A stretch of DNA of 58,804 bases from Limnohabitans sp. (GTDB lineage: Bacteria > Pseudomonadota > Gammaproteobacteria > Burkholderiales > Burkholderiaceae_C), in the NCBI GenBank assembly GCA_024641725.1, contig JAHECM010000002.1, positions 1-58,804 on the forward strand, in the 5' to 3' direction. The position numbers were made by a program, and so were the translations under genes. The notes beneath the pieces are model-generated. The model was given only the letters and a program-made list of their open reading frames with translations. It was not told the DNA's origin and did not search any database. The first letter of the stretch is position 1. Each line of letters opens with the position of its first letter. Shown here piece by piece: positions 1 through 58,804 of the stretch.

Positions 1-1026
1 TACATCAGCCCCAGCCAAGTGCGCCGCTTTAACCTGCACACCGGCGACATGATCGAAGGCGAAGTGCGCATCCCCAAAGACGGCGAGCGCTACTTTGCAT
101 TGACCAAGCTCGACAAGGTCAACGACGACCTGCCTGAGAACAACAAACACAAGGTCATGTTCGAGAACTTGACGCCGCTGTTCCCCAAAGAGCAAATGCG
201 TCTGGAGCGCGACATCAAGGGCGAAGAAAACATCACCAGCCGCGTGATCGACATCATTGCGCCTTTGGGCCGTGGCCAACGCGCCCTGATCGTCGCCCAA
301 CCCAAGTCGGGCAAGACGGTGATGATGCAGCAGATCGCCCACGCCATCACGGCCAATTACCCCGATGTCCACCTGATGGTGTTGTTGGTGGACGAGCGCC
401 CTGAAGAAGTCACCGAAATGCAGCGCAGCGTGCGCGGCGAAGTGATTTCGTCCACCTTCGACGAACCCGCCGCACGACACGTCCACGTGGCCGAAATGGT
501 GATTGAGCGCGCCAAGCGCTTGGTCGAATTGAAAAAAGACGTGGTGATCTTGCTCGACTCGATCACCCGCCTGGCCCGCGCCTACAACAACGTGGTGCCC
601 TCATCAGGCAAAGTGCTGTCGGGCGGCGTCGACGCCAACGCCCTGCAGCGCCCCAAGCGTTTCTTTGGAGCCGCCCGCAATGTGGAGGAAGGCGGCAGCC
701 TGACCATCATCGCCACCGCACTGGTGGACACCGGCAGCCGCATGGACGAAGTCATTTTTGAAGAATTCAAAGGCACCGGCAACTGCGAGATTCACTTGGA
801 GCGCCGCCTGTATGAAAAGCGCGTGTTCCCAGCCATCAACTTGAACCGCAGCGGCACACGCCGCGAAGAGATGCTCTTGCAGCCCGAAGTGCTGCAAAAA
901 ACCCGTATCCTGCGCCAGTTCATGTACAACATGGACGAAATCGAGGCCATGGAAATGGTCTTGAAGAGCATGAAAGCGACCAAGTCCAACGTCGAGTTCT
1001 TCGACATGATGAGACGCGGCGGCTGA
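1..1026 (+). CDS. rho: Transcription termination factor Rho (5' part outside window)
   Basis: Open frame from base 1 ([10 protein letters not shown]); Rho motifs [45 protein letters not shown]. Confidence 0.98.
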
Positions 1027-1108
1027 CCCGCTATAATCCAAGGTTTTGCGGAAAGTGCGCTCGGATTGGCTGAGGCGTGGCTACCGTGGTTTAAAAAAGG
1101 AAAACCCC

Positions 1109-1372
1109 ATGAAAGACGGCATTCACCCGAACTACCGTGAAGTTTGCTTCCAGGACATGTCCAACGGCTTCAAGTTCGTGACCCGCTCCTGCGCCAACAC
1201 CAAAGAAATGATCAAGATGGAAGACGGCCGCGAACTGCCATGGTTCAAGCTGGACACCACCAGCGAGTCGCACCCCTTCTACACAGGCACCCAAAAGTCT
1301 GTGGACAACATGGGTGGCCGCGTGGAGCGCTTCCGCAACCGCTTCGGCAAAACGACCACTGTGGCCAAATAA
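1109..1372 (+). CDS. rpmE2: 50S ribosomal protein L31 type B
   Basis: [12 protein letters not shown]...SESHPFYTG...GGRVERF; no CxxC zinc motifs; ATG at 1109 after AAGG; TATAAT at 1032-1037. Confidence 0.95.
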
Positions 1373-1391
1373 TCCAGCCACCGTTATCCAC

Positions 1392-1428
1392 AAGGGCAGC
1401 CCGGGCAACCGGCCTGCCCTTTTGTTTT
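1392..1428 (+). terminator. Intrinsic terminator after L31 gene
   Basis: AAGGGCAG-c-CCGG-gcaa-CCGG-c-CTGCCCTT hairpin followed by TTGTTTT. Confidence 0.85.
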
Positions 1429-1474
1429 GCGCCCGAACCGCAAGCGCCTTCTACAGACCTGCTATCTTTACACC

Positions 1475-3184
1475 GTGAACCAGACCAATCCCGCCATCGT
1501 TGCCCGCAATGCCACCCGCCGCCTACCGCGCTGGGCCCTGCTGCTGCTGTGCGTGGCCTATGTTTTGCCTGGGTTTTTAGGCCGCGCGCCCTGGAAATCT
1601 GCCGACATCGAAGCCTTTGGCTTCATGATGCAGTGGGCCCGCCCTGCGGCAGGTGAACTCTCCGCCTGGTGGCACCCCACTTTGATGGGACAAGCCGAAC
1701 CCAGCCTGGCCCTGCTGCCCACGTGGCTTGGGGCCGCATTCATCAAACTGGCCCCTTTGGGCAGCGAAGCGCTGGCCGCACGCCTGCCCTTCATGCTGAT
1801 GCTGGGGCTCACCTTCGCAGCCACTTGGTATGCCGTCCACGCTCTGGCCCGAGCGGACGCGGCCCAACCCGTGGCCTTTGCGTTTGGCGGTGAGGCACAG
1901 CCCAAGGACTACGCCACAGCATTGGCCGATGGCGGCGTCCTGGCCCTCATGGCCTGCCTGGGATTGGCCCAACTTTCACACGAAACCACCCCAGCCCTCT
2001 CGCAGCTGTGTTTTGCAGCCTTGCTCTTCAGCGGCCTGGCCAACTTGCCTCGCCGACGCATGACGGCCCTGCTGGTGATCGCTGCGGGCGTGCTGGGTTT
2101 GACACTGTCCGGTGCGCCCGTGCTGGCCTTGATGCTGGCCACGGGCGGCATCTTGATCCGGGTGTTCGGCCAAACCGATGCGGATGAGCGGCGGCTGAGC
2201 ATGCTGGATGTGGGCATGTTGGCCTTGCTTTGCCTGCTGTCCATCACCTTGGCCGGGGCCTTGGACTTGTGGCGTTGGCGCATCGTGCCGCCCGCCATGC
2301 CCGAGTTGCACAAAGTGGGCAGCTTGCTGATCTGGTTCACCTGGCCGGCTGGCCCCTTGGCCATGTGGTCTTTGTGGCGTTGGCGGCATCAATTGGTCCA
2401 GGGTTGGCGGTTCGCGCACATCGGGCTGCCGGCCTGGTTTGCTTTGGTGACGGTGGGCACAACCTGTTTGACCGGTTTGTCCGACCGGGCACTGCTGACG
2501 GCACTGCCCTCTGTTGCCACACTGGCCGCATTCGCGTTGCCGACGCTTCGCCGGAGCTTGGGGGCCCTGATTGATTGGTTCACCCTGCTGTTTTTCAGTG
2601 TCTGCGCCATGACCATCTGGACCGTTTGGATCTCCATGGAAACAGGCATTCCTGCACAGCCAGCGCGCAATGTGGCGCGCCGCGCGCCCGAATTCACGCA
2701 CGACTTTTCATGGGGTCTGTTTCTCGTTGCGGCCTTGGCCACACTGGCCTGGTGTGCCCTCGTGCGCTGGCGCACAGGGCGCCACCAATCTGCCCTTTGG
2801 AAAACACTGGTTTTGCCAGCCAGCGGAGCGGCTCTGTGTTGGTTGCTGCTCATGACGCTTTGGTTGCCACTGCTCAACTATGGGCGCAGCTACGCGCCGT
2901 TGGTGGACAAAGTTCAGGCCATCACTGGGCCGCAGTCCTGCTTGCAGTACGCAGGCATCAGCAAGGCGCAAGGCGCTGCATTCATGTACCACGCCAAGCT
3001 GCGCTTGCAGCCTGCCGCCAGGCCCTCGACAGACTGCGCTTGGCTGATCCTTGACCTCGACCATCTGAGCACCTGGTCCGATTCGCTGCAGGCTCTGGGA
3101 TGGACAGAATCTGCACGGGTCACGCGCCCCACCGACGATTTCGAAACCATGGTGCTGTTTCAAGCAACGCCAAATCGGCCTTGA
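1475..3184 (+). CDS. ArnT-like polytopic membrane glycosyltransferase
   Basis: Many TM segments; N-terminal PGFLGRAPWKSAD; likely GTG start at 1475 (VNQTNPAIV); typical neighbour of rho-rpmE in Burkholderiales (from knowledge). Confidence 0.7.
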   Translation: MNQTNPAIVARNATRRLPRWALLLLCVAYVLPGFLGRAPWKSADIEAFGFMMQWARPAAGELSAWWHPTLMGQAEPSLALLPTWLGAAFIKLAPLGSEALAARLPFMLMLGLTFAATWYAVHALARADAAQPVAFAFGGEAQPKDYATALADGGVLALMACLGLAQLSHETTPALSQLCFAALLFSGLANLPRRRMTALLVIAAGVLGLTLSGAPVLALMLATGGILIRVFGQTDADERRLSMLDVGMLALLCLLSITLAGALDLWRWRIVPPAMPELHKVGSLLIWFTWPAGPLAMWSLWRWRHQLVQGWRFAHIGLPAWFALVTVGTTCLTGLSDRALLTALPSVATLAAFALPTLRRSLGALIDWFTLLFFSVCAMTIWTVWISMETGIPAQPARNVARRAPEFTHDFSWGLFLVAALATLAWCALVRWRTGRHQSALWKTLVLPASGAALCWLLLMTLWLPLLNYGRSYAPLVDKVQAITGPQSCLQYAGISKAQGAAFMYHAKLRLQPAARPSTDCAWLILDLDHLSTWSDSLQALGWTESARVTRPTDDFETMVLFQATPNRP

Positions 3185-3187
3185 TGC

Positions 3188-4540
3188 GTGTCTGAACTCA
3201 GACACATCTCTCGGCATGCGGGCACGGTGCTGGTGGGCCAGCTCGCCGTCATCGGCTTTGGGGTGGCCGACACCCTGATCGCCGGGCGGCACAGCCCGCA
3301 GGCCTTGGCCACACTGTCGCTGGCTTCATCGATTTACATCAGCGTGTATGTGGGCCTCAATGGCCTGATCCAAGCCTTGCTGCCGGTCTGGGCCGAGCTG
3401 CGCGGTGCGGGGCGCGAAGCCGAGATTGGCCGCTCGGTGCGCCAAGCGCTCTACATCACGGCCGCTGCTGCAGTCATCGGCGTGTTGGCGCTGTGCTTTC
3501 CCAAGCCCTGGCTGGTCTGGACCGAGGTCCCCACCGCTTTGTGGCCCGACGTCCAGGCCTACCTGGGTGTGTTGGCCGTGGCGCTGATTCCCTCTTTGCT
3601 GTTTCGCATGTACGGCACGCTCAACCAAAGCCTGGGCTACCCGCGCCTGGTGACTTGGCTGCAAGCGGGCGCGCTGTGCGTCAAAGTGCCTTTGTCTGCC
3701 GCACTCACCTTTGGCGTGGCAGATGTGCCTGGGCTGGGCGTGGTGGGCTGCGCCTGGGCCACCCTGTGCGTCAACAGCTTGATGCTGGGCACCGGGGTTT
3801 GGCTGCTGCGCACCCAGCCGCTCTACCGCCCCTACCGGCTGTGGCTGGCTCTGGAAGCCCCGAACCCGGCCGTGCTGCGTCGGTTTTTGGCGCTGGGCGT
3901 CCCAGCAGGCCTGTCCATCGTGGTGGAAGTGACCTCCTTCACCCTAATGGCGCTGTTCATTGCTCGGCTGGGCGCGGTGCCACTGGCCAGCCACCAAATT
4001 GCCGCCAGCATGGCGGGGGTGCTGTACATGGTGCCCTTGGCCATTGGCATCGCCAGCAGCGCCCGCACCGGCTACTGGCTGGGGGCTGGCCAAGCGCTGC
4101 GCGCGCGTCAGGCGGCCATCACCGGGCTGCGCCTGGCGGCGGGCTTGAGCGTGCTGTGCGCGGCTGCGCTGTGGCTGGGGCGTGAGCCACTGGCGCGGTC
4201 ATTCTCCAAAGACCCCGCCGTGGCTTTGGCCGGCGCTGTCTGGCTGGGGTGGGTGGCGCTGTACCACCTGAGCGATGCGCTGCAAGCGGTCTGCGTCTTT
4301 TTGTTGCGCTGCTACCGCGTCACGCTGCTGCCCCTGCTGCTTTACACCACCTTGCTGTGGGGCCTGGGGCTGTACGGCGGCTACTTGCTGACCTACGAGG
4401 GACTGGGCCCTTGGGCCGCGCACCCCTCGGTCGAGACGTTTTGGCTCACCAGCACAGCGGCGCTGGCGCTCGTGTCCGTGTTGTTTTTGGGCCTGCTGTG
4501 GCGCGCCATGCCTGCGCGCAGCAAGCCCTCAGCCCACTGA
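3188..4540 (+). CDS. MATE family efflux transporter (NorM-like)
   Basis: ~12 TM; ADTLIAG, LGVVGCAWAT, LASHQIA motifs. Confidence 0.9.
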   Translation: MSELRHISRHAGTVLVGQLAVIGFGVADTLIAGRHSPQALATLSLASSIYISVYVGLNGLIQALLPVWAELRGAGREAEIGRSVRQALYITAAAAVIGVLALCFPKPWLVWTEVPTALWPDVQAYLGVLAVALIPSLLFRMYGTLNQSLGYPRLVTWLQAGALCVKVPLSAALTFGVADVPGLGVVGCAWATLCVNSLMLGTGVWLLRTQPLYRPYRLWLALEAPNPAVLRRFLALGVPAGLSIVVEVTSFTLMALFIARLGAVPLASHQIAASMAGVLYMVPLAIGIASSARTGYWLGAGQALRARQAAITGLRLAAGLSVLCAAALWLGREPLARSFSKDPAVALAGAVWLGWVALYHLSDALQAVCVFLLRCYRVTLLPLLLYTTLLWGLGLYGGYLLTYEGLGPWAAHPSVETFWLTSTAALALVSVLFLGLLWRAMPARSKPSAH

Positions 4541-5863
4541 CTGCAGGCCCTGCACCCGACTGGCGGGAAACACCAGCATGAAATTGGAGCCTTGGCCCCA
4601 CTGGCTCTCAATCCGCAACTGCCCGCCATGGCGCTGCGCCACATGCTTGGTGATGGCCAGCCCCAAACCGGTACCGCCCGTCTCACGCGAACGGCTGCGG
4701 TCCACCCGGTAAAACCGCTCCGACAATCGCGGCAAATGCTCGGGCGCAATGCCTGGCCCCGTGTCTTTGACAGAAAACACCACCTGGTCAGAAGCGTTGC
4801 GCGTCCATCCGATGCGGATGGTGCCACCCGCTGGGGTGTAGCGCACGGCGTTGTTGACCAAATTGGACGCGGCGCTGAGCAGCTCGTCGCGAGAGCCCAT
4901 GACCGACCAGTCCGGCGTGGGTGACATCTCCAGCACATGCACCGGTGTCAGCCCTTGCGGCCCCTGCAAGGCCGACAGCGATTGGGCGTCACCCAACACC
5001 TGCTGCATCAAAGGCTGCAAGGCCACAGGCTCAGCTTTGCCGGGCAGTGGGCTGCCTTCCAGCTGAGACAGGGTCAATAAATCACTGACCAGTGCCTGCA
5101 TGCGCGAGGACTGAACCGCCATCAACTCCAGGTAATGCTGCTGCTCTTGCGCAGACAGCGGCAAAGATTGCAGCGTCTCCACAAAGCCCATCAGCACCGT
5201 CAAAGGGGTGCGGATTTCATGAGACACATTGGCCACAAAGTCGCGGCGCATGCTTTCGGCTTGTTGCACCGCCGTGATATCGCGGCTCAGCAAAAGCAGC
5301 TGCCCCTGGCCATACGCGTGCAGCTGAACCGACAACTTGACGCTGTGGGCCAAAGTGGCCGTGCGGCCCTCGATCTCAACTTCGCTGTCGTGCCGCTCTT
5401 GCGCAAAGTAGCGCGAAAACACCGGGTCCCGCACCATGTGCACCACATGCTGCAATTGGTCGCGCTGGGGGTCGATGCCCAAATGCAAAGCGGCACTGTC
5501 GTTGCACCACTCAATGCGCCCCTGCGCGTCAAGCAAGGTCACGCCGTTGGGCGAAGCCTGAATGGCCTGCAAGAAATGCCCCAAGCGATCGGTGTGGATC
5601 TGCACCTGCTGGTCACGCTGGTGCAACTGCCTGCGCATGCGGTCGCTCAAATCGCGCCACAAGCCCCCCAAAGCAGGCGCCTCCTGGGCCGAGCCGGTGC
5701 GCAACCAAAGGTCCAGCCGGTGGGCTCGCCACAGGTGCTGGCCCAGCCAAAACCACGCCAACAGCAAAGGCCCGGCCAGGGCGACGCCCCAGCCCCAAAA
5801 CCAGCCAAGCACCAACGCCGACAACAGGCTCCACAACAACAAGCCCAAAAGGTGCAAGACCAT
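4529..5863 (-). CDS. phoR: Phosphate regulon sensor kinase PhoR
   Basis: PAS region, H-box FVANVSHEIRTPLT, N-box NLVNNAVRYT, ERFYRVD, GGTGLGLAI; downstream of phoB. Confidence 0.96.
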   Translation of the reverse strand: MVLHLLGLLLWSLLSALVLGWFWGWGVALAGPLLLAWFWLGQHLWRAHRLDLWLRTGSAQEAPALGGLWRDLSDRMRRQLHQRDQQVQIHTDRLGHFLQAIQASPNGVTLLDAQGRIEWCNDSAALHLGIDPQRDQLQHVVHMVRDPVFSRYFAQERHDSEVEIEGRTATLAHSVKLSVQLHAYGQGQLLLLSRDITAVQQAESMRRDFVANVSHEIRTPLTVLMGFVETLQSLPLSAQEQQHYLELMAVQSSRMQALVSDLLTLSQLEGSPLPGKAEPVALQPLMQQVLGDAQSLSALQGPQGLTPVHVLEMSPTPDWSVMGSRDELLSAASNLVNNAVRYTPAGGTIRIGWTRNASDQVVFSVKDTGPGIAPEHLPRLSERFYRVDRSRSRETGGTGLGLAITKHVAQRHGGQLRIESQWGQGSNFMLVFPASRVQGLQSVG

Positions 5864-5866
5864 GGC

Positions 5867-6562
5867 TCAGACCGCAGGACTGGCTGTGAGGCGGTAACCC
5901 GCACCGCGCACCGTCTCGACCATGCGCCCGGCCTCACCCAGCGATTCGCGCAGGCGCTTGACATGCACGTCCACCGTCCGCTCCTCGATGTAAACGTGGT
6001 CGCCCCACACTTTGTCCAGCAGCATGCCCCGGCTGTGCACGCGCTCGGGGTGGCGCATCAGGTATTGCAGCAACTTGAACTCGGTGGGCCCAATTTTGAG
6101 CGGCGACTCCGTCCAGCTCACACGGTGGGTGTCGGCGTCCAAACTCAAGTCGCCAATGCGCACCACACCACCGCCTTGCTCTGGGGCACGGCGGCGCAGC
6201 ACCGCGCGGATGCGGGCCAACAACTCACGGGGCGAAAACGGCTTGACGATGTAATCGTCCGCGCCCGCGTCCAAGCCGGCCACACGGTCAGGCTCATCGC
6301 CACGGGCAGTGATCATCAAGATCGGCACGGCCTTGCTGCGGGCCGAGGCGCGCCAGCGCTTGGCCAGGCTCAGACCACTCTCGCCGGGCAGCATCCAGTC
6401 CAGCAGTATCACATCGGGCAGCACTTCGTCCACCTCGCGCTGGGCAGATTCGGCATCCATTGCACACACCGGTTGAAAGCCGTTGTGGCGCAAGTTCACC
6501 GCGATCAACTCGGCGATGGCCGGTTCGTCCTCAACGATCAGGATTCGGGGCAGATTTCTCAT
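5867..6562 (-). CDS. phoB: Phosphate regulon response regulator PhoB
   Basis: LLDWMLPG, GPTEFKLL, VWGDHVYIEERTVDVHVKRLR, TVRGAGY. Confidence 0.98.
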   Translation of the reverse strand: MRNLPRILIVEDEPAIAELIAVNLRHNGFQPVCAMDAESAQREVDEVLPDVILLDWMLPGESGLSLAKRWRASARSKAVPILMITARGDEPDRVAGLDAGADDYIVKPFSPRELLARIRAVLRRRAPEQGGGVVRIGDLSLDADTHRVSWTESPLKIGPTEFKLLQYLMRHPERVHSRGMLLDKVWGDHVYIEERTVDVHVKRLRESLGEAGRMVETVRGAGYRLTASPAV

Positions 6563-7257
6563 TTCACCGCAGATTCAATGTCGGCCAAAGCGGTATGGCG
6601 CACATCCGCGCCCTTGACCACGTAAATCACGAATTCGGCAATGTTCTTGGCATGGTCGCCGATGCGCTCAATGGCCTTGGCCACAAACAGCAAGTCCAAA
6701 CTGGCCGAAATCGTGCGCGGATCTTCCATCATGTACGTCACGAGTTTGCGCATGAACCCATTGAACTCGGCATCGATCAGGTCGTCCTCTTTGAGGATTT
6801 CAAGAGCGGTGTTCACGTCCAAACGGGCAAACGCGTCCAGCGACTTGCGCAGCAAAGCCGTGGCCAAATCAGACGCCACGCGCAGCTCAGTCGAGGGCAA
6901 ATTGCGCGGGTTGCCTTGCTCCAAAATCTGCTTGACCATGCGGGCAATGCGCTCGGCTTCGTCGCCTGCGCGTTCCAGATTGCCCGTGATTTTGGAGATT
7001 GCCATCAGCAAGCGCAGGTCTCGCGCGGTGGGCTGCCGCCGCGCAATGATCGAGGCCAGCTCAGCGTCGATCTCCACCTCCATGGCGTTGACCAAGCGCT
7101 CCGAGTCGATCACTTGCTTGGCCACTTCGGCGCTGAACTGCGCCAAGGCGTACACCGCATGGCGGGTTTGCGACTCCACCAAGCCGCCCAACTCCAGCAC
7201 GCGCGAGGACACGCCGGTCAGGTCGGCATCAAATTGACTTGAAATGTGTTTTTCCAT
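6559..7257 (-). CDS. phoU: Phosphate signalling protein PhoU
   Basis: HISSQFD, ARRQPTARDLR, ERIGDHAKNIAE. Confidence 0.98.
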   Translation of the reverse strand: MEKHISSQFDADLTGVSSRVLELGGLVESQTRHAVYALAQFSAEVAKQVIDSERLVNAMEVEIDAELASIIARRQPTARDLRLLMAISKITGNLERAGDEAERIARMVKQILEQGNPRNLPSTELRVASDLATALLRKSLDAFARLDVNTALEILKEDDLIDAEFNGFMRKLVTYMMEDPRTISASLDLLFVAKAIERIGDHAKNIAEFVIYVVKGADVRHTALADIESAVK

Positions 7258-7271
7258 CTTGCTTCTCCGGA

Positions 7272-8060
7272 TCAGCCAAAACGGCCAGTGATGTAGTCTT
7301 CGGTTTCTTGACGCGTGGGCTTCATGAAAATCTGGTCGGTCTTGCCAAATTCGATCAACTCACCCAGGTACATGTAGGCGGTGTAGTCCGACACCCGGGC
7401 CGCCTGCTGCATGTTGTGCGTGACGATGGCCACGGTGTAGTCGTTCTTGAGCTCGCTGACCAACTCCTCGACCTTGGCGGTCGAGATCGGGTCCAGCGCC
7501 GAAGTCGGCTCGTCCAACAAGATGACCTTGGGTTTGACGGCCACCGTGCGGGCAATGCACAGGCGCTGCTGCTGCCCACCCGACAGCGACAGACCGCTTT
7601 GCCCGATCTTGTCTTTGACCTCGGTCCACAAAGCCGCCTTGGTCAAAGCCCACTCCACCCGCTCGTCCATGTCGGCGCGGCTGAGGTTTTCATAGAGCTT
7701 CACACCAAAGGCGATGTTGTCGTAGATCGACATCGGAAACGGCGTGGGTTTTTGGAACACCATGCCCACCCGGGCACGCAGCAAGTTCAAGTCTTGCTTG
7801 GCGTCCAAGATGTTCTCGCCGTACAAATTGATCTCACCCTCGGCACGCTGGCCGGGATAGAGGCTGTACATGCGGTTGAGTGTGCGCAGCAAAGTGGACT
7901 TGCCGCAACCCGAAGGGCCAATGAACGCCGTGACCTTGCCCTCGGCAATGCCCATGTTGATGTTCTTGAGCCCTTTGAAGCTGCCGTAGAAAAAATCAAG
8001 ATTTCGGATCTCGATGGCGTTTTTGATGTGGATGTCAGTGGTCGGCATGTTGCGATCCAT
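7272..8060 (-). CDS. pstB: Phosphate ABC transporter ATPase
   Basis: [38 protein letters not shown]. Confidence 0.98.
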
Positions 8061-8069
8061 TCAGTCAGG

Positions 8070-8918
8070 TCAATGGGAGGCTTTGTCGCGCAAGAACACG
8101 CGGGCGATGATGTTGAGGATCAGCACCGTCAAGGTGATGAGCAGTGCGCCGCCCCAAGCCAGGCGAACCCAGTTGTCATAGGGGCTCATGGCGAACTGGA
8201 AAATGACCACCGGCAAATTGGCCATCGGGGCGTTCATATTGGTCGAGAAAAACTGGTTGTTCAACGCCGTGAACAGCAGCGGCGCGGTCTCGCCACTGAT
8301 GCGTGCCAGCGCCAACAGCAGCCCGGTCATCACCCCAGCACGGGCAGCGCGCAGCGTCACAAACGTGGCCACCTTCCAGCGCGGAGCGCCCAAGGCGAAC
8401 GCCGCTTCACGCAGGCTGCCGGGCACCAGGCGCAGCATGTTCTCGGTGGTGCGCACCACCACCGGGATGGCGATGAGCGACAAAGCCAAAGAGCCGGCCC
8501 AACCCGAAAAGTGCTTCATCTGCGCCACCATGATGGCGTACACAAACAAGCCCAGCACGATGGACGGGGCCGACAGCATGACATCGGTCACAAAGCGCGT
8601 CAGGCTGGCGGTGGGGCTCTCATCGCCGTATTCGGCCAGGTAAACCCCGGCAAAAATACCAATGGGCGTGCTCACCAAAGCGGTCACCCCCACCATCAGC
8701 AAACTGCCCATGATGGCGTTGGCCAAGCCACCGCCGTCCGAGCCTGGCGCGGGTGTCGATTCGGTGAACATGGCCCAATCAATGGCCGAAAACCCGTTCT
8801 TGAAGAGGACCGTCAAGATCCACAACAGCACAAACAGGCCCAGCGCCATGGCCAGCATGGACAAAGTCAGGCCGATGCGGTTGGCCCGCATGCGGCGTCG
8901 GTAAATGGCATGGTTCAT
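8070..8918 (-). CDS. pstA: Phosphate ABC transporter permease
   Basis: [26 protein letters not shown]; ATG at 8918 chosen so it does not overlap pstC. Confidence 0.96.
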
Positions 8919-8931
8919 GTGGGTGTTCTCT

Positions 8932-9918
8932 TCAGGTCTTGGTGCCCTTGGCTTTTTCAGCCCGGGCAATCATGAGTTTGGCCAGAGACAACACCACCAA
9001 GGTGATGATGAACAGCAAAAACCCGAGCGCAAACAGCGCGGAAAGGTGAAAGTCAGCTGCCTCGCCAAACTCGTTGGCCAGCGTCGATGCGATGGACGAG
9101 CCCGGCGCAAACAAAGAAGTCGACAAGCGTTGCGAGTTGCCGATCACGAACGTGACCGCCATGGTCTCGCCCAGTGCGCGGCCCAAACCCAGCATGATGC
9201 CGCCGACCACGCCTTTTTGGGTGTAGGGCCAGACGATGTGGCGAACCACCTCCCAGGTGGTGCAACCCAAGCCGTAGGCCGACTCACGCAAGATGGGCGG
9301 CACGATCTCGAACACGTCGCGCATCACAGCCGAAATGAAGGGCAAGATCATGAACGCCAGCACAATGCCTGCCGCCAAAATGCCAATCCCGTTCATGGCC
9401 CCACCAAACAAGCTGCCAATGATCGGCATCTGGCCCAGGGTGGACTGCAGCGCGGGCTGACCGTAATCGGCAAACAGCGGGGCAAAAATGAACAGGCCAA
9501 ACATGCCGTAAATGATGGACGGCACCGCCGCCAACAACTCAATGGCCGTGCCCAGCGGGCGGCGAAGCGCCACGGGGCAGTTTTCTGTGAGGAACAATGC
9601 AATGCCAAATGACAGTGGCACCGCCATCAGCAGCGCAATGGCGGCACTGACCAGGGTGCCAAAAATGGCAATGGCTGCGCCAAACTCTTCGTTGACCACG
9701 TCCCACTCGACGCGCCACACGAACTGGAAGCCGAATTTGGACAAGGCCGGCCATGCATTGATGACCAGCGAAAAAATGATGCCCAACAGTGCCAACAAGA
9801 CCATCATGGAAAAAATCCAAGTGATCTTGTGGAAGGCGAAGTCTTGCAAACGCTGGCGATTGGCTACTGCAAGAATGCTTTCACTGGTTTGAGGACGCGC
9901 CTCGATGACCAAGTTCAT
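8932..9918 (-). CDS. pstC: Phosphate ABC transporter permease
   Basis: [29 protein letters not shown]; ATG at 9918 behind AGGA. Confidence 0.96.
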
Positions 9919-9965
9919 AGTGAGTCCTTGTATGCATTGCATCTGACCCTGCACATTCATCAGAA

Positions 9966-9992
9966 AGCCTCTTGCCAACGGGGCAAGAGGCT
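9966..9992 (-). terminator. pstS-pstC intergenic stem-loop (stabiliser or partial terminator)
   Basis: AGCCTCTTGCC-aacgg-GGCAAGAGGCT, 11-bp perfect stem. Confidence 0.7.
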
Positions 9993-10015
9993 GGCAGTGT
10001 CAGCTGGCAATTCGA

Positions 10016-11035
10016 TCAGTTTTTGATCTGGGACCAAACGCGCTGGCGAATTTGGCTGGTCAAGGCGTCAGGCAAGGCCACGTAGTCCATGTCTTCGGCC
10101 ATTTTTTTGCCGTTTTTGAAGGCCCACTCAAAGAACTTGATCACGTCCTTGGAGGCTTCTTTGTCGCTCGGCTCTTTGTACATCAAGATGAAAGAGGCGG
10201 TGCTGATGGGCCAGCTGCTGGCCCCCTTGGCGTTGACCATCGACACGCCCATGCCCGGCACGCTGAACCAATCGGCACCGGCCGCGGCCGAGGCAAAAGT
10301 CAGGTCATCTGGGCCCACGTACTTGCCATCTGCATTTTGCATCTGCAAAAAGGTCATGCCGTTTTTCTTGACATAGGCGTATTCCACGTAACCGATGGCG
10401 CCTTTGACGCGGGTCACGTTGGCGGCCACGCCTTCGTTGCCTTTGCCGCCCACCGAGGACTCGGCAGGCCACTTGACGGCGGCGTTCTTGCCCACCTTGT
10501 CGGCCCACTCTTTGCTCACAGCGCTCAGGTAGTCGGTGAAGTTGTAAGTGGTTCCTGAGCCGTCAGCGCGGTGCACCACGGTGATGGCTTGGTCGGGCAA
10601 GGCTTTGCCGGGGTTCAGAGCGACCAAATGGGCGTCGTTCCACTTGGTGATCTTGCCCATGTAGACATCGGCCAACACGGGGCCGGTGATGCGCAACTCG
10701 CCGGGCTTGAAGCCCGCCAAGTTCACCACAGGCACGGTGCCGCCAATGATGGCTGGAAACTGCACCATGCCGTCTTTGTCGAGGTCAGCGCCGGGCACGG
10801 GTGCGTCAGAGGCCCCAAAGGTCACGGTTTTGGCACGGATCTGGCGGATACCGCCCGAGGAGCCGATGGATTGGTAGTTCAGACCGACATTGGTCTCTTT
10901 TTTGTAGGCTTCGGCCCACTTGGCGTACATGGGGTACGGGAAAGTGGCGCCAGCGCCAGTGATGTCGGCAGCAGAACCGGCCAGTGCGGCAAACGCCAAG
11001 CCTGCGGCCACCAAGATCGATTTCATTTTCAACAT
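10016..11035 (-). CDS. pstS: Phosphate-binding protein PstS
   Basis: Signal peptide; ITGAGATFPYP, YQSIGSSGG, HRADGSGTT; ATG at 11035 behind GGAG. Confidence 0.98.
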   Translation of the reverse strand: MLKMKSILVAAGLAFAALAGSAADITGAGATFPYPMYAKWAEAYKKETNVGLNYQSIGSSGGIRQIRAKTVTFGASDAPVPGADLDKDGMVQFPAIIGGTVPVVNLAGFKPGELRITGPVLADVYMGKITKWNDAHLVALNPGKALPDQAITVVHRADGSGTTYNFTDYLSAVSKEWADKVGKNAAVKWPAESSVGGKGNEGVAANVTRVKGAIGYVEYAYVKKNGMTFLQMQNADGKYVGPDDLTFASAAAGADWFSVPGMGVSMVNAKGASSWPISTASFILMYKEPSDKEASKDVIKFFEWAFKNGKKMAEDMDYVALPDALTSQIRQRVWSQIKN

Positions 11036-11101
11036 GTGAGCTCCAGTTAAGTAATATTGACTCAAAACCCTTGGACTGCAAGAACTGCCCAAGACATCGT
11101 C

Positions 11102-11135
11102 ACTTTATGACTTGATTGTGTCAAATTCATGTCAA
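11102..11135 (-). promoter_or_regulatory. Pho box and -10 for pstSCAB-phoU-phoBR
   Basis: Minus strand TTGACAT-gaat-TTGACAC, 10 bp, TAAAGT. Confidence 0.85.
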
Positions 11136-11160
11136 TCGTGGGCTTGGCGATTTTTATTGA

Positions 11161-11194
11161 AGTTCACGAAATTGTCATTGTTGATTTTTAAACT
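11161..11194 (+). promoter_or_regulatory. Pho-box-like site and -10 for the sia-like operon
   Basis: AGTTCAC-gaaa-TTGTCAT, 10 bp, TAAACT. Confidence 0.6.
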
Positions 11195-11213
11195 TTGAAA
11201 ATCGTCAACACAA

Positions 11214-11855
11214 ATGCAGGCAAACATGACAAGCAGAAAACTGGACGGCACATCCTTTTTGGATCTGCGGCGGCAACTGGAATCGCGAGGAATCGTTTTT
11301 TCCTACTGCGGCTACCTCAACGAGAACATCTTGACCGGGATCGGCAATGCGCTCCAAAGCAAGATGGCGATAGATCACACCGATCAAAAAATATCTCGAG
11401 GTATTTTTTCCACCTTCGTGGAGCAAGTCCAAAACGTGATCCGCTACTCGGCAGAAACGATCGGGCCGGAAGAGCGCATAGCACTTGAGCGGCAAGCAGA
11501 ACAAAACGCAGGGGTCGAAAACTCATCCTCCCTGGACGATGGAGAACTGCGGTACGGATTGATTGCCATAGGCGAATCTCCAGACGGCACCCGATTTGTC
11601 ACTTGCTCCAATCTGATCGAAAACAAAAATGTGGAGCGCGTGAAGGAATCCTTGGAGTCGATTCGGGGCTTAAACCGCAAAGAGTTGACAACGATGATGC
11701 GTGAGCACCTCAAAAAAGGCCCGCCAGAGGGCTCAAAGGGTGCCGGGGTGGGCTTTATCTCAATTGCCCGGGAGGCCAATGGCAACTGGGAATACGACAT
11801 GGTCCCCATGCCAGACGGAAATTTCACATTTTTTTGCCTCGAAGCCTATTTCTGA
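11214..11855 (+). CDS. siaB: SiaB-family protein kinase (GHKL, anti-sigma-like)
   Basis: FVEQVQNVIRYS N-box, GSKGAGVGFISIAR G-box, N-terminal FSYCG; directly upstream of a SiaC-like gene; start may be 11226. Confidence 0.8.
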   Translation: MQANMTSRKLDGTSFLDLRRQLESRGIVFSYCGYLNENILTGIGNALQSKMAIDHTDQKISRGIFSTFVEQVQNVIRYSAETIGPEERIALERQAEQNAGVENSSSLDDGELRYGLIAIGESPDGTRFVTCSNLIENKNVERVKESLESIRGLNRKELTTMMREHLKKGPPEGSKGAGVGFISIAREANGNWEYDMVPMPDGNFTFFCLEAYF

Positions 11856-11863
11856 GAAAAACC

Positions 11864-12244
11864 ATGGAAAAAATTGACATTCAAGCCACCGCTCGCACGC
11901 CATCTATCCAGTTCGACCCTCTGTCGGGGCAGTTCATTCTGGAAGGTGAATCCTATCCTGAGGATACAAAAAAGTTTTACGACACACCATTGAGTGGGGT
12001 CTATGAATTTCTAGAAGCCACGCCTAGCGTGGCATGCGTCTTCTCATTTCGACTGAAATACTTCAACAGTTCGTCAGCCAAAGTGCTGATGGACCTGTTC
12101 TTGGCCATCGAAGAATCCGCTGCTCGCGGAGCATCCATGAAAGTGCAATGGCACTTTGCAGAAGATGACGACAACATGCAAGAACTTGGAGAGGAATTTT
12201 CCGAGGAACTCAATGCCGCCAATTTTGAGTTGGTCACGTTTTGA
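11864..12244 (+). CDS. siaC: SiaC-family regulatory phosphoprotein (DUF1987)
   Basis: ATARTP, LEGESYPED..FY, LKYFNSSSAK, W..EDD..ELGEEF; 126 aa. Confidence 0.85.
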   Translation: MEKIDIQATARTPSIQFDPLSGQFILEGESYPEDTKKFYDTPLSGVYEFLEATPSVACVFSFRLKYFNSSSAKVLMDLFLAIEESAARGASMKVQWHFAEDDDNMQELGEEFSEELNAANFELVTF

Positions 12245-12262
12245 TGAACTGATGGGCACCGC

Positions 12263-13303
12263 GTGACCGATTCCTTTTTGGCCAAAGAGCAAGAGATCCT
12301 CAAAGAATGCGAACGCTTGCTCGCACAAGCGCCGGAGTCCATCGCCACCAGCGACTTCGTCAAGCTGACCAACGACTACGGCCGACTGTTGAAAAATTTG
12401 GCGCGCTTGATTCGGATCAGTGACAAAAACGAATTGCGGCTTCAAAGCGTGTCAGATGAGTTGGCCATAGAGAAAAAGAAGTTAGAGGCCCTTGCGGCCC
12501 AATTGTCAAAATATTTACCACGCCAAATTTACGACTCCATCTTCAGTGGGGACCAATCACTGGAGATCAAAACCAAACGCCGATTGCTGACTGTTTTTTT
12601 CTCGGACATACAGGGATTCACGCAAATATCGTCGGTCGTTCAACCAGAAATATTGACCAAGTACATCAACGCCTATTTTTCTGAGATGTCAGACATTGCT
12701 GCGAAGCACGGTGGCACCATCGACAAATTCATTGGCGATGCCATGATGGTCTTCTTTGGTGATCCAGAAAGCCGCGGGCCCCAAGAAGATGCATTGGCCT
12801 GCGTCCGAATGGCTTTCGAAATGCAGCGCCGTTTGTCAGAGCTGCACATCCAGTGGGCAAAAGAAGGGCTGCAACACCCCTTCATCACACGCATCGGCAT
12901 CAACACGGGCTATTGCAATGTAGGCAACTTCGGTAGTCACAGCCGAATGGCTTACACCATCTTGGGCGGCGAAGTGAATTTGGCCGCTCGCATTGAAAGC
13001 CAATGCGAGCCTGGCGGCGTCCTGATGTCCCACGAAACCTATGCTCAAGTGAAAAACTATGTGGAGGTCCGCGAGCGCGACCCCATCGAGCTCAAAGGCA
13101 TCACTTTGCCAGTGAAGACGTATGCGCTTGTCAAAGTCAGCGACACCGACCAATCACAAAAAATGGACCTTCAGATTCGACTGCCAGGTTCGAATAAATT
13201 TGTCATCAAACCTGCAAACCTCACCATGCCAGAACGTCTAAGCCTCATCTCCACTTTGAGAGACGTGGCCAACACCCTAGAAGGAGTTTCAGCAAATGAT
13301 TGA
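12263..13303 (+). CDS. Class III nucleotidyl (probably adenylate) cyclase with N-terminal coiled-coil stalk
   Basis: FFSDIQGFT, DKFIGDAMM (Lys = ATP specificity), RIGINTG, AYTILGGEVNLAARIE; no TM; N-terminal LARLIRISD helix. Confidence 0.9.
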   Translation: MTDSFLAKEQEILKECERLLAQAPESIATSDFVKLTNDYGRLLKNLARLIRISDKNELRLQSVSDELAIEKKKLEALAAQLSKYLPRQIYDSIFSGDQSLEIKTKRRLLTVFFSDIQGFTQISSVVQPEILTKYINAYFSEMSDIAAKHGGTIDKFIGDAMMVFFGDPESRGPQEDALACVRMAFEMQRRLSELHIQWAKEGLQHPFITRIGINTGYCNVGNFGSHSRMAYTILGGEVNLAARIESQCEPGGVLMSHETYAQVKNYVEVRERDPIELKGITLPVKTYALVKVSDTDQSQKMDLQIRLPGSNKFVIKPANLTMPERLSLISTLRDVANTLEGVSAND

Positions 13304-14504
13304 GAAAAAAGTCAAATCCATCCTGCGTCAGCAATGGCAGGTGTCAGAGAACGAAAAGTGCGGTGCGGTGATTTCCGCCATGCGCAAGGATGAAGCGGCC
13401 ATGGTGGTGCCAGTGTTCAACACGAACCAGGAACCGATCGGTCTGATAGACCGTCAATCAGCCTTGTCCATGGCATCGAACCCCCTGCACTTCTCGGTGT
13501 ACCAAAATCGAACCGCCAAAATGTTGGTTCAGGAATCCTTTCCGACCTTTGACATTGAGACCAGCATCGACGAAGCGTCGCAGGAAATGATCCGTCTTGG
13601 TCATTCGCTGAGCCAAGGCGGCTTCATGGTGACTGAAAATGGTCAGTATGCTGGCATTGGCGTCAACACAGACATGCTGGGGTACCTGGTCGAAGCCAAC
13701 CATGCGCGCGCTGAAGCATTGCATGAGTTGAACAATGAGATGATCGACAGCGTCAACTACGCAGGGCGAATTCAAGGCAGCTTATTGCCCGACAAAATTC
13801 AATTGCGCAAAGACTTGCAATCTGTCGGCGTGCTGTGGGAACCCCGTGACATTGTGGGAGGCGATGTTTACTGGCGCACGCCCGAGGAACACCAAGGCAC
13901 ATTCACCCTCGCCTTGATCGACTGCACAGGCCACGGCGTACCTGGCTCCTTGATGTCGATGCTTGTTGTGACGGCACTGAACAGCATATTTGCAGAGGAC
14001 CCAGCCATTGCCCCAGGGCAAGCCTTGGCCAAACTTGGCAACACGGTTCGATCTGCGTTAAAGCAAGACAAAGACGATTGCCAATCCAATGACGGCTTTG
14101 ATGCAGGCATTTGCAAAATTGACCCCCTTGCAGGCAAAGTGACCTTTGCAGGTGCCCGGACCAACTGCTTCATTGTTCCCAAGTCTGAAGACCCCGTGAT
14201 TCGACTTCAAGGTGAAAAACTGGCATTGGGTTATCCAGGCCGTGAGCCTTACAAGGCCCTGGAAGAATTTGAAGTCACATTTGAGCAATGCAAGACTTTT
14301 TTCATGGCGTCTGACGGCGTGTTGGATCAACCCGGCGGAGAAAACAGCCTGGCTTTTGGGCCCAAACGACTCACACAGGCCATCGAATCGAACCGCAGTC
14401 TCGACGCCGAGAACATGATGAAAGCCATGAAAAAGGTTGTCGATCAATGGCGGGGTCAGGAACACCGCCGTGACGATGTTTCTGCATTGGCGTTCTCCAT
14501 TTGA
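13296..14504 (+). CDS. PP2C/SpoIIE phosphatase with N-terminal CBS-like pair (SiaA-like catalytic domain)
   Basis: SVNYAGRIQ, WEPRDIVGGD, DCTGHGVPG, SDG..DQPGG, RRDDVS; N-terminus VPVFN..PIGLIDR...FMVTENGQYAGIG is CBS-like; no TM. Confidence 0.85.
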   Translation: MIEKKVKSILRQQWQVSENEKCGAVISAMRKDEAAMVVPVFNTNQEPIGLIDRQSALSMASNPLHFSVYQNRTAKMLVQESFPTFDIETSIDEASQEMIRLGHSLSQGGFMVTENGQYAGIGVNTDMLGYLVEANHARAEALHELNNEMIDSVNYAGRIQGSLLPDKIQLRKDLQSVGVLWEPRDIVGGDVYWRTPEEHQGTFTLALIDCTGHGVPGSLMSMLVVTALNSIFAEDPAIAPGQALAKLGNTVRSALKQDKDDCQSNDGFDAGICKIDPLAGKVTFAGARTNCFIVPKSEDPVIRLQGEKLALGYPGREPYKALEEFEVTFEQCKTFFMASDGVLDQPGGENSLAFGPKRLTQAIESNRSLDAENMMKAMKKVVDQWRGQEHRRDDVSALAFSI

Positions 14505-14646
14505 GATGAAAGAGCGGCTTTGATTTTTCTCGAAGCCAAAGCACTCTGACGCTTATGCATAATCGCTTCATGCACATGCATAAGCTGTCAGCCATCACGA
14601 TGGGCTCACCCTTCTGACAGACAACACGAGTCTTTAATGGATGGCC

Positions 14647-15960
14647 ATGTCGATAGAGCGATTCTTTGAAATTTTGGCCAAACAAAAAAGAGTGGACCAG
14701 CTGGTTCGCAACCAAAAAATGTCGCGCCATGACGTGATTGAGTCGCTGGTACAAAAGCAACACGACGCCGAATTGCTGTCAGCACTCAGCGGATTGACTG
14801 CCGCCGATCTGGGTGAGACTCTGGAAAAATTACCGCTGGAATATGCACAAATACTTTGGAGCAAATTGCCCCAAAATTTGGAGAATGATGTGCTTTGGGA
14901 ACTTTCCGAAACGCGCAGCCATGAGCTGGCGAGTGGGCGGGAACCCGATTTTTCAGAAAGTAAATTGGGGGTCTATGCATTGGTCGACGGCAAGATGCTG
15001 ACCGTCCCAATCACCCACAAAAAAGACTTAGAGGGTGTCAAACCTATCTGGGTCGATTTGATCAATGCATCCAAAGCACAGAGAGCTTTCATCGGTGCGC
15101 ACTTCAACATCGAACTGCCAGATCCATTGTTGGAAACAGACTTAGAGGTCAGCGCTCGATTTCACGTTGAAGAGGGCGACCAGATCCATTTGCACTCTAA
15201 TTTTTTGCGCGACCGCTCCGGCGATTCGCGCAGCGTGCCAGTGGCATTCATCCTGCACGAAGGTATTTTATTTTCTTTGCGCAGTGAAGATCTGCCAGTT
15301 TTTCGACTGCAAAAGCGCCTTGCAAAGACAAAGCCAGATTATGTCAAAGACAGCATTGACGTCTTGCTGGATCTCTATGGCGCAGATGTTGAAAGTTCCG
15401 CCGATTTTTTAGAGAACATCTACGCCACACTGGGGCGCATTGGCCACATGGTCTTGCATGAGTCGGTCACTGACCAACAAGCAGCCAGCACTTTGGCCCA
15501 AATTGCCGAAGAAGAAGACCACAACGGGCGAATTCGCAGCAACATTTTGGACACGCAACGTGCATTGAATTTTTTGATCCGTGGTCGACTGCTGTCCGCG
15601 AGACAAATGGAGGACGCAAAACAAATCTTGCGCAACATTGAATCGCTCAATAGCCACACATCTTTCTTGTTTGACAAGATAAATTTTTTGATGGATGCAA
15701 CCATCGGTTTCATCAACATCAACCAGAACAAGCAAGTGAATAAATTGACAATTTTCAGCGTGGTGTTCATGCCCATCAACATCTTGGCGGGCATTGGCGG
15801 CATGTCTGAATTTTCAATGATGACCCAAGGCATCGACTGGCCTGTGGCCTACGGTGGGTTTGCACTGGGGTCGGCCTGCCTCGGACTGCTGACATACCTG
15901 GCACTCCAACGCTTTGGCGCAAAGCCTGGCAAGGGCCACAAGTCAAATCAAAGGGCTTGA
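14647..15960 (+). CDS. corA: CorA-family cation transporter with extra MgtE-N-like N-terminal domain
   Basis: WVDL, LEVSARF, FLMDATIGFININQN, TM-GGMSEF-TM; N-terminal AADLGETLEKLP helix repeats; start may be 14641. Confidence 0.8.
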   Translation: MSIERFFEILAKQKRVDQLVRNQKMSRHDVIESLVQKQHDAELLSALSGLTAADLGETLEKLPLEYAQILWSKLPQNLENDVLWELSETRSHELASGREPDFSESKLGVYALVDGKMLTVPITHKKDLEGVKPIWVDLINASKAQRAFIGAHFNIELPDPLLETDLEVSARFHVEEGDQIHLHSNFLRDRSGDSRSVPVAFILHEGILFSLRSEDLPVFRLQKRLAKTKPDYVKDSIDVLLDLYGADVESSADFLENIYATLGRIGHMVLHESVTDQQAASTLAQIAEEEDHNGRIRSNILDTQRALNFLIRGRLLSARQMEDAKQILRNIESLNSHTSFLFDKINFLMDATIGFININQNKQVNKLTIFSVVFMPINILAGIGGMSEFSMMTQGIDWPVAYGGFALGSACLGLLTYLALQRFGAKPGKGHKSNQRA

Positions 15961-16512
15961 TCAAAGCATGACTTGAGCAATGTGGTCTGCATAGTGGTTG
16001 AGCTCAGGCACCCGTTTACCCTGTATTTTTGCCAAATCGTCGTACCGCCTCAATCTGACTGAATCTTCAGCAAACGGCAGCGCGATGAAGGCTTGCGCCT
16101 GGGTCTCTGTGAATGCACCGCCTTGCTGCGCCAGGCTATGTTTCGAAGCGTCTGACAATTCGTCCCAATAGCTCGGATAGACCGCGCACAAATACCGCTT
16201 GGCATCCACGTGGAGGCGAATTGGCTCAAGCACTGCATCTGGAAATAAATTGCGTAAAAAAGGCAATGCAATGTATTGGTGCAGGTCGTCTTTATCGGAC
16301 GCAACAGTTGATTCCCCATCCCGGCTGTTCGCTAACAAATGTCCAACATCGTGCAACAAAGCCGCCACAATATTTTCAGCAGGTTCACCCGCTTGTTCTG
16401 CCAAATGCGCGCATTGCAAGGCGTGCTCCAACTGACTAACCTCCTCGTTGCCGTACTGTGCGTGACCTTTGTACTGCAATAGGCTGACGAGATCTTCAAT
16501 ATAAAGGCTCAT
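15961..16512 (-). CDS. PhnZ-like HD-domain phosphonate oxygenase
   Basis: QYGNEEVSQLEHALQCA, LLHDVGH, HVDAKRYL, SLAQQGG, LRRYDDLAK; follows phnE. Confidence 0.85.
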   Translation of the reverse strand: MSLYIEDLVSLLQYKGHAQYGNEEVSQLEHALQCAHLAEQAGEPAENIVAALLHDVGHLLANSRDGESTVASDKDDLHQYIALPFLRNLFPDAVLEPIRLHVDAKRYLCAVYPSYWDELSDASKHSLAQQGGAFTETQAQAFIALPFAEDSVRLRRYDDLAKIQGKRVPELNHYADHIAQVML

Positions 16513-16520
16513 GGTTGCTC

Positions 16521-17327
16521 TCAAATAAATAGTCGTCGAATGCTGGAAGAAGTCACATCGATCAAGCTGACCGTCACGACAATGATGATCATGACTGCAC
16601 AGGTTTCTGCGTACTGAAAGCCTCGAATAATTTCCCAAAGCACCACGCCGATGCCGCCTGCACCGACCATACCCACCACGGAGGCAGAGCGCACATTGGA
16701 TTCAAATCGGTACAACGCAAATGAAATCCAAAGGGGTGTGACTTGTGGAATAACACCATAGATGATCTCGTGCAACGACGATGCACCAGTAGATCGAATG
16801 CCCTCAACAGGCTGCGGATCAATCGCCTCAACCGCCTCCGAAAACAATTTGGCCAATACACCTGCGGTGTGTATCCACAGCGCCAATACACCAGCGAAAG
16901 GCCCCAGCCCCACAGCCACGACAAACAGCATGGCAAATACCATTTCGTTGATGGCGCGGCACGCATCGAGTACGCGTCGGACAGGTTGATAAACCCACCA
17001 TGGCACGATGTTGGCCGAAGCCAAGAGCGACAAAGGGACAGCAGTCACCACAGCCAAGGCAGTGCCCCACAGAGCGATCTGCAAAGTCACGACCATTTCG
17101 TTGACGTAAATGCGCCACTGCGAAAAATTAGGCGGAAAAAAATCGGCCGCGTACGACGCCATGTTGCTGGAGTCGCGCAGCAATTCCATTGGGCGCATGT
17201 CCGCGCCCTGCCAGGATGAGGCAAGCAACATCACCACAAGCCCCCAAGCCAAGTAGCCCATCAAGCTTCGTTTGACTGTGGACGCCTGTGCCAGCATCTG
17301 GAGTTTGAGATCGACTGTAACGGACAT
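16521..17327 (-). CDS. phnE: Phosphonate ABC permease
   Basis: [32 protein letters not shown]. Confidence 0.95.
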
Positions 17328-17345
17328 GAGGCCAGGGGGTATGGC

Positions 17346-18290
17346 TTACTTCAAGGCCGCCAACTGCTGATCAATTTCCGACAACTTGGACTTCTTTTCA
17401 GACTCTGCCAAGGTGGTATCGGCCTCGAGCTTGTTGCGTTTGGCAAAGAGATCCAACTGCCGAATCGGCTTGAGCTGATCGTTGGTGGATGCCTTGAAGC
17501 CAGACAATTTGTTGATTTTCATCACGATGTCTTTTTCTCGGGCATCGGTTTTGGCGTAGTTGTAAAAGAAGTTCTTGATTTTGGCTTTGCTGGTTTCCGG
17601 CAAATTTTTGCTGATCACCATGGGGTCCGATGGGATCAATGGCGATGTCCAAATGATCTTGATCTCTTTGAATTTCTCAGCTTGACGCTCTTTGATCTTG
17701 TCAAGGTTTTCGCTGTTGTTGGTGGCCACATCCACCTGCTTGTTGGCGATGGCCAAGGCATTTGTTTCGTGGTTCGCATTGCGAACCACTTTGAACAGTG
17801 TCTTGGGGTCTTGCTTGTTTTGTGCAAAAACATAGAAGCCAGGCACCAGAAAACCGGAAGTGGAATTGGGATCGCCATTGCCAAAGCTCAGGCTTTTTCC
17901 ACTCTTAAATACATCCTCCAGCCCCTTGAGCGGGCTGTCTTTATGGACAATCAGGTGAGAGTAATAGCCTTGAGTCCCATCGGCATTGACCATCTGCGCA
18001 AAAATTTCAGCGTTTGAACGGTCCACGGCTTCCATTGCCGACTTGTTGCCCAGCCAAGCGACATGCACTTTGTTGAACCTCATGCCTTCAATGATGCCGG
18101 CATAGTCCGGGGCGAAAAATGCATTGATCTTCATCCCTGTTTGTTTGGCCATGTCGTCCAACAATGGCTGCCAGTCTGCCTTGAGGTTTTGAGAGGATTC
18201 GGTCGAGATGATGCCGAAGTTGATGTCCTGCGCCATAGCGCCTGCCAAACTCAGACCCAGAGCCAATGCGACCCCAATTTTTTTAAACAT
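17346..18290 (-). CDS. phnD: Phosphonate-binding protein
   Basis: Signal peptide; FGIISTES, DYAGIIEGMRF, DPNSTSG, NHE, NNSE. Confidence 0.95.
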   Translation of the reverse strand: MFKKIGVALALGLSLAGAMAQDINFGIISTESSQNLKADWQPLLDDMAKQTGMKINAFFAPDYAGIIEGMRFNKVHVAWLGNKSAMEAVDRSNAEIFAQMVNADGTQGYYSHLIVHKDSPLKGLEDVFKSGKSLSFGNGDPNSTSGFLVPGFYVFAQNKQDPKTLFKVVRNANHETNALAIANKQVDVATNNSENLDKIKERQAEKFKEIKIIWTSPLIPSDPMVISKNLPETSKAKIKNFFYNYAKTDAREKDIVMKINKLSGFKASTNDQLKPIRQLDLFAKRNKLEADTTLAESEKKSKLSEIDQQLAALK

Positions 18291-18332
18291 GCGAAACTCC
18301 AAAAGGTTTGAATAAAAACTCAAAGCGACACT

Positions 18333-19196
18333 TCATGCCGCCTGCAAATGCCCCAAACTCAACGGGTATTCAAAAGGTGCTGATTGCGCCTGAGTGGGTG
18401 ACAGCGCAGACAGCAGCTCACTGCCACTCAAAAACTCCTGCGCGGCCATGCCATAGAGATCGCGCAACAAGGCCGGTGTGAGCGCGGTCGAGGGACCGTC
18501 GAACACCACTTGGCCTTGGTTCAAAGCCACGATGCGAGGGCAATAGCGAATGGCCATGTCCACCTGATGCAAAGAAACCAAGACCGTGCGGCCGTCTTCG
18601 CGCTGAATACTGGACAGGATCTCCATGACCTTGCGCGAGGACTCGGGGTCGAGTGAGGCGATCGGCTCATCGGCCAGCACCAGACGAGCGCCCTGCACCA
18701 GCGTGCGCGCAATCGCAGCGCGCTGTTGTTGGCCACCCGACAGGGTTGATGCACGTTGAGCGTAGCACTCCAAGATGCCCACCCGCGACAAGGCATCCAA
18801 TGCCAAAGTGCGCTCCGAAAGGTTGAACCACCTCAGCAAACTGCGCCACCATGGCAAGCAGTGCAAACGTCCAACCAAAACGTTCATCAGCACCGGCAAA
18901 CGGTCGATCAAATTGAACTGCTGGAATACAAAGCCAATTTCACTGCGTATGCTTCGAATGTCACCTGAAATCCGTCCTTCACGCTGAACACAGCGGCCAT
19001 TGACTTCAATCAGGGAACCTTTATTGGCATCGGCCGCCAAAAGACCTGCCACCATGCGCAGCAGTGTCGACTTGCCCGAGCCCGAAGCACCAATCAATGC
19101 CACCATTTCCCCATCAGCAACATGGAGGTTGATGTCGCGCAAGGCATGCCGACCATTGGCAAAATGTTTGTCCGTGTTTTCAATTCTCAATGCCAT
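18333..19196 (-). CDS. phnC: Phosphonate ABC ATPase
   Basis: [33 protein letters not shown]. Confidence 0.95.
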
Positions 19197-19212
19197 GACG
19201 ATCTCTGTCCCA

Positions 19213-19226
19213 GCTGTCTATACAAG
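19213..19226. promoter_or_regulatory. Putative PhnF (HutC-type GntR) operator
   Basis: TGTCTATACA near-palindrome matching the HutC-subfamily GTnTAnAC core, just downstream of the phnC -10. Confidence 0.6.
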
Positions 19227-19229
19227 GAC

Positions 19230-19263
19230 AGTGTGCGAAGCACCTGTGACATCTGTTTGACAA
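19230..19263 (-). promoter_or_regulatory. Pho box and -10 for phnCDE-phnZ
   Basis: Minus strand TTGTCAA-acag-ATGTCAC, 10 bp, CACACT. Confidence 0.75.
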
Positions 19264-19295
19264 ATTACGGAAGATTGCATGTCAGGCTGCCCCGC

Positions 19296-20450
19296 TCACA
19301 GCACCCGCTGGCCAGCACGCCAGACTGCGCGAACCACGCCATGACGCTGACCCTGCTGCAAACGGACCCAGCGCACCTGAATCAAATCAGCGCGCAAACC
19401 GGTCGAAATTTGCCCCCGGTCTTGCAACCCGGTGGCCCGGGCCGGGTGCAGAGTGACCGTCGCCACGGCTTGAGGCAGCGTGAGGATTTCGTCCTGGACC
19501 AGCCGCGCCACGGCGCTGAGCATGCTGCCCGGTACGTAGTCTGACGAGACGATGTCCAGCAAACCATGACGTGCCAACTCGGACGCAGCCACATTACCTG
19601 AGTGCGAACCGCCACGCACCACATTGGGTCCACCCATCACATTGAGCAGCCCATGGGCGTGTGCTGTGCGCGCCGCCACCAAAGTGGTCGGGAATTCTGA
19701 CATGCTGGCCCCCTCGGCATGGGCCTGCATGACATGTGCAATGGTGGTGTCGTCATGACTGGCCAAAGCGATGCCATGGGTGCGGCAATAGTCCACAAAA
19801 TACGCCCGATGCGGCTCAGCATAACGGTCTTGCAACTCACCGGAATGGGCTACTTGGCGCTCAAATTTCTCGTTCGACCAACCCTTTTTACCGGTGTAAT
19901 AAGTGCGCGCCTGCTCAATATTTTCCCATTGGCGCTGACCGGGTGTGTGATCCATCAACGATATGAGCGACAAGCGTGGGTGCTTGTAAAAGGGCTCAAA
20001 CAACTCGATGGTATTAGGCGCGGGTAATTCGCAGCGCACATGAAGATGGTGGTCAGCACGCAACAATCCCTCACGGGAGCATGCGTCCATGGCACTGAGT
20101 ACCGAGCCCCATGTGCTGCCACGCAAGCTGTCTGGATCCGCATCACCCACCCCCAGCGCATCAAAAACAGTGGTGATCCCAGCAGCAGCCACTTCAGCAT
20201 CATGGGCGATCAAGGCGGGTATTTCTGCCCATTGCACTTTGGGCCTAGGCATCAAATGCCGCTCGAAGTTGTCGGTGTGCATCTCAACGAATCCGGGCAT
20301 CAAATCATCACCTTCCAAGTCAATGCCCTGCGCGTGATTCACCACGCCTTGGTGCACCGCGTCAATGCGGCCGTCCTTGACTTGCAAACTGCCGTGCACC
20401 ACTTCGCCTGCCAGCACTATGCGTGCATTTTTGATGACCATTGAACTCAT
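19296..20450 (-). CDS. phnM: Ribose 1-methylphosphonate 5-triphosphate diphosphatase
   Basis: MHTDNFERH, MDHTPGQRQ, ASHDD, SEFP, GGSHSGN, SSDY. Confidence 0.96.
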   Translation of the reverse strand: MSSMVIKNARIVLAGEVVHGSLQVKDGRIDAVHQGVVNHAQGIDLEGDDLMPGFVEMHTDNFERHLMPRPKVQWAEIPALIAHDAEVAAAGITTVFDALGVGDADPDSLRGSTWGSVLSAMDACSREGLLRADHHLHVRCELPAPNTIELFEPFYKHPRLSLISLMDHTPGQRQWENIEQARTYYTGKKGWSNEKFERQVAHSGELQDRYAEPHRAYFVDYCRTHGIALASHDDTTIAHVMQAHAEGASMSEFPTTLVAARTAHAHGLLNVMGGPNVVRGGSHSGNVAASELARHGLLDIVSSDYVPGSMLSAVARLVQDEILTLPQAVATVTLHPARATGLQDRGQISTGLRADLIQVRWVRLQQGQRHGVVRAVWRAGQRVL

Positions 20451-21151
20451 GGCGCACTCCTGAATTGGGCCATGTCCACACGACGTGTGGCCACGGCAGC
20501 AGCCACGTAGGCATCATGAAAAATACCAACCACCGCAGCACCACGCTCGATGGCTTCGTCGATGAGTTCGATCACAGTTTGCGTATTGACGCTGTCCAGA
20601 GATGCTGTCGGTTCATCCAGCAGCAGGATGGGACGAGGCTTGATCATGTTGCGAGCAATATTGATGCGTTGTTGTTCACCGCCAGAGAATGTCGCTGGTG
20701 GCAAAGACCACAGCCTCTCGGGAATACGCAAACGGCTGAGCCAGGCTCGTGCTTGCTCACGCGCAAAGGCCAAGTCTGTGGTGTGGTCGCTCCCATCACC
20801 GAGCAGCGCCTCGGCCACCACATCAAGCGCCGAAACCCGAGGAATCACGCGCAGGAACTGGCTGACATAACCCACCGTGTCCTGGCGCATGCGCACCAAC
20901 TCGCGCGGCGTGGCGCTGCACAGCTCCAACAGACTGCCATTGGCCAGCTGCACCTCAATTTGTCCGGTTGTGGCTCGGTAATTGGCGTAAATGAGTTTGA
21001 GCAAGGTGCTTTTTCCCATGCCCGATGGACCATCCAGCACAAGGCATTCGCCCGGCCCCACCGACAGATTGACCTGATTGAGCACGTGCAGTGCCGTGCC
21101 GTTTTGGTGGTGCAGCGTGAATCGCTTGGAAACATTTTTCAGTTGCAACAT
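20447..21151 (-). CDS. phnL: C-P lyase subunit PhnL
   Basis: KRFTLHHQ, YVSQFLRVIPR, PATFSGGEQQR. Confidence 0.96.
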   Translation of the reverse strand: MLQLKNVSKRFTLHHQNGTALHVLNQVNLSVGPGECLVLDGPSGMGKSTLLKLIYANYRATTGQIEVQLANGSLLELCSATPRELVRMRQDTVGYVSQFLRVIPRVSALDVVAEALLGDGSDHTTDLAFAREQARAWLSRLRIPERLWSLPPATFSGGEQQRINIARNMIKPRPILLLDEPTASLDSVNTQTVIELIDEAIERGAAVVGIFHDAYVAAAVATRRVDMAQFRSAP

Positions 21152-21182
21152 GGTGTGTGCTCGACAAGTGCGGGCCAGCGCA

Positions 21183-21971
21183 TCAAGGTTGTAAAACCGA
21201 AGACACCAGCAATTGGGTGTAAGGATGCTGGGGGTCGTCCAGCAGCTGATCGGTCAGCCCGGCCTCCACCACTTTGCCGCGTTGCATGACGATCATGCGG
21301 TGCGCAAGCAGCCGAGCTACGGCCAGATCGTGGGTGACAATGACCACTGCCAACTGCATCTGCCGGGTGAGTTGACGAAGCATGTCGAGCAGACGCGCCT
21401 GCACCGACACGTCCAAGCCGGAGGTGGGCTCATCCATGAACACCAGACGCGGGTGGGTGACCAAGTTACGCGCGATTTGCAGACGCTGGCGCATACCCCC
21501 AGAAAAAGTGCGAGGCGCATCGTCAATTCGAGCCGCATCGATTTCCACACGCTGCAGCCAGTCTTGCGCGGTGTTTCGCAGCTGCCCGTAATGCCGCTGA
21601 CCCAACCCCATGAGACGCTCGCCGACGTTGGCACCAGCCGACACATCCATGCGCAAACCATCGGCCGGGTTCTGATGCACAAATCCCCAGTCGGTGCGCG
21701 CCAAAAGGCGTTGCTGCGCTTCGCTCATGGCATAGATGTCTTGCAACTTGCCCTCGCGCGACAAAAATTCGACCAGACCATTGTCTGGTCGACTGCGGGC
21801 GGCAATGGCATTGAGCAAAGTGGTTTTACCCGAGCCAGACTCACCGACCACGGCCATCACTTCACCAGGCCACAGCTCAAAGCTGGCCTCTTGCAGCACC
21901 ACCCGCTCGCCATAGCGTTTTCCCACCCCTTGCACACGCAACAAAGGCAAGGTGTTGTCAAGGGTTTGCAT
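21183..21971 (-). CDS. phnK: C-P lyase subunit PhnK
   Basis: RTDWGFVHQNP.DGLR, FSGGMRQR, HPYTQLLVSS. Confidence 0.96.
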   Translation of the reverse strand: MQTLDNTLPLLRVQGVGKRYGERVVLQEASFELWPGEVMAVVGESGSGKTTLLNAIAARSRPDNGLVEFLSREGKLQDIYAMSEAQQRLLARTDWGFVHQNPADGLRMDVSAGANVGERLMGLGQRHYGQLRNTAQDWLQRVEIDAARIDDAPRTFSGGMRQRLQIARNLVTHPRLVFMDEPTSGLDVSVQARLLDMLRQLTRQMQLAVVIVTHDLAVARLLAHRMIVMQRGKVVEAGLTDQLLDDPQHPYTQLLVSSVLQP

Positions 21972-22425
21972 GTTCGATCTCGATCACAAAACTGAAGCCG
22001 TGACGCTGAAAGCCCAAGGACTCGTAAAAGGCATGGGCCGCTTGGCGTTTCTGGTTGGACGACAGGACGAGCTTGTAGCAAGCGCTTTGCTGCGCCAGCA
22101 ACATGGCATGTTGCATCATCTGTCGGCCAATGCCTTGGCCGTGCCGGTTCGGGTGAACAACCACATCTTCCACAATGGCAGAGGAACTGCCCAGATGTCC
22201 CAAGTTGTGCATGATCAGCAGCGCGTAAGTTCCAACCACTTCGCCCGAGGCGTCGCCATCGCAAGACACGAAAAGGCGGTAACTGGGATAACGCTGAAAC
22301 TGGGCCCATACCTGCTCGGCATCGGCAAGCGACAAGACACGGCCATCGTCCATCGCGGGTTGGGCATACAAGGCCAGCACGGCAGGCAGATCGGCCTTGA
22401 GCGCCTCACGAATCCAAAGACTCAT
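21958..22425 (-). CDS. GNAT acetyltransferase (PhnO-like) inside the C-P lyase operon
   Basis: VEDVVV..RHGQGIGR, CYKLVLSSN.KR..AHAFYE; overlaps phnJ stop and phnK start. Confidence 0.8.
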   Translation of the reverse strand: MSLWIREALKADLPAVLALYAQPAMDDGRVLSLADAEQVWAQFQRYPSYRLFVSCDGDASGEVVGTYALLIMHNLGHLGSSSAIVEDVVVHPNRHGQGIGRQMMQHAMLLAQQSACYKLVLSSNQKRQAAHAFYESLGFQRHGFSFVIEIEHANP

Positions 22426-23333
22426 GACGATTCTCCGGGCAAGGATAAAGCGCTGTCGTCCTGGCGGCTTTGGCAGTAATCCGAATCCGAGCACACATGC
22501 ATGCGGCCACCGGCATCGTCGGTGATGACCTCGTCCAGGAAGGAGTCTTCAGCACCGCACAGTGCGCAGACAGCATGCCATTTCTGCACCTCAAAGGGAT
22601 GGTCTTCAAAAGCCAGACTCTCAACCACCGTATATGGCGGCACCGCGTAAATGCGTTTTTCACGGCCTGCACCAAACAACTGAAGCGCTGGGTTCATGTG
22701 CAACTTCGGGTTATCGAACTTGGGGATTGGCGAGGGCGACATGATGTACCGGTGGTTCACCATCACAGGGTAGTCGTAGGTGGTGGCGATGTGGCCATAG
22801 CGCGCGATATCCTCATAGAGCTTCACATGCATGAGGCCGTATTCGGCTAGACCGTGCAGGGTGCGTGTTTCGGATTCGCGGGGCTCCAAACGCTGCATGG
22901 GCTCGGGGACAGGCACCTGGTAAACGATGATTTGGCCTTCCACCAACGGTTTTTCTGGAATGCGGTGGCGTGTCTGGATCAGCGTTGCTTCGTGTGTACG
23001 GGTGGTCGTGCGCACCCCAGCAGTTCTTTCAAAAAAACGGCGGATGTTGACCGCATTGACCGTGTCGTCTGAGCCCTGGTCAATCACCTTCAGGGCGTCG
23101 TCAGGTCCGATCACCGAGGCCGTGACCTGGATGCCCCCCGTCCCCCAACCGTAAGGCAGTGGCATTTCGCGCGAACCAAAAGGGACCTGATAGCCGGGAA
23201 TAGCCACCGCCTTGAGCAAGGCACGACGGATCATGCGCTTGGTGCGTTCGTCCAGGTAGGCGAAATTCACTTCTGGACCCGTACCCTGCTCGCCCACAGG
23301 CAACAGTTCCGTCACATCTTGCGCAGCAGTCAT
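22422..23333 (-). CDS. phnJ: C-P lyase radical SAM subunit
   Basis: NFAYLDE, YGWGTGG, CALCG...CSDSDYC. Confidence 0.98.
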   Translation of the reverse strand: MTAAQDVTELLPVGEQGTGPEVNFAYLDERTKRMIRRALLKAVAIPGYQVPFGSREMPLPYGWGTGGIQVTASVIGPDDALKVIDQGSDDTVNAVNIRRFFERTAGVRTTTRTHEATLIQTRHRIPEKPLVEGQIIVYQVPVPEPMQRLEPRESETRTLHGLAEYGLMHVKLYEDIARYGHIATTYDYPVMVNHRYIMSPSPIPKFDNPKLHMNPALQLFGAGREKRIYAVPPYTVVESLAFEDHPFEVQKWHAVCALCGAEDSFLDEVITDDAGGRMHVCSDSDYCQSRQDDSALSLPGESS

Positions 23334-24448
23334 GGCTGACCTTTGTCTGTCAACGCATCGACGGACGCGCGCATTTTTCGAACCAGCTCCAGCTCAGACT
23401 GAAAGTCCACGTAATGCGGCAATTTCAAGTGCTGAACAAAGCCCGAGGCTTCCAGGCTGTCGCTGTGAGAAAGCACAAATTCCTGCATCTGAGCGGGTGA
23501 CTCGATGGCCTCACCCAACTCATCTGCACGCAATGCTCGATCCACCAAACTCATGGCCATGGCCTTGCGCTCGCTGTGACCAAAGGCCAGGCCATAGCCT
23601 CGGGTGAATTGGGGTGGTTCTGTTTTGCTGCCACCAAACTGGTTCACCATTTCACACTCTGTGATCTCGATGTCACCGATCGAAATTGAGAAACCCAACT
23701 CTTCAGGCACCAACTCGACAGCCAGCTGACCCATGCGAATTTCACCCACAAAGGGATGGGTGTGAGAATAGCCACGCTGGGTTGAGTAGGCCATGGCCAG
23801 TAAGAAGCCTTCATCGCCACGCGCCAGGTTTTGCAGCCTGGTGGCCCGGTCTGCTGGAAAACGCAGTGGCTCGCGTGTCAGGTCCATGGGCGCAGGATCG
23901 TTTGCCGGACAGGGCTGCATTTCGATCAAGCCTTCTTGGTTGAGCAAATCCACCACACGTGGCACCGTTGCAGGGGATACTCCCTCGGCGGGGCTCAAGC
24001 CAGAGCACTGCGAATCTGGCTGTGCCACCTCATGATCAACCTGGGCAAGCAAGGTGAAGTCCAGCAAGCGCTGTGTGTAGTCGTAAGTGGGGCCTAGAAC
24101 CTGCCCACCCGGCACATCCTTGAAAGTGGCGGAAATGCGGCGGTCCAGTTGCATGCGAGATGTATCCAAAGCACAGGTGTTACCCAAACGGGGCAATGTG
24201 GCACGGTACGCGCGCAACAGGAAAATCGATTCAACCAAGTCGCCACTGGCTTGCTTGATGGCCAAAGCGGCCAGCTCAGGGTCGTAAACCGATCCTTCTG
24301 TCATCACCCGGTCAACCGACAGTTTGAGCTGATGACGGATTTGGGCAACACTCAATTCGGGATGAACCTTGTCACCACGGCGCTGCTCTTCAAGCAATCG
24401 GTAACTGCCCAAAATAGCGGATTCCCCCCCCTTGACGGCAACGTACAT
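23330..24448 (-). CDS. phnI: C-P lyase subunit PhnI
   Basis: MYVAVKGGE, RRISATFKDVPGGQ, HLKLPHYVDFQ. Confidence 0.98.
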   Translation of the reverse strand: MYVAVKGGESAILGSYRLLEEQRRGDKVHPELSVAQIRHQLKLSVDRVMTEGSVYDPELAALAIKQASGDLVESIFLLRAYRATLPRLGNTCALDTSRMQLDRRISATFKDVPGGQVLGPTYDYTQRLLDFTLLAQVDHEVAQPDSQCSGLSPAEGVSPATVPRVVDLLNQEGLIEMQPCPANDPAPMDLTREPLRFPADRATRLQNLARGDEGFLLAMAYSTQRGYSHTHPFVGEIRMGQLAVELVPEELGFSISIGDIEITECEMVNQFGGSKTEPPQFTRGYGLAFGHSERKAMAMSLVDRALRADELGEAIESPAQMQEFVLSHSDSLEASGFVQHLKLPHYVDFQSELELVRKMRASVDALTDKGQP

Positions 24449-24449
24449 G

Positions 24450-25067
24450 TCACGGCTCCCTTGTAGACAAGATTTGAGTCGAGCGGGGCAAACCAGCCAC
24501 CTGTTTGGCAGTGGCTAAAAACAAATCCACACCTCGGGGGAATTTGCTGTGGTTATCGGCCCATTGCTGCTCAAAGTCACTGGGCAACCCAGTCACTTTC
24601 AACTGCCGTGTCAGGGCAATCCCCGGACCTTGCAGCAACCAACCGCTTGCATCTGCCTGCAAATCCTGCACCTCGATCACGCACGTGGCCGCCTGGTCAG
24701 GACAGGTGTCAGTGCCCATGCGCAAGTCCTGCAAAGCGGGCATTGAATCACCGTGAGCCACCCAAAGGAACTGCGCTTGAGCGACATCACGGGTCAGCTG
24801 GCAGCCCGTGTGAAACCGCAACCAAGCAGCGGCATCACTGTGCACCAGCGCAGATGACAACCAAAGCGTGGTGTCAGCATCCAACAACCCCAACAACAAT
24901 GCTGCAGCGGCGCCGTGGCCTTGTGCAGGCAATGCGGTGTCAAGGGGCAGGTTACAGGGTCGACCGGGATGCGACAAGGCATCGAGTGCGGCGCGGAAAA
25001 CCGCCTGGCTGCCAAATGCTTCGTTGTGAAAGCCCGCAACCATTTGACTAAGCTGGGGGGTGTTCAT
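24450..25067 (-). CDS. phnH: C-P lyase subunit PhnH
   Basis: QAVFRA..ALSHPG, WLRFHTG, GPGI, FPRGVD, GLPRST. Confidence 0.95.
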   Translation of the reverse strand: MNTPQLSQMVAGFHNEAFGSQAVFRAALDALSHPGRPCNLPLDTALPAQGHGAAAALLLGLLDADTTLWLSSALVHSDAAAWLRFHTGCQLTRDVAQAQFLWVAHGDSMPALQDLRMGTDTCPDQAATCVIEVQDLQADASGWLLQGPGIALTRQLKVTGLPSDFEQQWADNHSKFPRGVDLFLATAKQVAGLPRSTQILSTREP

Positions 25068-25582
25068 TCGACCTCTGCCTCTTCGCTATCTCCCGCTTCG
25101 CGGGCAACGGTCAAAAAATCCACCTTGGTGGTCTGAGCGCGTTGATGCCGTTGCCATTGAATTTTTTCGAGGTATTGACGAACCGGCTCCAGCAAGGACA
25201 GCTGCAACGCCTCATGGCGCGTGGGGTCTTGCAGCAGGGCATCTGCCAAAGCGGCCAGTCGGGCCTGCCGATGGTTTCGCCCCAGCACGTAGGAGACGCC
25301 GACTGCACTGCTGCCAACATCGTGAGCCAAGCGAAGGGCACAACGAGTGACAGTGATTTCACCGACATTGAAACGCTCGCCTGTTCCACCAATCCGACCT
25401 TGCACCATCATCAGACCCGTTTCTGGACGTCGCAGCCACTGTGGTGTCAGCGCAGCATCAACGGCCAAAGCCGACTCGAGCAAGTCCTCAGGTGCACGGG
25501 CCAAAAGCGCTATCCACTGTTGCCTTTGCGCGTGCTGACTCTCCCCTTCAATGGACACATCACTGTCAAACGCATGAAACAT
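25064..25582 (-). CDS. phnG: C-P lyase subunit PhnG
   Basis: RPETGLMMVQGRIGGTGERFNVGEITVTR, TKVDFLTVAR. Confidence 0.95.
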   Translation of the reverse strand: MFHAFDSDVSIEGESQHAQRQQWIALLARAPEDLLESALAVDAALTPQWLRRPETGLMMVQGRIGGTGERFNVGEITVTRCALRLAHDVGSSAVGVSYVLGRNHRQARLAALADALLQDPTRHEALQLSLLEPVRQYLEKIQWQRHQRAQTTKVDFLTVAREAGDSEEAEVE

Positions 25583-25629
25583 CGTTGTGGCACCCTGTCA
25601 CTTGGCTAAATAATTCCAACAAGCTTTTG

Positions 25630-25663
25630 AGCATAGGCAAACCTTGTGTAGCTTTCATGACAA
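25630..25663 (-). promoter_or_regulatory. Pho box and -10 for the phnG operon
   Basis: Minus strand TTGTCAT-gaaa-GCTACAC, 10 bp, TATGCT. Confidence 0.7.
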
Positions 25664-25899
25664 AACTACTCTCGCCCTTCCAGCAGCATCACTGCGACCA
25701 AGAAGCGTCTCAACACAGCCCACCGCGCGACAGCATCTGGCGTCGAAAAGTCCACAACTGGGCTTTGCCCACTGGATACACGAGCGACGGCATTTCGCAC
25801 CGTGTGAATGTGGTCGCGCAATTCGTACACATTGAATGTCCATTCACTTGGTTTAAGTGTGATTGTTGGACCTTGAGCACTCAGCACCATGAATACTGA
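25657..25899 (+). pseudogene. phnF: Degenerate, internally deleted phnF (GntR/UTRA repressor) remnant
   Basis: 80-codon ORF in the usual phnF position; RDSIWRR resembles the PhnF start and VNVVAQFVHIECPFTWFKCDCWTLS resembles the UTRA C-terminus; stop overlaps the DUF1045 start. Confidence 0.6.
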
Positions 25900-26611
25900 A
25901 ACCACCAGAGCCGAATTGCCTTACCGCTGCGCGGTGTACTTTGCACCCACAACCGACACCGATGAATGGCAGCTTGGCAGCCAATGGCTTGGCCGCTGTG
26001 CAGCAACAGGTCAAACATTGCCACAACCTGACATAGCCGGAGTAGAGAAATCTACACTCATGGCCTGCACGGCAGAGCCGCGCCGATATGGCTGGCACGC
26101 CACGCTCAAAGCCCCCTTCTCACTGGCACCTGATCAGGACATGGCATCAACAATCCAAGCCCTGCGGCGACTGGCCGACACTTTGCCATCGTTCACTCTG
26201 CCCCCCTTGCGGGTGAGCACATTGGGTCAGTTTTTGGCGTTGCGTCCAGAAGGTGACATGCAAAAAATACAAAGCCTCGCTGCAGCCTGTGTCAAGCAAC
26301 TGCACCATTTGGCCCTGCCGCTGAGTGATGCTCAATTGGCACGCCGAAGGCAAACTGCGTTGTCGCCATCTCAAGACCTTATGCTTCAAACTTGGGGCTA
26401 CCCATGGGTGTTGGATCATTTCCGCTTTCACTTATCACTCACAGGACCACTTGATAAACTGCCTCTTGAAGTAAGGGTCGCCTTGATTGAGGCAGCACAA
26501 AGGCGATTCCACGCCCTTCCTGCTTGGCACTTTGAACACATCGCCCTTTTTGTAGAACCTCACCCTGGCGCTGACTTTGAACTCGTGGAACACATGGAGT
26601 TAAGAGGATGA
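25889..26611 (+). CDS. DUF1045 2H-phosphoesterase family protein
   Basis: RCAVYFAP, PRRYGWHATLKAPF, WGYPWV..FRFHLSLTG (two HxT/S motifs). Confidence 0.9.
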   Translation: MNTETTRAELPYRCAVYFAPTTDTDEWQLGSQWLGRCAATGQTLPQPDIAGVEKSTLMACTAEPRRYGWHATLKAPFSLAPDQDMASTIQALRRLADTLPSFTLPPLRVSTLGQFLALRPEGDMQKIQSLAAACVKQLHHLALPLSDAQLARRRQTALSPSQDLMLQTWGYPWVLDHFRFHLSLTGPLDKLPLEVRVALIEAAQRRFHALPAWHFEHIALFVEPHPGADFELVEHMELRG

Positions 26612-27165
26612 GCCAAGGTCTGATTTATGTTGTGGGACCCTCTGGCGCTGGCAAAGACAGCGTCTTGAATTGGCTCATGCAGCATCTGCCCGAAAATTTA
26701 CCGGTGCACTGGGCACGCAGAACCATCACTCGGCCCTGCACATCCGGTTCCGAAATGCATGAAACAATGACCGAGTCCGATTTCAATCGGGTACTGGCAG
26801 ATGGTGGTTTTGCAATGTCCTGGCAAGCCAATCGGCTGCACTATGGCATTCGCCATCGCGAACTGCAAAGCCTGTCCAGCGGTCGTTGGGTTGTGGTCAA
26901 TGGATCAAGGGCGTACTTGGCGCAGGCACAGCTGCGTTGGCAGGGTATGCAGGTTGTTCACATTACGGCCCATACAGACACGCTCGCACAAAGGCTCGTG
27001 AGTCGCCAACGCGAAACCTCTGAAGAAATCGCGCAACGCATCGCACGAGCCCAGGCTTTTGATGCCCCAGTGGATGCGATTGAAATACACAACAATGGCA
27101 CTTTGGAACAAGCGGGCTTGCAGTTGCTTACGGCATTGCAAAAACTTCTTAACAAGCCGGCCTAA
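26608..27165 (+). CDS. phnN: Ribose 1,5-bisphosphokinase
   Basis: VVGPSGAGKDS, RRTITRP, W.AN.LHYGI, VVNGSR. Confidence 0.93.
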   Translation: MSQGLIYVVGPSGAGKDSVLNWLMQHLPENLPVHWARRTITRPCTSGSEMHETMTESDFNRVLADGGFAMSWQANRLHYGIRHRELQSLSSGRWVVVNGSRAYLAQAQLRWQGMQVVHITAHTDTLAQRLVSRQRETSEEIAQRIARAQAFDAPVDAIEIHNNGTLEQAGLQLLTALQKLLNKPA

Positions 27166-27193
27166 AAAACCCAATCACGGCTGAGCCACAAAA

Positions 27194-27222
27194 CTGACAC
27201 ACCAAAGTCACACCGCTGCAAC
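27194..27222 (+). promoter_or_regulatory. Pho-box-like repeats upstream of ugd
   Basis: CTGACAC-acca-AAGTCAC-accg-CTGCAAC at 11-bp period. Confidence 0.6.
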
Positions 27223-27262
27223 GTGAACCGATGACCATCCCTTCATCACAGATGGGGTCATC

Positions 27263-28735
27263 ATGAAAATCACAGTGGTAGGTGCAGGTTATGTGGGGCT
27301 GGTGACAGCAGCTTGTTTGGCCAAGTTGGGCGTCAAAGTGGTCTGTCTGGACAAAGACATTTTTCGAGTCCAGATGTTATCCAAAGGCCAAGTGCCCATT
27401 TATGAGCCAGGACTGAACGAGCTTCTCAGCCAAAATTTGGCAGAAGGTCGCCTCCAATTCACCACCGACGCGCAAATGGCGATTGAACACGCAGAGGCCG
27501 TCTTCATTGCTGTGGGCACGCCCCCCCAAGAAGATGGATCAGCCGATCTGAGCCATGTTCTGACCGTTGCTGGCTTGATCGGGCAGTACATGACCGAACA
27601 CAAGCTGGTGATCAACAAGTCAACCGTCCCCGTCGGCACCGCCGACAAAGTCCGCCAAGTCATTGCAACCGCGCTCGCGGCGCGTGAACGAACCGACCTG
27701 AGCCACGACGTGGTCTCCAATCCGGAGTTCTTGAAAGAAGGTGCAGCCATTGATGACTTCATGCACCCCGACCGGATTGTGGTGGGCATCGACGAAGGCC
27801 CGCATGCCGCGCACAGCAAACGGTTATTGCAATCGCTGTATGCCAGCTTCAACCGCCACCACGAACGCATGGTCTGGATGGATGTGCGCAGCGCCGAATT
27901 GACCAAATATGCCGCCAACGCCATGCTGGCCACGCGCATTTCCTTCATGAACGAGATCGCACAGTTGGCCGACAGCCTGGGCGCAGACATCGACAAAGTG
28001 CGCCGAGGCATTGGTTCAGACAGCCGCATTGGCCCCAGTTTTTTGTATGCAGGCTGTGGTTATGGCGGCAGCTGCTTTCCCAAAGACACCCGCGCACTGG
28101 TTCAAGCTGCCAGCGAACAGGGGCTTGAGATGGAAATGGTTCAAGCGACCGAAAAAGTCAATGCAAAACAAAAATTACGCCTGGTCGAGCGGTTGCTGCA
28201 AATCTATGGCCCTGACTTGACAGGTCTGAAGGTTGCCGTCTGGGGTTTGGCCTTCAAACCCAACACAGACGATGTGCGCGAGGCCACCAGCCGTGTACTG
28301 ATCCGCAGGCTCTTAGAACTTGGCGCCGAAGTTGCTGGGTTTGATCCCGTTGCCGGGCAAGAAACTTTGGATGCTTTGCGAACAGATTGCACAGATCAAC
28401 CGGCATTGTTGCAGGGCTTCAAATTGGCCGAATGCGAAATGCAAGCGCTCGAAGACGCAGATGTTCTGATGGTGGTGACCGAATGGAAGTTGTTCCAGAA
28501 TCCTGACTTTGAGGCCATGAAAAAAAGCATGCGTCTTCCTTGCATCTTGGATGGGCGCAACCTGTACGACCCACAAGATCTTCAGGCCATGGGCATCGCC
28601 TACCAAGGTATTGGTCGCGGCAACAGCCTGTTCAAAGAGCTGGCCGCCATGCACCAGCACTGGGATCCACTGCACAGCAGCAGCGAGCGGACTGCTGTAG
28701 CAGCGCGTCATTTGGCTGAATTTGTCAGCCGTTGA
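27263..28735 (+). CDS. ugd: UDP-glucose 6-dehydrogenase
   Basis: GAGYVG, KSTVPVGT, NPEFLKEG, GYGGSCFPKD, GLAFKP, DGRN. Confidence 0.93.
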   Translation: MKITVVGAGYVGLVTAACLAKLGVKVVCLDKDIFRVQMLSKGQVPIYEPGLNELLSQNLAEGRLQFTTDAQMAIEHAEAVFIAVGTPPQEDGSADLSHVLTVAGLIGQYMTEHKLVINKSTVPVGTADKVRQVIATALAARERTDLSHDVVSNPEFLKEGAAIDDFMHPDRIVVGIDEGPHAAHSKRLLQSLYASFNRHHERMVWMDVRSAELTKYAANAMLATRISFMNEIAQLADSLGADIDKVRRGIGSDSRIGPSFLYAGCGYGGSCFPKDTRALVQAASEQGLEMEMVQATEKVNAKQKLRLVERLLQIYGPDLTGLKVAVWGLAFKPNTDDVREATSRVLIRRLLELGAEVAGFDPVAGQETLDALRTDCTDQPALLQGFKLAECEMQALEDADVLMVVTEWKLFQNPDFEAMKKSMRLPCILDGRNLYDPQDLQAMGIAYQGIGRGNSLFKELAAMHQHWDPLHSSSERTAVAARHLAEFVSR

Positions 28736-28739
28736 GCGA

Positions 28740-29966
28740 ATGCCCAAAGGTTTTTACCGACTGATCAGCGCACAGTTTTTCTCTGGTCTGGGTGACAACG
28801 CCCTGATGATTCTGGGTATCTTTTTTTTGCGTGAGCAGGGCTACCCGGGCTGGTGGTCTCCACTGCTGAAGTTTTCCTTCACATTGGCCTATGTTTTGCT
28901 AGCGCCGTTGATGGGCCCCTTGGCCGATGCGTTCGCAAAGCCACGACTCATGGCCTTGATGAACGGACTGAAGATCGCTGGACTGCTGCTGCTGGTGTCC
29001 GGTATGCATCCGCTGTTGTGCTTTGCCCTGATGGGCATGGCCGCGGCAGCCTATGCCCCAGCCAAATACGGCCTGGTCACCGAATCTGTGCCACCCAGTT
29101 TGCTGATCCGCGCCAATGCCTGGCTGGAGGTCAGCGTTGTGATGTCGGTGATTCTGGGGGCTGCACTGGGTGGCTTGCTGATACAACTGAGCCTGCGCTG
29201 GCCCATTTTGGACAGCCTGTCATGGGGTATGTGGACATCGATTCGCAATGCATTTTTAGGTGTGCTCTGCGTTTACCTGATAGCCAGCGTGCTCAATGTG
29301 GGGCTGCCCTTGGGACGTTTCGAGCGTCCTCGGGAAGCGATCACGCGCTCGGCCATATCTTGGAGAAGCTTCTGGGTGTACCAACGCATTCTGTGGCGAG
29401 ACCCGCTGGGTCAAATCAGCTTGTTCGTCACCACCTTGTACTGGGGCGTGGGGGCCACACTGCCCTTTTTGGTTCTGCTGTGGGCCGACCAGGCCCTCGG
29501 ACTCCCCATCCAGCAAGCTGCCTACCTGCAAGCACTTGTCGCTGTGGGTGTGATTTTTGGTGCGCTTGCTGCCGCTCGTCTGTACCGCTTGCACACTGCG
29601 CGCAAAGCCATCCAGATGGGTTGGCTGTTGGTGGTTTTGCTGCCCCTTATCGCTTGGGTCGACACGCTCTGCTTGGGACTGCCCATGCTGCTGCTGGCAG
29701 GAGCCGCAGGCGGCTTGTTGCTGGTGCCGATGAACGGATTGCTCCAATACCGAGGCTTCAAGCTGCTGTCTGCAGGCCGCTCTATTGCTGTACAAGGCTT
29801 CAACGAAAACCTCAGCGTGTTGATCATGCTGGGGGCCTACAGCGCCATGCTGGCTGTTGATTGGCCACTGTGGGTCATCATGACGTTGTTCTCACTTGTG
29901 ATGGCAGCGGGTACAGGATTCGTGTGCCTGAACATGCACCAAAACGTGCAGCGGCGGCAAAGATGA
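28740..29966 (+). CDS. lplT: Lysophospholipid transporter LplT-like MFS protein
   Basis: AQFFSGLGDN, PAKYG, TTLYWG, VPMN..LQ.RG..LSAGRSIAVQGFNEN. Confidence 0.85.
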   Translation: MPKGFYRLISAQFFSGLGDNALMILGIFFLREQGYPGWWSPLLKFSFTLAYVLLAPLMGPLADAFAKPRLMALMNGLKIAGLLLLVSGMHPLLCFALMGMAAAAYAPAKYGLVTESVPPSLLIRANAWLEVSVVMSVILGAALGGLLIQLSLRWPILDSLSWGMWTSIRNAFLGVLCVYLIASVLNVGLPLGRFERPREAITRSAISWRSFWVYQRILWRDPLGQISLFVTTLYWGVGATLPFLVLLWADQALGLPIQQAAYLQALVAVGVIFGALAAARLYRLHTARKAIQMGWLLVVLLPLIAWVDTLCLGLPMLLLAGAAGGLLLVPMNGLLQYRGFKLLSAGRSIAVQGFNENLSVLIMLGAYSAMLAVDWPLWVIMTLFSLVMAAGTGFVCLNMHQNVQRRQR

Positions 29967-29993
29967 AGCTCCGAGTTCAGGCCTCAATACAGA

Positions 29994-31196
29994 TCAAAAG
30001 ACCAAACTCTTGCCAATCACTTGCCGGAAGTATTTCTCCACTTGCATCGTGATGTTGTCCCAATCCATGTCGACCACGCTGTCACGGGCGGCTTGTCTCA
30101 TGGCATGGATCGCGGCGGCAGATGGCAATGTACGTTGCGCTGCATCCAAAAACTGGGCATCGGCCTCGCCCGGCACCAGCCAACCATTTCGCCCCGTGAC
30201 CACATGCTCAGCTGCTGCAGCGCAGTCAAATGCCAACACAGGTGTACCGCAGGCCAAGGACTCTAGGGTCACATTGCCAAACGTTTCCGTCAGGCTGGGG
30301 AACACAAACAGGTCGGCTGACGCGTACAACTCGGCCAATTGCTGATGGCTGCACATGCCCGTGAAAATGGCTTCCGGGCACCTGCTCTGCAATTGGTTGC
30401 GGTAAGGACCGTCGCCGGCAAGCACCAGCCGCACATCTTTGCCTTGCGTTTTCATGGCTTCAAAAGTGGCCAGGGTCAAGTCCAAGTTTTTTTCTTTGGC
30501 CAGCCTACCGACCGAGAGCAGCACCAAAGTGTCTGGCCCAGCCGCCCAACTCGATCGCAATTCGGCACTTCGGCGCTCGGGCTTGAACAAGCGCGTATCC
30601 ACGCCGCGCCCTACCACCTGAAGATTTTGGAAGCCAGAGACGGCCAATTGCTGGCGCAACTGGTGCGTGGGTACCATGGTCAGTTGGGTGTGGTTATGGA
30701 ACTTGCGCAAATACCCCATGATGGGTTTACTCAGCCAGGCCGCACCGTAATGCTTGCTGTAACTGTGAAAGTTGGTCCTGAAATCTGACGTGGTCGGTAT
30801 TTTTAAGAATCGCGCCGCTTGCAATGCAGACCAACCCAATGGCCCTTCTGTGGCAATGTGGACCACATCGGGGCGTTGCAAGCTCCATGTACGCACCAGG
30901 CCCCTTTTGTTGGGCAAGCCCAGCTTGAGTTGAGGGTAACGCGGTATGGGCAAGCCACGCTGCAGCAACTGCTCCAAGCCCGAAGCCTGCTCGGGCAATT
31001 CGTGTTTTGTCTGTCTGGGCCTGATCAATTGCACAGAATGGTTACGAGCGCACAAGCCCTGCACCAGCCGCGACAGTGTCAAGGCCACACCATTGACTTC
31101 GGGTGGCCAAGTCTCTGTCACCACAGCCAACCTGAGTGGTTGCAACTGCGGTAAGAAACTTTCCATCACAAAGCGGTCTTCAACTTGGGCATCCAT
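29994..31196 (-). CDS. GT4 glycosyltransferase (Agt/SQD2-like glycolipid synthase)
   Basis: TETWPPEVNGV, HIATEGPLG, VGRLAKEKN, FPSLTETFG. Confidence 0.85.
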   Translation of the reverse strand: MDAQVEDRFVMESFLPQLQPLRLAVVTETWPPEVNGVALTLSRLVQGLCARNHSVQLIRPRQTKHELPEQASGLEQLLQRGLPIPRYPQLKLGLPNKRGLVRTWSLQRPDVVHIATEGPLGWSALQAARFLKIPTTSDFRTNFHSYSKHYGAAWLSKPIMGYLRKFHNHTQLTMVPTHQLRQQLAVSGFQNLQVVGRGVDTRLFKPERRSAELRSSWAAGPDTLVLLSVGRLAKEKNLDLTLATFEAMKTQGKDVRLVLAGDGPYRNQLQSRCPEAIFTGMCSHQQLAELYASADLFVFPSLTETFGNVTLESLACGTPVLAFDCAAAAEHVVTGRNGWLVPGEADAQFLDAAQRTLPSAAAIHAMRQAARDSVVDMDWDNITMQVEKYFRQVIGKSLVF

Positions 31197-31254
31197 GTGC
31201 TCATCATCCTGTGTGAAGCAATGCGCCATGAAACCACACCAACAAGTCGATGGC

Positions 31255-31312
31255 ATGGCATTTTGATGACATTTTGGTTTGTCATTTTTCTTTCATCACA
31301 AACAGCCAAGAT
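31255..31312. promoter_or_regulatory. Back-to-back Pho boxes for GT4 (-) and the Mpo1-like gene (+)
   Basis: Minus ATGTCAT-caaa-ATGCCAT (31255-31272); plus TTGTCAT-tttt-CTTTCAT (31279-31296), 10 bp, CAAGAT. Confidence 0.7.
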
Positions 31313-31342
31313 CTGCATGTTTGCAACTCTACAGGTACCAAC

Positions 31343-31957
31343 GTGAAAGATTTTTTAGAAGCTCTCCGTGTCCAGCGCTGGGACGATCACCGCTATTACC
31401 ACCACTGCCGCATCAACCAATCTCTGCACCTTCTCAGCGCCATTTCGTTCGTGGCGTCCTATGCGTTGTTGTTCATTGATCCGGCCTGGGCCGCTTTGCT
31501 GGCCTGGATGGTATCAATGACTTCACGCCAATCTGGCCATTTCTTTTTTGAGCCTTTGGGCTACGACGAAGTCAACCAGGCTTCCAATGACTACAAAGAA
31601 GAAATCAAAGTGGGCTACAACCTCAGACGCAAAGTCGTGTTGTTGAGCATTTGGGCGGTCTTGCCTTTGGCCATCTACATGAATCCGGGCTTGTTTGGAT
31701 TAATGCCCGAGCACGATGGCTGGGTGAGCTATCTGCACAATGTTGGCTCCGCCTGGCTTTACTTGGGCGTGGGTGCGTTGCTCTTTCGCGGCTTACACCT
31801 GTTCATGCTCAAGGGGGTTCAAACGGGTCTGGTGTGGATGACCAAGATCGTGACCGACCCTTTCCACGACATTTACCTTTACCACAAGGCCCCTTTCCAA
31901 CTGCTTCGTGGCGAGCGCTTTGAAAAGCGCCATCCCTCACATCAGCTGCAGGCCTGA
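31343..31957 (+). CDS. Mpo1/DUF962-like histidine-motif membrane protein
   Basis: WDDHRYYHH..NQSLH, RQSGHFFFEP, DPFHD; several TM segments; GTG start at 31343. Confidence 0.65.
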   Translation: MKDFLEALRVQRWDDHRYYHHCRINQSLHLLSAISFVASYALLFIDPAWAALLAWMVSMTSRQSGHFFFEPLGYDEVNQASNDYKEEIKVGYNLRRKVVLLSIWAVLPLAIYMNPGLFGLMPEHDGWVSYLHNVGSAWLYLGVGALLFRGLHLFMLKGVQTGLVWMTKIVTDPFHDIYLYHKAPFQLLRGERFEKRHPSHQLQA

Positions 31958-31985
31958 TGCATTCGTCTGCGCCAAAGTGCCATGC

Positions 31986-32012
31986 AAAGGGCCCCGAGAC
32001 GGGGCCCTTTTT
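31986..32012. terminator. Bidirectional intrinsic terminator
   Basis: AAAGGGCCCCG-aga-CGGGGCCCTTTTT between convergent genes. Confidence 0.85.
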
Positions 32013-32016
32013 GCGA

Positions 32017-33651
32017 TCAAACCATACCCAGTGTTTCTTTCAAGATGCGGCGGCGAATGGCCTTGTTGGTCAGGACACCATCGTGCCACCACCAGCCATC
32101 GTGGCGCATCTGTTCGGCCGCCAACACGCAGCGCGCCAGCACGGCCTCAAAGTCAGCATCGCTGTAGTTGAGGCTGAAAATCAAACGCCCTGTGCCCACC
32201 CAGCTGAGGGCCAAACCATGCAAGCGCAGGTAGTACTGCAACATCCAGTTATAGCGGCTAGGCGTGGTGTAACTCAGCGTCCAGACACTGCTCATGTTGG
32301 CCGCACGCACTGGCAAGTTGTGTTCACCCATGACTGCGTTAAAGCGCTCACGGCGTGCATTCCAGCGCTCGTCCAGGTTTTCATACAGGGCCAGCGTTTC
32401 GGGTTTGTCCAATGCATCCAAAAACGCCGCCATAGAAGCCATCACCACGGGGTGCGCATTGAACGTACCTCGGGCAAAACAGATGTCTGCGGGTCGGTCA
32501 TCTCGCCAACGGCGCATCCACGAGGCGCGGCCGCACACCACACCAACTGGAAAGCCGCCGCCCAAGGTTTTTCCATAAGTCACAAGGTCCGCTTGCACAC
32601 CAAAATAGGCCTGAGCGCCACCGGGCGCCAGACGAAAACCCAGAAACACTTCATCAAAAATCAAGGCAATGCCTTTTTGAGTGCACACCTCACGCAGCGC
32701 CTTGAGCCAGCGGACGTAGGCCTCACGGTCATAAGCCGCGCTGCGGCTGCTGTCCAGCAAGGTCGAGTCACCTGGCGCATTTTTGTTCGGATGCAAAGCC
32801 TGCAGCGGATTGATCAGCACGCAGGCAATGTCATCGCGGCCACGCAGCACATCAAGACTGCCCTCGCTCATGTCGGCCAGGGTGTAGGTCTCCCTCGGGG
32901 GCATGGGATTGCCTGGACCGGGCTGAACGTCTTCCCACCAGCCGTGATAAGCACCGCAGAATCGAACCAGGTATTTTTTGCGGGTGTGGTAGCGTGCCAC
33001 GCGCACGGCTTGCATCACGGCCTCGGTACCCGACATGTGGAAGGACACTTCGTCCATGCCAGAAAGTGCGCACAACCGCGCCGCATTGCTGGCCACACAA
33101 GGGTGGTAAGCCCCCAGCGCCGGGCCCAAGGCCACCGCCTGCGACAAGCCCTGGGTCATGGTGCGTTTGTAAAAGTCTGCCCCCATGACGTTGACACCGT
33201 AAGAGCCCGTCAGGTCATAGAATTTTTGACCATCCAGGTCGGTGATCTGCACACCGTCAAACGACTGAACAAAAGCGCCCACCTTCAGGTGTTCGCGCAC
33301 GATGGCGCTGAACTGGAACGGCACACGGTAAGCCGCAGTGAACTGCAAGTCCGATATGTGCTCGCGCGCTTGCTGTGTGATGCTCAAGGTGTTGGCATGG
33401 CGCTCGCGCAACTGCTGCGCCACGCCATAAAAAGCTTTCTTGCGCTGTTGGGCCAGCGCTTCGGGTGCGCCATCGCACGAGAAAAACCGCTCCTCATCGA
33501 ACCGGTAGGCCGGCAACAACCGCGCAAGCCCCTTGGCCATTTTCGAGTGGCCCGCCAACGAACGGTGTTTAGCACGCGAAAGCTGCAAACGTCGATAAAT
33601 GCGGGGGCTCAACGCCGCCAGCAAACCCAAACCAATCCAGGTAGTTTCCAA
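32017..33651 (-). CDS. Class III PLP aminotransferase (HemL-like fold) with N-terminal hydrophobic extension
   Basis: SGTEAVM, GAYHGW, IFDEVFLGFR, ADLVTYGKTLGGG, GTFNAHP; 544 aa, about 100 aa longer than HemL. Confidence 0.85.
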   Translation of the reverse strand: METTWIGLGLLAALSPRIYRRLQLSRAKHRSLAGHSKMAKGLARLLPAYRFDEERFFSCDGAPEALAQQRKKAFYGVAQQLRERHANTLSITQQAREHISDLQFTAAYRVPFQFSAIVREHLKVGAFVQSFDGVQITDLDGQKFYDLTGSYGVNVMGADFYKRTMTQGLSQAVALGPALGAYHPCVASNAARLCALSGMDEVSFHMSGTEAVMQAVRVARYHTRKKYLVRFCGAYHGWWEDVQPGPGNPMPPRETYTLADMSEGSLDVLRGRDDIACVLINPLQALHPNKNAPGDSTLLDSSRSAAYDREAYVRWLKALREVCTQKGIALIFDEVFLGFRLAPGGAQAYFGVQADLVTYGKTLGGGFPVGVVCGRASWMRRWRDDRPADICFARGTFNAHPVVMASMAAFLDALDKPETLALYENLDERWNARRERFNAVMGEHNLPVRAANMSSVWTLSYTTPSRYNWMLQYYLRLHGLALSWVGTGRLIFSLNYSDADFEAVLARCVLAAEQMRHDGWWWHDGVLTNKAIRRRILKETLGMV

Positions 33652-33690
33652 AAGATGCTCCTTGGCAATCCATCAATGACCTCCCTTTGT

Positions 33691-33719
33691 ATGAACCTCT
33701 GGTGACAACTTCATGAACA
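33691..33719 (-). promoter_or_regulatory. Three-repeat Pho box for the aminotransferase, overlapping the psd ATG
   Basis: Minus strand TGTTCAT-gaag-TTGTCAC-caga-GGTTCAT. Confidence 0.65.
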
Positions 33720-34609
33720 TTCGAAAAACCTTGCAACGCTGTCTGCAAAATGAAGACATCAACTTCTTGTTGACCAACCGCATCCCGCGCATCGCCCTGA
33801 CAAGGTTCATGGGCTGGTGGAGCGGTTTGCGTCACCCTTGGGTGGTTCGCCCATCTTTGGCGGTGTGGCGCCTGTTCAGTGATTTGGACCTGTCAGAAGC
33901 CAAACAAACCAAATTTTCCAGCTTGCAAGAATGCTTCACCCGCGAACTGCGCCCTGGCCTGCGCCCCATCGATGCGAGATCGGATGTAATCACTTCGCCA
34001 TGTGACGGCATCGTCGGGGCCATGGGATTGATTGAGCAGGGCACGGTTTTTCAGGCCAAGGGATTTCCCTACAGCCTGCGCAGCTTATTGGGGAACTCAC
34101 CGCACAGCCAGCCTTGGCTCAAGACACTAGAGGGTGGTCACTTCATCACTCTGCGCCTGACATCCAGCATGTACCACCGCTTCCATTCGCCCAGCGACGC
34201 CACACTCACACACGCGACCTACATCAGCGGCGACACATGGAACGTCAACCCTATTGCACTCAAACGGGTTGAACAACTTTTTTGCAAGAACGAACGTGCC
34301 ATCTTGCACATGCGCCAAGACAAAAACGATCTCCCTTACCTGATCGTGCCAGTGGCCGCTGTTCTGGTGGCCAGCATGCGTTTGCACGCGGCCGATGTGT
34401 TGTTTCATTTGCGCTACCGTGGCCCCAACGAGATCGCCTGCCAGGCCCAGTACGGCAAGGGGGATGAAATGGGCTGGTTCCAGCATGGCTCAACCATTTT
34501 GGTGTTTTTTCCCCCAGGTGTTACTCCTGTTGAAGGTCTTCAAACGGGCAAGCAAATCCAGATGGGGCAGGCCTTGGTGAGGCATTCAAGCGTCACACAA
34601 TTGACATGA
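33713..34609 (+). CDS. Phosphatidylserine decarboxylase-family proenzyme (HGST variant)
   Basis: FTRELR.G.RP, SPCDG, YHRFHSP, KNER, GWFQHGST. Confidence 0.85.
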   Translation: MNIRKTLQRCLQNEDINFLLTNRIPRIALTRFMGWWSGLRHPWVVRPSLAVWRLFSDLDLSEAKQTKFSSLQECFTRELRPGLRPIDARSDVITSPCDGIVGAMGLIEQGTVFQAKGFPYSLRSLLGNSPHSQPWLKTLEGGHFITLRLTSSMYHRFHSPSDATLTHATYISGDTWNVNPIALKRVEQLFCKNERAILHMRQDKNDLPYLIVPVAAVLVASMRLHAADVLFHLRYRGPNEIACQAQYGKGDEMGWFQHGSTILVFFPPGVTPVEGLQTGKQIQMGQALVRHSSVTQLT

Positions 34610-34623
34610 ATTCAAGGCAATCT
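34590..34623 (+). promoter_or_regulatory. Pho box and -10 for ppk2
   Basis: GCGTCAC-acaa-TTGACAT, 10 bp, CAATCT, then ATG at 34630. Confidence 0.6.
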
Positions 34624-34629
34624 TCGGCA

Positions 34630-35538
34630 ATGGCTGATCCAACTGAACTGTCCCCCCAATTTTTGACACAACTGCGCGAAGACTTGCTCGACACGCTTGA
34701 CGAAGAGTTCGAGCTCGAGATGGAAGACCGCTTAGGCGAAGACGCTGCGCGGCCGAGCCAAAGCAGCTCCAGTCGGATGCAATATTTTCGAGAACTGCTC
34801 AGACTCCAGTCTGAGCTGGTCAAATTGCAAGACTGGGTGGTGCACAGCAAGCACCGCATGGTGATTTTGTTTGAGGGGCGCGATGCAGCTGGTAAAGGTG
34901 GCGTCATCAAACGAATCACCCAAAGGCTGAACCCACGGGTGTGCCGGGTTGCCGCATTGCCAGCGCCAAATGACCGTGAAAAAACCCAGTGGTATTTTCA
35001 GCGCTATGTTTCACACCTGCCCGCCGCTGGAGAGATCGTCTTGTTCGATCGCAGTTGGTACAACCGTGCAGGCGTTGAACACGTGATGGGTTTTTGTTCA
35101 GACGATGAATACGAAGAGTTTTTCAGATCGGTCCCTGAGTTTGAAAAAATGTTGGTGCGCAGTGGCATCCAGTTGGTCAAATACTGGTTCTCCATCACCG
35201 ATGATGAGCAACACGCACGATTTGTGGGTCGCATCCAAGATCCACTCAAGCAGTGGAAACTCAGTCCCATGGACCTTGAAAGCCGCCGTCGCTGGGAAAA
35301 CTACACCGTGGCCAAGGAAACCATGCTGGAGCGAACCCACATCCCCGAAGCACCTTGGTCCATTGTGCAGGCTGTAGATAAGAAACGTGCTCGATTGAAC
35401 TGCATTGACCATCTGCTGTCCCTGGTGCCTTATCACGAAGTGCCGCACTCCGAGGTTCAATTGCCAGCACGAGTTCGCAATCCCGACTACATCAGACACC
35501 CAGCCCCGCCAGAAATGTTTGTGCCAGAAAAATATTGA
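34630..35538 (+). CDS. ppk2: Polyphosphate kinase 2
   Basis: FEGRDAAGKGG, QWYFQRY, FDRSWYNR, WKLSPMD; start could be 34606. Confidence 0.96.
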   Translation: MADPTELSPQFLTQLREDLLDTLDEEFELEMEDRLGEDAARPSQSSSSRMQYFRELLRLQSELVKLQDWVVHSKHRMVILFEGRDAAGKGGVIKRITQRLNPRVCRVAALPAPNDREKTQWYFQRYVSHLPAAGEIVLFDRSWYNRAGVEHVMGFCSDDEYEEFFRSVPEFEKMLVRSGIQLVKYWFSITDDEQHARFVGRIQDPLKQWKLSPMDLESRRRWENYTVAKETMLERTHIPEAPWSIVQAVDKKRARLNCIDHLLSLVPYHEVPHSEVQLPARVRNPDYIRHPAPPEMFVPEKY

Positions 35539-35561
35539 GCTTTCGCTGATGTGTTTTTGTT

Positions 35562-35595
35562 TTGTCATTGATTTGACAAATTCACGTCACATAAT
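35562..35595 (+). promoter_or_regulatory. Pho box and -10 for ppx
   Basis: TTGTCAT-tgat-TTGACAA, 10 bp, CATAAT. Confidence 0.75.
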
Positions 35596-35624
35596 TCGGG
35601 TTTGCAGTTCAAACCGTCACTCGC

Positions 35625-37106
35625 ATGCAAGCCAAAAATCTTTTCGCCGCCGTGGATCTGGGCTCCAACAGCTTCCGGCTCGAAATCGGTCAACTCGACG
35701 CGGGTCATTTGCGACGGGTCGAATACCTGAAAGAAACGGTTCGCCAAGGCAACGGGCTGGACGCCGACCGCAACTTGAGCGACGAAGCGATGCAGCGCGG
35801 CTGGGACTGCCTGGCCCGCTTTGGCGAACGCATGGCTGGATTTCGTCCCAGCCAGGTGCGTGCAGTGGCCACCCAAACCATGCGCGAAGCGCGCAATCGC
35901 GATGTTTTTTTGGCCAAAGCCAAAAACATTTTGGGCTTCCCGATCGAGGTGATTGCGGGTCGCGAAGAAGCCCGGCTGATCTACCTGGGGGTGTCGCACT
36001 TGCTGCCGCAGTCGGACGAGCGGCGTCTGGTGGTGGACATTGGCGGGCGCTCGACCGAGTTGATCTTGGGGCAGCAACTGCTTGCCCACACCTTGGAGTC
36101 CTACCGCGTGGGCAGCGTGGCTTGGTCCATGCGTTATTTTCCGAATGGTCAGTGGACCGCTTCGGCCTTTCAAGCCGCTGAGATCGCCGCCAAAGCCATC
36201 TTGGACGAATCCCTGAGCCTCTACCCCCGCAGCAGCTGGGACAAAGCTTACGGATCATCGGGCACCATTGGCGCGGTCAGCGACGTGCTACACGCTGCAG
36301 GTTGGCCTGCCGAGGTGATCACGCGCGAGGGCTTGGACTGGCTGATGGAAAAATTGCTCAAAGCCCAGCGCCCCGATCAGCTCAAGCTGGAAGGCATCCG
36401 TGACGACCGCCGCCCTGTGATTGCCGGCGGTCTGTCGGTGCTTCGGGCCGTTTTTGACTTGCTGCAGATCGACGAGATGACAGCCGCCCAAGGCGCGCTC
36501 CGACACGGCGCGCTGTTTGACTTGCAAGACCGAGAAAGCCCCGCCGCCGATGTGCGAGCACAAATGATCGGATGGCTCACGCAGCGCTTTGGTGTCGACA
36601 CGGCACAGTCCGAACGCGTGGCCCGAACAGCCCAAGCATTGCTCACTCCTTTGCTGGGCAAGGCCAATGCGGATCGGCATTTGCGCAAATTGCGCTGGGC
36701 AGCCCAACTGCACGAAATTGGCATGCGGATTTCGCACAGCGACTACCACAAGCATGGCGCTTACATCCTTGAAAACACCGATCTGCCCGGCTTCACGCTG
36801 GACGAGTTGCACCGCTTGGGCTTGCTGGTCTTGGGGCATCGGGGCAAGCTGCGCAAGCTCGACACCCAATTGGCAGACCGCTTGTTTGTCTTGCAGCTGA
36901 TGTCGCTTCGCTTGGCGGTGATCCTTTGCCACGCGCGGCGCGACCCGGAGATTTCTGGGTTTCAGCTGGACTGGGACGACAAGCGCAAAACCGTGCGACT
37001 CAAATGGCCTGCTGACTGGCCCAAGCAATGGCCCCAATCGGCGCATTTGCTGCGCGAAGAAACCCAAGCCTGGCAAAAGACCGACTGGGTGCTGGCTTTG
37101 GCTTGA
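35625..37106 (+). CDS. ppx: Exopolyphosphatase (Ppx/GppA)
   Basis: DLGSNSF, G.EEARLIY.G, DIGGRSTE, GALRHG, LHEIG, YHKHGAY. Confidence 0.95.
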   Translation: MQAKNLFAAVDLGSNSFRLEIGQLDAGHLRRVEYLKETVRQGNGLDADRNLSDEAMQRGWDCLARFGERMAGFRPSQVRAVATQTMREARNRDVFLAKAKNILGFPIEVIAGREEARLIYLGVSHLLPQSDERRLVVDIGGRSTELILGQQLLAHTLESYRVGSVAWSMRYFPNGQWTASAFQAAEIAAKAILDESLSLYPRSSWDKAYGSSGTIGAVSDVLHAAGWPAEVITREGLDWLMEKLLKAQRPDQLKLEGIRDDRRPVIAGGLSVLRAVFDLLQIDEMTAAQGALRHGALFDLQDRESPAADVRAQMIGWLTQRFGVDTAQSERVARTAQALLTPLLGKANADRHLRKLRWAAQLHEIGMRISHSDYHKHGAYILENTDLPGFTLDELHRLGLLVLGHRGKLRKLDTQLADRLFVLQLMSLRLAVILCHARRDPEISGFQLDWDDKRKTVRLKWPADWPKQWPQSAHLLREETQAWQKTDWVLALA

Positions 37107-37170
37107 TTCGCCACTGTCGCCCAGCGCCTGCTCACCCAAGCGTGGCGCAAAGCATTGACCAACTTTGATG

Positions 37171-37197
37171 AATCGGTATAAACTGTATACACCGATT
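37171..37197. promoter_or_regulatory. Inverted repeat, putative operator
   Basis: AATCGGT-ATA-aactg-TATac-ACCGATT, 17 bp upstream of the ATG at 37215. Confidence 0.5.
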
Positions 37198-37214
37198 AAC
37201 TCAAGGAAACCTCA

Positions 37215-37748
37215 ATGACTGCCATTGCCACGCCAACACCCGTCACCGAAACCGCTGCCGCCCCAGCCACCAAGGTGGTTAAAAAAACTGTAACAGCCAA
37301 GAAGACCAGCCCTGCCAAAAAAGCCAGCGCAGCCAAGAAGGCCAGCCCCGCCAAAAAAGCCAGCGTAGCCAAGAAGGCCAGCCCCGCCAAAAAAGCCAGC
37401 GCAGCCAAGAAGACCAGGCCCGCCCAAAAAGCCAGCACGGTGAAAGCGGTCAAGACGGCCAGTGCAGCACCCGCCTCGGGCAAACCCAACGCCAAAGCGC
37501 AGGCCCCTCAGGATGCGGGCAAAGACAAAAAGTTGAAAGTCATTCGGGACAGCTTCACCATTCCGAAAAATGAATTCACGCAAATTGGGGACATGAAAAA
37601 ACGTGCCATGGCCCTGGGCCTGGATGTCAAGAAAAGCGAATTGATCCGCTCGGGCTTGATGGCTTTGTCGGGCATGACGGACACCAGCTTCAAAAAGGCC
37701 TTGGCCAATGTACCCACCCTCAAAACGGGCCGCCCCGGCAAAAACTGA
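37215..37748 (+). CDS. Histone H1-like Lys/Ala-rich protein with conserved-looking C-terminal domain
   Basis: AKKASP/AKKASA repeats, then IRDSFTIPK...VKKSELIRSG...LKTGRP; RBS AAGGA. Confidence 0.8.
   Translation: MTAIATPTPVTETAAAPATKVVKKTVTAKKTSPAKKASAAKKASPAKKASVAKKASPAKKASAAKKTRPAQKASTVKAVKTASAAPASGKPNAKAQAPQDAGKDKKLKVIRDSFTIPKNEFTQIGDMKKRAMALGLDVKKSELIRSGLMALSGMTDTSFKKALANVPTLKTGRPGKN
37296..37439 (+). repeat. Coding tandem repeat, 8 x 18 bp with 36-bp higher-order period
   Basis: Alternating gccaagaag(a/g)ccag(c/g)cc(c/t) and gcc(a/c)aaaaagccagc(gca/gta/acg) units. Confidence 0.92.
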
Positions 37749-37751
37749 GAC

Positions 37752-38222
37752 TCAGAGTCTCTCGGGGGTGGTCACCGTCAAAATGACCGTTTGGTCCAGC
37801 CCTTCGCGCTGACGCCCCCGCAGCCACCAGACGGCCCCTTTGCGAATGGGGCAAGACTGCGCCCCCATGCCCAGCAGTTGCGCTGCGACTTCACCCAGTG
37901 AGGGCTGGTGCCCTACCAGCAGCACCGGAAATTTGGCATCGGGCCATTGGGCTGTTTCCAAGATGTCTTGCACACTGGCCCCCGGCGACAGCGCATCACG
38001 GACCTTGTATTTGCGCTCCAGGGCCTTCACGGTCTGCACCGCCCGAACGGCAGGGCTGCACAAAATGCGGGTGCCTTCGGGCAGCTGGCGGTCCAGCCAC
38101 TGAGCCATGCGGGCCGCGTGTTTCTCGCCCCGGGCGGTCAAGGGGCGCAGCAAATCGCCCTCTTGGGCATCGGGCCCTTCCAAGTCGAGGGCTTCGGCGT
38201 GTCGCCACAAGATGAGGTCCAT
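37752..38222 (-). CDS. sixA: SixA-family phosphohistidine phosphatase
   Basis: LILWRHAEA, RPLT.RG, SPAVRA.QT, LVGHQP. Confidence 0.88.
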   Translation of the reverse strand: MDLILWRHAEALDLEGPDAQEGDLLRPLTARGEKHAARMAQWLDRQLPEGTRILCSPAVRAVQTVKALERKYKVRDALSPGASVQDILETAQWPDAKFPVLLVGHQPSLGEVAAQLLGMGAQSCPIRKGAVWWLRGRQREGLDQTVILTVTTPERL

Positions 38223-38236
38223 TTGAGGCTCCTGAA

Positions 38237-40291
38237 TCAGGCTTGGCCGTACCTGGCCATCAAAGCCGCTTGCGCGCCGGGGCCCGGGCGTTCACGCCCC
38301 ACGGCCAAGTACCGGCCATCGGCCTGCATGTCCCAAGCGTCACGTTGGTCGTGCAAATAAGCCAACAAACATTCATCAACGATGCGCTGGCGCAGCACCG
38401 GGTCCAGCACGGGCCAGGCCACCTCAATGCGGCGCATCATGTTGCGGTTCATCCAGTCGGCGCTGGACAAGTACAGCGACTCCGTCTCGCCGGCTCGAAA
38501 GTAAAAAACGCGGGAGTGCTCCAAAAACTGACCAATCACCGAGCGCACTTTGATGCGGTCGGTTTGTCCGGGCAAGCCTGCGGGCAACATGCAGGCCCCG
38601 CGCACGATCACATCAATGCGCACACCGGCTTGCCCTGCCGCCATCAAGGCTTCGATCAGGGCCGCATCGGTCAGCGCGTTCATTTTGAGCACGATGCGGG
38701 CGTCCTCGCCGCGCGCAGCGGCTTTGGCGGTTTGCTCGATCTGGCGCAGCATGCGGGCGTGCAAATGGAAAGGCGCGACCAGCAAGCGGTGCATGCGCGG
38801 CAGCGGATTTTGGCTGGCCAAGTGCACAAACAACTGCTCCATGTCCGCCGTGATTTTGGGGTCTGCCGTCAGATAGCTGATGTCGGTGTACAGCCTGGCG
38901 GTGCGCGGGTTGTAGTTGCCGGTGGACAGGTGGCCGTAGCGGCGCAGGTGCCGTCCCTCGCGGCGAGTGACCAGCAGCATCTTGGCGTGGGTCTTGAGCC
39001 CCACCACGCCGTACACCACCTGCACGCCAATGGATTCGAGTTGTTCCGACCAATTGATGTTGGCTTCTTCGTCAAAGCGGGCTTTGAGCTCGACCACCGC
39101 CGTGACTTCCTTGCCCCGGCGCACCGCTTCTCTGAGCAGATTCATCATGGCCGGGTCACTGCCGGTGCGGTAGATGGTTTGCTGGATGGCCAGCACATGG
39201 GGGTCGTCTACGGCTTCACTCAAAAACGCCAGCACGCCGTCAAAACTCTCAAAAGGCTGGTGAATCACCACATCGCCTTGGCGCAGCCGGGCCATGATGG
39301 CCCCCACCTTGGGCAAGCCCACCGGAAAACAGGCCTTGTAGGGTGCAAACACCAGGTCAGGCCGGCCCACCAGGTCGATCAGTTGCATCAAGCGCACCAG
39401 ATTGACCGGGCCATTGACCCGGTACAAGGCCTGCTCAGGCAAATCGAACTGCTGCAACAAAAAGTCGGACAACTGCGCAGAGCAGTTGGCCGACACCTCC
39501 AAGCGCACCGCCGCACCGTAATGGCGGTGCTCTAGACCTTGGCGCAAGGCGGTGCGCAGGTTGACGACTTCGTCTTCATCGACCGCCAAGTCCGAGTGGC
39601 GCGTGACCCGAAATTGCGAGAACTGGTCGACGCCCCGACCAGGAAAAAGATCGGCCAAATGCGCGCGCACCACGCTGGACAGCAGCACAAAGGTCACCCC
39701 GTCGCCATGGATTCGGTCTGGCAAGCGGATCAATCGGGGCAACACGCGGGGCACTTTGACGATGGCAATCTCGTTTTTGCGGCCAAAGGCGTCTTTGCCT
39801 TGCAGGTGAACAATGAAGTTCAAAGACTTGTTGGCCACCTGAGGCAGGGGGTGCGAAGGGTCCAGGCTGACGGGCAGCAGCAAAGGTTTGACCTCTTTGT
39901 TGAAGTAGGCCTTGACCCAGCGCCGCTGGGCTTCATTGCGCTCGCCATGCGACAAAACGCGGATGCCCTGGGCCTCAAACGCGGGCAGCAATTCTTGGTT
40001 GTAGAGCCGGTATTGCTCTTGCACCATGGTGCGGGCGCTGTCGGCAATGGCCTGCAAGCCTTGCAGGCTTTGCGCCCCAAGCTGCAATTCTGGATGCGTC
40101 GCGGCCAAATGGCTTGCGCCACGCACTTCAAAAAACTCATCGAGGTTGGATGACACGATGCACAGGTAGCGCAAGCGCTCCAGCAAAGGCACATCGTCAC
40201 GCCTTGCCCAGTCGAGCACGCGGTCATTGAAGGCCAATATGCTCAGGTCGCGGTCCAACAAGGGCGGCAAATGGGCGGCTGCTTCAGCCAT
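38237..40291 (-). CDS. ppk1: Polyphosphate kinase 1
   Basis: SSNLDEFFEVR, HQPFESF, ELKARFDEE, KTHAK, TGNYN, FLEHSR, SADWMNRN. Confidence 0.97.
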   Translation of the reverse strand: MAEAAAHLPPLLDRDLSILAFNDRVLDWARRDDVPLLERLRYLCIVSSNLDEFFEVRGASHLAATHPELQLGAQSLQGLQAIADSARTMVQEQYRLYNQELLPAFEAQGIRVLSHGERNEAQRRWVKAYFNKEVKPLLLPVSLDPSHPLPQVANKSLNFIVHLQGKDAFGRKNEIAIVKVPRVLPRLIRLPDRIHGDGVTFVLLSSVVRAHLADLFPGRGVDQFSQFRVTRHSDLAVDEDEVVNLRTALRQGLEHRHYGAAVRLEVSANCSAQLSDFLLQQFDLPEQALYRVNGPVNLVRLMQLIDLVGRPDLVFAPYKACFPVGLPKVGAIMARLRQGDVVIHQPFESFDGVLAFLSEAVDDPHVLAIQQTIYRTGSDPAMMNLLREAVRRGKEVTAVVELKARFDEEANINWSEQLESIGVQVVYGVVGLKTHAKMLLVTRREGRHLRRYGHLSTGNYNPRTARLYTDISYLTADPKITADMEQLFVHLASQNPLPRMHRLLVAPFHLHARMLRQIEQTAKAAARGEDARIVLKMNALTDAALIEALMAAGQAGVRIDVIVRGACMLPAGLPGQTDRIKVRSVIGQFLEHSRVFYFRAGETESLYLSSADWMNRNMMRRIEVAWPVLDPVLRQRIVDECLLAYLHDQRDAWDMQADGRYLAVGRERPGPGAQAALMARYGQA

Positions 40292-40324
40292 GTCTGTATT
40301 CCAATCAACTCAAAATCATGACAG

Positions 40325-40358
40325 ATTGTTCAAGGCTTTGGTGACAGCCGTGTGACAG
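40325..40358 (-). promoter_or_regulatory. Near-consensus Pho box for ppk1, inside the GT4 3' end
   Basis: Minus strand CTGTCAC-acgg-CTGTCAC, 10 bp, AACAAT; further CTGTCAT at 40318-40324. Confidence 0.85.
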
Positions 40359-41406
40359 GCCAAGGCAGTTGCCCCGCCTTGTGGTGCACAGACACCAAAT
40401 GCGAGGCAAACAGGCGGGCCGCATGGTTCCAGCCAAAAGCCAGGGCCCGCTGGCGCGCTTGCTGGCGAGGGATCGACAAGGCCTGCAGGACCGCCGACCG
40501 CAAGTCCGCGTCCAGCACCCCGCCTTGCGCGGGTCCGGCATCGGCGCCCAGCACTTGCAACGGCCCATCCACAGGGTAGGCGGCCACCGGCGTCCCTGTG
40601 GCCATGGCTTCGAGCATGACCAGGCCGAAGGTCTCGCTGCGTGACGGAAACACAAACACATCGGCGGCCGCGTACACCTTGGCCAATTCGTCGCGCGGCA
40701 ATACGCCCATCCAGTGCACCCCGGGGAAGCGGGCTTTCAGGCTGGACTCCAAGGGGCCCACCCCGCACACCACTTTGGTGCCGGGCAAATCCATCGCCAA
40801 AAACGCGTCAATGTTTTTTTCGTAAGAAATGCGCCCCACAAACAAGCACACAGGCCGGGGGAGTTTTGCCAACGCTTGCAGCGCCAGTGTTTGCGCATGG
40901 AAACCGAACAAATGGGTGTCCACGCCGTGCGTCCAGGGCCGCAACTCGGTAAATTTGCGCTGCGCCAGCATCTCCAGGACCCCTTGGGTGGGCACCATGA
41001 CGCCCGCCGAGGGCTTGTGAAAATGCCGAAACAAGGCGTATCCCCAAGCCAGAGGCACACGCAATGCCGAATTCAAAATTTCAGGGAACTTGGTGTGGAA
41101 TGCCGTGGTGAAGGCCCATTGGCGCTTGCGGCAAACCGCGCGCCCGGCCCAGCCCAGCGGGCCTTCGGTGGCCAGATGCACCGCATCGGGCTGAAGGGTC
41201 GAGAGCATTTGTTCGAGCGCTGCACGGGGGCGCACGGCCAAGTCAATGCCGGCATAGCCCGGGCAGGGCCGGTGCTTGAATTGGCCAGGGTGAATCACAT
41301 GCACCGTGATGCCCATGGACTCCAATGAGGTCACCAACTCTTGCAAGGTGGTGACCACGCCGTTGATTTGCGGATGCCATGCGTCGGTGATGAGTGCCAG
41401 TTTCAT
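40330..41406 (-). CDS. GT4 glycosyltransferase (Agt-like glycolipid synthase)
   Basis: TDAWHPQINGVV, HLATEGPLG, FHTKFPE, FPSRSETFG; coupled to the plcP-like gene. Confidence 0.88.
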   Translation of the reverse strand: MKLALITDAWHPQINGVVTTLQELVTSLESMGITVHVIHPGQFKHRPCPGYAGIDLAVRPRAALEQMLSTLQPDAVHLATEGPLGWAGRAVCRKRQWAFTTAFHTKFPEILNSALRVPLAWGYALFRHFHKPSAGVMVPTQGVLEMLAQRKFTELRPWTHGVDTHLFGFHAQTLALQALAKLPRPVCLFVGRISYEKNIDAFLAMDLPGTKVVCGVGPLESSLKARFPGVHWMGVLPRDELAKVYAAADVFVFPSRSETFGLVMLEAMATGTPVAAYPVDGPLQVLGADAGPAQGGVLDADLRSAVLQALSIPRQQARQRALAFGWNHAARLFASHLVSVHHKAGQLPWPVTRLSPKP

Positions 41407-42299
41407 GCAGTGATTCCCTTTGGGGGCAGCAACACGCCCGCTGTCGAATCCTCGCCCCAGCGGATGATTTCCAGCCGCCCGTCCATGTGTTCCACCAAGG
41501 CGGTGCGGCTCTCGACCCAGTCACCATCGTTGCAATAAAGCACGCCGTCGATGTTTCGGATTTCGGCATGGTGAATGTGGCCACACACCACACCGTCATA
41601 GCCACGCTTGCGCGCTTCGTGCGCCACAGCCACCTCAAAGTCAGAAATGAAGTTGACCGCCTTTTTGACCTTGAGCTTCAGATAAGCCGACAAGGACCAG
41701 TAGCCCAAGCCCATGCGGCCGCGCAGGCTGTTCAGATGCCGATTGATTTTGAGGGACAGCTCGTACAGCCAATCCCCCAAATAGGCCAGCCATTTGGCGA
41801 CTTGGATCACGCCGTCAAAATGGTCGCCATGGATCACCCACAGGCGCTGGCCGTTGGCGGTCACATGGGTCGCCTCGAACAAAACGTCGACACCCCCAAA
41901 AGCATGGCCCACGAAGTGGCGTGCAAACTCATCGTGGTTGCCTGGCACGTACATCACCCGGCAGCCCTTGCGCGCGCGACGCAACAATTTTTGAACGACA
42001 TCGTTGTGGCTTTGGGGCCAGAACCAGCGTCTGCGCAGTTGCCAGCCATCCACAATGTCGCCCACCAAATACAGCATGTCGCTGGGGTGGGATTTCAGAA
42101 AGTCCATCAAAGCGTCTGCCTGAAAACCCGGCGTGCCAATGTGCAGGTCTGAAATGAAAATCGCCCGCAAGCGCGGGCGACTTGACGCCGAATCATCGCC
42201 GTCGTCAGCGCCTGACTCCGCCGGGTTCAAGCCAGCGGTGAGGCCCTCTGCCCAAGCCGCCGGCCAGGTTTTGCTCGCCCCCAGGGTCATTGGCGCCAT
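41403..42299 (-). CDS. plcP: PlcP-like metallophosphoesterase (phospholipase C; LpxH-like fold)
   Basis: ISDLH, VGDIVDGW, PGNHDE, HGD, CGHIH, NDGDWVES; adjacent to the Agt-like GT4; exact start uncertain (42290-42302). Confidence 0.8.
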   Translation of the reverse strand: MAPMTLGASKTWPAAWAEGLTAGLNPAESGADDGDDSASSRPRLRAIFISDLHIGTPGFQADALMDFLKSHPSDMLYLVGDIVDGWQLRRRWFWPQSHNDVVQKLLRRARKGCRVMYVPGNHDEFARHFVGHAFGGVDVLFEATHVTANGQRLWVIHGDHFDGVIQVAKWLAYLGDWLYELSLKINRHLNSLRGRMGLGYWSLSAYLKLKVKKAVNFISDFEVAVAHEARKRGYDGVVCGHIHHAEIRNIDGVLYCNDGDWVESRTALVEHMDGRLEIIRWGEDSTAGVLLPPKGITA

Positions 42300-43120
42300 C
42301 AAACCGCTCCCAAAAAATGCTTTCTGTAGCGCGCGGGCATGTCAGCGATGCGCATCATCATGGGCAAGTCGGCGGTGTTGAAGTCGGGGTCCCAGGCAGG
42401 TGCCCCCAGCACTTTGGCCCCCAGCCGCAGGTAGCCTTTGATCAACGCGGGCGGCTCGACGCTGAGCTGCTGCTCCAGTGCATCCACCGGCAAGGCCAAA
42501 CGGGGCAAGACATGGTGCTCGATCGGGGCCAAGTGCGTTTGGCGCAATTGGTGCCAAATGCTGGCCGCCACATCACCGCTGACCACGCCGTTGTGCAGCA
42601 TCGGGATGCTGGCGCAGCCAATCATGGTGTCGAGCTGGTTGCGCACCATGAACTCGGTCAATGCACCCCACAGGGCCATGATCACTCCGCCATGGCGGTG
42701 GGCGGGGTGCACGCAGCTGCGGCCCAACTCCACCATGCGATCGCGCAGACCACGCAGCCGGGTCAGGTCGAACTCGGTGTCGCTGTAGGTGCTGCCGGCG
42801 CGCTCGGCTTGGGTGGGGGTCAGTACGCGGTAGGTGCCGACCACTTGGCGTGTGGCCACATCGCGCACCAGCAAATGCTCGCAATAGTCGTCGAACAGAT
42901 CAACGTCGTGGCCTGCCAGCGGGGTCGATAGACGCGCGCCCATCTCGCCCGCGAACACGTCAAACCTCAACTTTTGGGCTTCCCGAACTTCGTCCAGGTG
43001 CTTGGCCCAACCCACTTCAATGCCCGTTTGGACAATCGGCGCAGGGGATGGGCGATGAAGTGACCCCCGTGGCAACTGAACCGGGGACAGGGCGAACGTG
43101 GGGCTGGGCAACTCTTTCAT
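42299..43120 (-). CDS. olsB: OlsB-like GNAT N-acyltransferase (ornithine or amino lipid synthesis)
   Basis: AQKLRFDVF, D.FDDYCEHLLV, VGTYR, ELGRSCV, PPALIKGYLRLGA, DPDFNTAD. Confidence 0.75.
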   Translation of the reverse strand: MKELPSPTFALSPVQLPRGSLHRPSPAPIVQTGIEVGWAKHLDEVREAQKLRFDVFAGEMGARLSTPLAGHDVDLFDDYCEHLLVRDVATRQVVGTYRVLTPTQAERAGSTYSDTEFDLTRLRGLRDRMVELGRSCVHPAHRHGGVIMALWGALTEFMVRNQLDTMIGCASIPMLHNGVVSGDVAASIWHQLRQTHLAPIEHHVLPRLALPVDALEQQLSVEPPALIKGYLRLGAKVLGAPAWDPDFNTADLPMMMRIADMPARYRKHFLGAV

Positions 43121-43146
43121 GGCGAGGTCTCCTTTGAACTGCCCCG

Positions 43147-43202
43147 ACTTTGAAAGCTTCGGGTGACGCCGGCATGTCAACACCATGAAATTTGTGTGAC
43201 GC
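43147..43202 (-). promoter_or_regulatory. Four-repeat Pho box and -10 for olsB-plcP-GT4
   Basis: Minus strand GCGTCAC-acaa-ATTTCAT-ggtg-TTGACAT-gccg-GCGTCAC, 10 bp, CAAAGT. Confidence 0.8.
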
Positions 43203-43307
43203 CCTCACGCAAGGCCCGCAAGGCCATCTCGCACAGAGGTGACGGGCGAGGGAATCAATTTCTGCTGTAATTCCAAAACCCCTTTTTCTAACAACCACGA
43301 GACCACC

Positions 43308-43610
43308 ATGATTCTTGAACTCGCCGATCTGCGCATCCAGCCTGGCCAACAAGCCGCTTTTGAAGAAGCCATTGAGCGCGGACTGTCCACCGTGGCCAAA
43401 CGGGCCAAAGGTTTTCAGGGGGCCAAAGTGAACCGGGGCATCGAAAACCCTGAGCGCTATGTGCTGCAAATTTTTTGGGACACGCTGGAAGACCACACGG
43501 TCGGGTTTCGCGAGTCGCCGCTGTTCACCGAGTGGCGGGCCATCGTGGGGCCATTTTTTGCAGCGCCACCGGTGGTAGAACACTTTGAGTTGACGCACAA
43601 GTCGGCCTGA
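43308..43610 (+). CDS. Antibiotic biosynthesis monooxygenase (ABM) family protein
   Basis: MILELAD, W.TLEDHTVGFRES, WRAIVGPFF. Confidence 0.85.
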   Translation: MILELADLRIQPGQQAAFEEAIERGLSTVAKRAKGFQGAKVNRGIENPERYVLQIFWDTLEDHTVGFRESPLFTEWRAIVGPFFAAPPVVEHFELTHKSA

Positions 43611-43736
43611 AACAAGGACCAAGGTCAATCCGCCGCTTTCATCAAGGTTTACCCTGATGAATGAACGGGCAGCAGCCGGTGGCGGCTCGCTAAACTCTTG
43701 GCTTTGACTGCCATCCCCCCAACGCGAAAGCCCAAC

Positions 43737-44432
43737 ATGGATTACCTCTTCAACCCACCCGCTCCCGCCTCGGTTCCTGTGGTGGGTGAATCGCGGCAGT
43801 TCCCGGTACAGCGCATTTATTGCGTGGGCCGCAACTACGAAGAACACGCCAAAGAAATGGGGTTCACGGGCCGCGAGCCGCCCTTTTTCTTCCTCAAACC
43901 CGCCAACACCTTGGTGGTGGTGCCTGAGGGCGCCACAGGCTCCATGCCCTACCCCAGCCAAACAGCCAACCTGCACCACGAAATCGAACTGGTGGTGGCG
44001 ATTGGCAAGGGCGGCAAAAACATCGCCGCCGCCAACGCCGCTCAGCACATCTTTGGCTACGCGGTGGGCTTGGACATGACCCGCCGCGACCTGCAAAACG
44101 AGATGAAAAAGCTCGGCCGCCCCTGGTGCATCGGCAAAGCCTTTGACCACTCGGCCCCCATCGGCCCCATCGTCCCTGTGGCCCAAGCGGGCGACATTGA
44201 GCACGCCGAGATCAGCCTGCAAGTCAACGGCACAGACCGCCAGCGCAGCAATGTGGCCAAACTGATCTGGAACATCGCTGAAACCATCGAACACCTGTCG
44301 GCCGCTTGGGAGCTGCAAGCTGGCGACCTGATTTTCAGCGGCACGCCCGAGGGCGTCTCGGCGGTGGTCCAAGGGGATGTGCTGGTCGGCCAGATCGCGG
44401 GGCTGCCCGATTTGAAGCTGCGCATCGGGTAA
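43737..44432 (+). CDS. Fumarylacetoacetate hydrolase family protein (NagK-like)
   Basis: CVGRNY..HAKEMG, PFFFLKP, HHEIEL, DMTRRDLQ, GTPEGV. Confidence 0.9.
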   Translation: MDYLFNPPAPASVPVVGESRQFPVQRIYCVGRNYEEHAKEMGFTGREPPFFFLKPANTLVVVPEGATGSMPYPSQTANLHHEIELVVAIGKGGKNIAAANAAQHIFGYAVGLDMTRRDLQNEMKKLGRPWCIGKAFDHSAPIGPIVPVAQAGDIEHAEISLQVNGTDRQRSNVAKLIWNIAETIEHLSAAWELQAGDLIFSGTPEGVSAVVQGDVLVGQIAGLPDLKLRIG

Positions 44433-44495
44433 ACACCGCATTCACCGACCGATCGGTTGGTTTATCATTTTTGTCTATTTCAAACTGGAGACACC

Positions 44496-45527
44496 ATGTC
44501 CACTCTTCTCAAGCAAACCGCACTGGCCGCGGCGCTGTTTGGCAGCGCCATCGGCGCGCACGCCCAAACCGTGACCCTGAAAGTGCACCACTTCTTGGGC
44601 CCCAACTCCATCCAGCACACCACCATGCTGGGCGACTGGTGCAAAGCCATTGCCAAAGACTCCAAAGACCGCCTGCAATGCCAGATCTTCCCAGCCATGC
44701 AGCTGGGCGGCACCCCGCCGCAGCTGTTTGACCAGGCCCGCGACGGCGTGGTGGACGTGGCTTGGACCTTGCAGGCCTATACCCCCAAGTTGCAAAAGCT
44801 GGAAGTGTTTGAGCTGCCCTTCATGATGACCAACGCCGAGGCCACCAGCCGCGCCGCTTGGGACTTTGCCCAAAAGTACGTTCAAGAAGACTACAAAGAA
44901 GTCAAGATGCTGGCCATCCATGTGCACGGCCCAGGCAACATCTACTCCAAGAGCAAGCCCGTCACCACCATGGCCGACCTCAAGGGCATGAAAGTGCGCG
45001 CCCCGACCCGCCAGGTCAACAAAATGGTCGCCATGATGGGCGCCACGCCGGTGGCGATGCCCGTGCCTCAAGTGCCAGAGGCTTTGTCAAAAGGCGTGAT
45101 TGACGGCGCCGTGATCCCCTACGAAGTGGCCCCCGGCTTGAAGGTCAACGAGTTGACCAACTTCACCGCCGAGACCGACCGCAGCTACAACGCGCTGTAC
45201 ACCACCGTGTTTGTGGTCCCCATGAACAAGGCCAAGTACGACTCGCTGCCTGCCGACCTCAAGGCCGTCATCGACAAAAACTCCGGCCGCGAATTCTCGG
45301 CCTTCATGGGCAAGACCCAAGCGGGACAAGACGTGCCCAGCAAGAAGGTGTTTGAAGCTTCTGCCAACCAAAAGATCAGCGTGATCCCCAAGGCCGAACT
45401 GGAAAAGTGGAAAAAAGCCACCGACTCCTTGGACGACGCTTGGGTGGCCGAGATGACGGGCAAAGGCTTTGACGGCAAAGGCATGCTGCAAACTGCCACC
45501 GATCTGATCAAGCAATACACCAAGTAA
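44496..45527 (+). CDS. dctP: TRAP transporter solute-binding protein
   Basis: Signal peptide; MQLGG, DLKGMKVR, EALSKGVIDG. Confidence 0.9.
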   Translation: MSTLLKQTALAAALFGSAIGAHAQTVTLKVHHFLGPNSIQHTTMLGDWCKAIAKDSKDRLQCQIFPAMQLGGTPPQLFDQARDGVVDVAWTLQAYTPKLQKLEVFELPFMMTNAEATSRAAWDFAQKYVQEDYKEVKMLAIHVHGPGNIYSKSKPVTTMADLKGMKVRAPTRQVNKMVAMMGATPVAMPVPQVPEALSKGVIDGAVIPYEVAPGLKVNELTNFTAETDRSYNALYTTVFVVPMNKAKYDSLPADLKAVIDKNSGREFSAFMGKTQAGQDVPSKKVFEASANQKISVIPKAELEKWKKATDSLDDAWVAEMTGKGFDGKGMLQTATDLIKQYTK

Positions 45528-45539
45528 TTGCCAAGCTCA

Positions 45540-45582
45540 AACAGCGAGCAGGTGCCCCACGGGTGGCCTGCTCGCTTTGTTT
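45540..45582 (+). terminator. dctP-dctQ intergenic stem-loop
   Basis: AGCGAGCAGG...CCTGCTCGCT followed by TTGTTT. Confidence 0.7.
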
Positions 45583-45625
45583 GTGCCGGTCTTGCCCGCC
45601 CCAAAGACTTCAGCGAAAACCCACC

Positions 45626-46114
45626 ATGAATTCCCAATCCCTCGCCCCAGTGGCGCGCTGGTTCAGCATTGTCGGGGGCCTGTTGCTCACCGCCTTGATG
45701 CTGATGACCTGCTACAGCCTGATCGGCCGCAACTTGTTTGACAGCGCCCTGATCGGCGACTTTGAGCTCACCGGCATTGGCTCGGGCGCGGCCATCGCTT
45801 TTTTCATGCCGATCTGCCAGCTCTACAAAGAAAACATCATCGTGGACTTTTTCACAGCGCGTTGCAGCGCCAGCACCACCAACAAGCTGGACCGCTTGGG
45901 CAGCTTGATGATGGCCCTGATTTTTGCCCTGCTGGCTTGGCGCTGCACCGTGGGTGCCTTGAGCGCCAAAGAGGCCATGGGCGCGTCCATGCTCATGGGC
46001 TTTCCCGACTGGATCGTTTTCACCTGCATGGCCGTGCCGTTTGCACTGACCGCCGTGATTGCGCTGCTGCAAACCCTTGAATCTTCAGACATTTCCAACA
46101 AGGCGGCCGCATGA
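45626..46114 (+). CDS. dctQ: TRAP small permease
   Basis: 4 TM; NIIVDFF; lies between dctP and dctM. Confidence 0.88.
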   Translation: MNSQSLAPVARWFSIVGGLLLTALMLMTCYSLIGRNLFDSALIGDFELTGIGSGAAIAFFMPICQLYKENIIVDFFTARCSASTTNKLDRLGSLMMALIFALLAWRCTVGALSAKEAMGASMLMGFPDWIVFTCMAVPFALTAVIALLQTLESSDISNKAAA

Positions 46115-47430
46115 CCCCCATTCAACTGGCACTTTTGATTTTTGGCCTCATGCTGGTCCTGATGGTGGTGCGCGTGCCGATTGCGGGCGCCATGTTTTTG
46201 GCTGGGGGTGTGGGTTTTGTCCTGCAATCGGGCTGGAGTCCCTTTTTGGGCTTTGCCAACAACCTGGCCTTTGCCCGTTTGGCCAATTACGACCTGTCGG
46301 TCATCCCGCTGTTCATCTTGATGGGGCACTTCGCCACCAAGGGCGGCATCAGCAAGGCGCTGTTCCAGTTCGCGGCGGCCGTGATGGGCCGCTTCAAGGG
46401 CGGCTTGGCCATGGCGGCGGTGTTGGCTTGCGCGGCTTTTGGTGCGATTTGCGGCTCCTCGGTGGCCACGGCCGCCACCATCACCGGTGTGGCCCTGCCT
46501 GAAATGAAGCGCCACGGCTACTCGGGCCGTTTGGCCACGGGCACATTGGCCGCCGGCGGCACCCTGGGCATCTTGATTCCGCCCTCCGTGCCACTGGTCA
46601 TCTACGCCATCTTGACCGAACAAAACATCGCCAAGCTGTTTGCTGCGGCCATGGTGCCAGGCGTGATTGCCATGCTTGGCTACATGATCGCCATCGCCAT
46701 TTATGTGCGCTTGGTGCCCGGCCAAGCCCCAGACGACGACCATGTGAGCGAAAAACTCACCCTCGAATCGCTCAAAGGCATTTTGCCCATTGGGGTGATC
46801 TTCACGGTGGTGTTTGGCGGCATTTACGCTGGCGTTTTCACGCCCACCGAAGGCGCAGCCGTCGGGGCCAGCTCCACCTTTGTGGCGGCCTTGCTCAAAG
46901 GCGAGCTGACCTGGGCCAAAAGCATGGAGTGCTTTTACGCCACCGCCATGAGCTCGGCCATGATCTTCATGATCTTTTTGGGAGCGGACGTGATGAACGC
47001 CGCTCTGGCCCGCACCCAAGTGCCCATGCAGCTGGCCGAAATGGTCGGGGCCATGGACATTCCGCCACTGGTGTTTGTGTCCGGCATTTTGCTGCTGTAC
47101 GTGGTGTTGGGCGCGGTGATGGACGAGCTGAGCATGTTGCTGCTGACCATCCCGATCTTTTTCCCGATGATCATGAAACTCGACTTTGGCATGACCCCCG
47201 AGTACACCGCCATTTGGTTCGGCATCATGGTGTTGATGACCGTGGGCTTTGGCATGCTGGCACCGCCCGTGGGGCTGAATGTGTACGTGGTCAACGGCAT
47301 GGCCAAAGATGTGCCGCTCAGCGAGAGCTACAAAGGCATCATGCCCTTCTTGATCAGCGACACCATCCGCACCTTGCTGCTGCTGTTCTTCCCGGGCATC
47401 TCGCTTTATTTCATCCAATTTTTGACCTGA
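46111..47430 (+). CDS. dctM: TRAP large permease
   Basis: IPLFILMG, CGSSVAT, GTLGILIPPS, PTEG, PPVGLN. Confidence 0.93.
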   Translation: MTPIQLALLIFGLMLVLMVVRVPIAGAMFLAGGVGFVLQSGWSPFLGFANNLAFARLANYDLSVIPLFILMGHFATKGGISKALFQFAAAVMGRFKGGLAMAAVLACAAFGAICGSSVATAATITGVALPEMKRHGYSGRLATGTLAAGGTLGILIPPSVPLVIYAILTEQNIAKLFAAAMVPGVIAMLGYMIAIAIYVRLVPGQAPDDDHVSEKLTLESLKGILPIGVIFTVVFGGIYAGVFTPTEGAAVGASSTFVAALLKGELTWAKSMECFYATAMSSAMIFMIFLGADVMNAALARTQVPMQLAEMVGAMDIPPLVFVSGILLLYVVLGAVMDELSMLLLTIPIFFPMIMKLDFGMTPEYTAIWFGIMVLMTVGFGMLAPPVGLNVYVVNGMAKDVPLSESYKGIMPFLISDTIRTLLLLFFPGISLYFIQFLT

Positions 47431-47449
47431 ACGCGCACGCAATTGCCCC

Positions 47450-47995
47450 ATGTTTGACCGAACCATCCGCCACTGCCGCCAATGCGGCGACACCGTCGCC
47501 CGTCGTCTGCCCGACGATGGCGACACCCGCGAGCGGGCGATTTGCGTCAGCTGCAACACCGTGCACTACGAGAACCCACTGAACGTGGTGGGCACCGTGC
47601 CCAGCTTGGGCGAGCGTGTGTTGCTGTGCAAGCGCAACATCGAGCCGCGCCGGGGCAAGTGGACGCTGCCAGCGGGCTTCATGGAGTTGGGCGAAACCGC
47701 CTCCGAGGGCGCGGCCCGCGAAACCCGCGAAGAAGCCGGGGCGCAGTTCGTCATGCAAGAGCTGTTCACCGTCATTAGCGTGGCGCGGGTGGGCCAGGTG
47801 CACCTGTACTACCGGGCGCAACTGACCAGCGACCAGTTCGACCCGGGGCATGAAACCATGCAGGCCCAACTCTTCAGCGAAGCCGAGATTCCCTGGGACG
47901 AATTGGCCTTCCACACCGTCAAAGAAACGCTGCTGCGCTACTTTGCCGACCGCCGCAGCGGCCACTTTGGCACCCACGCCTTTGACATTGGCTGA
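47450..47995 (+). CDS. NUDIX hydrolase with N-terminal zinc ribbon
   Basis: CxxC...CxxC.HYENP; Nudix box GFMELGE..EGAARETREEAG. Confidence 0.92.
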   Translation: MFDRTIRHCRQCGDTVARRLPDDGDTRERAICVSCNTVHYENPLNVVGTVPSLGERVLLCKRNIEPRRGKWTLPAGFMELGETASEGAARETREEAGAQFVMQELFTVISVARVGQVHLYYRAQLTSDQFDPGHETMQAQLFSEAEIPWDELAFHTVKETLLRYFADRRSGHFGTHAFDIG

Positions 47996-48088
47996 TTTTT
48001 TTGCGCTGAGCCTGAAAGTCAGTGTTGTGACACGGATAATTCAAGCGTGTTCTTTTCCCAACTCCGGGTCATTTTTCAAAGGCATTCC

Positions 48089-48334
48089 ATGATCAAAACA
48101 CTCAGCGCACTCACCGTCAGCCTGTTGGCCGCGTCCGCCATGGCCCAAACAGCTGCCCCCATGCCCGCCCCGGTAGCCCCGGCGGCCCCGATCGCTGCCT
48201 CCGCCGTGACAGCGGCCCCCGCCAAGGTCGAAGCTCCTGCTGCTGACAAAAAGGCCGCCAAAATGGCCGACAAAAAAGCTGCCAAAAAGAAAGCCCACAA
48301 GGCCAAAAAGTCCAAGAAGCACGCCAAAGGCTGA
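48089..48334 (+). CDS. Small exported Ala/Pro-rich protein with basic Lys/His tail
   Basis: Signal peptide MIKTLSALTVSLLAASAMA; tail KKAAKKKAHKAKKSKKHAKG; followed by a terminator. Confidence 0.75.
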   Translation: MIKTLSALTVSLLAASAMAQTAAPMPAPVAPAAPIAASAVTAAPAKVEAPAADKKAAKMADKKAAKKKAHKAKKSKKHAKG

Positions 48335-48358
48335 GCCAAACCGATCTGACTTTCACCA

Positions 48359-48390
48359 AGACAAAGGCCCCATTGCTGGGGCCTTTGTCT
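48359..48390. terminator. Bidirectional terminator
   Basis: AGACAAAGGCCCCA-ttgc-TGGGGCCTTTGTCT, 14-bp stem between convergent genes. Confidence 0.85.
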
Positions 48391-48415
48391 TGGGCGAGTG
48401 GCCAGCCGCTGCGGT

Positions 48416-50062
48416 TCAGGCGTCGATGGCTGCTGCCGAGCCAGCCAGCTTGCGCAACTCGAACTTCTGGATCTTGCCCGTGCTGGTCTTGGGCAGTTCG
48501 CCAAACACCACCGCACGCGGCACCTTGAAGCCGGCCAAATACCCCTTGCAATGCGCCACGATGTCCTCGGGCGTGACCTGAGCGCCCGCCTTCAGCTCCA
48601 CAAAGGCGCAAGGCGTCTCGCCCCAACGCGCATCGGGCTTGGCCACCACAGCCGCGGCCAACACGGCGGGGTGGCGGTACAGCACGTCCTCCACCTCGAT
48701 GGACGAGATGTTCTCGCCCCCCGAGATGATGATGTCTTTGCTGCGGTCCTTGATCTTGATGTAGCCGTCCGGGTATTGCACCGCCAAGTCGCCGCTGTGG
48801 AACCAGCCGCCCGCAAACGCCTCTTGCGTGGCTTGCGGGTTCTTGAGGTAGCCCTTCATGGCAATGTTGCCCTTGAACATGATCTCGCCCATGGTCTCGC
48901 CGTCTTGCGGCACCGGTTGCAGGGTCTCGGGGTGCAGCACCCGCACATCGCGCTCCAAGTGGTAGCGCACGCCTTGGCGGGCGTTCAGGCGGGCGCGCTC
49001 GCCAATGGGCAACTCGTCCCAGTCGGCGTGCTTGGCACACACCGTGGCCGGACCATAGACCTCGGTCAGGCCGTACACATGGGTCAAGTCAAAGCCCATT
49101 TGCTCCATGCCCTCGATCATGGACGCCGGCGGCGCGGCCCCCGCCACCATGGCCTTGACGCCAGCGGGCACCCCCACCTTCAGGGCATCCGGGGCGTTGA
49201 CCAACAAACTTTGCACGATGGGCGCGCCGCAGTAATGCGTCACGCCGTGGTCGCGGATCGCGTCAAACACGGCCTGCGCATCCACCCGGCGCAAACAGAC
49301 GTTGACGGCCGCTCGCGCCGCGACGGTCCACGGAAAGCACCAGCCGTTGCAGTGGAACATGGGCAACGTCCACAAATAGACCGCGTGCTTGGGCATGTCC
49401 CATTCGAGCACGTTGGAGATGGCGTTCGTGGCCGCCCCCCGGTGGTGGTACACCACCCCTTTGGGGTTGCCGGTGGTGCCACTGGTGTAGTTCAAGGCAA
49501 TCGCATCCCACTCGTTGGCGGGCAGCTGCCAGTCAAAGTGCGGATCGCCTTGGGCGATGAAGGCCTCGTAGGTGGTGCTGCCCAGCTGGTCGCTGGGCCC
49601 GCTGTACAGGACGTCCTCGACATCGATCACCAAGATGGGCGCGGTGGACTGGCGCAGCGCCAGGGCTTTTTGCATGACGCCCGAAAACTCGGGGTCCACG
49701 ATCACGGCCTTGGCCTCCCCGTGGTCCAGCATGAAGGCCAGCGTGGGCGCGTCCAGCCGGGTGTTGAGGGTGTTGAGCACCGCCCCTGACATGGGCACCC
49801 CAAAATGCGCCTCCACCATGGGCGGGGTGTTGGGCAGCATCACGGCCACCGTGTCATTTTTGCCAATGCCCGCCTGGCTCAGGGCGCTGGCCAATTGGCG
49901 GCAACGGCGGTAGGTGCTGGCCCAGTCTTGGCGCACGTCGCCGTGCACCACCGCCAGGCGCTGGGGGTAGACCTCGGCGGTGCGCTCAATGAAGCTCAGG
50001 GGCGACATGGGGGCGTGGTTGGCGGGGGTCTGGGGCAAGTTCTGGTCGTACATGCTGCTCAT
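48416..50062 (-). CDS. Acyl-CoA synthetase (AMP-binding)
   Basis: YTSGTTGNPKG, MFHCNGW, YGLTE, FHSGD, PKTSTGK. Confidence 0.93.
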   Translation of the reverse strand: MSSMYDQNLPQTPANHAPMSPLSFIERTAEVYPQRLAVVHGDVRQDWASTYRRCRQLASALSQAGIGKNDTVAVMLPNTPPMVEAHFGVPMSGAVLNTLNTRLDAPTLAFMLDHGEAKAVIVDPEFSGVMQKALALRQSTAPILVIDVEDVLYSGPSDQLGSTTYEAFIAQGDPHFDWQLPANEWDAIALNYTSGTTGNPKGVVYHHRGAATNAISNVLEWDMPKHAVYLWTLPMFHCNGWCFPWTVAARAAVNVCLRRVDAQAVFDAIRDHGVTHYCGAPIVQSLLVNAPDALKVGVPAGVKAMVAGAAPPASMIEGMEQMGFDLTHVYGLTEVYGPATVCAKHADWDELPIGERARLNARQGVRYHLERDVRVLHPETLQPVPQDGETMGEIMFKGNIAMKGYLKNPQATQEAFAGGWFHSGDLAVQYPDGYIKIKDRSKDIIISGGENISSIEVEDVLYRHPAVLAAAVVAKPDARWGETPCAFVELKAGAQVTPEDIVAHCKGYLAGFKVPRAVVFGELPKTSTGKIQKFELRKLAGSAAAIDA

Positions 50063-50176
50063 CTGAACTCCTTGGGCAATCGGGTCTGCCATTGGACTGA
50101 GTCTGCCTGACCGCAGGCTGAACCCCCATCCGGTCTATCCCGAAGCTTGGCCAAGCTTATCGGCGAAAATAGACCC

Positions 50177-52174
50177 ATGGCCATTCCACAGTCTTTTTTG
50201 AGCGAACTCCTGAACCGCGTGGACGTGGTGGAGGTGGTGGGCAAGTACGTCCAGCTCAAAAAAGGCGGTGCCAACTTCATGGGCCTGTGCCCCTTCCACG
50301 GCGAAAAATCCCCGAGCTTCAGCGTCAGCCCGACCAAACAGTTTTTTCACTGCTTTGGCTGCGGCAAAAACGGCAACGCCATCGGCTTCCTCATGGAACA
50401 CTCGGGCATGACCTTCATCGAGGCGGTCAAGGACCTGGCCCAACAAGTGGGCATGGTGGTGCCTGAGGAGCAGCAATCGCCCGAAGACCGTGCCCGCGCT
50501 GTTGCGGCCAAGGCCAAGCAAGACAGCCTGACCGATGTGCTCGAAAAAGCAGGCGAGTCTTACCGTGAGCACCTCAAAGTGAGCCCCCGCGCCGTGGCCT
50601 ACCTCAAAGGCCGTGGCCTGTCTGGCCAAATCGCCAAGCGCTTTGGCCTGGGGTATGCGCCCGAAGGCTGGCGCAGTTTGGCCAGCGTTTTTCCAGAGTA
50701 CGACAACCCCTTGCTGGCCGAGTCGGGCCTGGTGATCGTCAATGAAGAAGACGACAAGCGTTACGACCGTTTTCGCGACCGGATCATGTTCCCGATCCGC
50801 AACGTCAAAGGTGAGTGCATCGGCTTTGGCGGGCGGGTGATTGGCGACGGCACCCCCAAATACCTGAACTCGCCCGAAACCCCGGTCTTCCACAAAGGCC
50901 GCGAGCTGTACGGCCTGTACGAAGCCCGCGAAGCGCTGCACAGCGCTGGCTTTGTGCTGGTGACCGAGGGCTATATGGACGTCGTGGCGCTGGCCCAGCT
51001 GGGCTTTGCCAATGCCGTGGCCACGCTGGGCACGGCCTGCACGCCAGACCATGTGCAAAAGCTGTTTCGCTTCACCGACGCGGTGGTGTTCAGTTTTGAC
51101 GGCGACGGCGCAGGCCGCCGAGCCGCCCGCAAGGCACTCGACGGCGCCCTGCCCTACGCCACCGATGTGCGCAGCATCAAGTTTTTGTTTTTGCCCGCCG
51201 AGCACGACCCCGACAGCTATGTGCGCGCGTTTGGCCAAGAGGCTTTTGCCGAACAAATCAAGCAGGCCATGCCCCTGTCGCGCTTCATGGTGGAGGCGGC
51301 CAGCGCCGACTGCGACTTGGACACCGCCGAGGGCCGGTCGCTGCTGTCCAGCCAGGCCCGCCCGCTGTGGCAGCTCTTGCCCGACGGCGCACTCAAACAG
51401 CAAATGCTGTACGAGTTGGCGCAAAAAATCCAACTCACCAGCGACGACCTGAGCCGACTGTGGGGCCAGCAAGCGGCCAGCGACCAGCGCTTTGCCCCCG
51501 CGGGTCCCCGCCACGCCCAAGGCATGGGCATGGCCATAGGCTCAGCCGACGCCACGCCCCAAGCGCCCGCTTATGCGCACGTTCAGCACGCCGCCTACAA
51601 CAGCGCTGCGCCGAATGCCCCCATGTCCCCGCCCAAGTCTGGCAAGCGCCAATTTGAAAAAGGGGCCGATGGCCGCTGGAAAAAAATCGCCCCGCCGCCG
51701 GTCTACACCGGCCCCCGCACCCCACCCGCCAGCCGCGCTGACCACGCCGCACGCTTGCTCATGGGCAATATGGCGCTGTGGGAAACCCTGGTCAGCGAAG
51801 ACCAAGCCATGCTGTGCGAGCTGCCCCTGCCGCACGGCATGCTGTTTGCCTGGATGGAGTCGCAGTTCCACGAACACGGGCCACTGGTCTGGTCCGCCCT
51901 GAAGTCGGCCATGCAAGGCCAGCTGTTTGCCGAGCAAGCCCAGCGCTGGATGGACCAGCACGCCCTGGGCAACCAGGCGGACCCCTTGCCGATTGACCCG
52001 CACGAAGCCCGTCAAGAATTGCGTAGGCTGCTCAATTTGATGTTGGTGGACCGGCTCATGGCCCTCGAAACCGAAGCCCTGAGCCAAGCCCAAAGCGGCC
52101 AAGACCCCGACGCACTGCAACGCTGGCGCAGCCTGCACGAACGCCGCCGTGCCTTGCTGGCCCAGTCAAGCTGA
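50177..52174 (+). CDS. dnaG: DNA primase
   Basis: CPFHGEKSPSF..CFGC, DRFRDRIMFPI, KYLNSPET, EGYMDV, FDGDGAG. Confidence 0.97.
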   Translation: MAIPQSFLSELLNRVDVVEVVGKYVQLKKGGANFMGLCPFHGEKSPSFSVSPTKQFFHCFGCGKNGNAIGFLMEHSGMTFIEAVKDLAQQVGMVVPEEQQSPEDRARAVAAKAKQDSLTDVLEKAGESYREHLKVSPRAVAYLKGRGLSGQIAKRFGLGYAPEGWRSLASVFPEYDNPLLAESGLVIVNEEDDKRYDRFRDRIMFPIRNVKGECIGFGGRVIGDGTPKYLNSPETPVFHKGRELYGLYEAREALHSAGFVLVTEGYMDVVALAQLGFANAVATLGTACTPDHVQKLFRFTDAVVFSFDGDGAGRRAARKALDGALPYATDVRSIKFLFLPAEHDPDSYVRAFGQEAFAEQIKQAMPLSRFMVEAASADCDLDTAEGRSLLSSQARPLWQLLPDGALKQQMLYELAQKIQLTSDDLSRLWGQQAASDQRFAPAGPRHAQGMGMAIGSADATPQAPAYAHVQHAAYNSAAPNAPMSPPKSGKRQFEKGADGRWKKIAPPPVYTGPRTPPASRADHAARLLMGNMALWETLVSEDQAMLCELPLPHGMLFAWMESQFHEHGPLVWSALKSAMQGQLFAEQAQRWMDQHALGNQADPLPIDPHEARQELRRLLNLMLVDRLMALETEALSQAQSGQDPDALQRWRSLHERRRALLAQSS

Positions 52175-52183
52175 CGCCCCGCT

Positions 52184-55100
52184 TCAGGCGTCGCTGATCG
52201 TCACATCGAACGACCCAACCACCTTGGCCAGCAAGGCGGCACCGGCGCTGGCCTGCGCCTGGGTCAGCACCAAAGACGCATCGTCGGTCAGCTCCAGCGC
52301 GTCGAGCTGGCTGCCCAGGGCCAACAAGTCGTCAAACTGCGCTGAGATATTCGCGGCAGTATCGCCCACGCTCACGGTGTCAACATGTGCCTGCGTGGAC
52401 AAGCCGGTGGCATCTTGCGCGTTCGCATCGAGCAAGGCCAAGTGGTAATCGCCTTGGACCTTGCCCAAGGTGCTGCTGCCTTTTTGCCACTGGTCCACGG
52501 TCAAGGCAATGGGGGTGCTGAGGGTGGTCAGCGTGATGCCCGAAACCGTAGCGCCCAAAGCCACCAGGTCATCAAAATTGGCCGAGACCTCTTGGCTGCT
52601 GGCTTTCACGCCAAGGGTGTTGACATGGGGCATGAGCGACAGGGCCTCCAAATTGCCCACGGATACATCGGTGACGTTCAGTCGATAGCCGCCTTGCAAC
52701 TGACCGATCGTGTCAGACAGGGTGTCCACCTGTGTCTGTGTCAACGTGATCGGGCCATTGTCTTCACTCAAGTAGATATCGCCCAATTTGTCCTTCGCAC
52801 TCAAGGACGTCAAAGCCGCCCCCACCGCTGCCGTGGTGTCGGTGACCGTGAAAGCCAACACATGGCTGTTCGCCTGCAAGCTGCTGGCAGTGGCGACGTC
52901 TGCGCCTTGCACCGACACGCTGTAGCCACCTTGGATCTTGCCCAAAGTGGTGCTGCTGGCGGCGAACAAGTCGGCATCCAGTGTCATGGTGCTGGCGGTT
53001 CCCGTCTGGGTCAGTTGCGAGACTTTGCCCGTGGCATTGAGCACGGCCAAGCGGCTGGCGATGTTGTCGCTGCTGTCGGCCACGGCGATGCTGACCACCT
53101 TGCTGTCCGCGGCCAAACTGGACACATCGGCCGCTGTGGCAGCGGTGACGGCCAGTGCGTAATTGCCGTCCTTGATCTTGCCCAAGGCGCTGGCGCTGTT
53201 CGCAAACTGGGCGGCCGTCAGGGTCATGGTGGGCGCAGTCGCCTCTGTCGGAGCGATTTCGCTCAGCTTCGGGCCCAAGGCCTGCAAAGCGGCCAAGTTG
53301 GCCTGGATGTGTGCTGTGCTGTCGCTGACCGCCAAACGGCTCACTCGGGCATCTGCGGCCAAGCTCGATGCGCTGGAGGCATTCACAGCGCTGAGCGCTG
53401 CGCTGTAAGCGGTGCTGATCTTGCCCAGTGTCGCTTGGTTGGAGGTCCATTGCGCCGCCGTCATGGCCAGGTCGACGGTCGGATTTGACAGCACGATGCT
53501 GCTGATTTTGTTGCCCGCAGCTTTCAAGTCACCCAAAGCGTCCACCATGGCGCTGCCCGTGTCGGTCACGACCATGCCGGACACATGGCCATTGGCCGCC
53601 AAAGTGGCCACATCCGTGGCGCTGGCGTCACTGACAGACACGCTGTAGCTGCCATTGATCTTGCCCAAGGCATCGGCGTCATCGGTCAACTGAGCCTGGG
53701 TCAGCGCCAAGGGCGAGGCAGCGCCCGTTTGCGTGATGCTGGCGAGCTTGTCATTGGCCTGCAAGTCGTCCAGGCTGGCAGCGATGTTGCTGCTGCTGTC
53801 ACTCACATCCACAGAGACCACCTGTTCGTTGCTCAGCAGCACCTGGGCCTGCGCTGAACTGGCTCCCTTGACGGCCAACTGCGCATCGGCGCCCAACTTG
53901 CCCAAAGCCGCAGCAGCGCTGGCGATTTGCCCCATGCGCACGGGGATGACACTGGTGTCGCTTTGATCAATGGCGGTCAAGGCGGGGCCCAGCCCCTGCA
54001 ATTTGTCGAGATTGGCTGAAATTTGCGACCCAGAGTCCAAAACCGCCACAGAGACCACCCGCACATCGCCCAGTGCAGCTTGCGCGCTGGCCGCACTGAC
54101 CTCGCTCAAAGCCGCCCGCACGCCACCATTGACTTTGTTCAACACCCCGCCGTAGGCATTCCACTCTGAGGCTGTGAGCTGCAAGGCTGTGCCTGGGTCC
54201 AGTTGATTGATGCTGCTGACCTTGGCCCCCAACGCGGCCAAATCGCTCAAATTGGCAGCCAAGTTCAGCGCGTTGCTGGCCACTGTCATGCTGAAAACTT
54301 TGGGGTTCTGAGCGACATCCGACGCGTCCTCGGCCGCCACACCCGAGACGCTCAGGCTGTAATTGTTGGTCATGGCCGCCAGTGCATCGGCGTCACTGAC
54401 GAGCTGGCTGGCGGTGATGCCCATGGTGCCGGTGCCGACCTGGCTCAAACTGATCTGCAGGTCCGAATGCGTGGTGATGGCGGACTGGATGTTGTCGAGC
54501 TGCGCGGCAATGTTGGCCGCACTGTCGGTCACCGCCACCGCACCCACATGGGTGTCAGCCGCGATTTGCGTGACTTGCGCTGCCGATGCGTTGCGCACCG
54601 CCAAAGCGTAATCGCCCAGTTTGGCAAATGTGGCCGATTGGGTGGCCCATTGATTGGCGGTCACACTCAGGGCCGAGTCCGCATCGGTCTGCGTGATGGC
54701 GGTCAGCTGCGCGCCCAGACCATGCAAACTGTCCAACTGGCTAGAAATGGCCGCCGCACTGTCACTCACCGTCAAAGATGCCACTCGGCTGTCGCTGGCC
54801 ATACTCTGGGCTTTGGCCGCACTCACACCACTCAAGGCCACGCTGTAGCCGCCGTTGATCTTGGACAGCAAGCCCATGTTGCTGCTCCATTGGCTGACCG
54901 ACAAACTCAAGGCGGTGTTGCTGTCACTTTGCACAATGCTGCTCAGGCGCTTGCCCAAAGCGGCCAATTCATTCAGTTTGCCCAAAAGGTGTGCCCCGGT
55001 GTCGCTGACGGACAAGGACGAGACGCGTGAATTGCCCACGGCCAGGCTCAAGGCATTTTCAGCCGTCACCCCACGGACATTGAGGTTGTAGTTGCCTTGA

Positions 55101-56329
55101 ATTTTGCCCAGCGCATCGCTGTCTGAGGACAGTTGGCTGTAGCTCACCGACAGCGCAGTCAACTTACCCGTTAAACCGATGCGGGTGACCTTGGTGTTTT
55201 GCTGCAAGTCATCGAGCGCCATCGAAATGGCTGAGCTGCTGTCACTCACGGAGATGGCGCTGATATGGGTGTTGTCAGCCAGTGCTTGCGCATCGGAAAC
55301 ACTGGCCCCAGTGACCGCCACGCTGTAGAGGTCATCCGATTTGATTTTGCTGAGCACTTGGGCGTAAGTGCCGAACTGGGCGCTGCTCATGGTCAGTGCG
55401 TTGTCGGTGTCAGTGACGTGCACAGAATGAAGTGACGTGCCCAGCCGCTGGAGCAAGTCCAGATGCTTTGACAAGTTGGCCGCCGTGTCCACGATGTCCA
55501 CCGAGACCACCTTTTTGTTGTTCAAAATCGCCGGGGTTTGGTCCATGGACGCGCCCAGCACCGACAACTGATAGCCCTTGTACATTTTGCCAATCACCAG
55601 CGCGTCGGTTTGCAGCTGGTCTGCATTGACTTCGAACCGACTGACGTCGCTGCCACGAACTTCTTTGAGCCGCAAACCCAGCGTTCTCAAATCGTCCAAC
55701 TTGCCAGATATATGCGCTGCGGTGTCCAACACGGCCACCGATTTGACATGGAAATTGTCGGCGTAAGAGACCGCCTGAATGGCCGAAGCCCCACTCACCG
55801 CCAAGCCGTAATTGCCCGAGAGTTTGGCCACAACTTCAGCATCGTCAGCCAGTTGGGTCGCGGTCACCTTGAGCAAGACGGCCGGATCGGTCAAAGCGAT
55901 CGATGTCAGCTTGGTTTTTCCAAGCAAGCTGTCCAATTGGGTACTCAGGCGGGCGCCGGTGTCGCTGATTTTGAAGCTTTGTACATGCGCATTGCCCGAA
56001 ACGGCACCCGCATTGGCCGCAGCCACATCGCTCACAGCCAGTTGGTAATCGGTGCTGAACTTGGACCACAAGCCGCCCAATTTGGACAGCTGCGTGGCCG
56101 ACACATTCAGCACCGCACTCGGGTCAGACTGCGTGACCTGCGTGATGTTGTTGCTCAGCTTGCCCAATGTGTCCAGGTTGCGCGCCAAATTTTCGCTGGT
56201 GTCGCTGATGTTGACTTTGGTGCGCGGATTGGCTTTGAGCGCAGCCAAGGCCGTGGCAATGCTGACCGGGCCTGCAGCAGCGGCCTGGGTGTAGTAATTG
56301 GAAGCAGCAGAGACACTTGTGACGGCCAT
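52184..56329 (-). CDS. Large repeat protein (~1380 aa, 17 x ~79-aa units), unknown function
   Basis: Recurring V-x-D-[TS]-x-x-N-I...LD-x-L...I...D...L-x-[LVM]-T-x-x-Q...LGK[IL]-x-G-x-Y-x-L-x-V unit; rich in S/A/L/T; no Cys; ATG at 56329 or 56335. Confidence 0.85.
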   Translation of the reverse strand: MAVTSVSAASNYYTQAAAAGPVSIATALAALKANPRTKVNISDTSENLARNLDTLGKLSNNITQVTQSDPSAVLNVSATQLSKLGGLWSKFSTDYQLAVSDVAAANAGAVSGNAHVQSFKISDTGARLSTQLDSLLGKTKLTSIALTDPAVLLKVTATQLADDAEVVAKLSGNYGLAVSGASAIQAVSYADNFHVKSVAVLDTAAHISGKLDDLRTLGLRLKEVRGSDVSRFEVNADQLQTDALVIGKMYKGYQLSVLGASMDQTPAILNNKKVVSVDIVDTAANLSKHLDLLQRLGTSLHSVHVTDTDNALTMSSAQFGTYAQVLSKIKSDDLYSVAVTGASVSDAQALADNTHISAISVSDSSSAISMALDDLQQNTKVTRIGLTGKLTALSVSYSQLSSDSDALGKIQGNYNLNVRGVTAENALSLAVGNSRVSSLSVSDTGAHLLGKLNELAALGKRLSSIVQSDSNTALSLSVSQWSSNMGLLSKINGGYSVALSGVSAAKAQSMASDSRVASLTVSDSAAAISSQLDSLHGLGAQLTAITQTDADSALSVTANQWATQSATFAKLGDYALAVRNASAAQVTQIAADTHVGAVAVTDSAANIAAQLDNIQSAITTHSDLQISLSQVGTGTMGITASQLVSDADALAAMTNNYSLSVSGVAAEDASDVAQNPKVFSMTVASNALNLAANLSDLAALGAKVSSINQLDPGTALQLTASEWNAYGGVLNKVNGGVRAALSEVSAASAQAALGDVRVVSVAVLDSGSQISANLDKLQGLGPALTAIDQSDTSVIPVRMGQIASAAAALGKLGADAQLAVKGASSAQAQVLLSNEQVVSVDVSDSSSNIAASLDDLQANDKLASITQTGAASPLALTQAQLTDDADALGKINGSYSVSVSDASATDVATLAANGHVSGMVVTDTGSAMVDALGDLKAAGNKISSIVLSNPTVDLAMTAAQWTSNQATLGKISTAYSAALSAVNASSASSLAADARVSRLAVSDSTAHIQANLAALQALGPKLSEIAPTEATAPTMTLTAAQFANSASALGKIKDGNYALAVTAATAADVSSLAADSKVVSIAVADSSDNIASRLAVLNATGKVSQLTQTGTASTMTLDADLFAASSTTLGKIQGGYSVSVQGADVATASSLQANSHVLAFTVTDTTAAVGAALTSLSAKDKLGDIYLSEDNGPITLTQTQVDTLSDTIGQLQGGYRLNVTDVSVGNLEALSLMPHVNTLGVKASSQEVSANFDDLVALGATVSGITLTTLSTPIALTVDQWQKGSSTLGKVQGDYHLALLDANAQDATGLSTQAHVDTVSVGDTAANISAQFDDLLALGSQLDALELTDDASLVLTQAQASAGAALLAKVVGSFDVTISDA

Positions 56330-56338
56330 TGTCATCAA

Positions 56339-56365
56339 GTATCGGCAAGGGACCGGGTTTCTTGA
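56339..56365 (-). promoter_or_regulatory. sigma28 (FliA) promoter
   Basis: Minus strand TCAAG-N14-GCCGATAC immediately upstream of the repeat-protein start. Confidence 0.75.
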
Positions 56366-56457
56366 GGTCCCAGCGCCGCAAAAGCGCCACGGCGATCCAA
56401 GACCACAGCGGCCAGTGCAGCAAGCTCATCGGCCTGCGCGCACTGCCGTGACTGCGT

Positions 56458-57225
56458 TTACTTGCCCACCAACTGATTGAACTTGTCGGCCTCAAAGCTT
56501 TCACGGGTGGCCGCGTCGCCGGGCACTTGCACCGGTTGCTGAGCGCACAGTTGCTCCAGTGCTTGCCAGATCATGGCGATCTGGTGCTCTTGGCTGGACG
56601 CGTTGTCAATCAGGCCACGCAGAGCCTGGCTGACCGGATCGTCTTCTTGGGTGATGCCATAGGCGTTGAACTTGCGGTCAGTGCCCGAGACATCTGCGCT
56701 TTCACCCGTTTTGGAGGGGATGATGCGCGCCGGAATGCCCACGGCGGTGGCCCCAGCTGGCACCGGCTTGATGACCACGGCATTGCTGCCAATTTTGGCG
56801 CCGTCACCCACCTCAAAACCGCCCAGCACCTTGGCGCCCGCGCTCACCACCACGTCCTTGCCCAGGGTGGGGTGCCGTTTGGCCCCTTTGTACAAGGACG
56901 TGCCCCCCAGGGTGACGCCTTGGTAAATGGTGCATCCGTCGCCGATCTCGGCCGTCTCGCCCACCACCACGCCCATGGCGTGGTCAAAAAACACCCGCTC
57001 GCCAATCTTCGCACCGGGGTGAATCTCAATGCCCGTGAGCCCCCGCGAGATGTGCGAAATGAAGCGCCCCAGCCACTTGAACCCGTGGTTCCAGCACCAA
57101 TGCGCGCGGCGGTGCATCACCAAAGCATGCAGGCCGGGGTAACACGTCAACACCTCCCAAGCCGTGCGGGCGGCGGGGTCGCGTTCAAGAATGCACTGGA
57201 TGTCGGAGCGAAGACGAGAAAACAT
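56458..57225 (-). CDS. cysE: Serine O-acetyltransferase
   Basis: [38 protein letters not shown]. Confidence 0.96.
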
Positions 57226-57235
57226 GCTTGCGAGT

Positions 57236-57979
57236 CTACCTTTTCGCCTTGGCCGCCTCGATCATGGCCTTGGCCACCCCGCGCAAGATGTGGATTTCTT
57301 CGGGCTGCAAATCGGCCCGGTTGAACAGCTGGTTCAGGCGTGGCATGAGTTTTTTGGGGGCCGCCGGGTCCAAAAAGCCAATCTCGGTCAAGGCCTGCTC
57401 CCAGTGCGTGAGCATGCCCGCCACCTGCTGCGCGTCCGCCCGCTCTGCCAAGGGCACTGGGTCGGGCACCGCGTCTGGCACCGCAAACCCACCCAGCGCC
57501 TCCCGCCAGTCGTAGGCAATGACCTGGATGGCCGAGCCCAGGTTGAGTGAGCCGAACTTGGGGTGGGTCGGGATCGACAGCGCCACATGGCAGCGGTAAA
57601 CGTCCTCGTTTTTCATGCCATAGCGCTCAGAGCCAAACAAAAACGCCACCGACTGCTCGGGCGCGCCGGGGCGCGTCAGCTCGGCAAAGTGCGCGCGCGG
57701 CTGGCGGGTCGGCGGGCCAAAGTCGCGTGGCGTCATGGCCGTGGCACACAGATGGGTGACGCCGTCGAGCGCCTCGTCCAGCGTCTGCACCACCCGCGCC
57801 TGGGCCAACACATCGTTGGCCCCGCTGGCGCGCTGGATGGTTTCTTCCTTGCGCAGCACATTGGGCCAGCGCGGGGCCACCAGCACCAACTCATCAAAGC
57901 CCATGACTTTCATGGCCCGAGCGGCCGCGCCCACATTGCCCGCGTGGCTGGTTTCAATCAAGATAAATCGCGTTTTCAT
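57236..57979 (-). CDS. trmJ: TrmJ/LasT family RNA methyltransferase
   Basis: [34 protein letters not shown]; lies between suhB and cysE. Confidence 0.92.
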
Positions 57980-58103
57980 GGGGTCGATTGTCCCATTGCC
58001 CCTGCACATTGAGCCTGCGCCAGGCCCAAACCGGCTTTTTCGTGGGAAAATATCCGCTTCGCCGTCGCGATCGTGCGCCGGCCAGCCAGGTTCTTAACAA
58101 TTT

Positions 58104-58804
58104 ATGTCGTCCAATCTCCACCCCATGCTCAACGTGGCCATCAAGGCCGCGCGCGCCGCTGGCGCGATCATCAACCGCGCCGCGCTCGATGTCGAATCCG
58201 TGCGCATCTCGCAAAAGCAGGTCAACGACTTCGTGACCGAGGTGGACCACGCCAGTGAAGCCGTCATCATCGAGACCTTGCTCACCGCCTACCCTGACCA
58301 CGGCATCTTGGCCGAAGAGTCGGGCAGCACGCACGGTAACCCGGGCGCTGACCACATCTGGATCATCGACCCCTTGGACGGCACCACCAACTTCATCCAC
58401 GGATTCCCGGTTTATTGCGTCAGCATTGCCCTGCAAGTGCGCGGCAAGATCGAGCAAGCCGTCATTTACGACCCCAGCCGCAACGACCTGTTCACCGCCA
58501 CCAAAGGCCGTGGCGCCTTCATGAACGACCGCCGCCTGCGCGTGAGCAAGCGCATCCGTTTGCAAGAGTGCCTGATCTCCACCGGTTTCCCCTTCCGCAA
58601 GGGCGACAACTTCAACCAGTACCTGCGCATGATGGGCGACGTGATGCAGCGCACCGCTGGCCTGCGCCGCCCAGGTTCTGCCGCACTCGATCTGGCCTAC
58701 GTGGCCGCAGGCTTCACCGACGGTTTCTTTGAAACCGGCTTGTCCCCTTGGGACGTGGCCGCAGGATCTTTGCTGGTCACCGAAGCCGGTGGCCTGATCG
58801 GCAA
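58104..58804 (+). CDS. suhB: Inositol monophosphatase SuhB (runs off the 3' end; absent from ORF track)
   Basis: Manual translation [20 protein letters not shown]...DFVTEVD...[12 protein letters not shown]...[14 protein letters not shown]...PWDVAAG. Confidence 0.96.

Follow-up and report, generated by a model that had tools for sequence, protein, structure and literature searches.

A Sia-type partner switch with a likely adenylate cyclase output behind a predicted Pho-responsive promoter in Limnohabitans sp.

Which enzyme does a Sia-type partner switch control when its kinase and phosphoprotein genes are followed by an adenylate cyclase gene, and does the neighbouring pstS point to phosphate as the signal? 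The question is raised by a locus in a 58,804-nt stretch of Limnohabitans sp. DNA (the window). Four open reading frames, all on the plus strand, encode a SiaB-family Ser/Thr kinase (11214..11855), the phosphoprotein SiaC (11864..12244), a soluble class IIIb-type adenylate cyclase (12263..13303) and a phosphatase with a CBS pair and a PP2C/SpoIIE domain (13296..14504), with intergenic gaps of 8, 18 and -8 bp, confirming the tight packing claimed in the original prediction. Translation of siaB probably starts at 11226 rather than 11214, because the ATG at 11226 matches the start in relatives. In the contig sets of three RNA libraries from the same samples pstS was covered, as were short pieces at 13835-14005 and 14594-14766, the contigs giving neither strand nor level.

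For comparison we used the SiaABCD system of Pseudomonas aeruginosa, a type of switch familiar from the control of Pseudomonas biofilms (PDB 6KKO, 6K4F, 7E6G; PMC8457831, 10.1101/674879, PMC7278518). Like SiaABCD, the module joins a SiaB-family kinase and SiaC to a phosphatase of the PP2C type and an output enzyme whose N-terminus forms a RISD stalk. Its output, however, is a class III adenylate cyclase (PF00211), whereas SiaD is a GGDEF protein, and it has one stalk motif instead of two, Ser instead of Thr as acceptor, a soluble phosphatase with a CBS pair (SiaA is a membrane protein with TM and HAMP), the gene order B-C-output-phosphatase and a Pho-box promoter; it misses every SiaABCD equivalog cut-off. 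Taken as a whole, we regard it as probable, with room for doubt, that the locus encodes a PhoB-induced Sia-type partner switch that likely activates a soluble adenylate cyclase under phosphate shortage.

The profile searches gave matches for SiaB, SiaC, cyclase and SpoIIE, with CBS just under the Pfam cut-off. The siaB product matched NF038262 at 147.8 bits (cut-off 85), PF19788 and 6kko_A (E 4e-12), and the catalytic Glu, Asn and Gly box expected of a SiaB-like kinase are present, E70, N74 and GAGVG being invariant in alignment A7; against the equivalog NF038264 it reached 63 bits (cut-off 225). SiaC matched PF09345 (DUF1987) at 119.8 bits and the equivalog NF038265 at 85 bits (cut-off 150). 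Alignment to 6kko_C/6k4f pairs its YFNSSS with YLNTSS of P. aeruginosa SiaC, placing S69 at the position of T68, in agreement with the claim of NSSS at the phospho-acceptor motif. The phosphatase carries a SpoIIE domain (PF07228) in which D190, D209, D340, D393 and D394 are invariant among 29 sequences (alignment A6), and it scored 176.9 bits against the SiaA equivalog NF038263 (cut-off 700). Its N-terminal CBS region (13296-13700) scored 22.6 bits against a Pfam cut-off of 24, yet is predicted to fold as a CBS pair (pLDDT 92; Foldseek E 1e-8) with a TM of 0.7-0.75 to AcuB, DarB and others, so that a PP2C phosphatase with CBS input was borne out as well. In the second repeat G120 and D126, which match the G-h-h-x-x-x-D pattern of adenosyl-ligand sites, are invariant; the usual Thr/Ser is missing.

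The cyclase domain belongs to class III (PF00211), and its top PDB match and nearest solved catalytic domain is P. aeruginosa CyaB (3r5g, E 2e-63), which has the same Lys/Thr ATP-specifying pair. D115, K155, D159, T232, N239 and R243 are intact, being invariant in alignment A1 and matched to 3r5g; presumably D115 and D159 are the metal Asp residues, K155 and T232 specify ATP, and N239 and R243 are the catalytic Asn and Arg. A soluble class III cyclase, as originally proposed, is thus encoded. CyaB has a MASE2 membrane anchor; such an anchor is absent here, and the N-terminus is instead a short soluble stalk predicted to dock SiaC. Residues 10-70 matched positions 31-93 of the SiaD model NF038266 (E 0.0046), and R48-L-I-R-I-S-D-K-N-E57 corresponds to K77-Q86 of SiaD (RISD). 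The predicted docking motif, defined by NF038266, the 7e6g alignment and the predicted interface, comprises residues 45-61 (12395..12445, plus strand). The stalk profile aligns with both RISD motifs of 7e6g, and a section of PMC8457831 describes the RISD motifs of SiaD as SiaC-binding sites. In a PDB-wide search the match of the stalk to SiaD was weak on its own (E 0.26).

To ask whether the stalk goes with the switch we surveyed 80 related cyclases, 54 with and 26 without a stalk. Both siaB and siaC were found in the locus of 53 of the 54 stalk-bearing cyclases versus 0/26 of the stalk-less ones, and the sole exception begins 95 bases from a contig end; the motif thus co-occurs with siaBC. 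On a quick tree stalk-bearing and stalk-less cyclases interleave, with 11-13 changes, at least 4-5 of them forced. Against longer proteins the stalk profile matched class III cyclases only, among the 120 of 193 matches listed, and when 31 genomes of the class were searched for a SiaD like that of P. aeruginosa, generic GGDEF matches alone came up. Structure prediction of SiaC with the cyclase N-terminus, as the original prediction had suggested, gave a complex scoring 0.80, with controls at 0.00-0.01 (best 0.01), a partner pLDDT of at least 91 and runs sharing at least 95% of contacts. The score mark for complexes was reached by 116/157 solved pairs and 2/215 mismatched pairs; the high score may echo the likeness to the solved SiaC-SiaD structure (PDB 7E6G). 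In the model S69 of SiaC contacts S53, D54 and E57 on both stalk helices. The switch here likely turns on a cAMP-making enzyme, not a c-di-GMP enzyme. That the output was swapped to a cyclase thus stood computationally, by stalk motif, co-occurrence and complex model; its scope did not, as the arrangement belongs to a wide family found in several phyla with many phosphatase sensors.

The operon is divergent from pstS and has the Pho regulon layout of two 11-bp repeats, a 10-bp spacer and a -10 element (11161..11194, plus strand): AGTTCAC-gaaa-TTGTCAT at 11161-11178 is followed exactly 10 bp on by TAAACT at 11189-11194, just where the original prediction had placed a Pho-box-like promoter. Scored with a matrix built from the pstS promoters of other genomes, the box reached 12.5, rank 5 of 2970 ORF upstream regions in the source genome, and given this rank it is beyond chance. 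We rejected an assignment of the box to pstS alone, since that gene has its own promoter on the minus strand (11102..11135; box 11118-11135, -10 11102-11107; score 31.3, first in the genome). Among non-redundant loci with a CBS-type phosphatase 16/26 had a box above the 99.5th percentile, in contrast to 0/13 and 0/35 non-CBS loci and 0.8% of shuffles, and a further non-CBS scan found a box in 0/90 regions of 49 loci. The combination of CBS input and Pho box occurs only in one betaproteobacterial-type clade; since the CBS-type modules form one clade with 2 changes on a quick tree, the link with Pho boxes amounts in essence to a single contrast. A generic sigma-70 scan, itself at chance (3 found versus 2.8), did not list the operon site, as one would expect of a promoter lacking a -35. 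Conservation of the box in relatives not next to pstS supports the Pho link, and the promoter is predicted to respond to phosphate starvation.

Could the promoter answer to something else? It is quite unlikely, in our view, that the Sia-cyclase wiring is real and the promoter not PhoB-controlled, the site being spill-over from pstS or that of another OmpR-family regulator. The operon box stands in AT-rich surroundings at a distance of 25 bp from that of pstS, its upstream half-site AGTTCAC is degenerate and a poor match, 10/26 CBS-type loci fall below the threshold and all belong to a single clade; some known Pho boxes are not regulated by Pi, as a section of PMC4415409 reports. Yet box, spacer and -10 hold their register in relatives not adjoining pstS while the spacer letters diverge, the highest matrix scores include those of pstS, ppk1, ppx and phnC, and a locus within the CBS clade that has another phosphatase sensor (L153) is without a box (score -3.1). 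The notion that the cyclase is merely co-transcribed, SiaC having another target and the stalk being a generic coiled coil, is very unlikely: besides the weak sequence match to SiaD and the tendency of coiled coils to draw chance matches it can invoke one genome (G038) that carries a siaB-siaC-CBS/PP2C unit and no stalk match anywhere, so that a cyclase of this kind is not needed for the Sia switch to occur. It has to contend with the invariance of D54 among 55 stalks, of which at least 90% keep E57, with the co-occurrence recurring through repeated changes on the tree, with siaBC adjoining the cyclase even from the opposite strand (L068, L077, L112), and with the near-zero complex controls.

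The sign of the output is a separate matter. SiaC might dock on the stalk and inhibit, or phospho-SiaC might be the active form, so that starvation would lower cAMP or merely arm the switch. We consider this unlikely, even though N56/E57 replace the SiaD contact residues Y85/Q86, there is a single docking site, the acceptor in SiaC is Ser, and Pho-induced RapA lowers its own second messenger, as part of PMC3032545 describes. Kinase and phosphatase would moreover be co-induced, and the net sign is therefore not set by transcription. On the other side, the modelled S69 would face S53, D54 and E57 of both helices, an arrangement in which phosphorylation prevents binding in SiaD, and E57, being acidic, should add to the repulsion of a phosphate. 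A class III cyclase works only as a dimer, which a clamp on paired stalks would favour.

For activation of the cyclase under phosphate shortage, we infer all of the regulation from genes, motifs, co-occurrence and promoter conservation, which were observed directly. Judging by footprinting, PhoB~P would quite likely bind the box at 11161-11178 and transcribe all four genes. By analogy with SiaABCD, and given the intact active sites, SiaB would very probably phosphorylate SiaC at S69 and the PP2C phosphatase strip the phosphate. Unphosphorylated SiaC is predicted, with good likelihood, to grip the pair of RISD stalk helices, and this clamp would probably stabilise the active cyclase dimer and raise cAMP, a direction borrowed from SiaD. 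The CBS pair may perhaps tune the phosphatase via a cytoplasmic ligand; the likeliest is an adenine nucleotide, which would report how the cell stands for phosphate or energy. Many relatives have small cNMP-binding proteins that stand alone and would read the signal, and a class I phosphodiesterase that would erase it.

The same CBS subfamily is elsewhere fused to GGDEF/EAL or kinase domains, and 21/37 homologues on other outputs have a Pho-like box (shuffles 7/740; other ORFs 5/101), which suggests a phosphate-linked sensor; that the subfamily stands behind Pho-like boxes in such fusions too appears to be new. EAL-CBS-GGDEF proteins with this subfamily occur in 11/11 genomes of one gammaproteobacterial-class family; these are putative RapA orthologues. 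A metagenome scan with a single phosphatase sequence found 0/46 stretches. Tentatively, and with considerable doubt, PhoB might install in freshwater Betaproteobacteria a cAMP circuit that is complete in itself. Its sensor would be a dedicated Pho-linked CBS subfamily that responds to the level of phosphate or adenylates inside the cell and is coupled to PP2C in this module and to EAL/GGDEF or a histidine kinase in other proteins. Here it would promote the dephosphorylation of SiaC, which would then clamp the cyclase and activate it, and reading and removing the signal would fall to stand-alone cNMP-binding proteins and a class I phosphodiesterase.

Pseudomonas fluorescens RapA is likewise a second-messenger enzyme behind a Pho box and PhoB-induced, but degrades c-di-GMP directly (PMC3032545), whereas in this module the CBS pair belongs to a phosphatase whose effect on an enzyme of cAMP synthesis would pass through a partner switch. 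In HsbR-HsbA-HsbD and BgrSTUWV-BgrR a kinase, a phosphatase and a small phosphoprotein also govern a signalling enzyme; these, however, comprise STAS proteins and diguanylate cyclases, and none targets an adenylate cyclase in the section of PMC8457831 that covers them. That section proposes that SiaC proteins modulate adjacent proteins and names no target beyond SiaD. SiaC proteins are widespread, and the module, which is small and soluble, offers a concrete case for testing that proposal on another second messenger. Our literature search, confined to main texts, found neither the Sia-to-cyclase wiring nor the Pho/CBS layer described, in keeping with the claim that no characterised system of this architecture is known; the neighbourhood figure or supplement of the original SiaABCD paper could mention cyclases. 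A route from phosphate shortage to cAMP via this module would be undescribed. If true, it would connect cAMP synthesis straight to PhoB in freshwater bacteria that are abundant, giving a phosphate-starvation cAMP pathway and a candidate post-translational input for RapA-like enzymes. The module also points to a CBS subfamily, with a domain of 135 residues, that accompanies Pho boxes across different outputs.

No cAMP receptor was found in the source genome (G000, 77% complete), and no cognate cNMP or PDE gene in this genome, G105 (99%) or G034 (90%). Across the survey PDE or cNMP genes neighboured 26/54 CBS-type loci versus 11/65 other loci, and pho, phn or polyP genes 12/54 versus 0/65.

The four tightly packed genes of the original prediction, divergent from pstS, were confirmed by open reading frames, model matches and gene layout. 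On the forward strand of the window a siaB-family kinase gene (11214-11855; NF038262, 147.8 bits at a cut-off of 85) is followed by siaC (11864-12244; PF09345), a class III cyclase gene (12263-13303; PF00211) and a phosphatase gene (13296-14504; SpoIIE/PP2C, weak CBS match), the intergenic distances being 8, 18 and -8 bp. The module diverges from pstS-pstCAB-phoU-phoB-phoR, and corA and then a phosphonate cluster lie downstream. None of the window's Sia proteins reached the P. aeruginosa equivalog cut-offs in model searches, and the closest named records to the module, among the matches listed, were Limnohabitans.

Judged by their sequences, the enzymes are intact. The GAGVG box and N74 are preserved in SiaB, as is E70, which aligns with P. 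aeruginosa SiaB E61, given as the predicted catalytic glutamate (10.1101/674879). SiaC has S69 at the alignment position of P. aeruginosa SiaC T68, and the five metal-site Asp residues of the phosphatase are kept in 29/29 sequences. The cyclase, nearest to CyaB (3r5g, E 2e-63), keeps D115, K155, D159, T232, N239 and R243; in class IIIb cyclases Lys and Thr mark ATP use.

The prediction of an adenylate cyclase as swapped Sia output was supported by a SiaD-like stalk, by co-occurrence with siaBC and by complex modelling. Cyclase residues 10-70 match positions 31-93 of the SiaD model (E 0.0046), and each of the two SiaD motifs of 7e6g was aligned by a profile of eight cyclase N-termini, although the match was weak in a PDB-wide search (E 0.26). 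As described for P. aeruginosa, SiaC binds the SiaD stalk motif K77-V78-x-R80-I81-S82-D83-R84-Y85-Q86, T68 inserting against S82 and Q86 (PMC8457831). The cyclase counterpart is R48-L-I-R-I-S-D-K-N-E57, in which D54 is invariant across 55 stalks. Modelling of SiaC with the cyclase N-terminus, proposed along with the prediction, was run as a 2:2 complex of cyclase residues 1-104 and SiaC and gave a score of 0.80 versus 0.01 for the best control, with a partner pLDDT of at least 91 and a contact agreement of at least 95%; the complex-score mark was reached by 116/157 solved and 2/215 mismatched pairs, counts that serve only as a rough guide here. In the model S69 of SiaC contacts S53, D54 and E57 of the cyclase. 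The model's pass may be owed to its likeness to 7E6G.

The synteny survey likewise proposed covered the best 80 of 591 related cyclase loci from GTDB, distributed over Pseudomonadota, Desulfovibrionaceae and Campylobacterota. The stalk was present in 54/80 cyclase loci, and siaB and siaC accompanied 53 of these 54, 47 of the 53 also having a SpoIIE gene, whereas neither siaB, siaC nor SpoIIE was found near the 26 stalk-less cyclases; these counts are to be read with the stalk HMM having been built from five siaC-adjacent cyclases and the ranking favouring full-length similarity. The sole stalk locus without siaBC begins 95 bases from a contig end. A quick tree built from 91 catalytic domains, after removal of rows more than 93% identical, requires 11-13 changes between stalk and no stalk, and starred branches force at least 4-5 of them, so that the stalk-siaBC link is not a single event. 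Five loci titled Bifidobacterium or Bordetella (L049, L059, L061, L065, L062) have cyclases clustering with freshwater Burkholderiales sequences and are probably mislabelled bins.

On the input side, the predicted CBS-PP2C architecture was borne out by structure prediction, residues 1-135 of the phosphatase modelling as a CBS pair fold (pLDDT 92) with invariant G120 and D126. Its best structural matches, AcuB and DarB among them, are CBS proteins that bind adenylates. The CBS profile matched in 9/151 class and 69/351 phylum genomes, the proteins concerned having the layouts EAL-CBS-GGDEF, CBS-GGDEF(-EAL) and CBS-histidine kinase. Of 37 fetched CBS-fusion loci (L217-L254), 21 have a Pho-like promoter that exceeds the threshold, compared with 7/740 shuffles and 5/101 other ORFs; about one third of these loci come from one family and are thus not independent. 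We take RapA to share the CBS-fusion architecture. RapA is described as a PhoB-induced phosphodiesterase (PMC3032545).

The Pho-box-like site predicted before siaB was recovered by a matrix trained on 28/29 relatives' pstS upstream regions, siaB sequences excluded; a relaxed pattern of PHO box, 10 bp and TAnnnT fits 28/29 of these regions, the definition of the PHO box being that of PMC4415409. In the window's genome the putative siaB site scored 12.5 and ranked 5th of 2970 ORF upstream regions, pstS being 1st, ppk1 3rd, ppx 4th and phnC 6th; ppk1, ppx, phnC and the gene at 25582, all in a phosphorus island, have top-ranked Pho-like promoters. The matrix scan places the pstS box at 11118-11135, on the strand opposite the siaB box.

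In related loci 200 bp upstream of siaB were scored at the 99.5th percentile after removal of 13 short or partial upstream regions and of near-duplicates; background regions were 150 bp, so shuffles are the fair control, and 0.8% of shuffled siaB upstream sequences reached threshold. With siaB first, the box was present in 16/26 loci whose phosphatase has a CBS input (CBS-type), 10 falling below threshold, versus 0/13 with other phosphatase types. With siaB internal it was found in 2/3 CBS-type versus 0/35 other loci, and where no phosphatase was in view in 4/9. Phosphatase, FIST or cyclase starts in 49 non-CBS loci had no box in 90 regions. An ungapped overlay of 12 regions brought box and -10 element into register with a divergent spacer (8 of 19 chosen loci were without the anchor motif). 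Genes for pho, phn or polyphosphate functions accompanied 12/54 CBS-type loci versus 0/65 others (loci not deduplicated). As CBS-type cyclases form one clade on the quick tree (2 changes), the Pho association is one contrast. Within this clade L153, with a different phosphatase sensor, is without a box (score -3.1), which agrees with the box-CBS association. Among CBS-type loci, L151 and L154-L157 have siaB tandem-duplicated before siaC. L166, L168 and L170-L174 show the rearranged order cNMP-cyclase-siaB-siaC-CBS/PP2C, with a Pho-like site 5' of siaB and 3' of the cyclase start in L170-L174.

The module, with its probable Sia-cyclase wiring and predicted Pho/CBS layer, is real and well supported. 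Starting from the observed genes, motifs, co-occurrence and promoter conservation, we infer every regulatory arrow of the following mechanism: low Pi would, through PhoB~P, induce the operon; the CBS-gated phosphatase, opposed to SiaB, would set the state of SiaC S69; and free SiaC would clamp the stalk dimer, activating cAMP synthesis. The module would function in like manner to SiaABCD, yet is not a strict member, having neither a GGDEF output nor a membrane SiaA. In the literature covered, mostly abstracts with few subscription papers, no description of such a module turned up.

The module genes have a GC content of 0.48-0.53 versus 0.62 for the genome, the phosphatase occurs at E <= 1e-80 in 6/127 genomes of the genus, and none of 29 other pstS loci examined has the module within 1.5 kb. 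This low GC, rarity and absence would suit a unit of patchy occurrence that has moved laterally.

Stand-alone genes for small cNMP-binding proteins (FGE...R-S/G/A-A) or class I PDE genes (YHN..H, HD) accompany 26/54 CBS-type versus 11/65 other Sia-cyclase loci. Class I PDE occurs in 45/127 genomes of the genus and in trans in 3/5 close carriers, and is therefore neither exclusive to nor obligatory for the module; it was not found in the window's genome (77% complete), which has five cNMP-domain proteins, FNR/Dnr-like by eye. A related genome (G038) has siaB-siaC-CBS/PP2C without any stalk match in the genome, preceded by a chemoreceptor gene (L021:3333-7699). A sister module, FIST-PP2C-siaB-siaC-cyclase (L024:4117-9961, L023:6141-12110), is bordered by a class I PDE gene and two stand-alone genes for cNMP-binding proteins, and amounts to a complete cyclic-nucleotide circuit whose input is FIST, possibly NosP-like.

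The second class III cyclase of the window's genome (C273:10145-11359) combines a receiver domain with a eukaryote-like catalytic domain. The large phosphorus island (4529-40291) holds phoR/phoB/phoU/pst, a PhnZ-like HD oxygenase gene, phnCDE, C-P lyase genes, ppk2, ppx and ppk1. CorA (14641-15960), encoded 136 bp past the operon on the same strand and at equally low GC, has an N-terminal extension of 125 residues with weak MgtE_N likeness.

Follow-up and report, generated by a model that had tools for sequence, protein, structure and literature searches.

Which reaction sequence, if any, unites the products of three adjacent genes, encoding an Mpo1-like protein, a class III aminotransferase and a PSD-like decarboxylase, is the question raised by this locus in a 58,804-nt stretch of Limnohabitans sp. 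DNA (hereafter the window). The original prediction saw in the trio an undescribed pathway that makes or modifies a phosphorus-free amino lipid. Phosphorus-free substitute lipids matter for microbial growth where phosphate is scarce. No description of the module was found in a literature search that covered main texts and few subscription journals. Supplementary tables of phosphate-starvation proteomics studies could list module genes.

Organization of the locus

The three genes are real and intact, with ugd, lplT and a GT4 glycosyltransferase gene directly upstream as originally described (Table 1). The Mpo and aminotransferase genes converge on a GC-rich hairpin, likely a two-way terminator judging from its sequence, and the aminotransferase and PSD2 genes diverge; the trio is therefore not a single operon. 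The ugd gene, present in 35 of 80 related loci (lplT in 45), likely supplies UDP-glucuronate, and diacylglycerol (DAG) is likely supplied by the cluster at 40330..43186, in which a plcP-like gene and a GT4 gene are paired (40330-42302). In this cluster, the names PlcP and Agt are assumed from gene order and Pfam membership instead of a curated model.

Table 1. Features of the locus, in window coordinates
Feature	Position	Strand	Remarks
ugd, UDP-glucose dehydrogenase	27263..28735	+	profile searches
lplT lysophospholipid transporter	28722..29966	+	above NCBIfam cut-off
GT4 glycosyltransferase, fourth module member	29994..31256	-	frame open up to 31256; start probably near 31196
Pho-box-like tandem repeat facing GT4	31255..31272	-	ATGTCAT-N4-ATGCCAT
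Pho-box-like tandem repeat before Mpo1-like gene	31279..31296	+	TTGTCAT-N4-CTTTCAT
Mpo1-like membrane protein	31343..31957	+	204 aa, GTG start; intact frame, PF06127 below cut-off
Perfect GC-rich inverted repeat, A/T flanks	31986..32011		between Mpo and aminotransferase genes; seen in sequence
Class III aminotransferase	32017..33651	-	544 aa, TTG start behind AAGGAG; intact
Pho-box-like units, three, 11-bp spacing, before aminotransferase	33691..33719	-	seen in sequence
PSD2, second PSD-family pyruvoyl decarboxylase	33713..34609	+	298 aa; intact
OlsB-like GNAT, PlcP-like metallophosphoesterase and second GT4 (Agt-like)	40330..43186	-	Pfam families

Co-inheritance, gene order and fusions

Among 401 Pseudomonadota genomes, the aminotransferase was found in 25 and Mpo and PSD2 in 26 each, in the same genomes, and the 26th carrier has all three genes at one locus in broken form. 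The module thus occurs in about 6% of the Pseudomonadota genomes sampled (26/401), and within the family to which the window belongs 40 of the 150 genera sampled have it; no relative was found on the viral contigs searched. All three genes were present in 92 of 101 aminotransferase loci, and the other nine end at contig edges. Conserved linkage and co-occurrence, on which the original prediction depended, were found, and so were gene fusions. In a second clade, the aminotransferase and Mpo were fused in frame in 41/41 metagenome loci; GT4 precedes the fusion, and PlcP-like, PHP, pst or phn genes lie in the neighbourhood. PSD2 was found in none of the 49 fusion-clade and eukaryote-type loci, only 19 of which reach 10 kb. 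Because no decarboxylase lies nearby in the second clade, the conserved core is GT4, the aminotransferase and the Mpo1-like protein. In one further family, f42, the genes are rearranged into a single co-directional run that includes a PHP-GT4 fusion (5/5 loci long enough), and PSD2 sits within this operon. An apparent triple fusion of GT4, aminotransferase and Mpo (P0326) was given no weight, being a one-member cluster with GT4 a separate frame or stop-ended in 20/20 related loci. The apparent fusion of PSD and Mpo (P0323) looks frameshifted, as do several further long Mpo matches.

GT4 was present in 83/101 aminotransferase loci, and its adjacency is kept in both clades and in three different gene arrangements; no GT4 lay within ~9 kb in four fully flanked loci (L099, L102, L105 and L109). 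GT4 belongs to the module, which corrects the earlier reading of the locus as a trio. Its best NCBIfam match is a phosphatidylglycerol glycosyltransferase (149 bits vs a cut-off of 480), so the acceptor may not be DAG.

Methyltransferases are recurrent partners. A PmtA-like gene lies beside or is fused to Mpo in 9/101 loci, with NF045882 as the top NCBIfam match in 7/7 tested (125-151 bits, below the 390 cut-off), and a PEMT-family gene lies directly downstream of the aminotransferase-Mpo fusion in 22 of the 35 loci with room for it (PF04191 above cut-off in 8/8 tested). Methyltransferase-Mpo fusions form clusters of 53, 45, 21 and 12 members, which may include unfused ones. The recruitment of two unrelated lipid N-methyltransferases points to an amine head group. 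In the genome under study no close methyltransferase partner was found, the best match reaching only 35-36% over ~100 aa, and its product would therefore stay unmethylated.

Pho-box-like repeats

The Mpo1-like and aminotransferase genes each have their own Pho-box-like repeats, as had been noted, and these are kept in orthologues. Sites were scored with an ad hoc matrix (maximum 20) that was built from a general consensus and set after these sites had been seen; the Mpo, aminotransferase and GT4 sites scored 19.1, 17.0 and 16.6, respectively, and 43 of the genome's 4.53 million positions reached a score of at least 17. With the same matrix, pstS itself gave only 15.2, phnC 18.0, ppk1 19.6 and six unrelated genes 11.5-14.9. 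A sense-strand box of at least 17 preceded the aminotransferase in 76/99, Mpo in 74/91 and GT4 in 44/74 orthologues, against <1% of shuffles, in loci that are related and not independent. By the same ad hoc measure and in similarly related loci, such a box preceded PSD2 in only 1/98, and in the window the upstream unit of the aminotransferase repeat overlaps the PSD2 start codon. Conserved tandem 7-mers with an 11-bp period were found for the aminotransferase, Mpo and GT4 and not for PSD2. These motifs make induction of the module under phosphate starvation likely. In a riverine RNA study in which 12% of sequence words matched, short contigs covered parts of the module (run X1), from which level, strand and induction are unreadable.

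Predicted enzymes

The aminotransferase matched PF00202 with 105 bits (cut-off 30.5), and K361, D333 and SGTEA were invariant in 43 family members, with the YHG motif kept. The hydrophobic N-terminus with a long extension reported earlier stands in part: the Pfam domain is indeed preceded by an extension of ~100 residues, and the anchor is short and modest in this protein, with no 19-residue window above 1.3 and a best 13-residue window of 1.55. N-terminal hydrophobicity was at least 1.6 in 85/99 orthologues. Names assigned by JGI and NCBI are glutamate-1-semialdehyde aminomutase for the aminotransferase and asd for the decarboxylase. The HemL equivalog model TIGR00713 gave the aminotransferase 164 bits against a cut-off of 527, pieces of a separate hemL were found at two contig ends of this genome (C293 and C155), and a full separate hemL was present in 5/5 other carriers tested. 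The closest solved relative by both sequence and fold is the AMT domain of MycA (E 3.5e-48; Foldseek 1.3e-29, 27% identity), a mycosubtilin enzyme domain that acts on a fatty acyl thioester. A quick tree of the family resolved three sub-clades; it indicates no donor, since its two outgroups were very distant and HemL and MycA were excluded.

PSD2 matched PF02666 with 183 bits and passed TIGR00163. D98, H155 and G259-S260-T261 were kept in 97/97 orthologues; the protein in the window also keeps H158, and R148, M153, N177 and H258 are specific to this family. Both phosphate-binding residues of the E. coli PSD are swapped in 97/97 orthologues (Y137 to R and S166 to N), and with R148, N177 and HGST instead of LGST the protein does not have the features of a housekeeping PSD. 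Arginine binds phosphate as well as carboxylate. Across the PSD family, the Y137 position is Arg in 15% (PMC7952604). The possibility that the decarboxylase might be the sole housekeeping psd did not hold up: a separate copy with RDYHR/LLGST lies on contig C280 of this genome, and 5/5 other carriers tested have one beside a pssA-like gene.

For the third enzyme, the Mpo1-like label proved weak, with a PF06127 match (E 0.0035, 17.9 bits) below the 24-bit gathering cut-off and only 14.7-15.3 bits in three fused forms; remote membership remains likely, and Atlas neighbours are named DUF962/Mpo1-like. H16, H20, H29, H66, D14, D15, E70, D172 and D176 are invariant across both clades, and the protein is a putative iron oxygenase. 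The model (pLDDT 89) gave no Foldseek match at E 0.001 and a best VIA score of Z 5.8, over short helical pairs, and the sequence profile gave no meaningful match in the PDB.

A proposed pathway and its alternatives

Linkage, co-inheritance, fusions, conserved cofactor residues and conserved Pho-box-like repeats were observed directly, and from them we infer the pathway steps that follow. On balance, we lean slightly towards a reading in which GT4, the Mpo1-like protein, the aminotransferase and PSD2 form a co-inherited, probably Pho-induced module that would start from a sugar lipid and yield a mimic of phosphatidylethanolamine that bears an amine and contains no phosphorus. PlcP would free DAG, Ugd would make UDP-glucuronate and GT4 would join them to glucuronosyl-DAG. 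The Mpo1-like metal enzyme would then use O2 to cut C-C bonds beside sugar hydroxyls, leaving an oxo group that the membrane-anchored PLP enzyme could transaminate, and PSD2 would strip the remaining carboxyl via a pyruvoyl Schiff base to give a terminal primary amine. Where present, a PmtA-like or PEMT-family enzyme would methylate this amine to a betaine. The earlier proposal of an undescribed phosphorus-free amino-lipid pathway thus gains support, the fusions and the recruited lipid N-methyltransferases favouring a lipid amine as the probable product. A lone Mpo gene on Bradyrhizobium plasmids (8 records) counts against this explanation.

It is fairly unlikely that the enzymes act instead on acyl chains or phospholipid head groups, with GT4 as a merely co-regulated neighbour; Mpo might then shorten a 2-hydroxy fatty acid, and the PLP enzyme might aminate a fatty carbonyl, in the manner of the mycosubtilin AMT domain, or eliminate the phosphate of an amino-phospholipid. 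The relationship to MycA fits such substrates, as do the four full loci without GT4 and the action of yeast Mpo1 on a 2-hydroxy fatty acid (PMC9624242). However, identity to MycA is only 27%, GT4 stays adjacent through the rearrangements described above, and in algae the fusion partner of the homologues is a different domain, of GT2-like type. The least probable explanation, and a highly improbable one, is that spare hemL and psd copies, or a non-lipid small-molecule or envelope pathway, were gathered by chance in a phosphate island. The database names and the TIGR00163 match would suit it, but the low HemL score, the true hemL and psd elsewhere, the strict co-inheritance, the fusions and the lipid methyltransferase partners argue against it.

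A ring-intact amino-glycolipid (amino-deoxy-hexosyl or amino-pentosyl DAG) as the product of the core, with PSD2 as an accessory under separate control that forms or modifies an amino-phospholipid, is also unlikely. PSD2 has no Pho box of its own and is missing from the fusion-clade loci, and C-6' sugar aminotransferases are class III enzymes. On the other hand, in none of the 401 genomes did PSD2 occur apart from its two partner genes, it lies inside the f42 operon, and PmtA and PEMT enzymes favour ethanolamine-like amines. A putative keto-glucuronosyl-DAG reported from phosphate-starved Burkholderia cenocepacia (PMC13691135) speaks for the ring-intact product and indicates that oxidised glycolipids exist.

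Algal homologues and DGCC

Algal homologues of the aminotransferase are 41-46% identical and are fused to the GT2-like domain and membrane helices. They were found in Euglena gracilis, E. mutabilis, the chlorarachniophytes Bigelowiella natans and Partenskyella glossopodia, and a Pavlovales cluster; among 14 long matches, from a search confined to 953-2720 aa, there was no named diatom, Emiliania or dinoflagellate protein. DGCC, an abundant lipid of algae, has the structure DAG-O-CH(COO-)-O-CH2CH2-N, and for the phosphatidylethanolamine mimic proposed above this skeleton, unmethylated here, is the single most likely one, although doubtful in itself. It could be drawn as the anomeric acetal of the glycoside, C2 supplying the carboxylate and the ring atoms O5-C5-C4 the ethanolamine arm. 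The scheme is chemically incomplete, because it needs an unassigned C4 oxidation or a beta-decarboxylation, a reaction not known for PSDs.

In a survey of nine algae, annotations of glucuronosyl-DAG were confined to E. gracilis, Pavlova lutheri and Pleurochrysis; of these three, the latter two alone also had annotated DGCC, which no other surveyed species had (PMC6630716). The aminotransferase family is present in the Pavlovales cluster and also in E. gracilis, which has the gene and no annotated DGCC. Labelling from methionine is described as the sole clue to how DGCC is made (PMC5835749, PMC10685587), and this clue is consistent with methylation; PMC9892843 has no passage on DGCC. We tentatively suggest, as a possibility that is open to doubt, that the module is the missing DGCC pathway, in which an Mpo1-type oxygenase would carve glucuronosyl-DAG ahead of amination, decarboxylation and N-methylation. 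The pathway would then be a widespread alternative to BtaAB among bacteria of freshwater, soil and other habitats, with an unmethylated PE-like form here and the algal fusions as its eukaryotic counterpart. DGCC has been described as solely marine (PMC10685587), and the authors of a tentative detection in an aquifer considered it without precedent for bacteria (PMC7242380). Bacterial production of DGCC or its desmethyl form, if it occurs, would call for a revision of the lipid's role as a marker for eukaryotic algae. The module offers named genes for undescribed lipid chemistry and makes the long-standing gap in DGCC synthesis directly testable.

Comparison with known systems

The module and DUF3419, which we take to be the BtaA family, were not found together: among 401 genomes there were 25 and 35 carriers with an overlap of 0 (expected 2.2; not significant), and among 106 genomes of one genus, which are kin and so not independent, 37 and 18 with an overlap of 0 (expected 6.3) and 51 with neither system. 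A search of this genome, which is 77% complete, gave no DUF3419 gene, and the module contains none. DGTS formation by BtaAB/BTA1 resembles the proposed route in giving a phosphorus-free zwitterionic lipid whose amine is finished by SAM methylation, but BtaA adds the aminocarboxypropyl group from SAM in one step (PMC10685587), unlike the route proposed for the module. PlcP-Agt remodelling, as described for B. cenocepacia (PMC13691135) and M. trichosporium (PMC9239053), shares phosphate starvation, a DAG-freeing phosphoesterase and a GT4 as the presumed source of glucosyl- or glucuronosyl-DAG; that route ends at the glycolipid, and the passages covered name no aminotransferase, decarboxylase or Mpo1-like enzyme. 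The idea of an amino-uronide lipid in M. trichosporium proved wrong. With three extra co-inherited enzyme families, the module would work alongside PlcP-Agt and is not a member of it.

At the level of single enzymes, the aminotransferase shares the class III PLP fold with HemL and the MycA AMT domain, keeping the PLP lysine, the aspartate and the phosphate cup. It differs from both by its membrane anchor and 100-residue extension, is 23-28% identical to solved class III members and shows NPLQ where an EP motif normally stands. PSD2 is like the E. coli PSD (PMC7952604; PDB 7cnw) in its fold family, in the equivalents of D90, H144, H147 and S254 and in its amphipathic N-terminus, and unlike it in the fixed Y137R, S166N, D142M and LGST-to-HGST changes and as an extra copy away from pssA. 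Yeast Mpo1 is an Fe(II) dioxygenase for 2-hydroxy fatty acids; the Mpo1-like protein may resemble it as a probable small helical membrane protein whose invariant His/Asp/Glu cluster would bind metal, with the weak PF06127 match noted above. Unlike yeast Mpo1, it has extra C-terminal helices, a TDPxxD motif and fusions to aminotransferases or methyltransferases. The DGCC of haptophytes and diatoms is an ether/acetal-linked PC mimic formed under phosphorus stress, with a skeleton that can be drawn from a uronide (PMC5835749, PMC10685587). In Pavlova, glucuronosyl-DAG and DGCC occur together, and the aminotransferase family is represented in a Pavlovales genome.

The trio and its setting in a phosphate island

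The Mpo1-like gene, the class III aminotransferase gene and the PSD-like decarboxylase gene (psd2, encoding PSD2), together with a GT4 glycosyltransferase gene, form a real, widespread and undescribed module, probably for lipid synthesis, and no account of it was found in the literature searched. The genome holding the window is 2.27 Mb in size and 77% complete, and the closest named relatives of its aminotransferase are from Limnohabitans, at 78%. The three reading frames are intact, the first two genes being convergent and the last two divergent. They lie in a phosphate island with phoR/phoB/phoU/pst, phn genes, ugd, lplT, GT4, ppk2, ppx, ppk1, a second GT4, a PlcP-like phosphoesterase and an OlsB-like GNAT; part of the window genes were labelled by reading translations and the remainder by a model scan. 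The GNAT scored 155 bits against a cut-off of 350 and olsA was not seen beside its run, which is possibly a second lipid route.

Features of the window
Coordinates	Feature	Remark
4529-11092 and 15961-27165	phoR, phoB, phoU, pstSCAB, HD-domain gene, phnCDE, C-P lyase cluster with DUF1045 and phnN	Complete
11214-15960	Presumably SiaB-like protein, adenylate/guanylate cyclase-like gene, PP2C-like phosphatase, CorA-like gene	Lower GC (0.49-0.54), between pstS and phn genes
31343-31957	Mpo1-like gene	
31986-32011	Hairpin	Between Mpo1-like and aminotransferase genes
33651-32017	Aminotransferase gene	
33691-33719	Pho-box-like repeat of the aminotransferase	Covers the psd2 start codon
33713-34609	PSD-like gene	
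34606-40358	ppk2, ppx, lysine/alanine-rich histone-like protein, sixA-like gene, ppk1	
40330-43186	OlsB-like GNAT, PlcP-like phosphoesterase, GT4	Single run
52184-56338	Low-complexity repeat protein, 1384 aa, S/A/D-rich	Possibly a surface protein

Pho-box-like repeats were found upstream of the GT4, Mpo and aminotransferase genes. The matrix (maximum 20) was ad hoc and fixed after the window sites were seen, so the window scores, highest at ppk1 (19.6), with 18.0 before phnC and 16.5 at ppx, are partly circular. Orthologues are a better test, and in these the separate repeats claimed for Mpo and the aminotransferase were kept at a score of at least 17 (74/91 and 76/99, respectively), as were those of GT4 (44/74), with shuffles giving less than 1%. 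At the same score, PSD2 orthologues were almost without a sense-strand Pho box (1/98). The antisense box over the psd2 start was kept in 73 of 98 orthologues, and PhoB binding there could repress psd2.

Two further claims need qualifying. The hydrophobic N-terminus of the aminotransferase is present as an anchor, but it is short. The Mpo1 assignment fell below the Pfam cut-off, though DUF962/Mpo1-like is the name given to the neighbours of a homologue in the Atlas, and 12% of the members of one cluster bear PF06127.

Linkage of the module across genomes

One draw of 401 Pseudomonadota genomes was searched for the trio; 25 had the aminotransferase, 26 had Mpo and 26 had PSD2, and the carriers were the same genomes throughout. 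In the 26th genome the trio lies at one locus (C5:13281-19266 of G162) with each gene in several pieces, reflecting either decay or assembly errors. The module was present in 40 of 150 other genomes of the window's family, and one genus-mate of the window genome had none. The trio was complete in 92 of 101 loci, the remaining nine ending at contig edges, which bears out the predicted linkage; of the 101, 80 come from closely related Burkholderiales and two or more are apparent duplicates. GT4 was present in 83 and absent from four with full flanks. Several genomes have alkaline phosphatases of the PhoX or PhoD type on the flanks of the module (loci L013, L089, L074, L102).

In carrier family f42 the order, on one strand throughout, is aminotransferase, a PHP-GT4 fusion of about 890 aa (L101:3674-6352; also L106, L107, L103 and L104), PSD2, Mpo and often ugd, and the PHP domain may substitute for PlcP. 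An OlsF-like gene lies downstream of this operon in L101. A methyltransferase adjoins Mpo in each of the eight loci retrieved from a Sphingomonas replicon and from families f44, f50 and f55, with PmtA as its top curated match in 7/7 tested, below the cut-off; methyltransferase-Mpo fusions were also found. An orphan Mpo copy occurs on eight Bradyrhizobium plasmid records, one lone gene lying amid transposases (L110:7920-8639), and genome G390 has a second copy.

The aminotransferase and decarboxylase differ from the housekeeping hemL and psd copies, and PSD2 is not the sole psd, as the same genome carries a second psd, in which the RDYHR and LLGST motifs are standard, and a true hemL whose two ends lie at contig edges. 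In five of five carriers tested, hemL was over the cut-off and a separate psd adjoined a pssA-like gene. PSD2 retains the self-cleavage residues. At the positions of E. coli Y137, S166, D142 and the L of LGST, 96-97 of 97 orthologues instead have R, N, M and H, respectively. Y137 and S166 of E. coli PSD bind lipid phosphate, and Arg is found at Y137 in 15% of the PSD family (PMC7952604). The altered pocket suggests a changed substrate but, given that family frequency, does not prove that the substrate has lost its phosphate.

A second clade and eukaryotic homologues

A metagenome scan with distant homologues, which yielded 80 of 587 confirmed loci, revealed a second bacterial clade, in which the aminotransferase and Mpo shared a single reading frame in all 41 loci with a close Mpo part. 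A separate GT4 usually precedes the fusion, and PlcP-like, PHP, pst or phn genes are near. PSD was not detected in these loci even by profile search (0/49; many loci are short). Judged by gene content, the conserved core is therefore glycosyltransferase, aminotransferase and Mpo, with the decarboxylase either a proteobacterial addition or located elsewhere. Of the 35 loci long enough to show a downstream neighbour of the fusion, 22 have a PEMT-family methyltransferase there. That PmtA-type and PEMT-type enzymes were recruited independently points more strongly than anything else to a lipid product bearing an amine that can be methylated.

Fourteen matches came from a search of long proteins: a triple fusion of bacterial type, and 13 proteins (988-1292 aa) in which a GT2-looking N-terminal domain and membrane helices precede an aminotransferase 41-46% identical to that of the window. 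The GT2 label is a lead only, based on weak PF00535 hits in two of 13 and an Atlas score of 0.92 to GT2 clusters (149-161 shared features); the HND motif was conserved in 12/12 checked. No Mpo domain was detected in these 13 fusions by profile. Named sources were Euglena gracilis, E. mutabilis, Bigelowiella natans and Partenskyella glossopodia, with Pavlovales sp. CCMP2436 the source of fragments in one cluster. No named diatom or Emiliania was among the long-protein matches, and shorter algal forms could not appear in the near-length search because the 120 best matches listed were all close bacterial-type sequences. Aminotransferase-Mpo fusions also lie on two contigs with eukaryote-looking neighbours, one in a 461-member cluster (L152:3536-5683) and one adjoining a divergent GT4 (L153:3293-5917). 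The 43 members of the aminotransferase family share 83 invariant positions, whereas solved class III enzymes are 21-28% identical.

A proposed pathway and its relation to known betaine lipids

The Mpo1 reaction is a C-C cleavage, and PSDs decarboxylate alpha-amino acids. Mpo1 is an Fe(II) dioxygenase in the alpha-oxidation of a 2-hydroxy acid (PMC9624242), and PlcP with Agt-type GT4 enzymes makes glucosyl- and glucuronosyl-DAG in phosphate stress (PMC13691135, PMC9239053). In the proposed scheme, a uronide would be converted to a carbonyl by the membrane oxygenase, to an amine by the transaminase, would lose CO2 through the pyruvoyl decarboxylase and become a betaine through the N-methyltransferase. 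We consider this general conversion of a sugar lipid to a phosphorus-free amine lipid somewhat better than an even bet.

The single likeliest skeleton of the product is that of DGCC, at well below even odds. Cleavage of the ring at C3-C4 with loss of C3 would leave it: the anomeric acetal would stay, C2 would become the carboxylate and O5-C5-C4 would form the ethanolamine arm. In this scheme C6 could be lost spontaneously from the beta-oxo acid, and this would account for the clade that has no PSD. The scheme is weakest at the decarboxylation: given the alpha-amino acid specificity of PSDs, it requires either beta-decarboxylation by PSD2 or an additional oxidation before amination. Glucuronosyl-DAG and DGCC are both annotated in Pavlova (PMC6630716), which counts for DGCC. 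Against it count the missing diatom and Emiliania matches and E. gracilis, which has the gene, yet in one survey has glucuronosyl-DAG annotated and DGCC not (PMC6630716). What has been reported on DGCC synthesis is limited to methionine labelling (PMC5835749, PMC10685587).

The module was also compared with the DGTS route. DUF3419, which we take to be BtaA, occurred in 35 of the 401 genomes; none of these was among the 25 carriers of the module, against 2.2 expected (P 0.09). Among 106 genomes of one genus having both systems, 37 had the module, 18 DUF3419, 51 neither and none both (expected 6.3); the P of 2e-4 presumes independent genomes, which they are not, and the pattern could also have arisen through the history of sub-clades. 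The exclusion fits two solutions, the module and the DGTS route, to one need, a phosphorus-free zwitterion.
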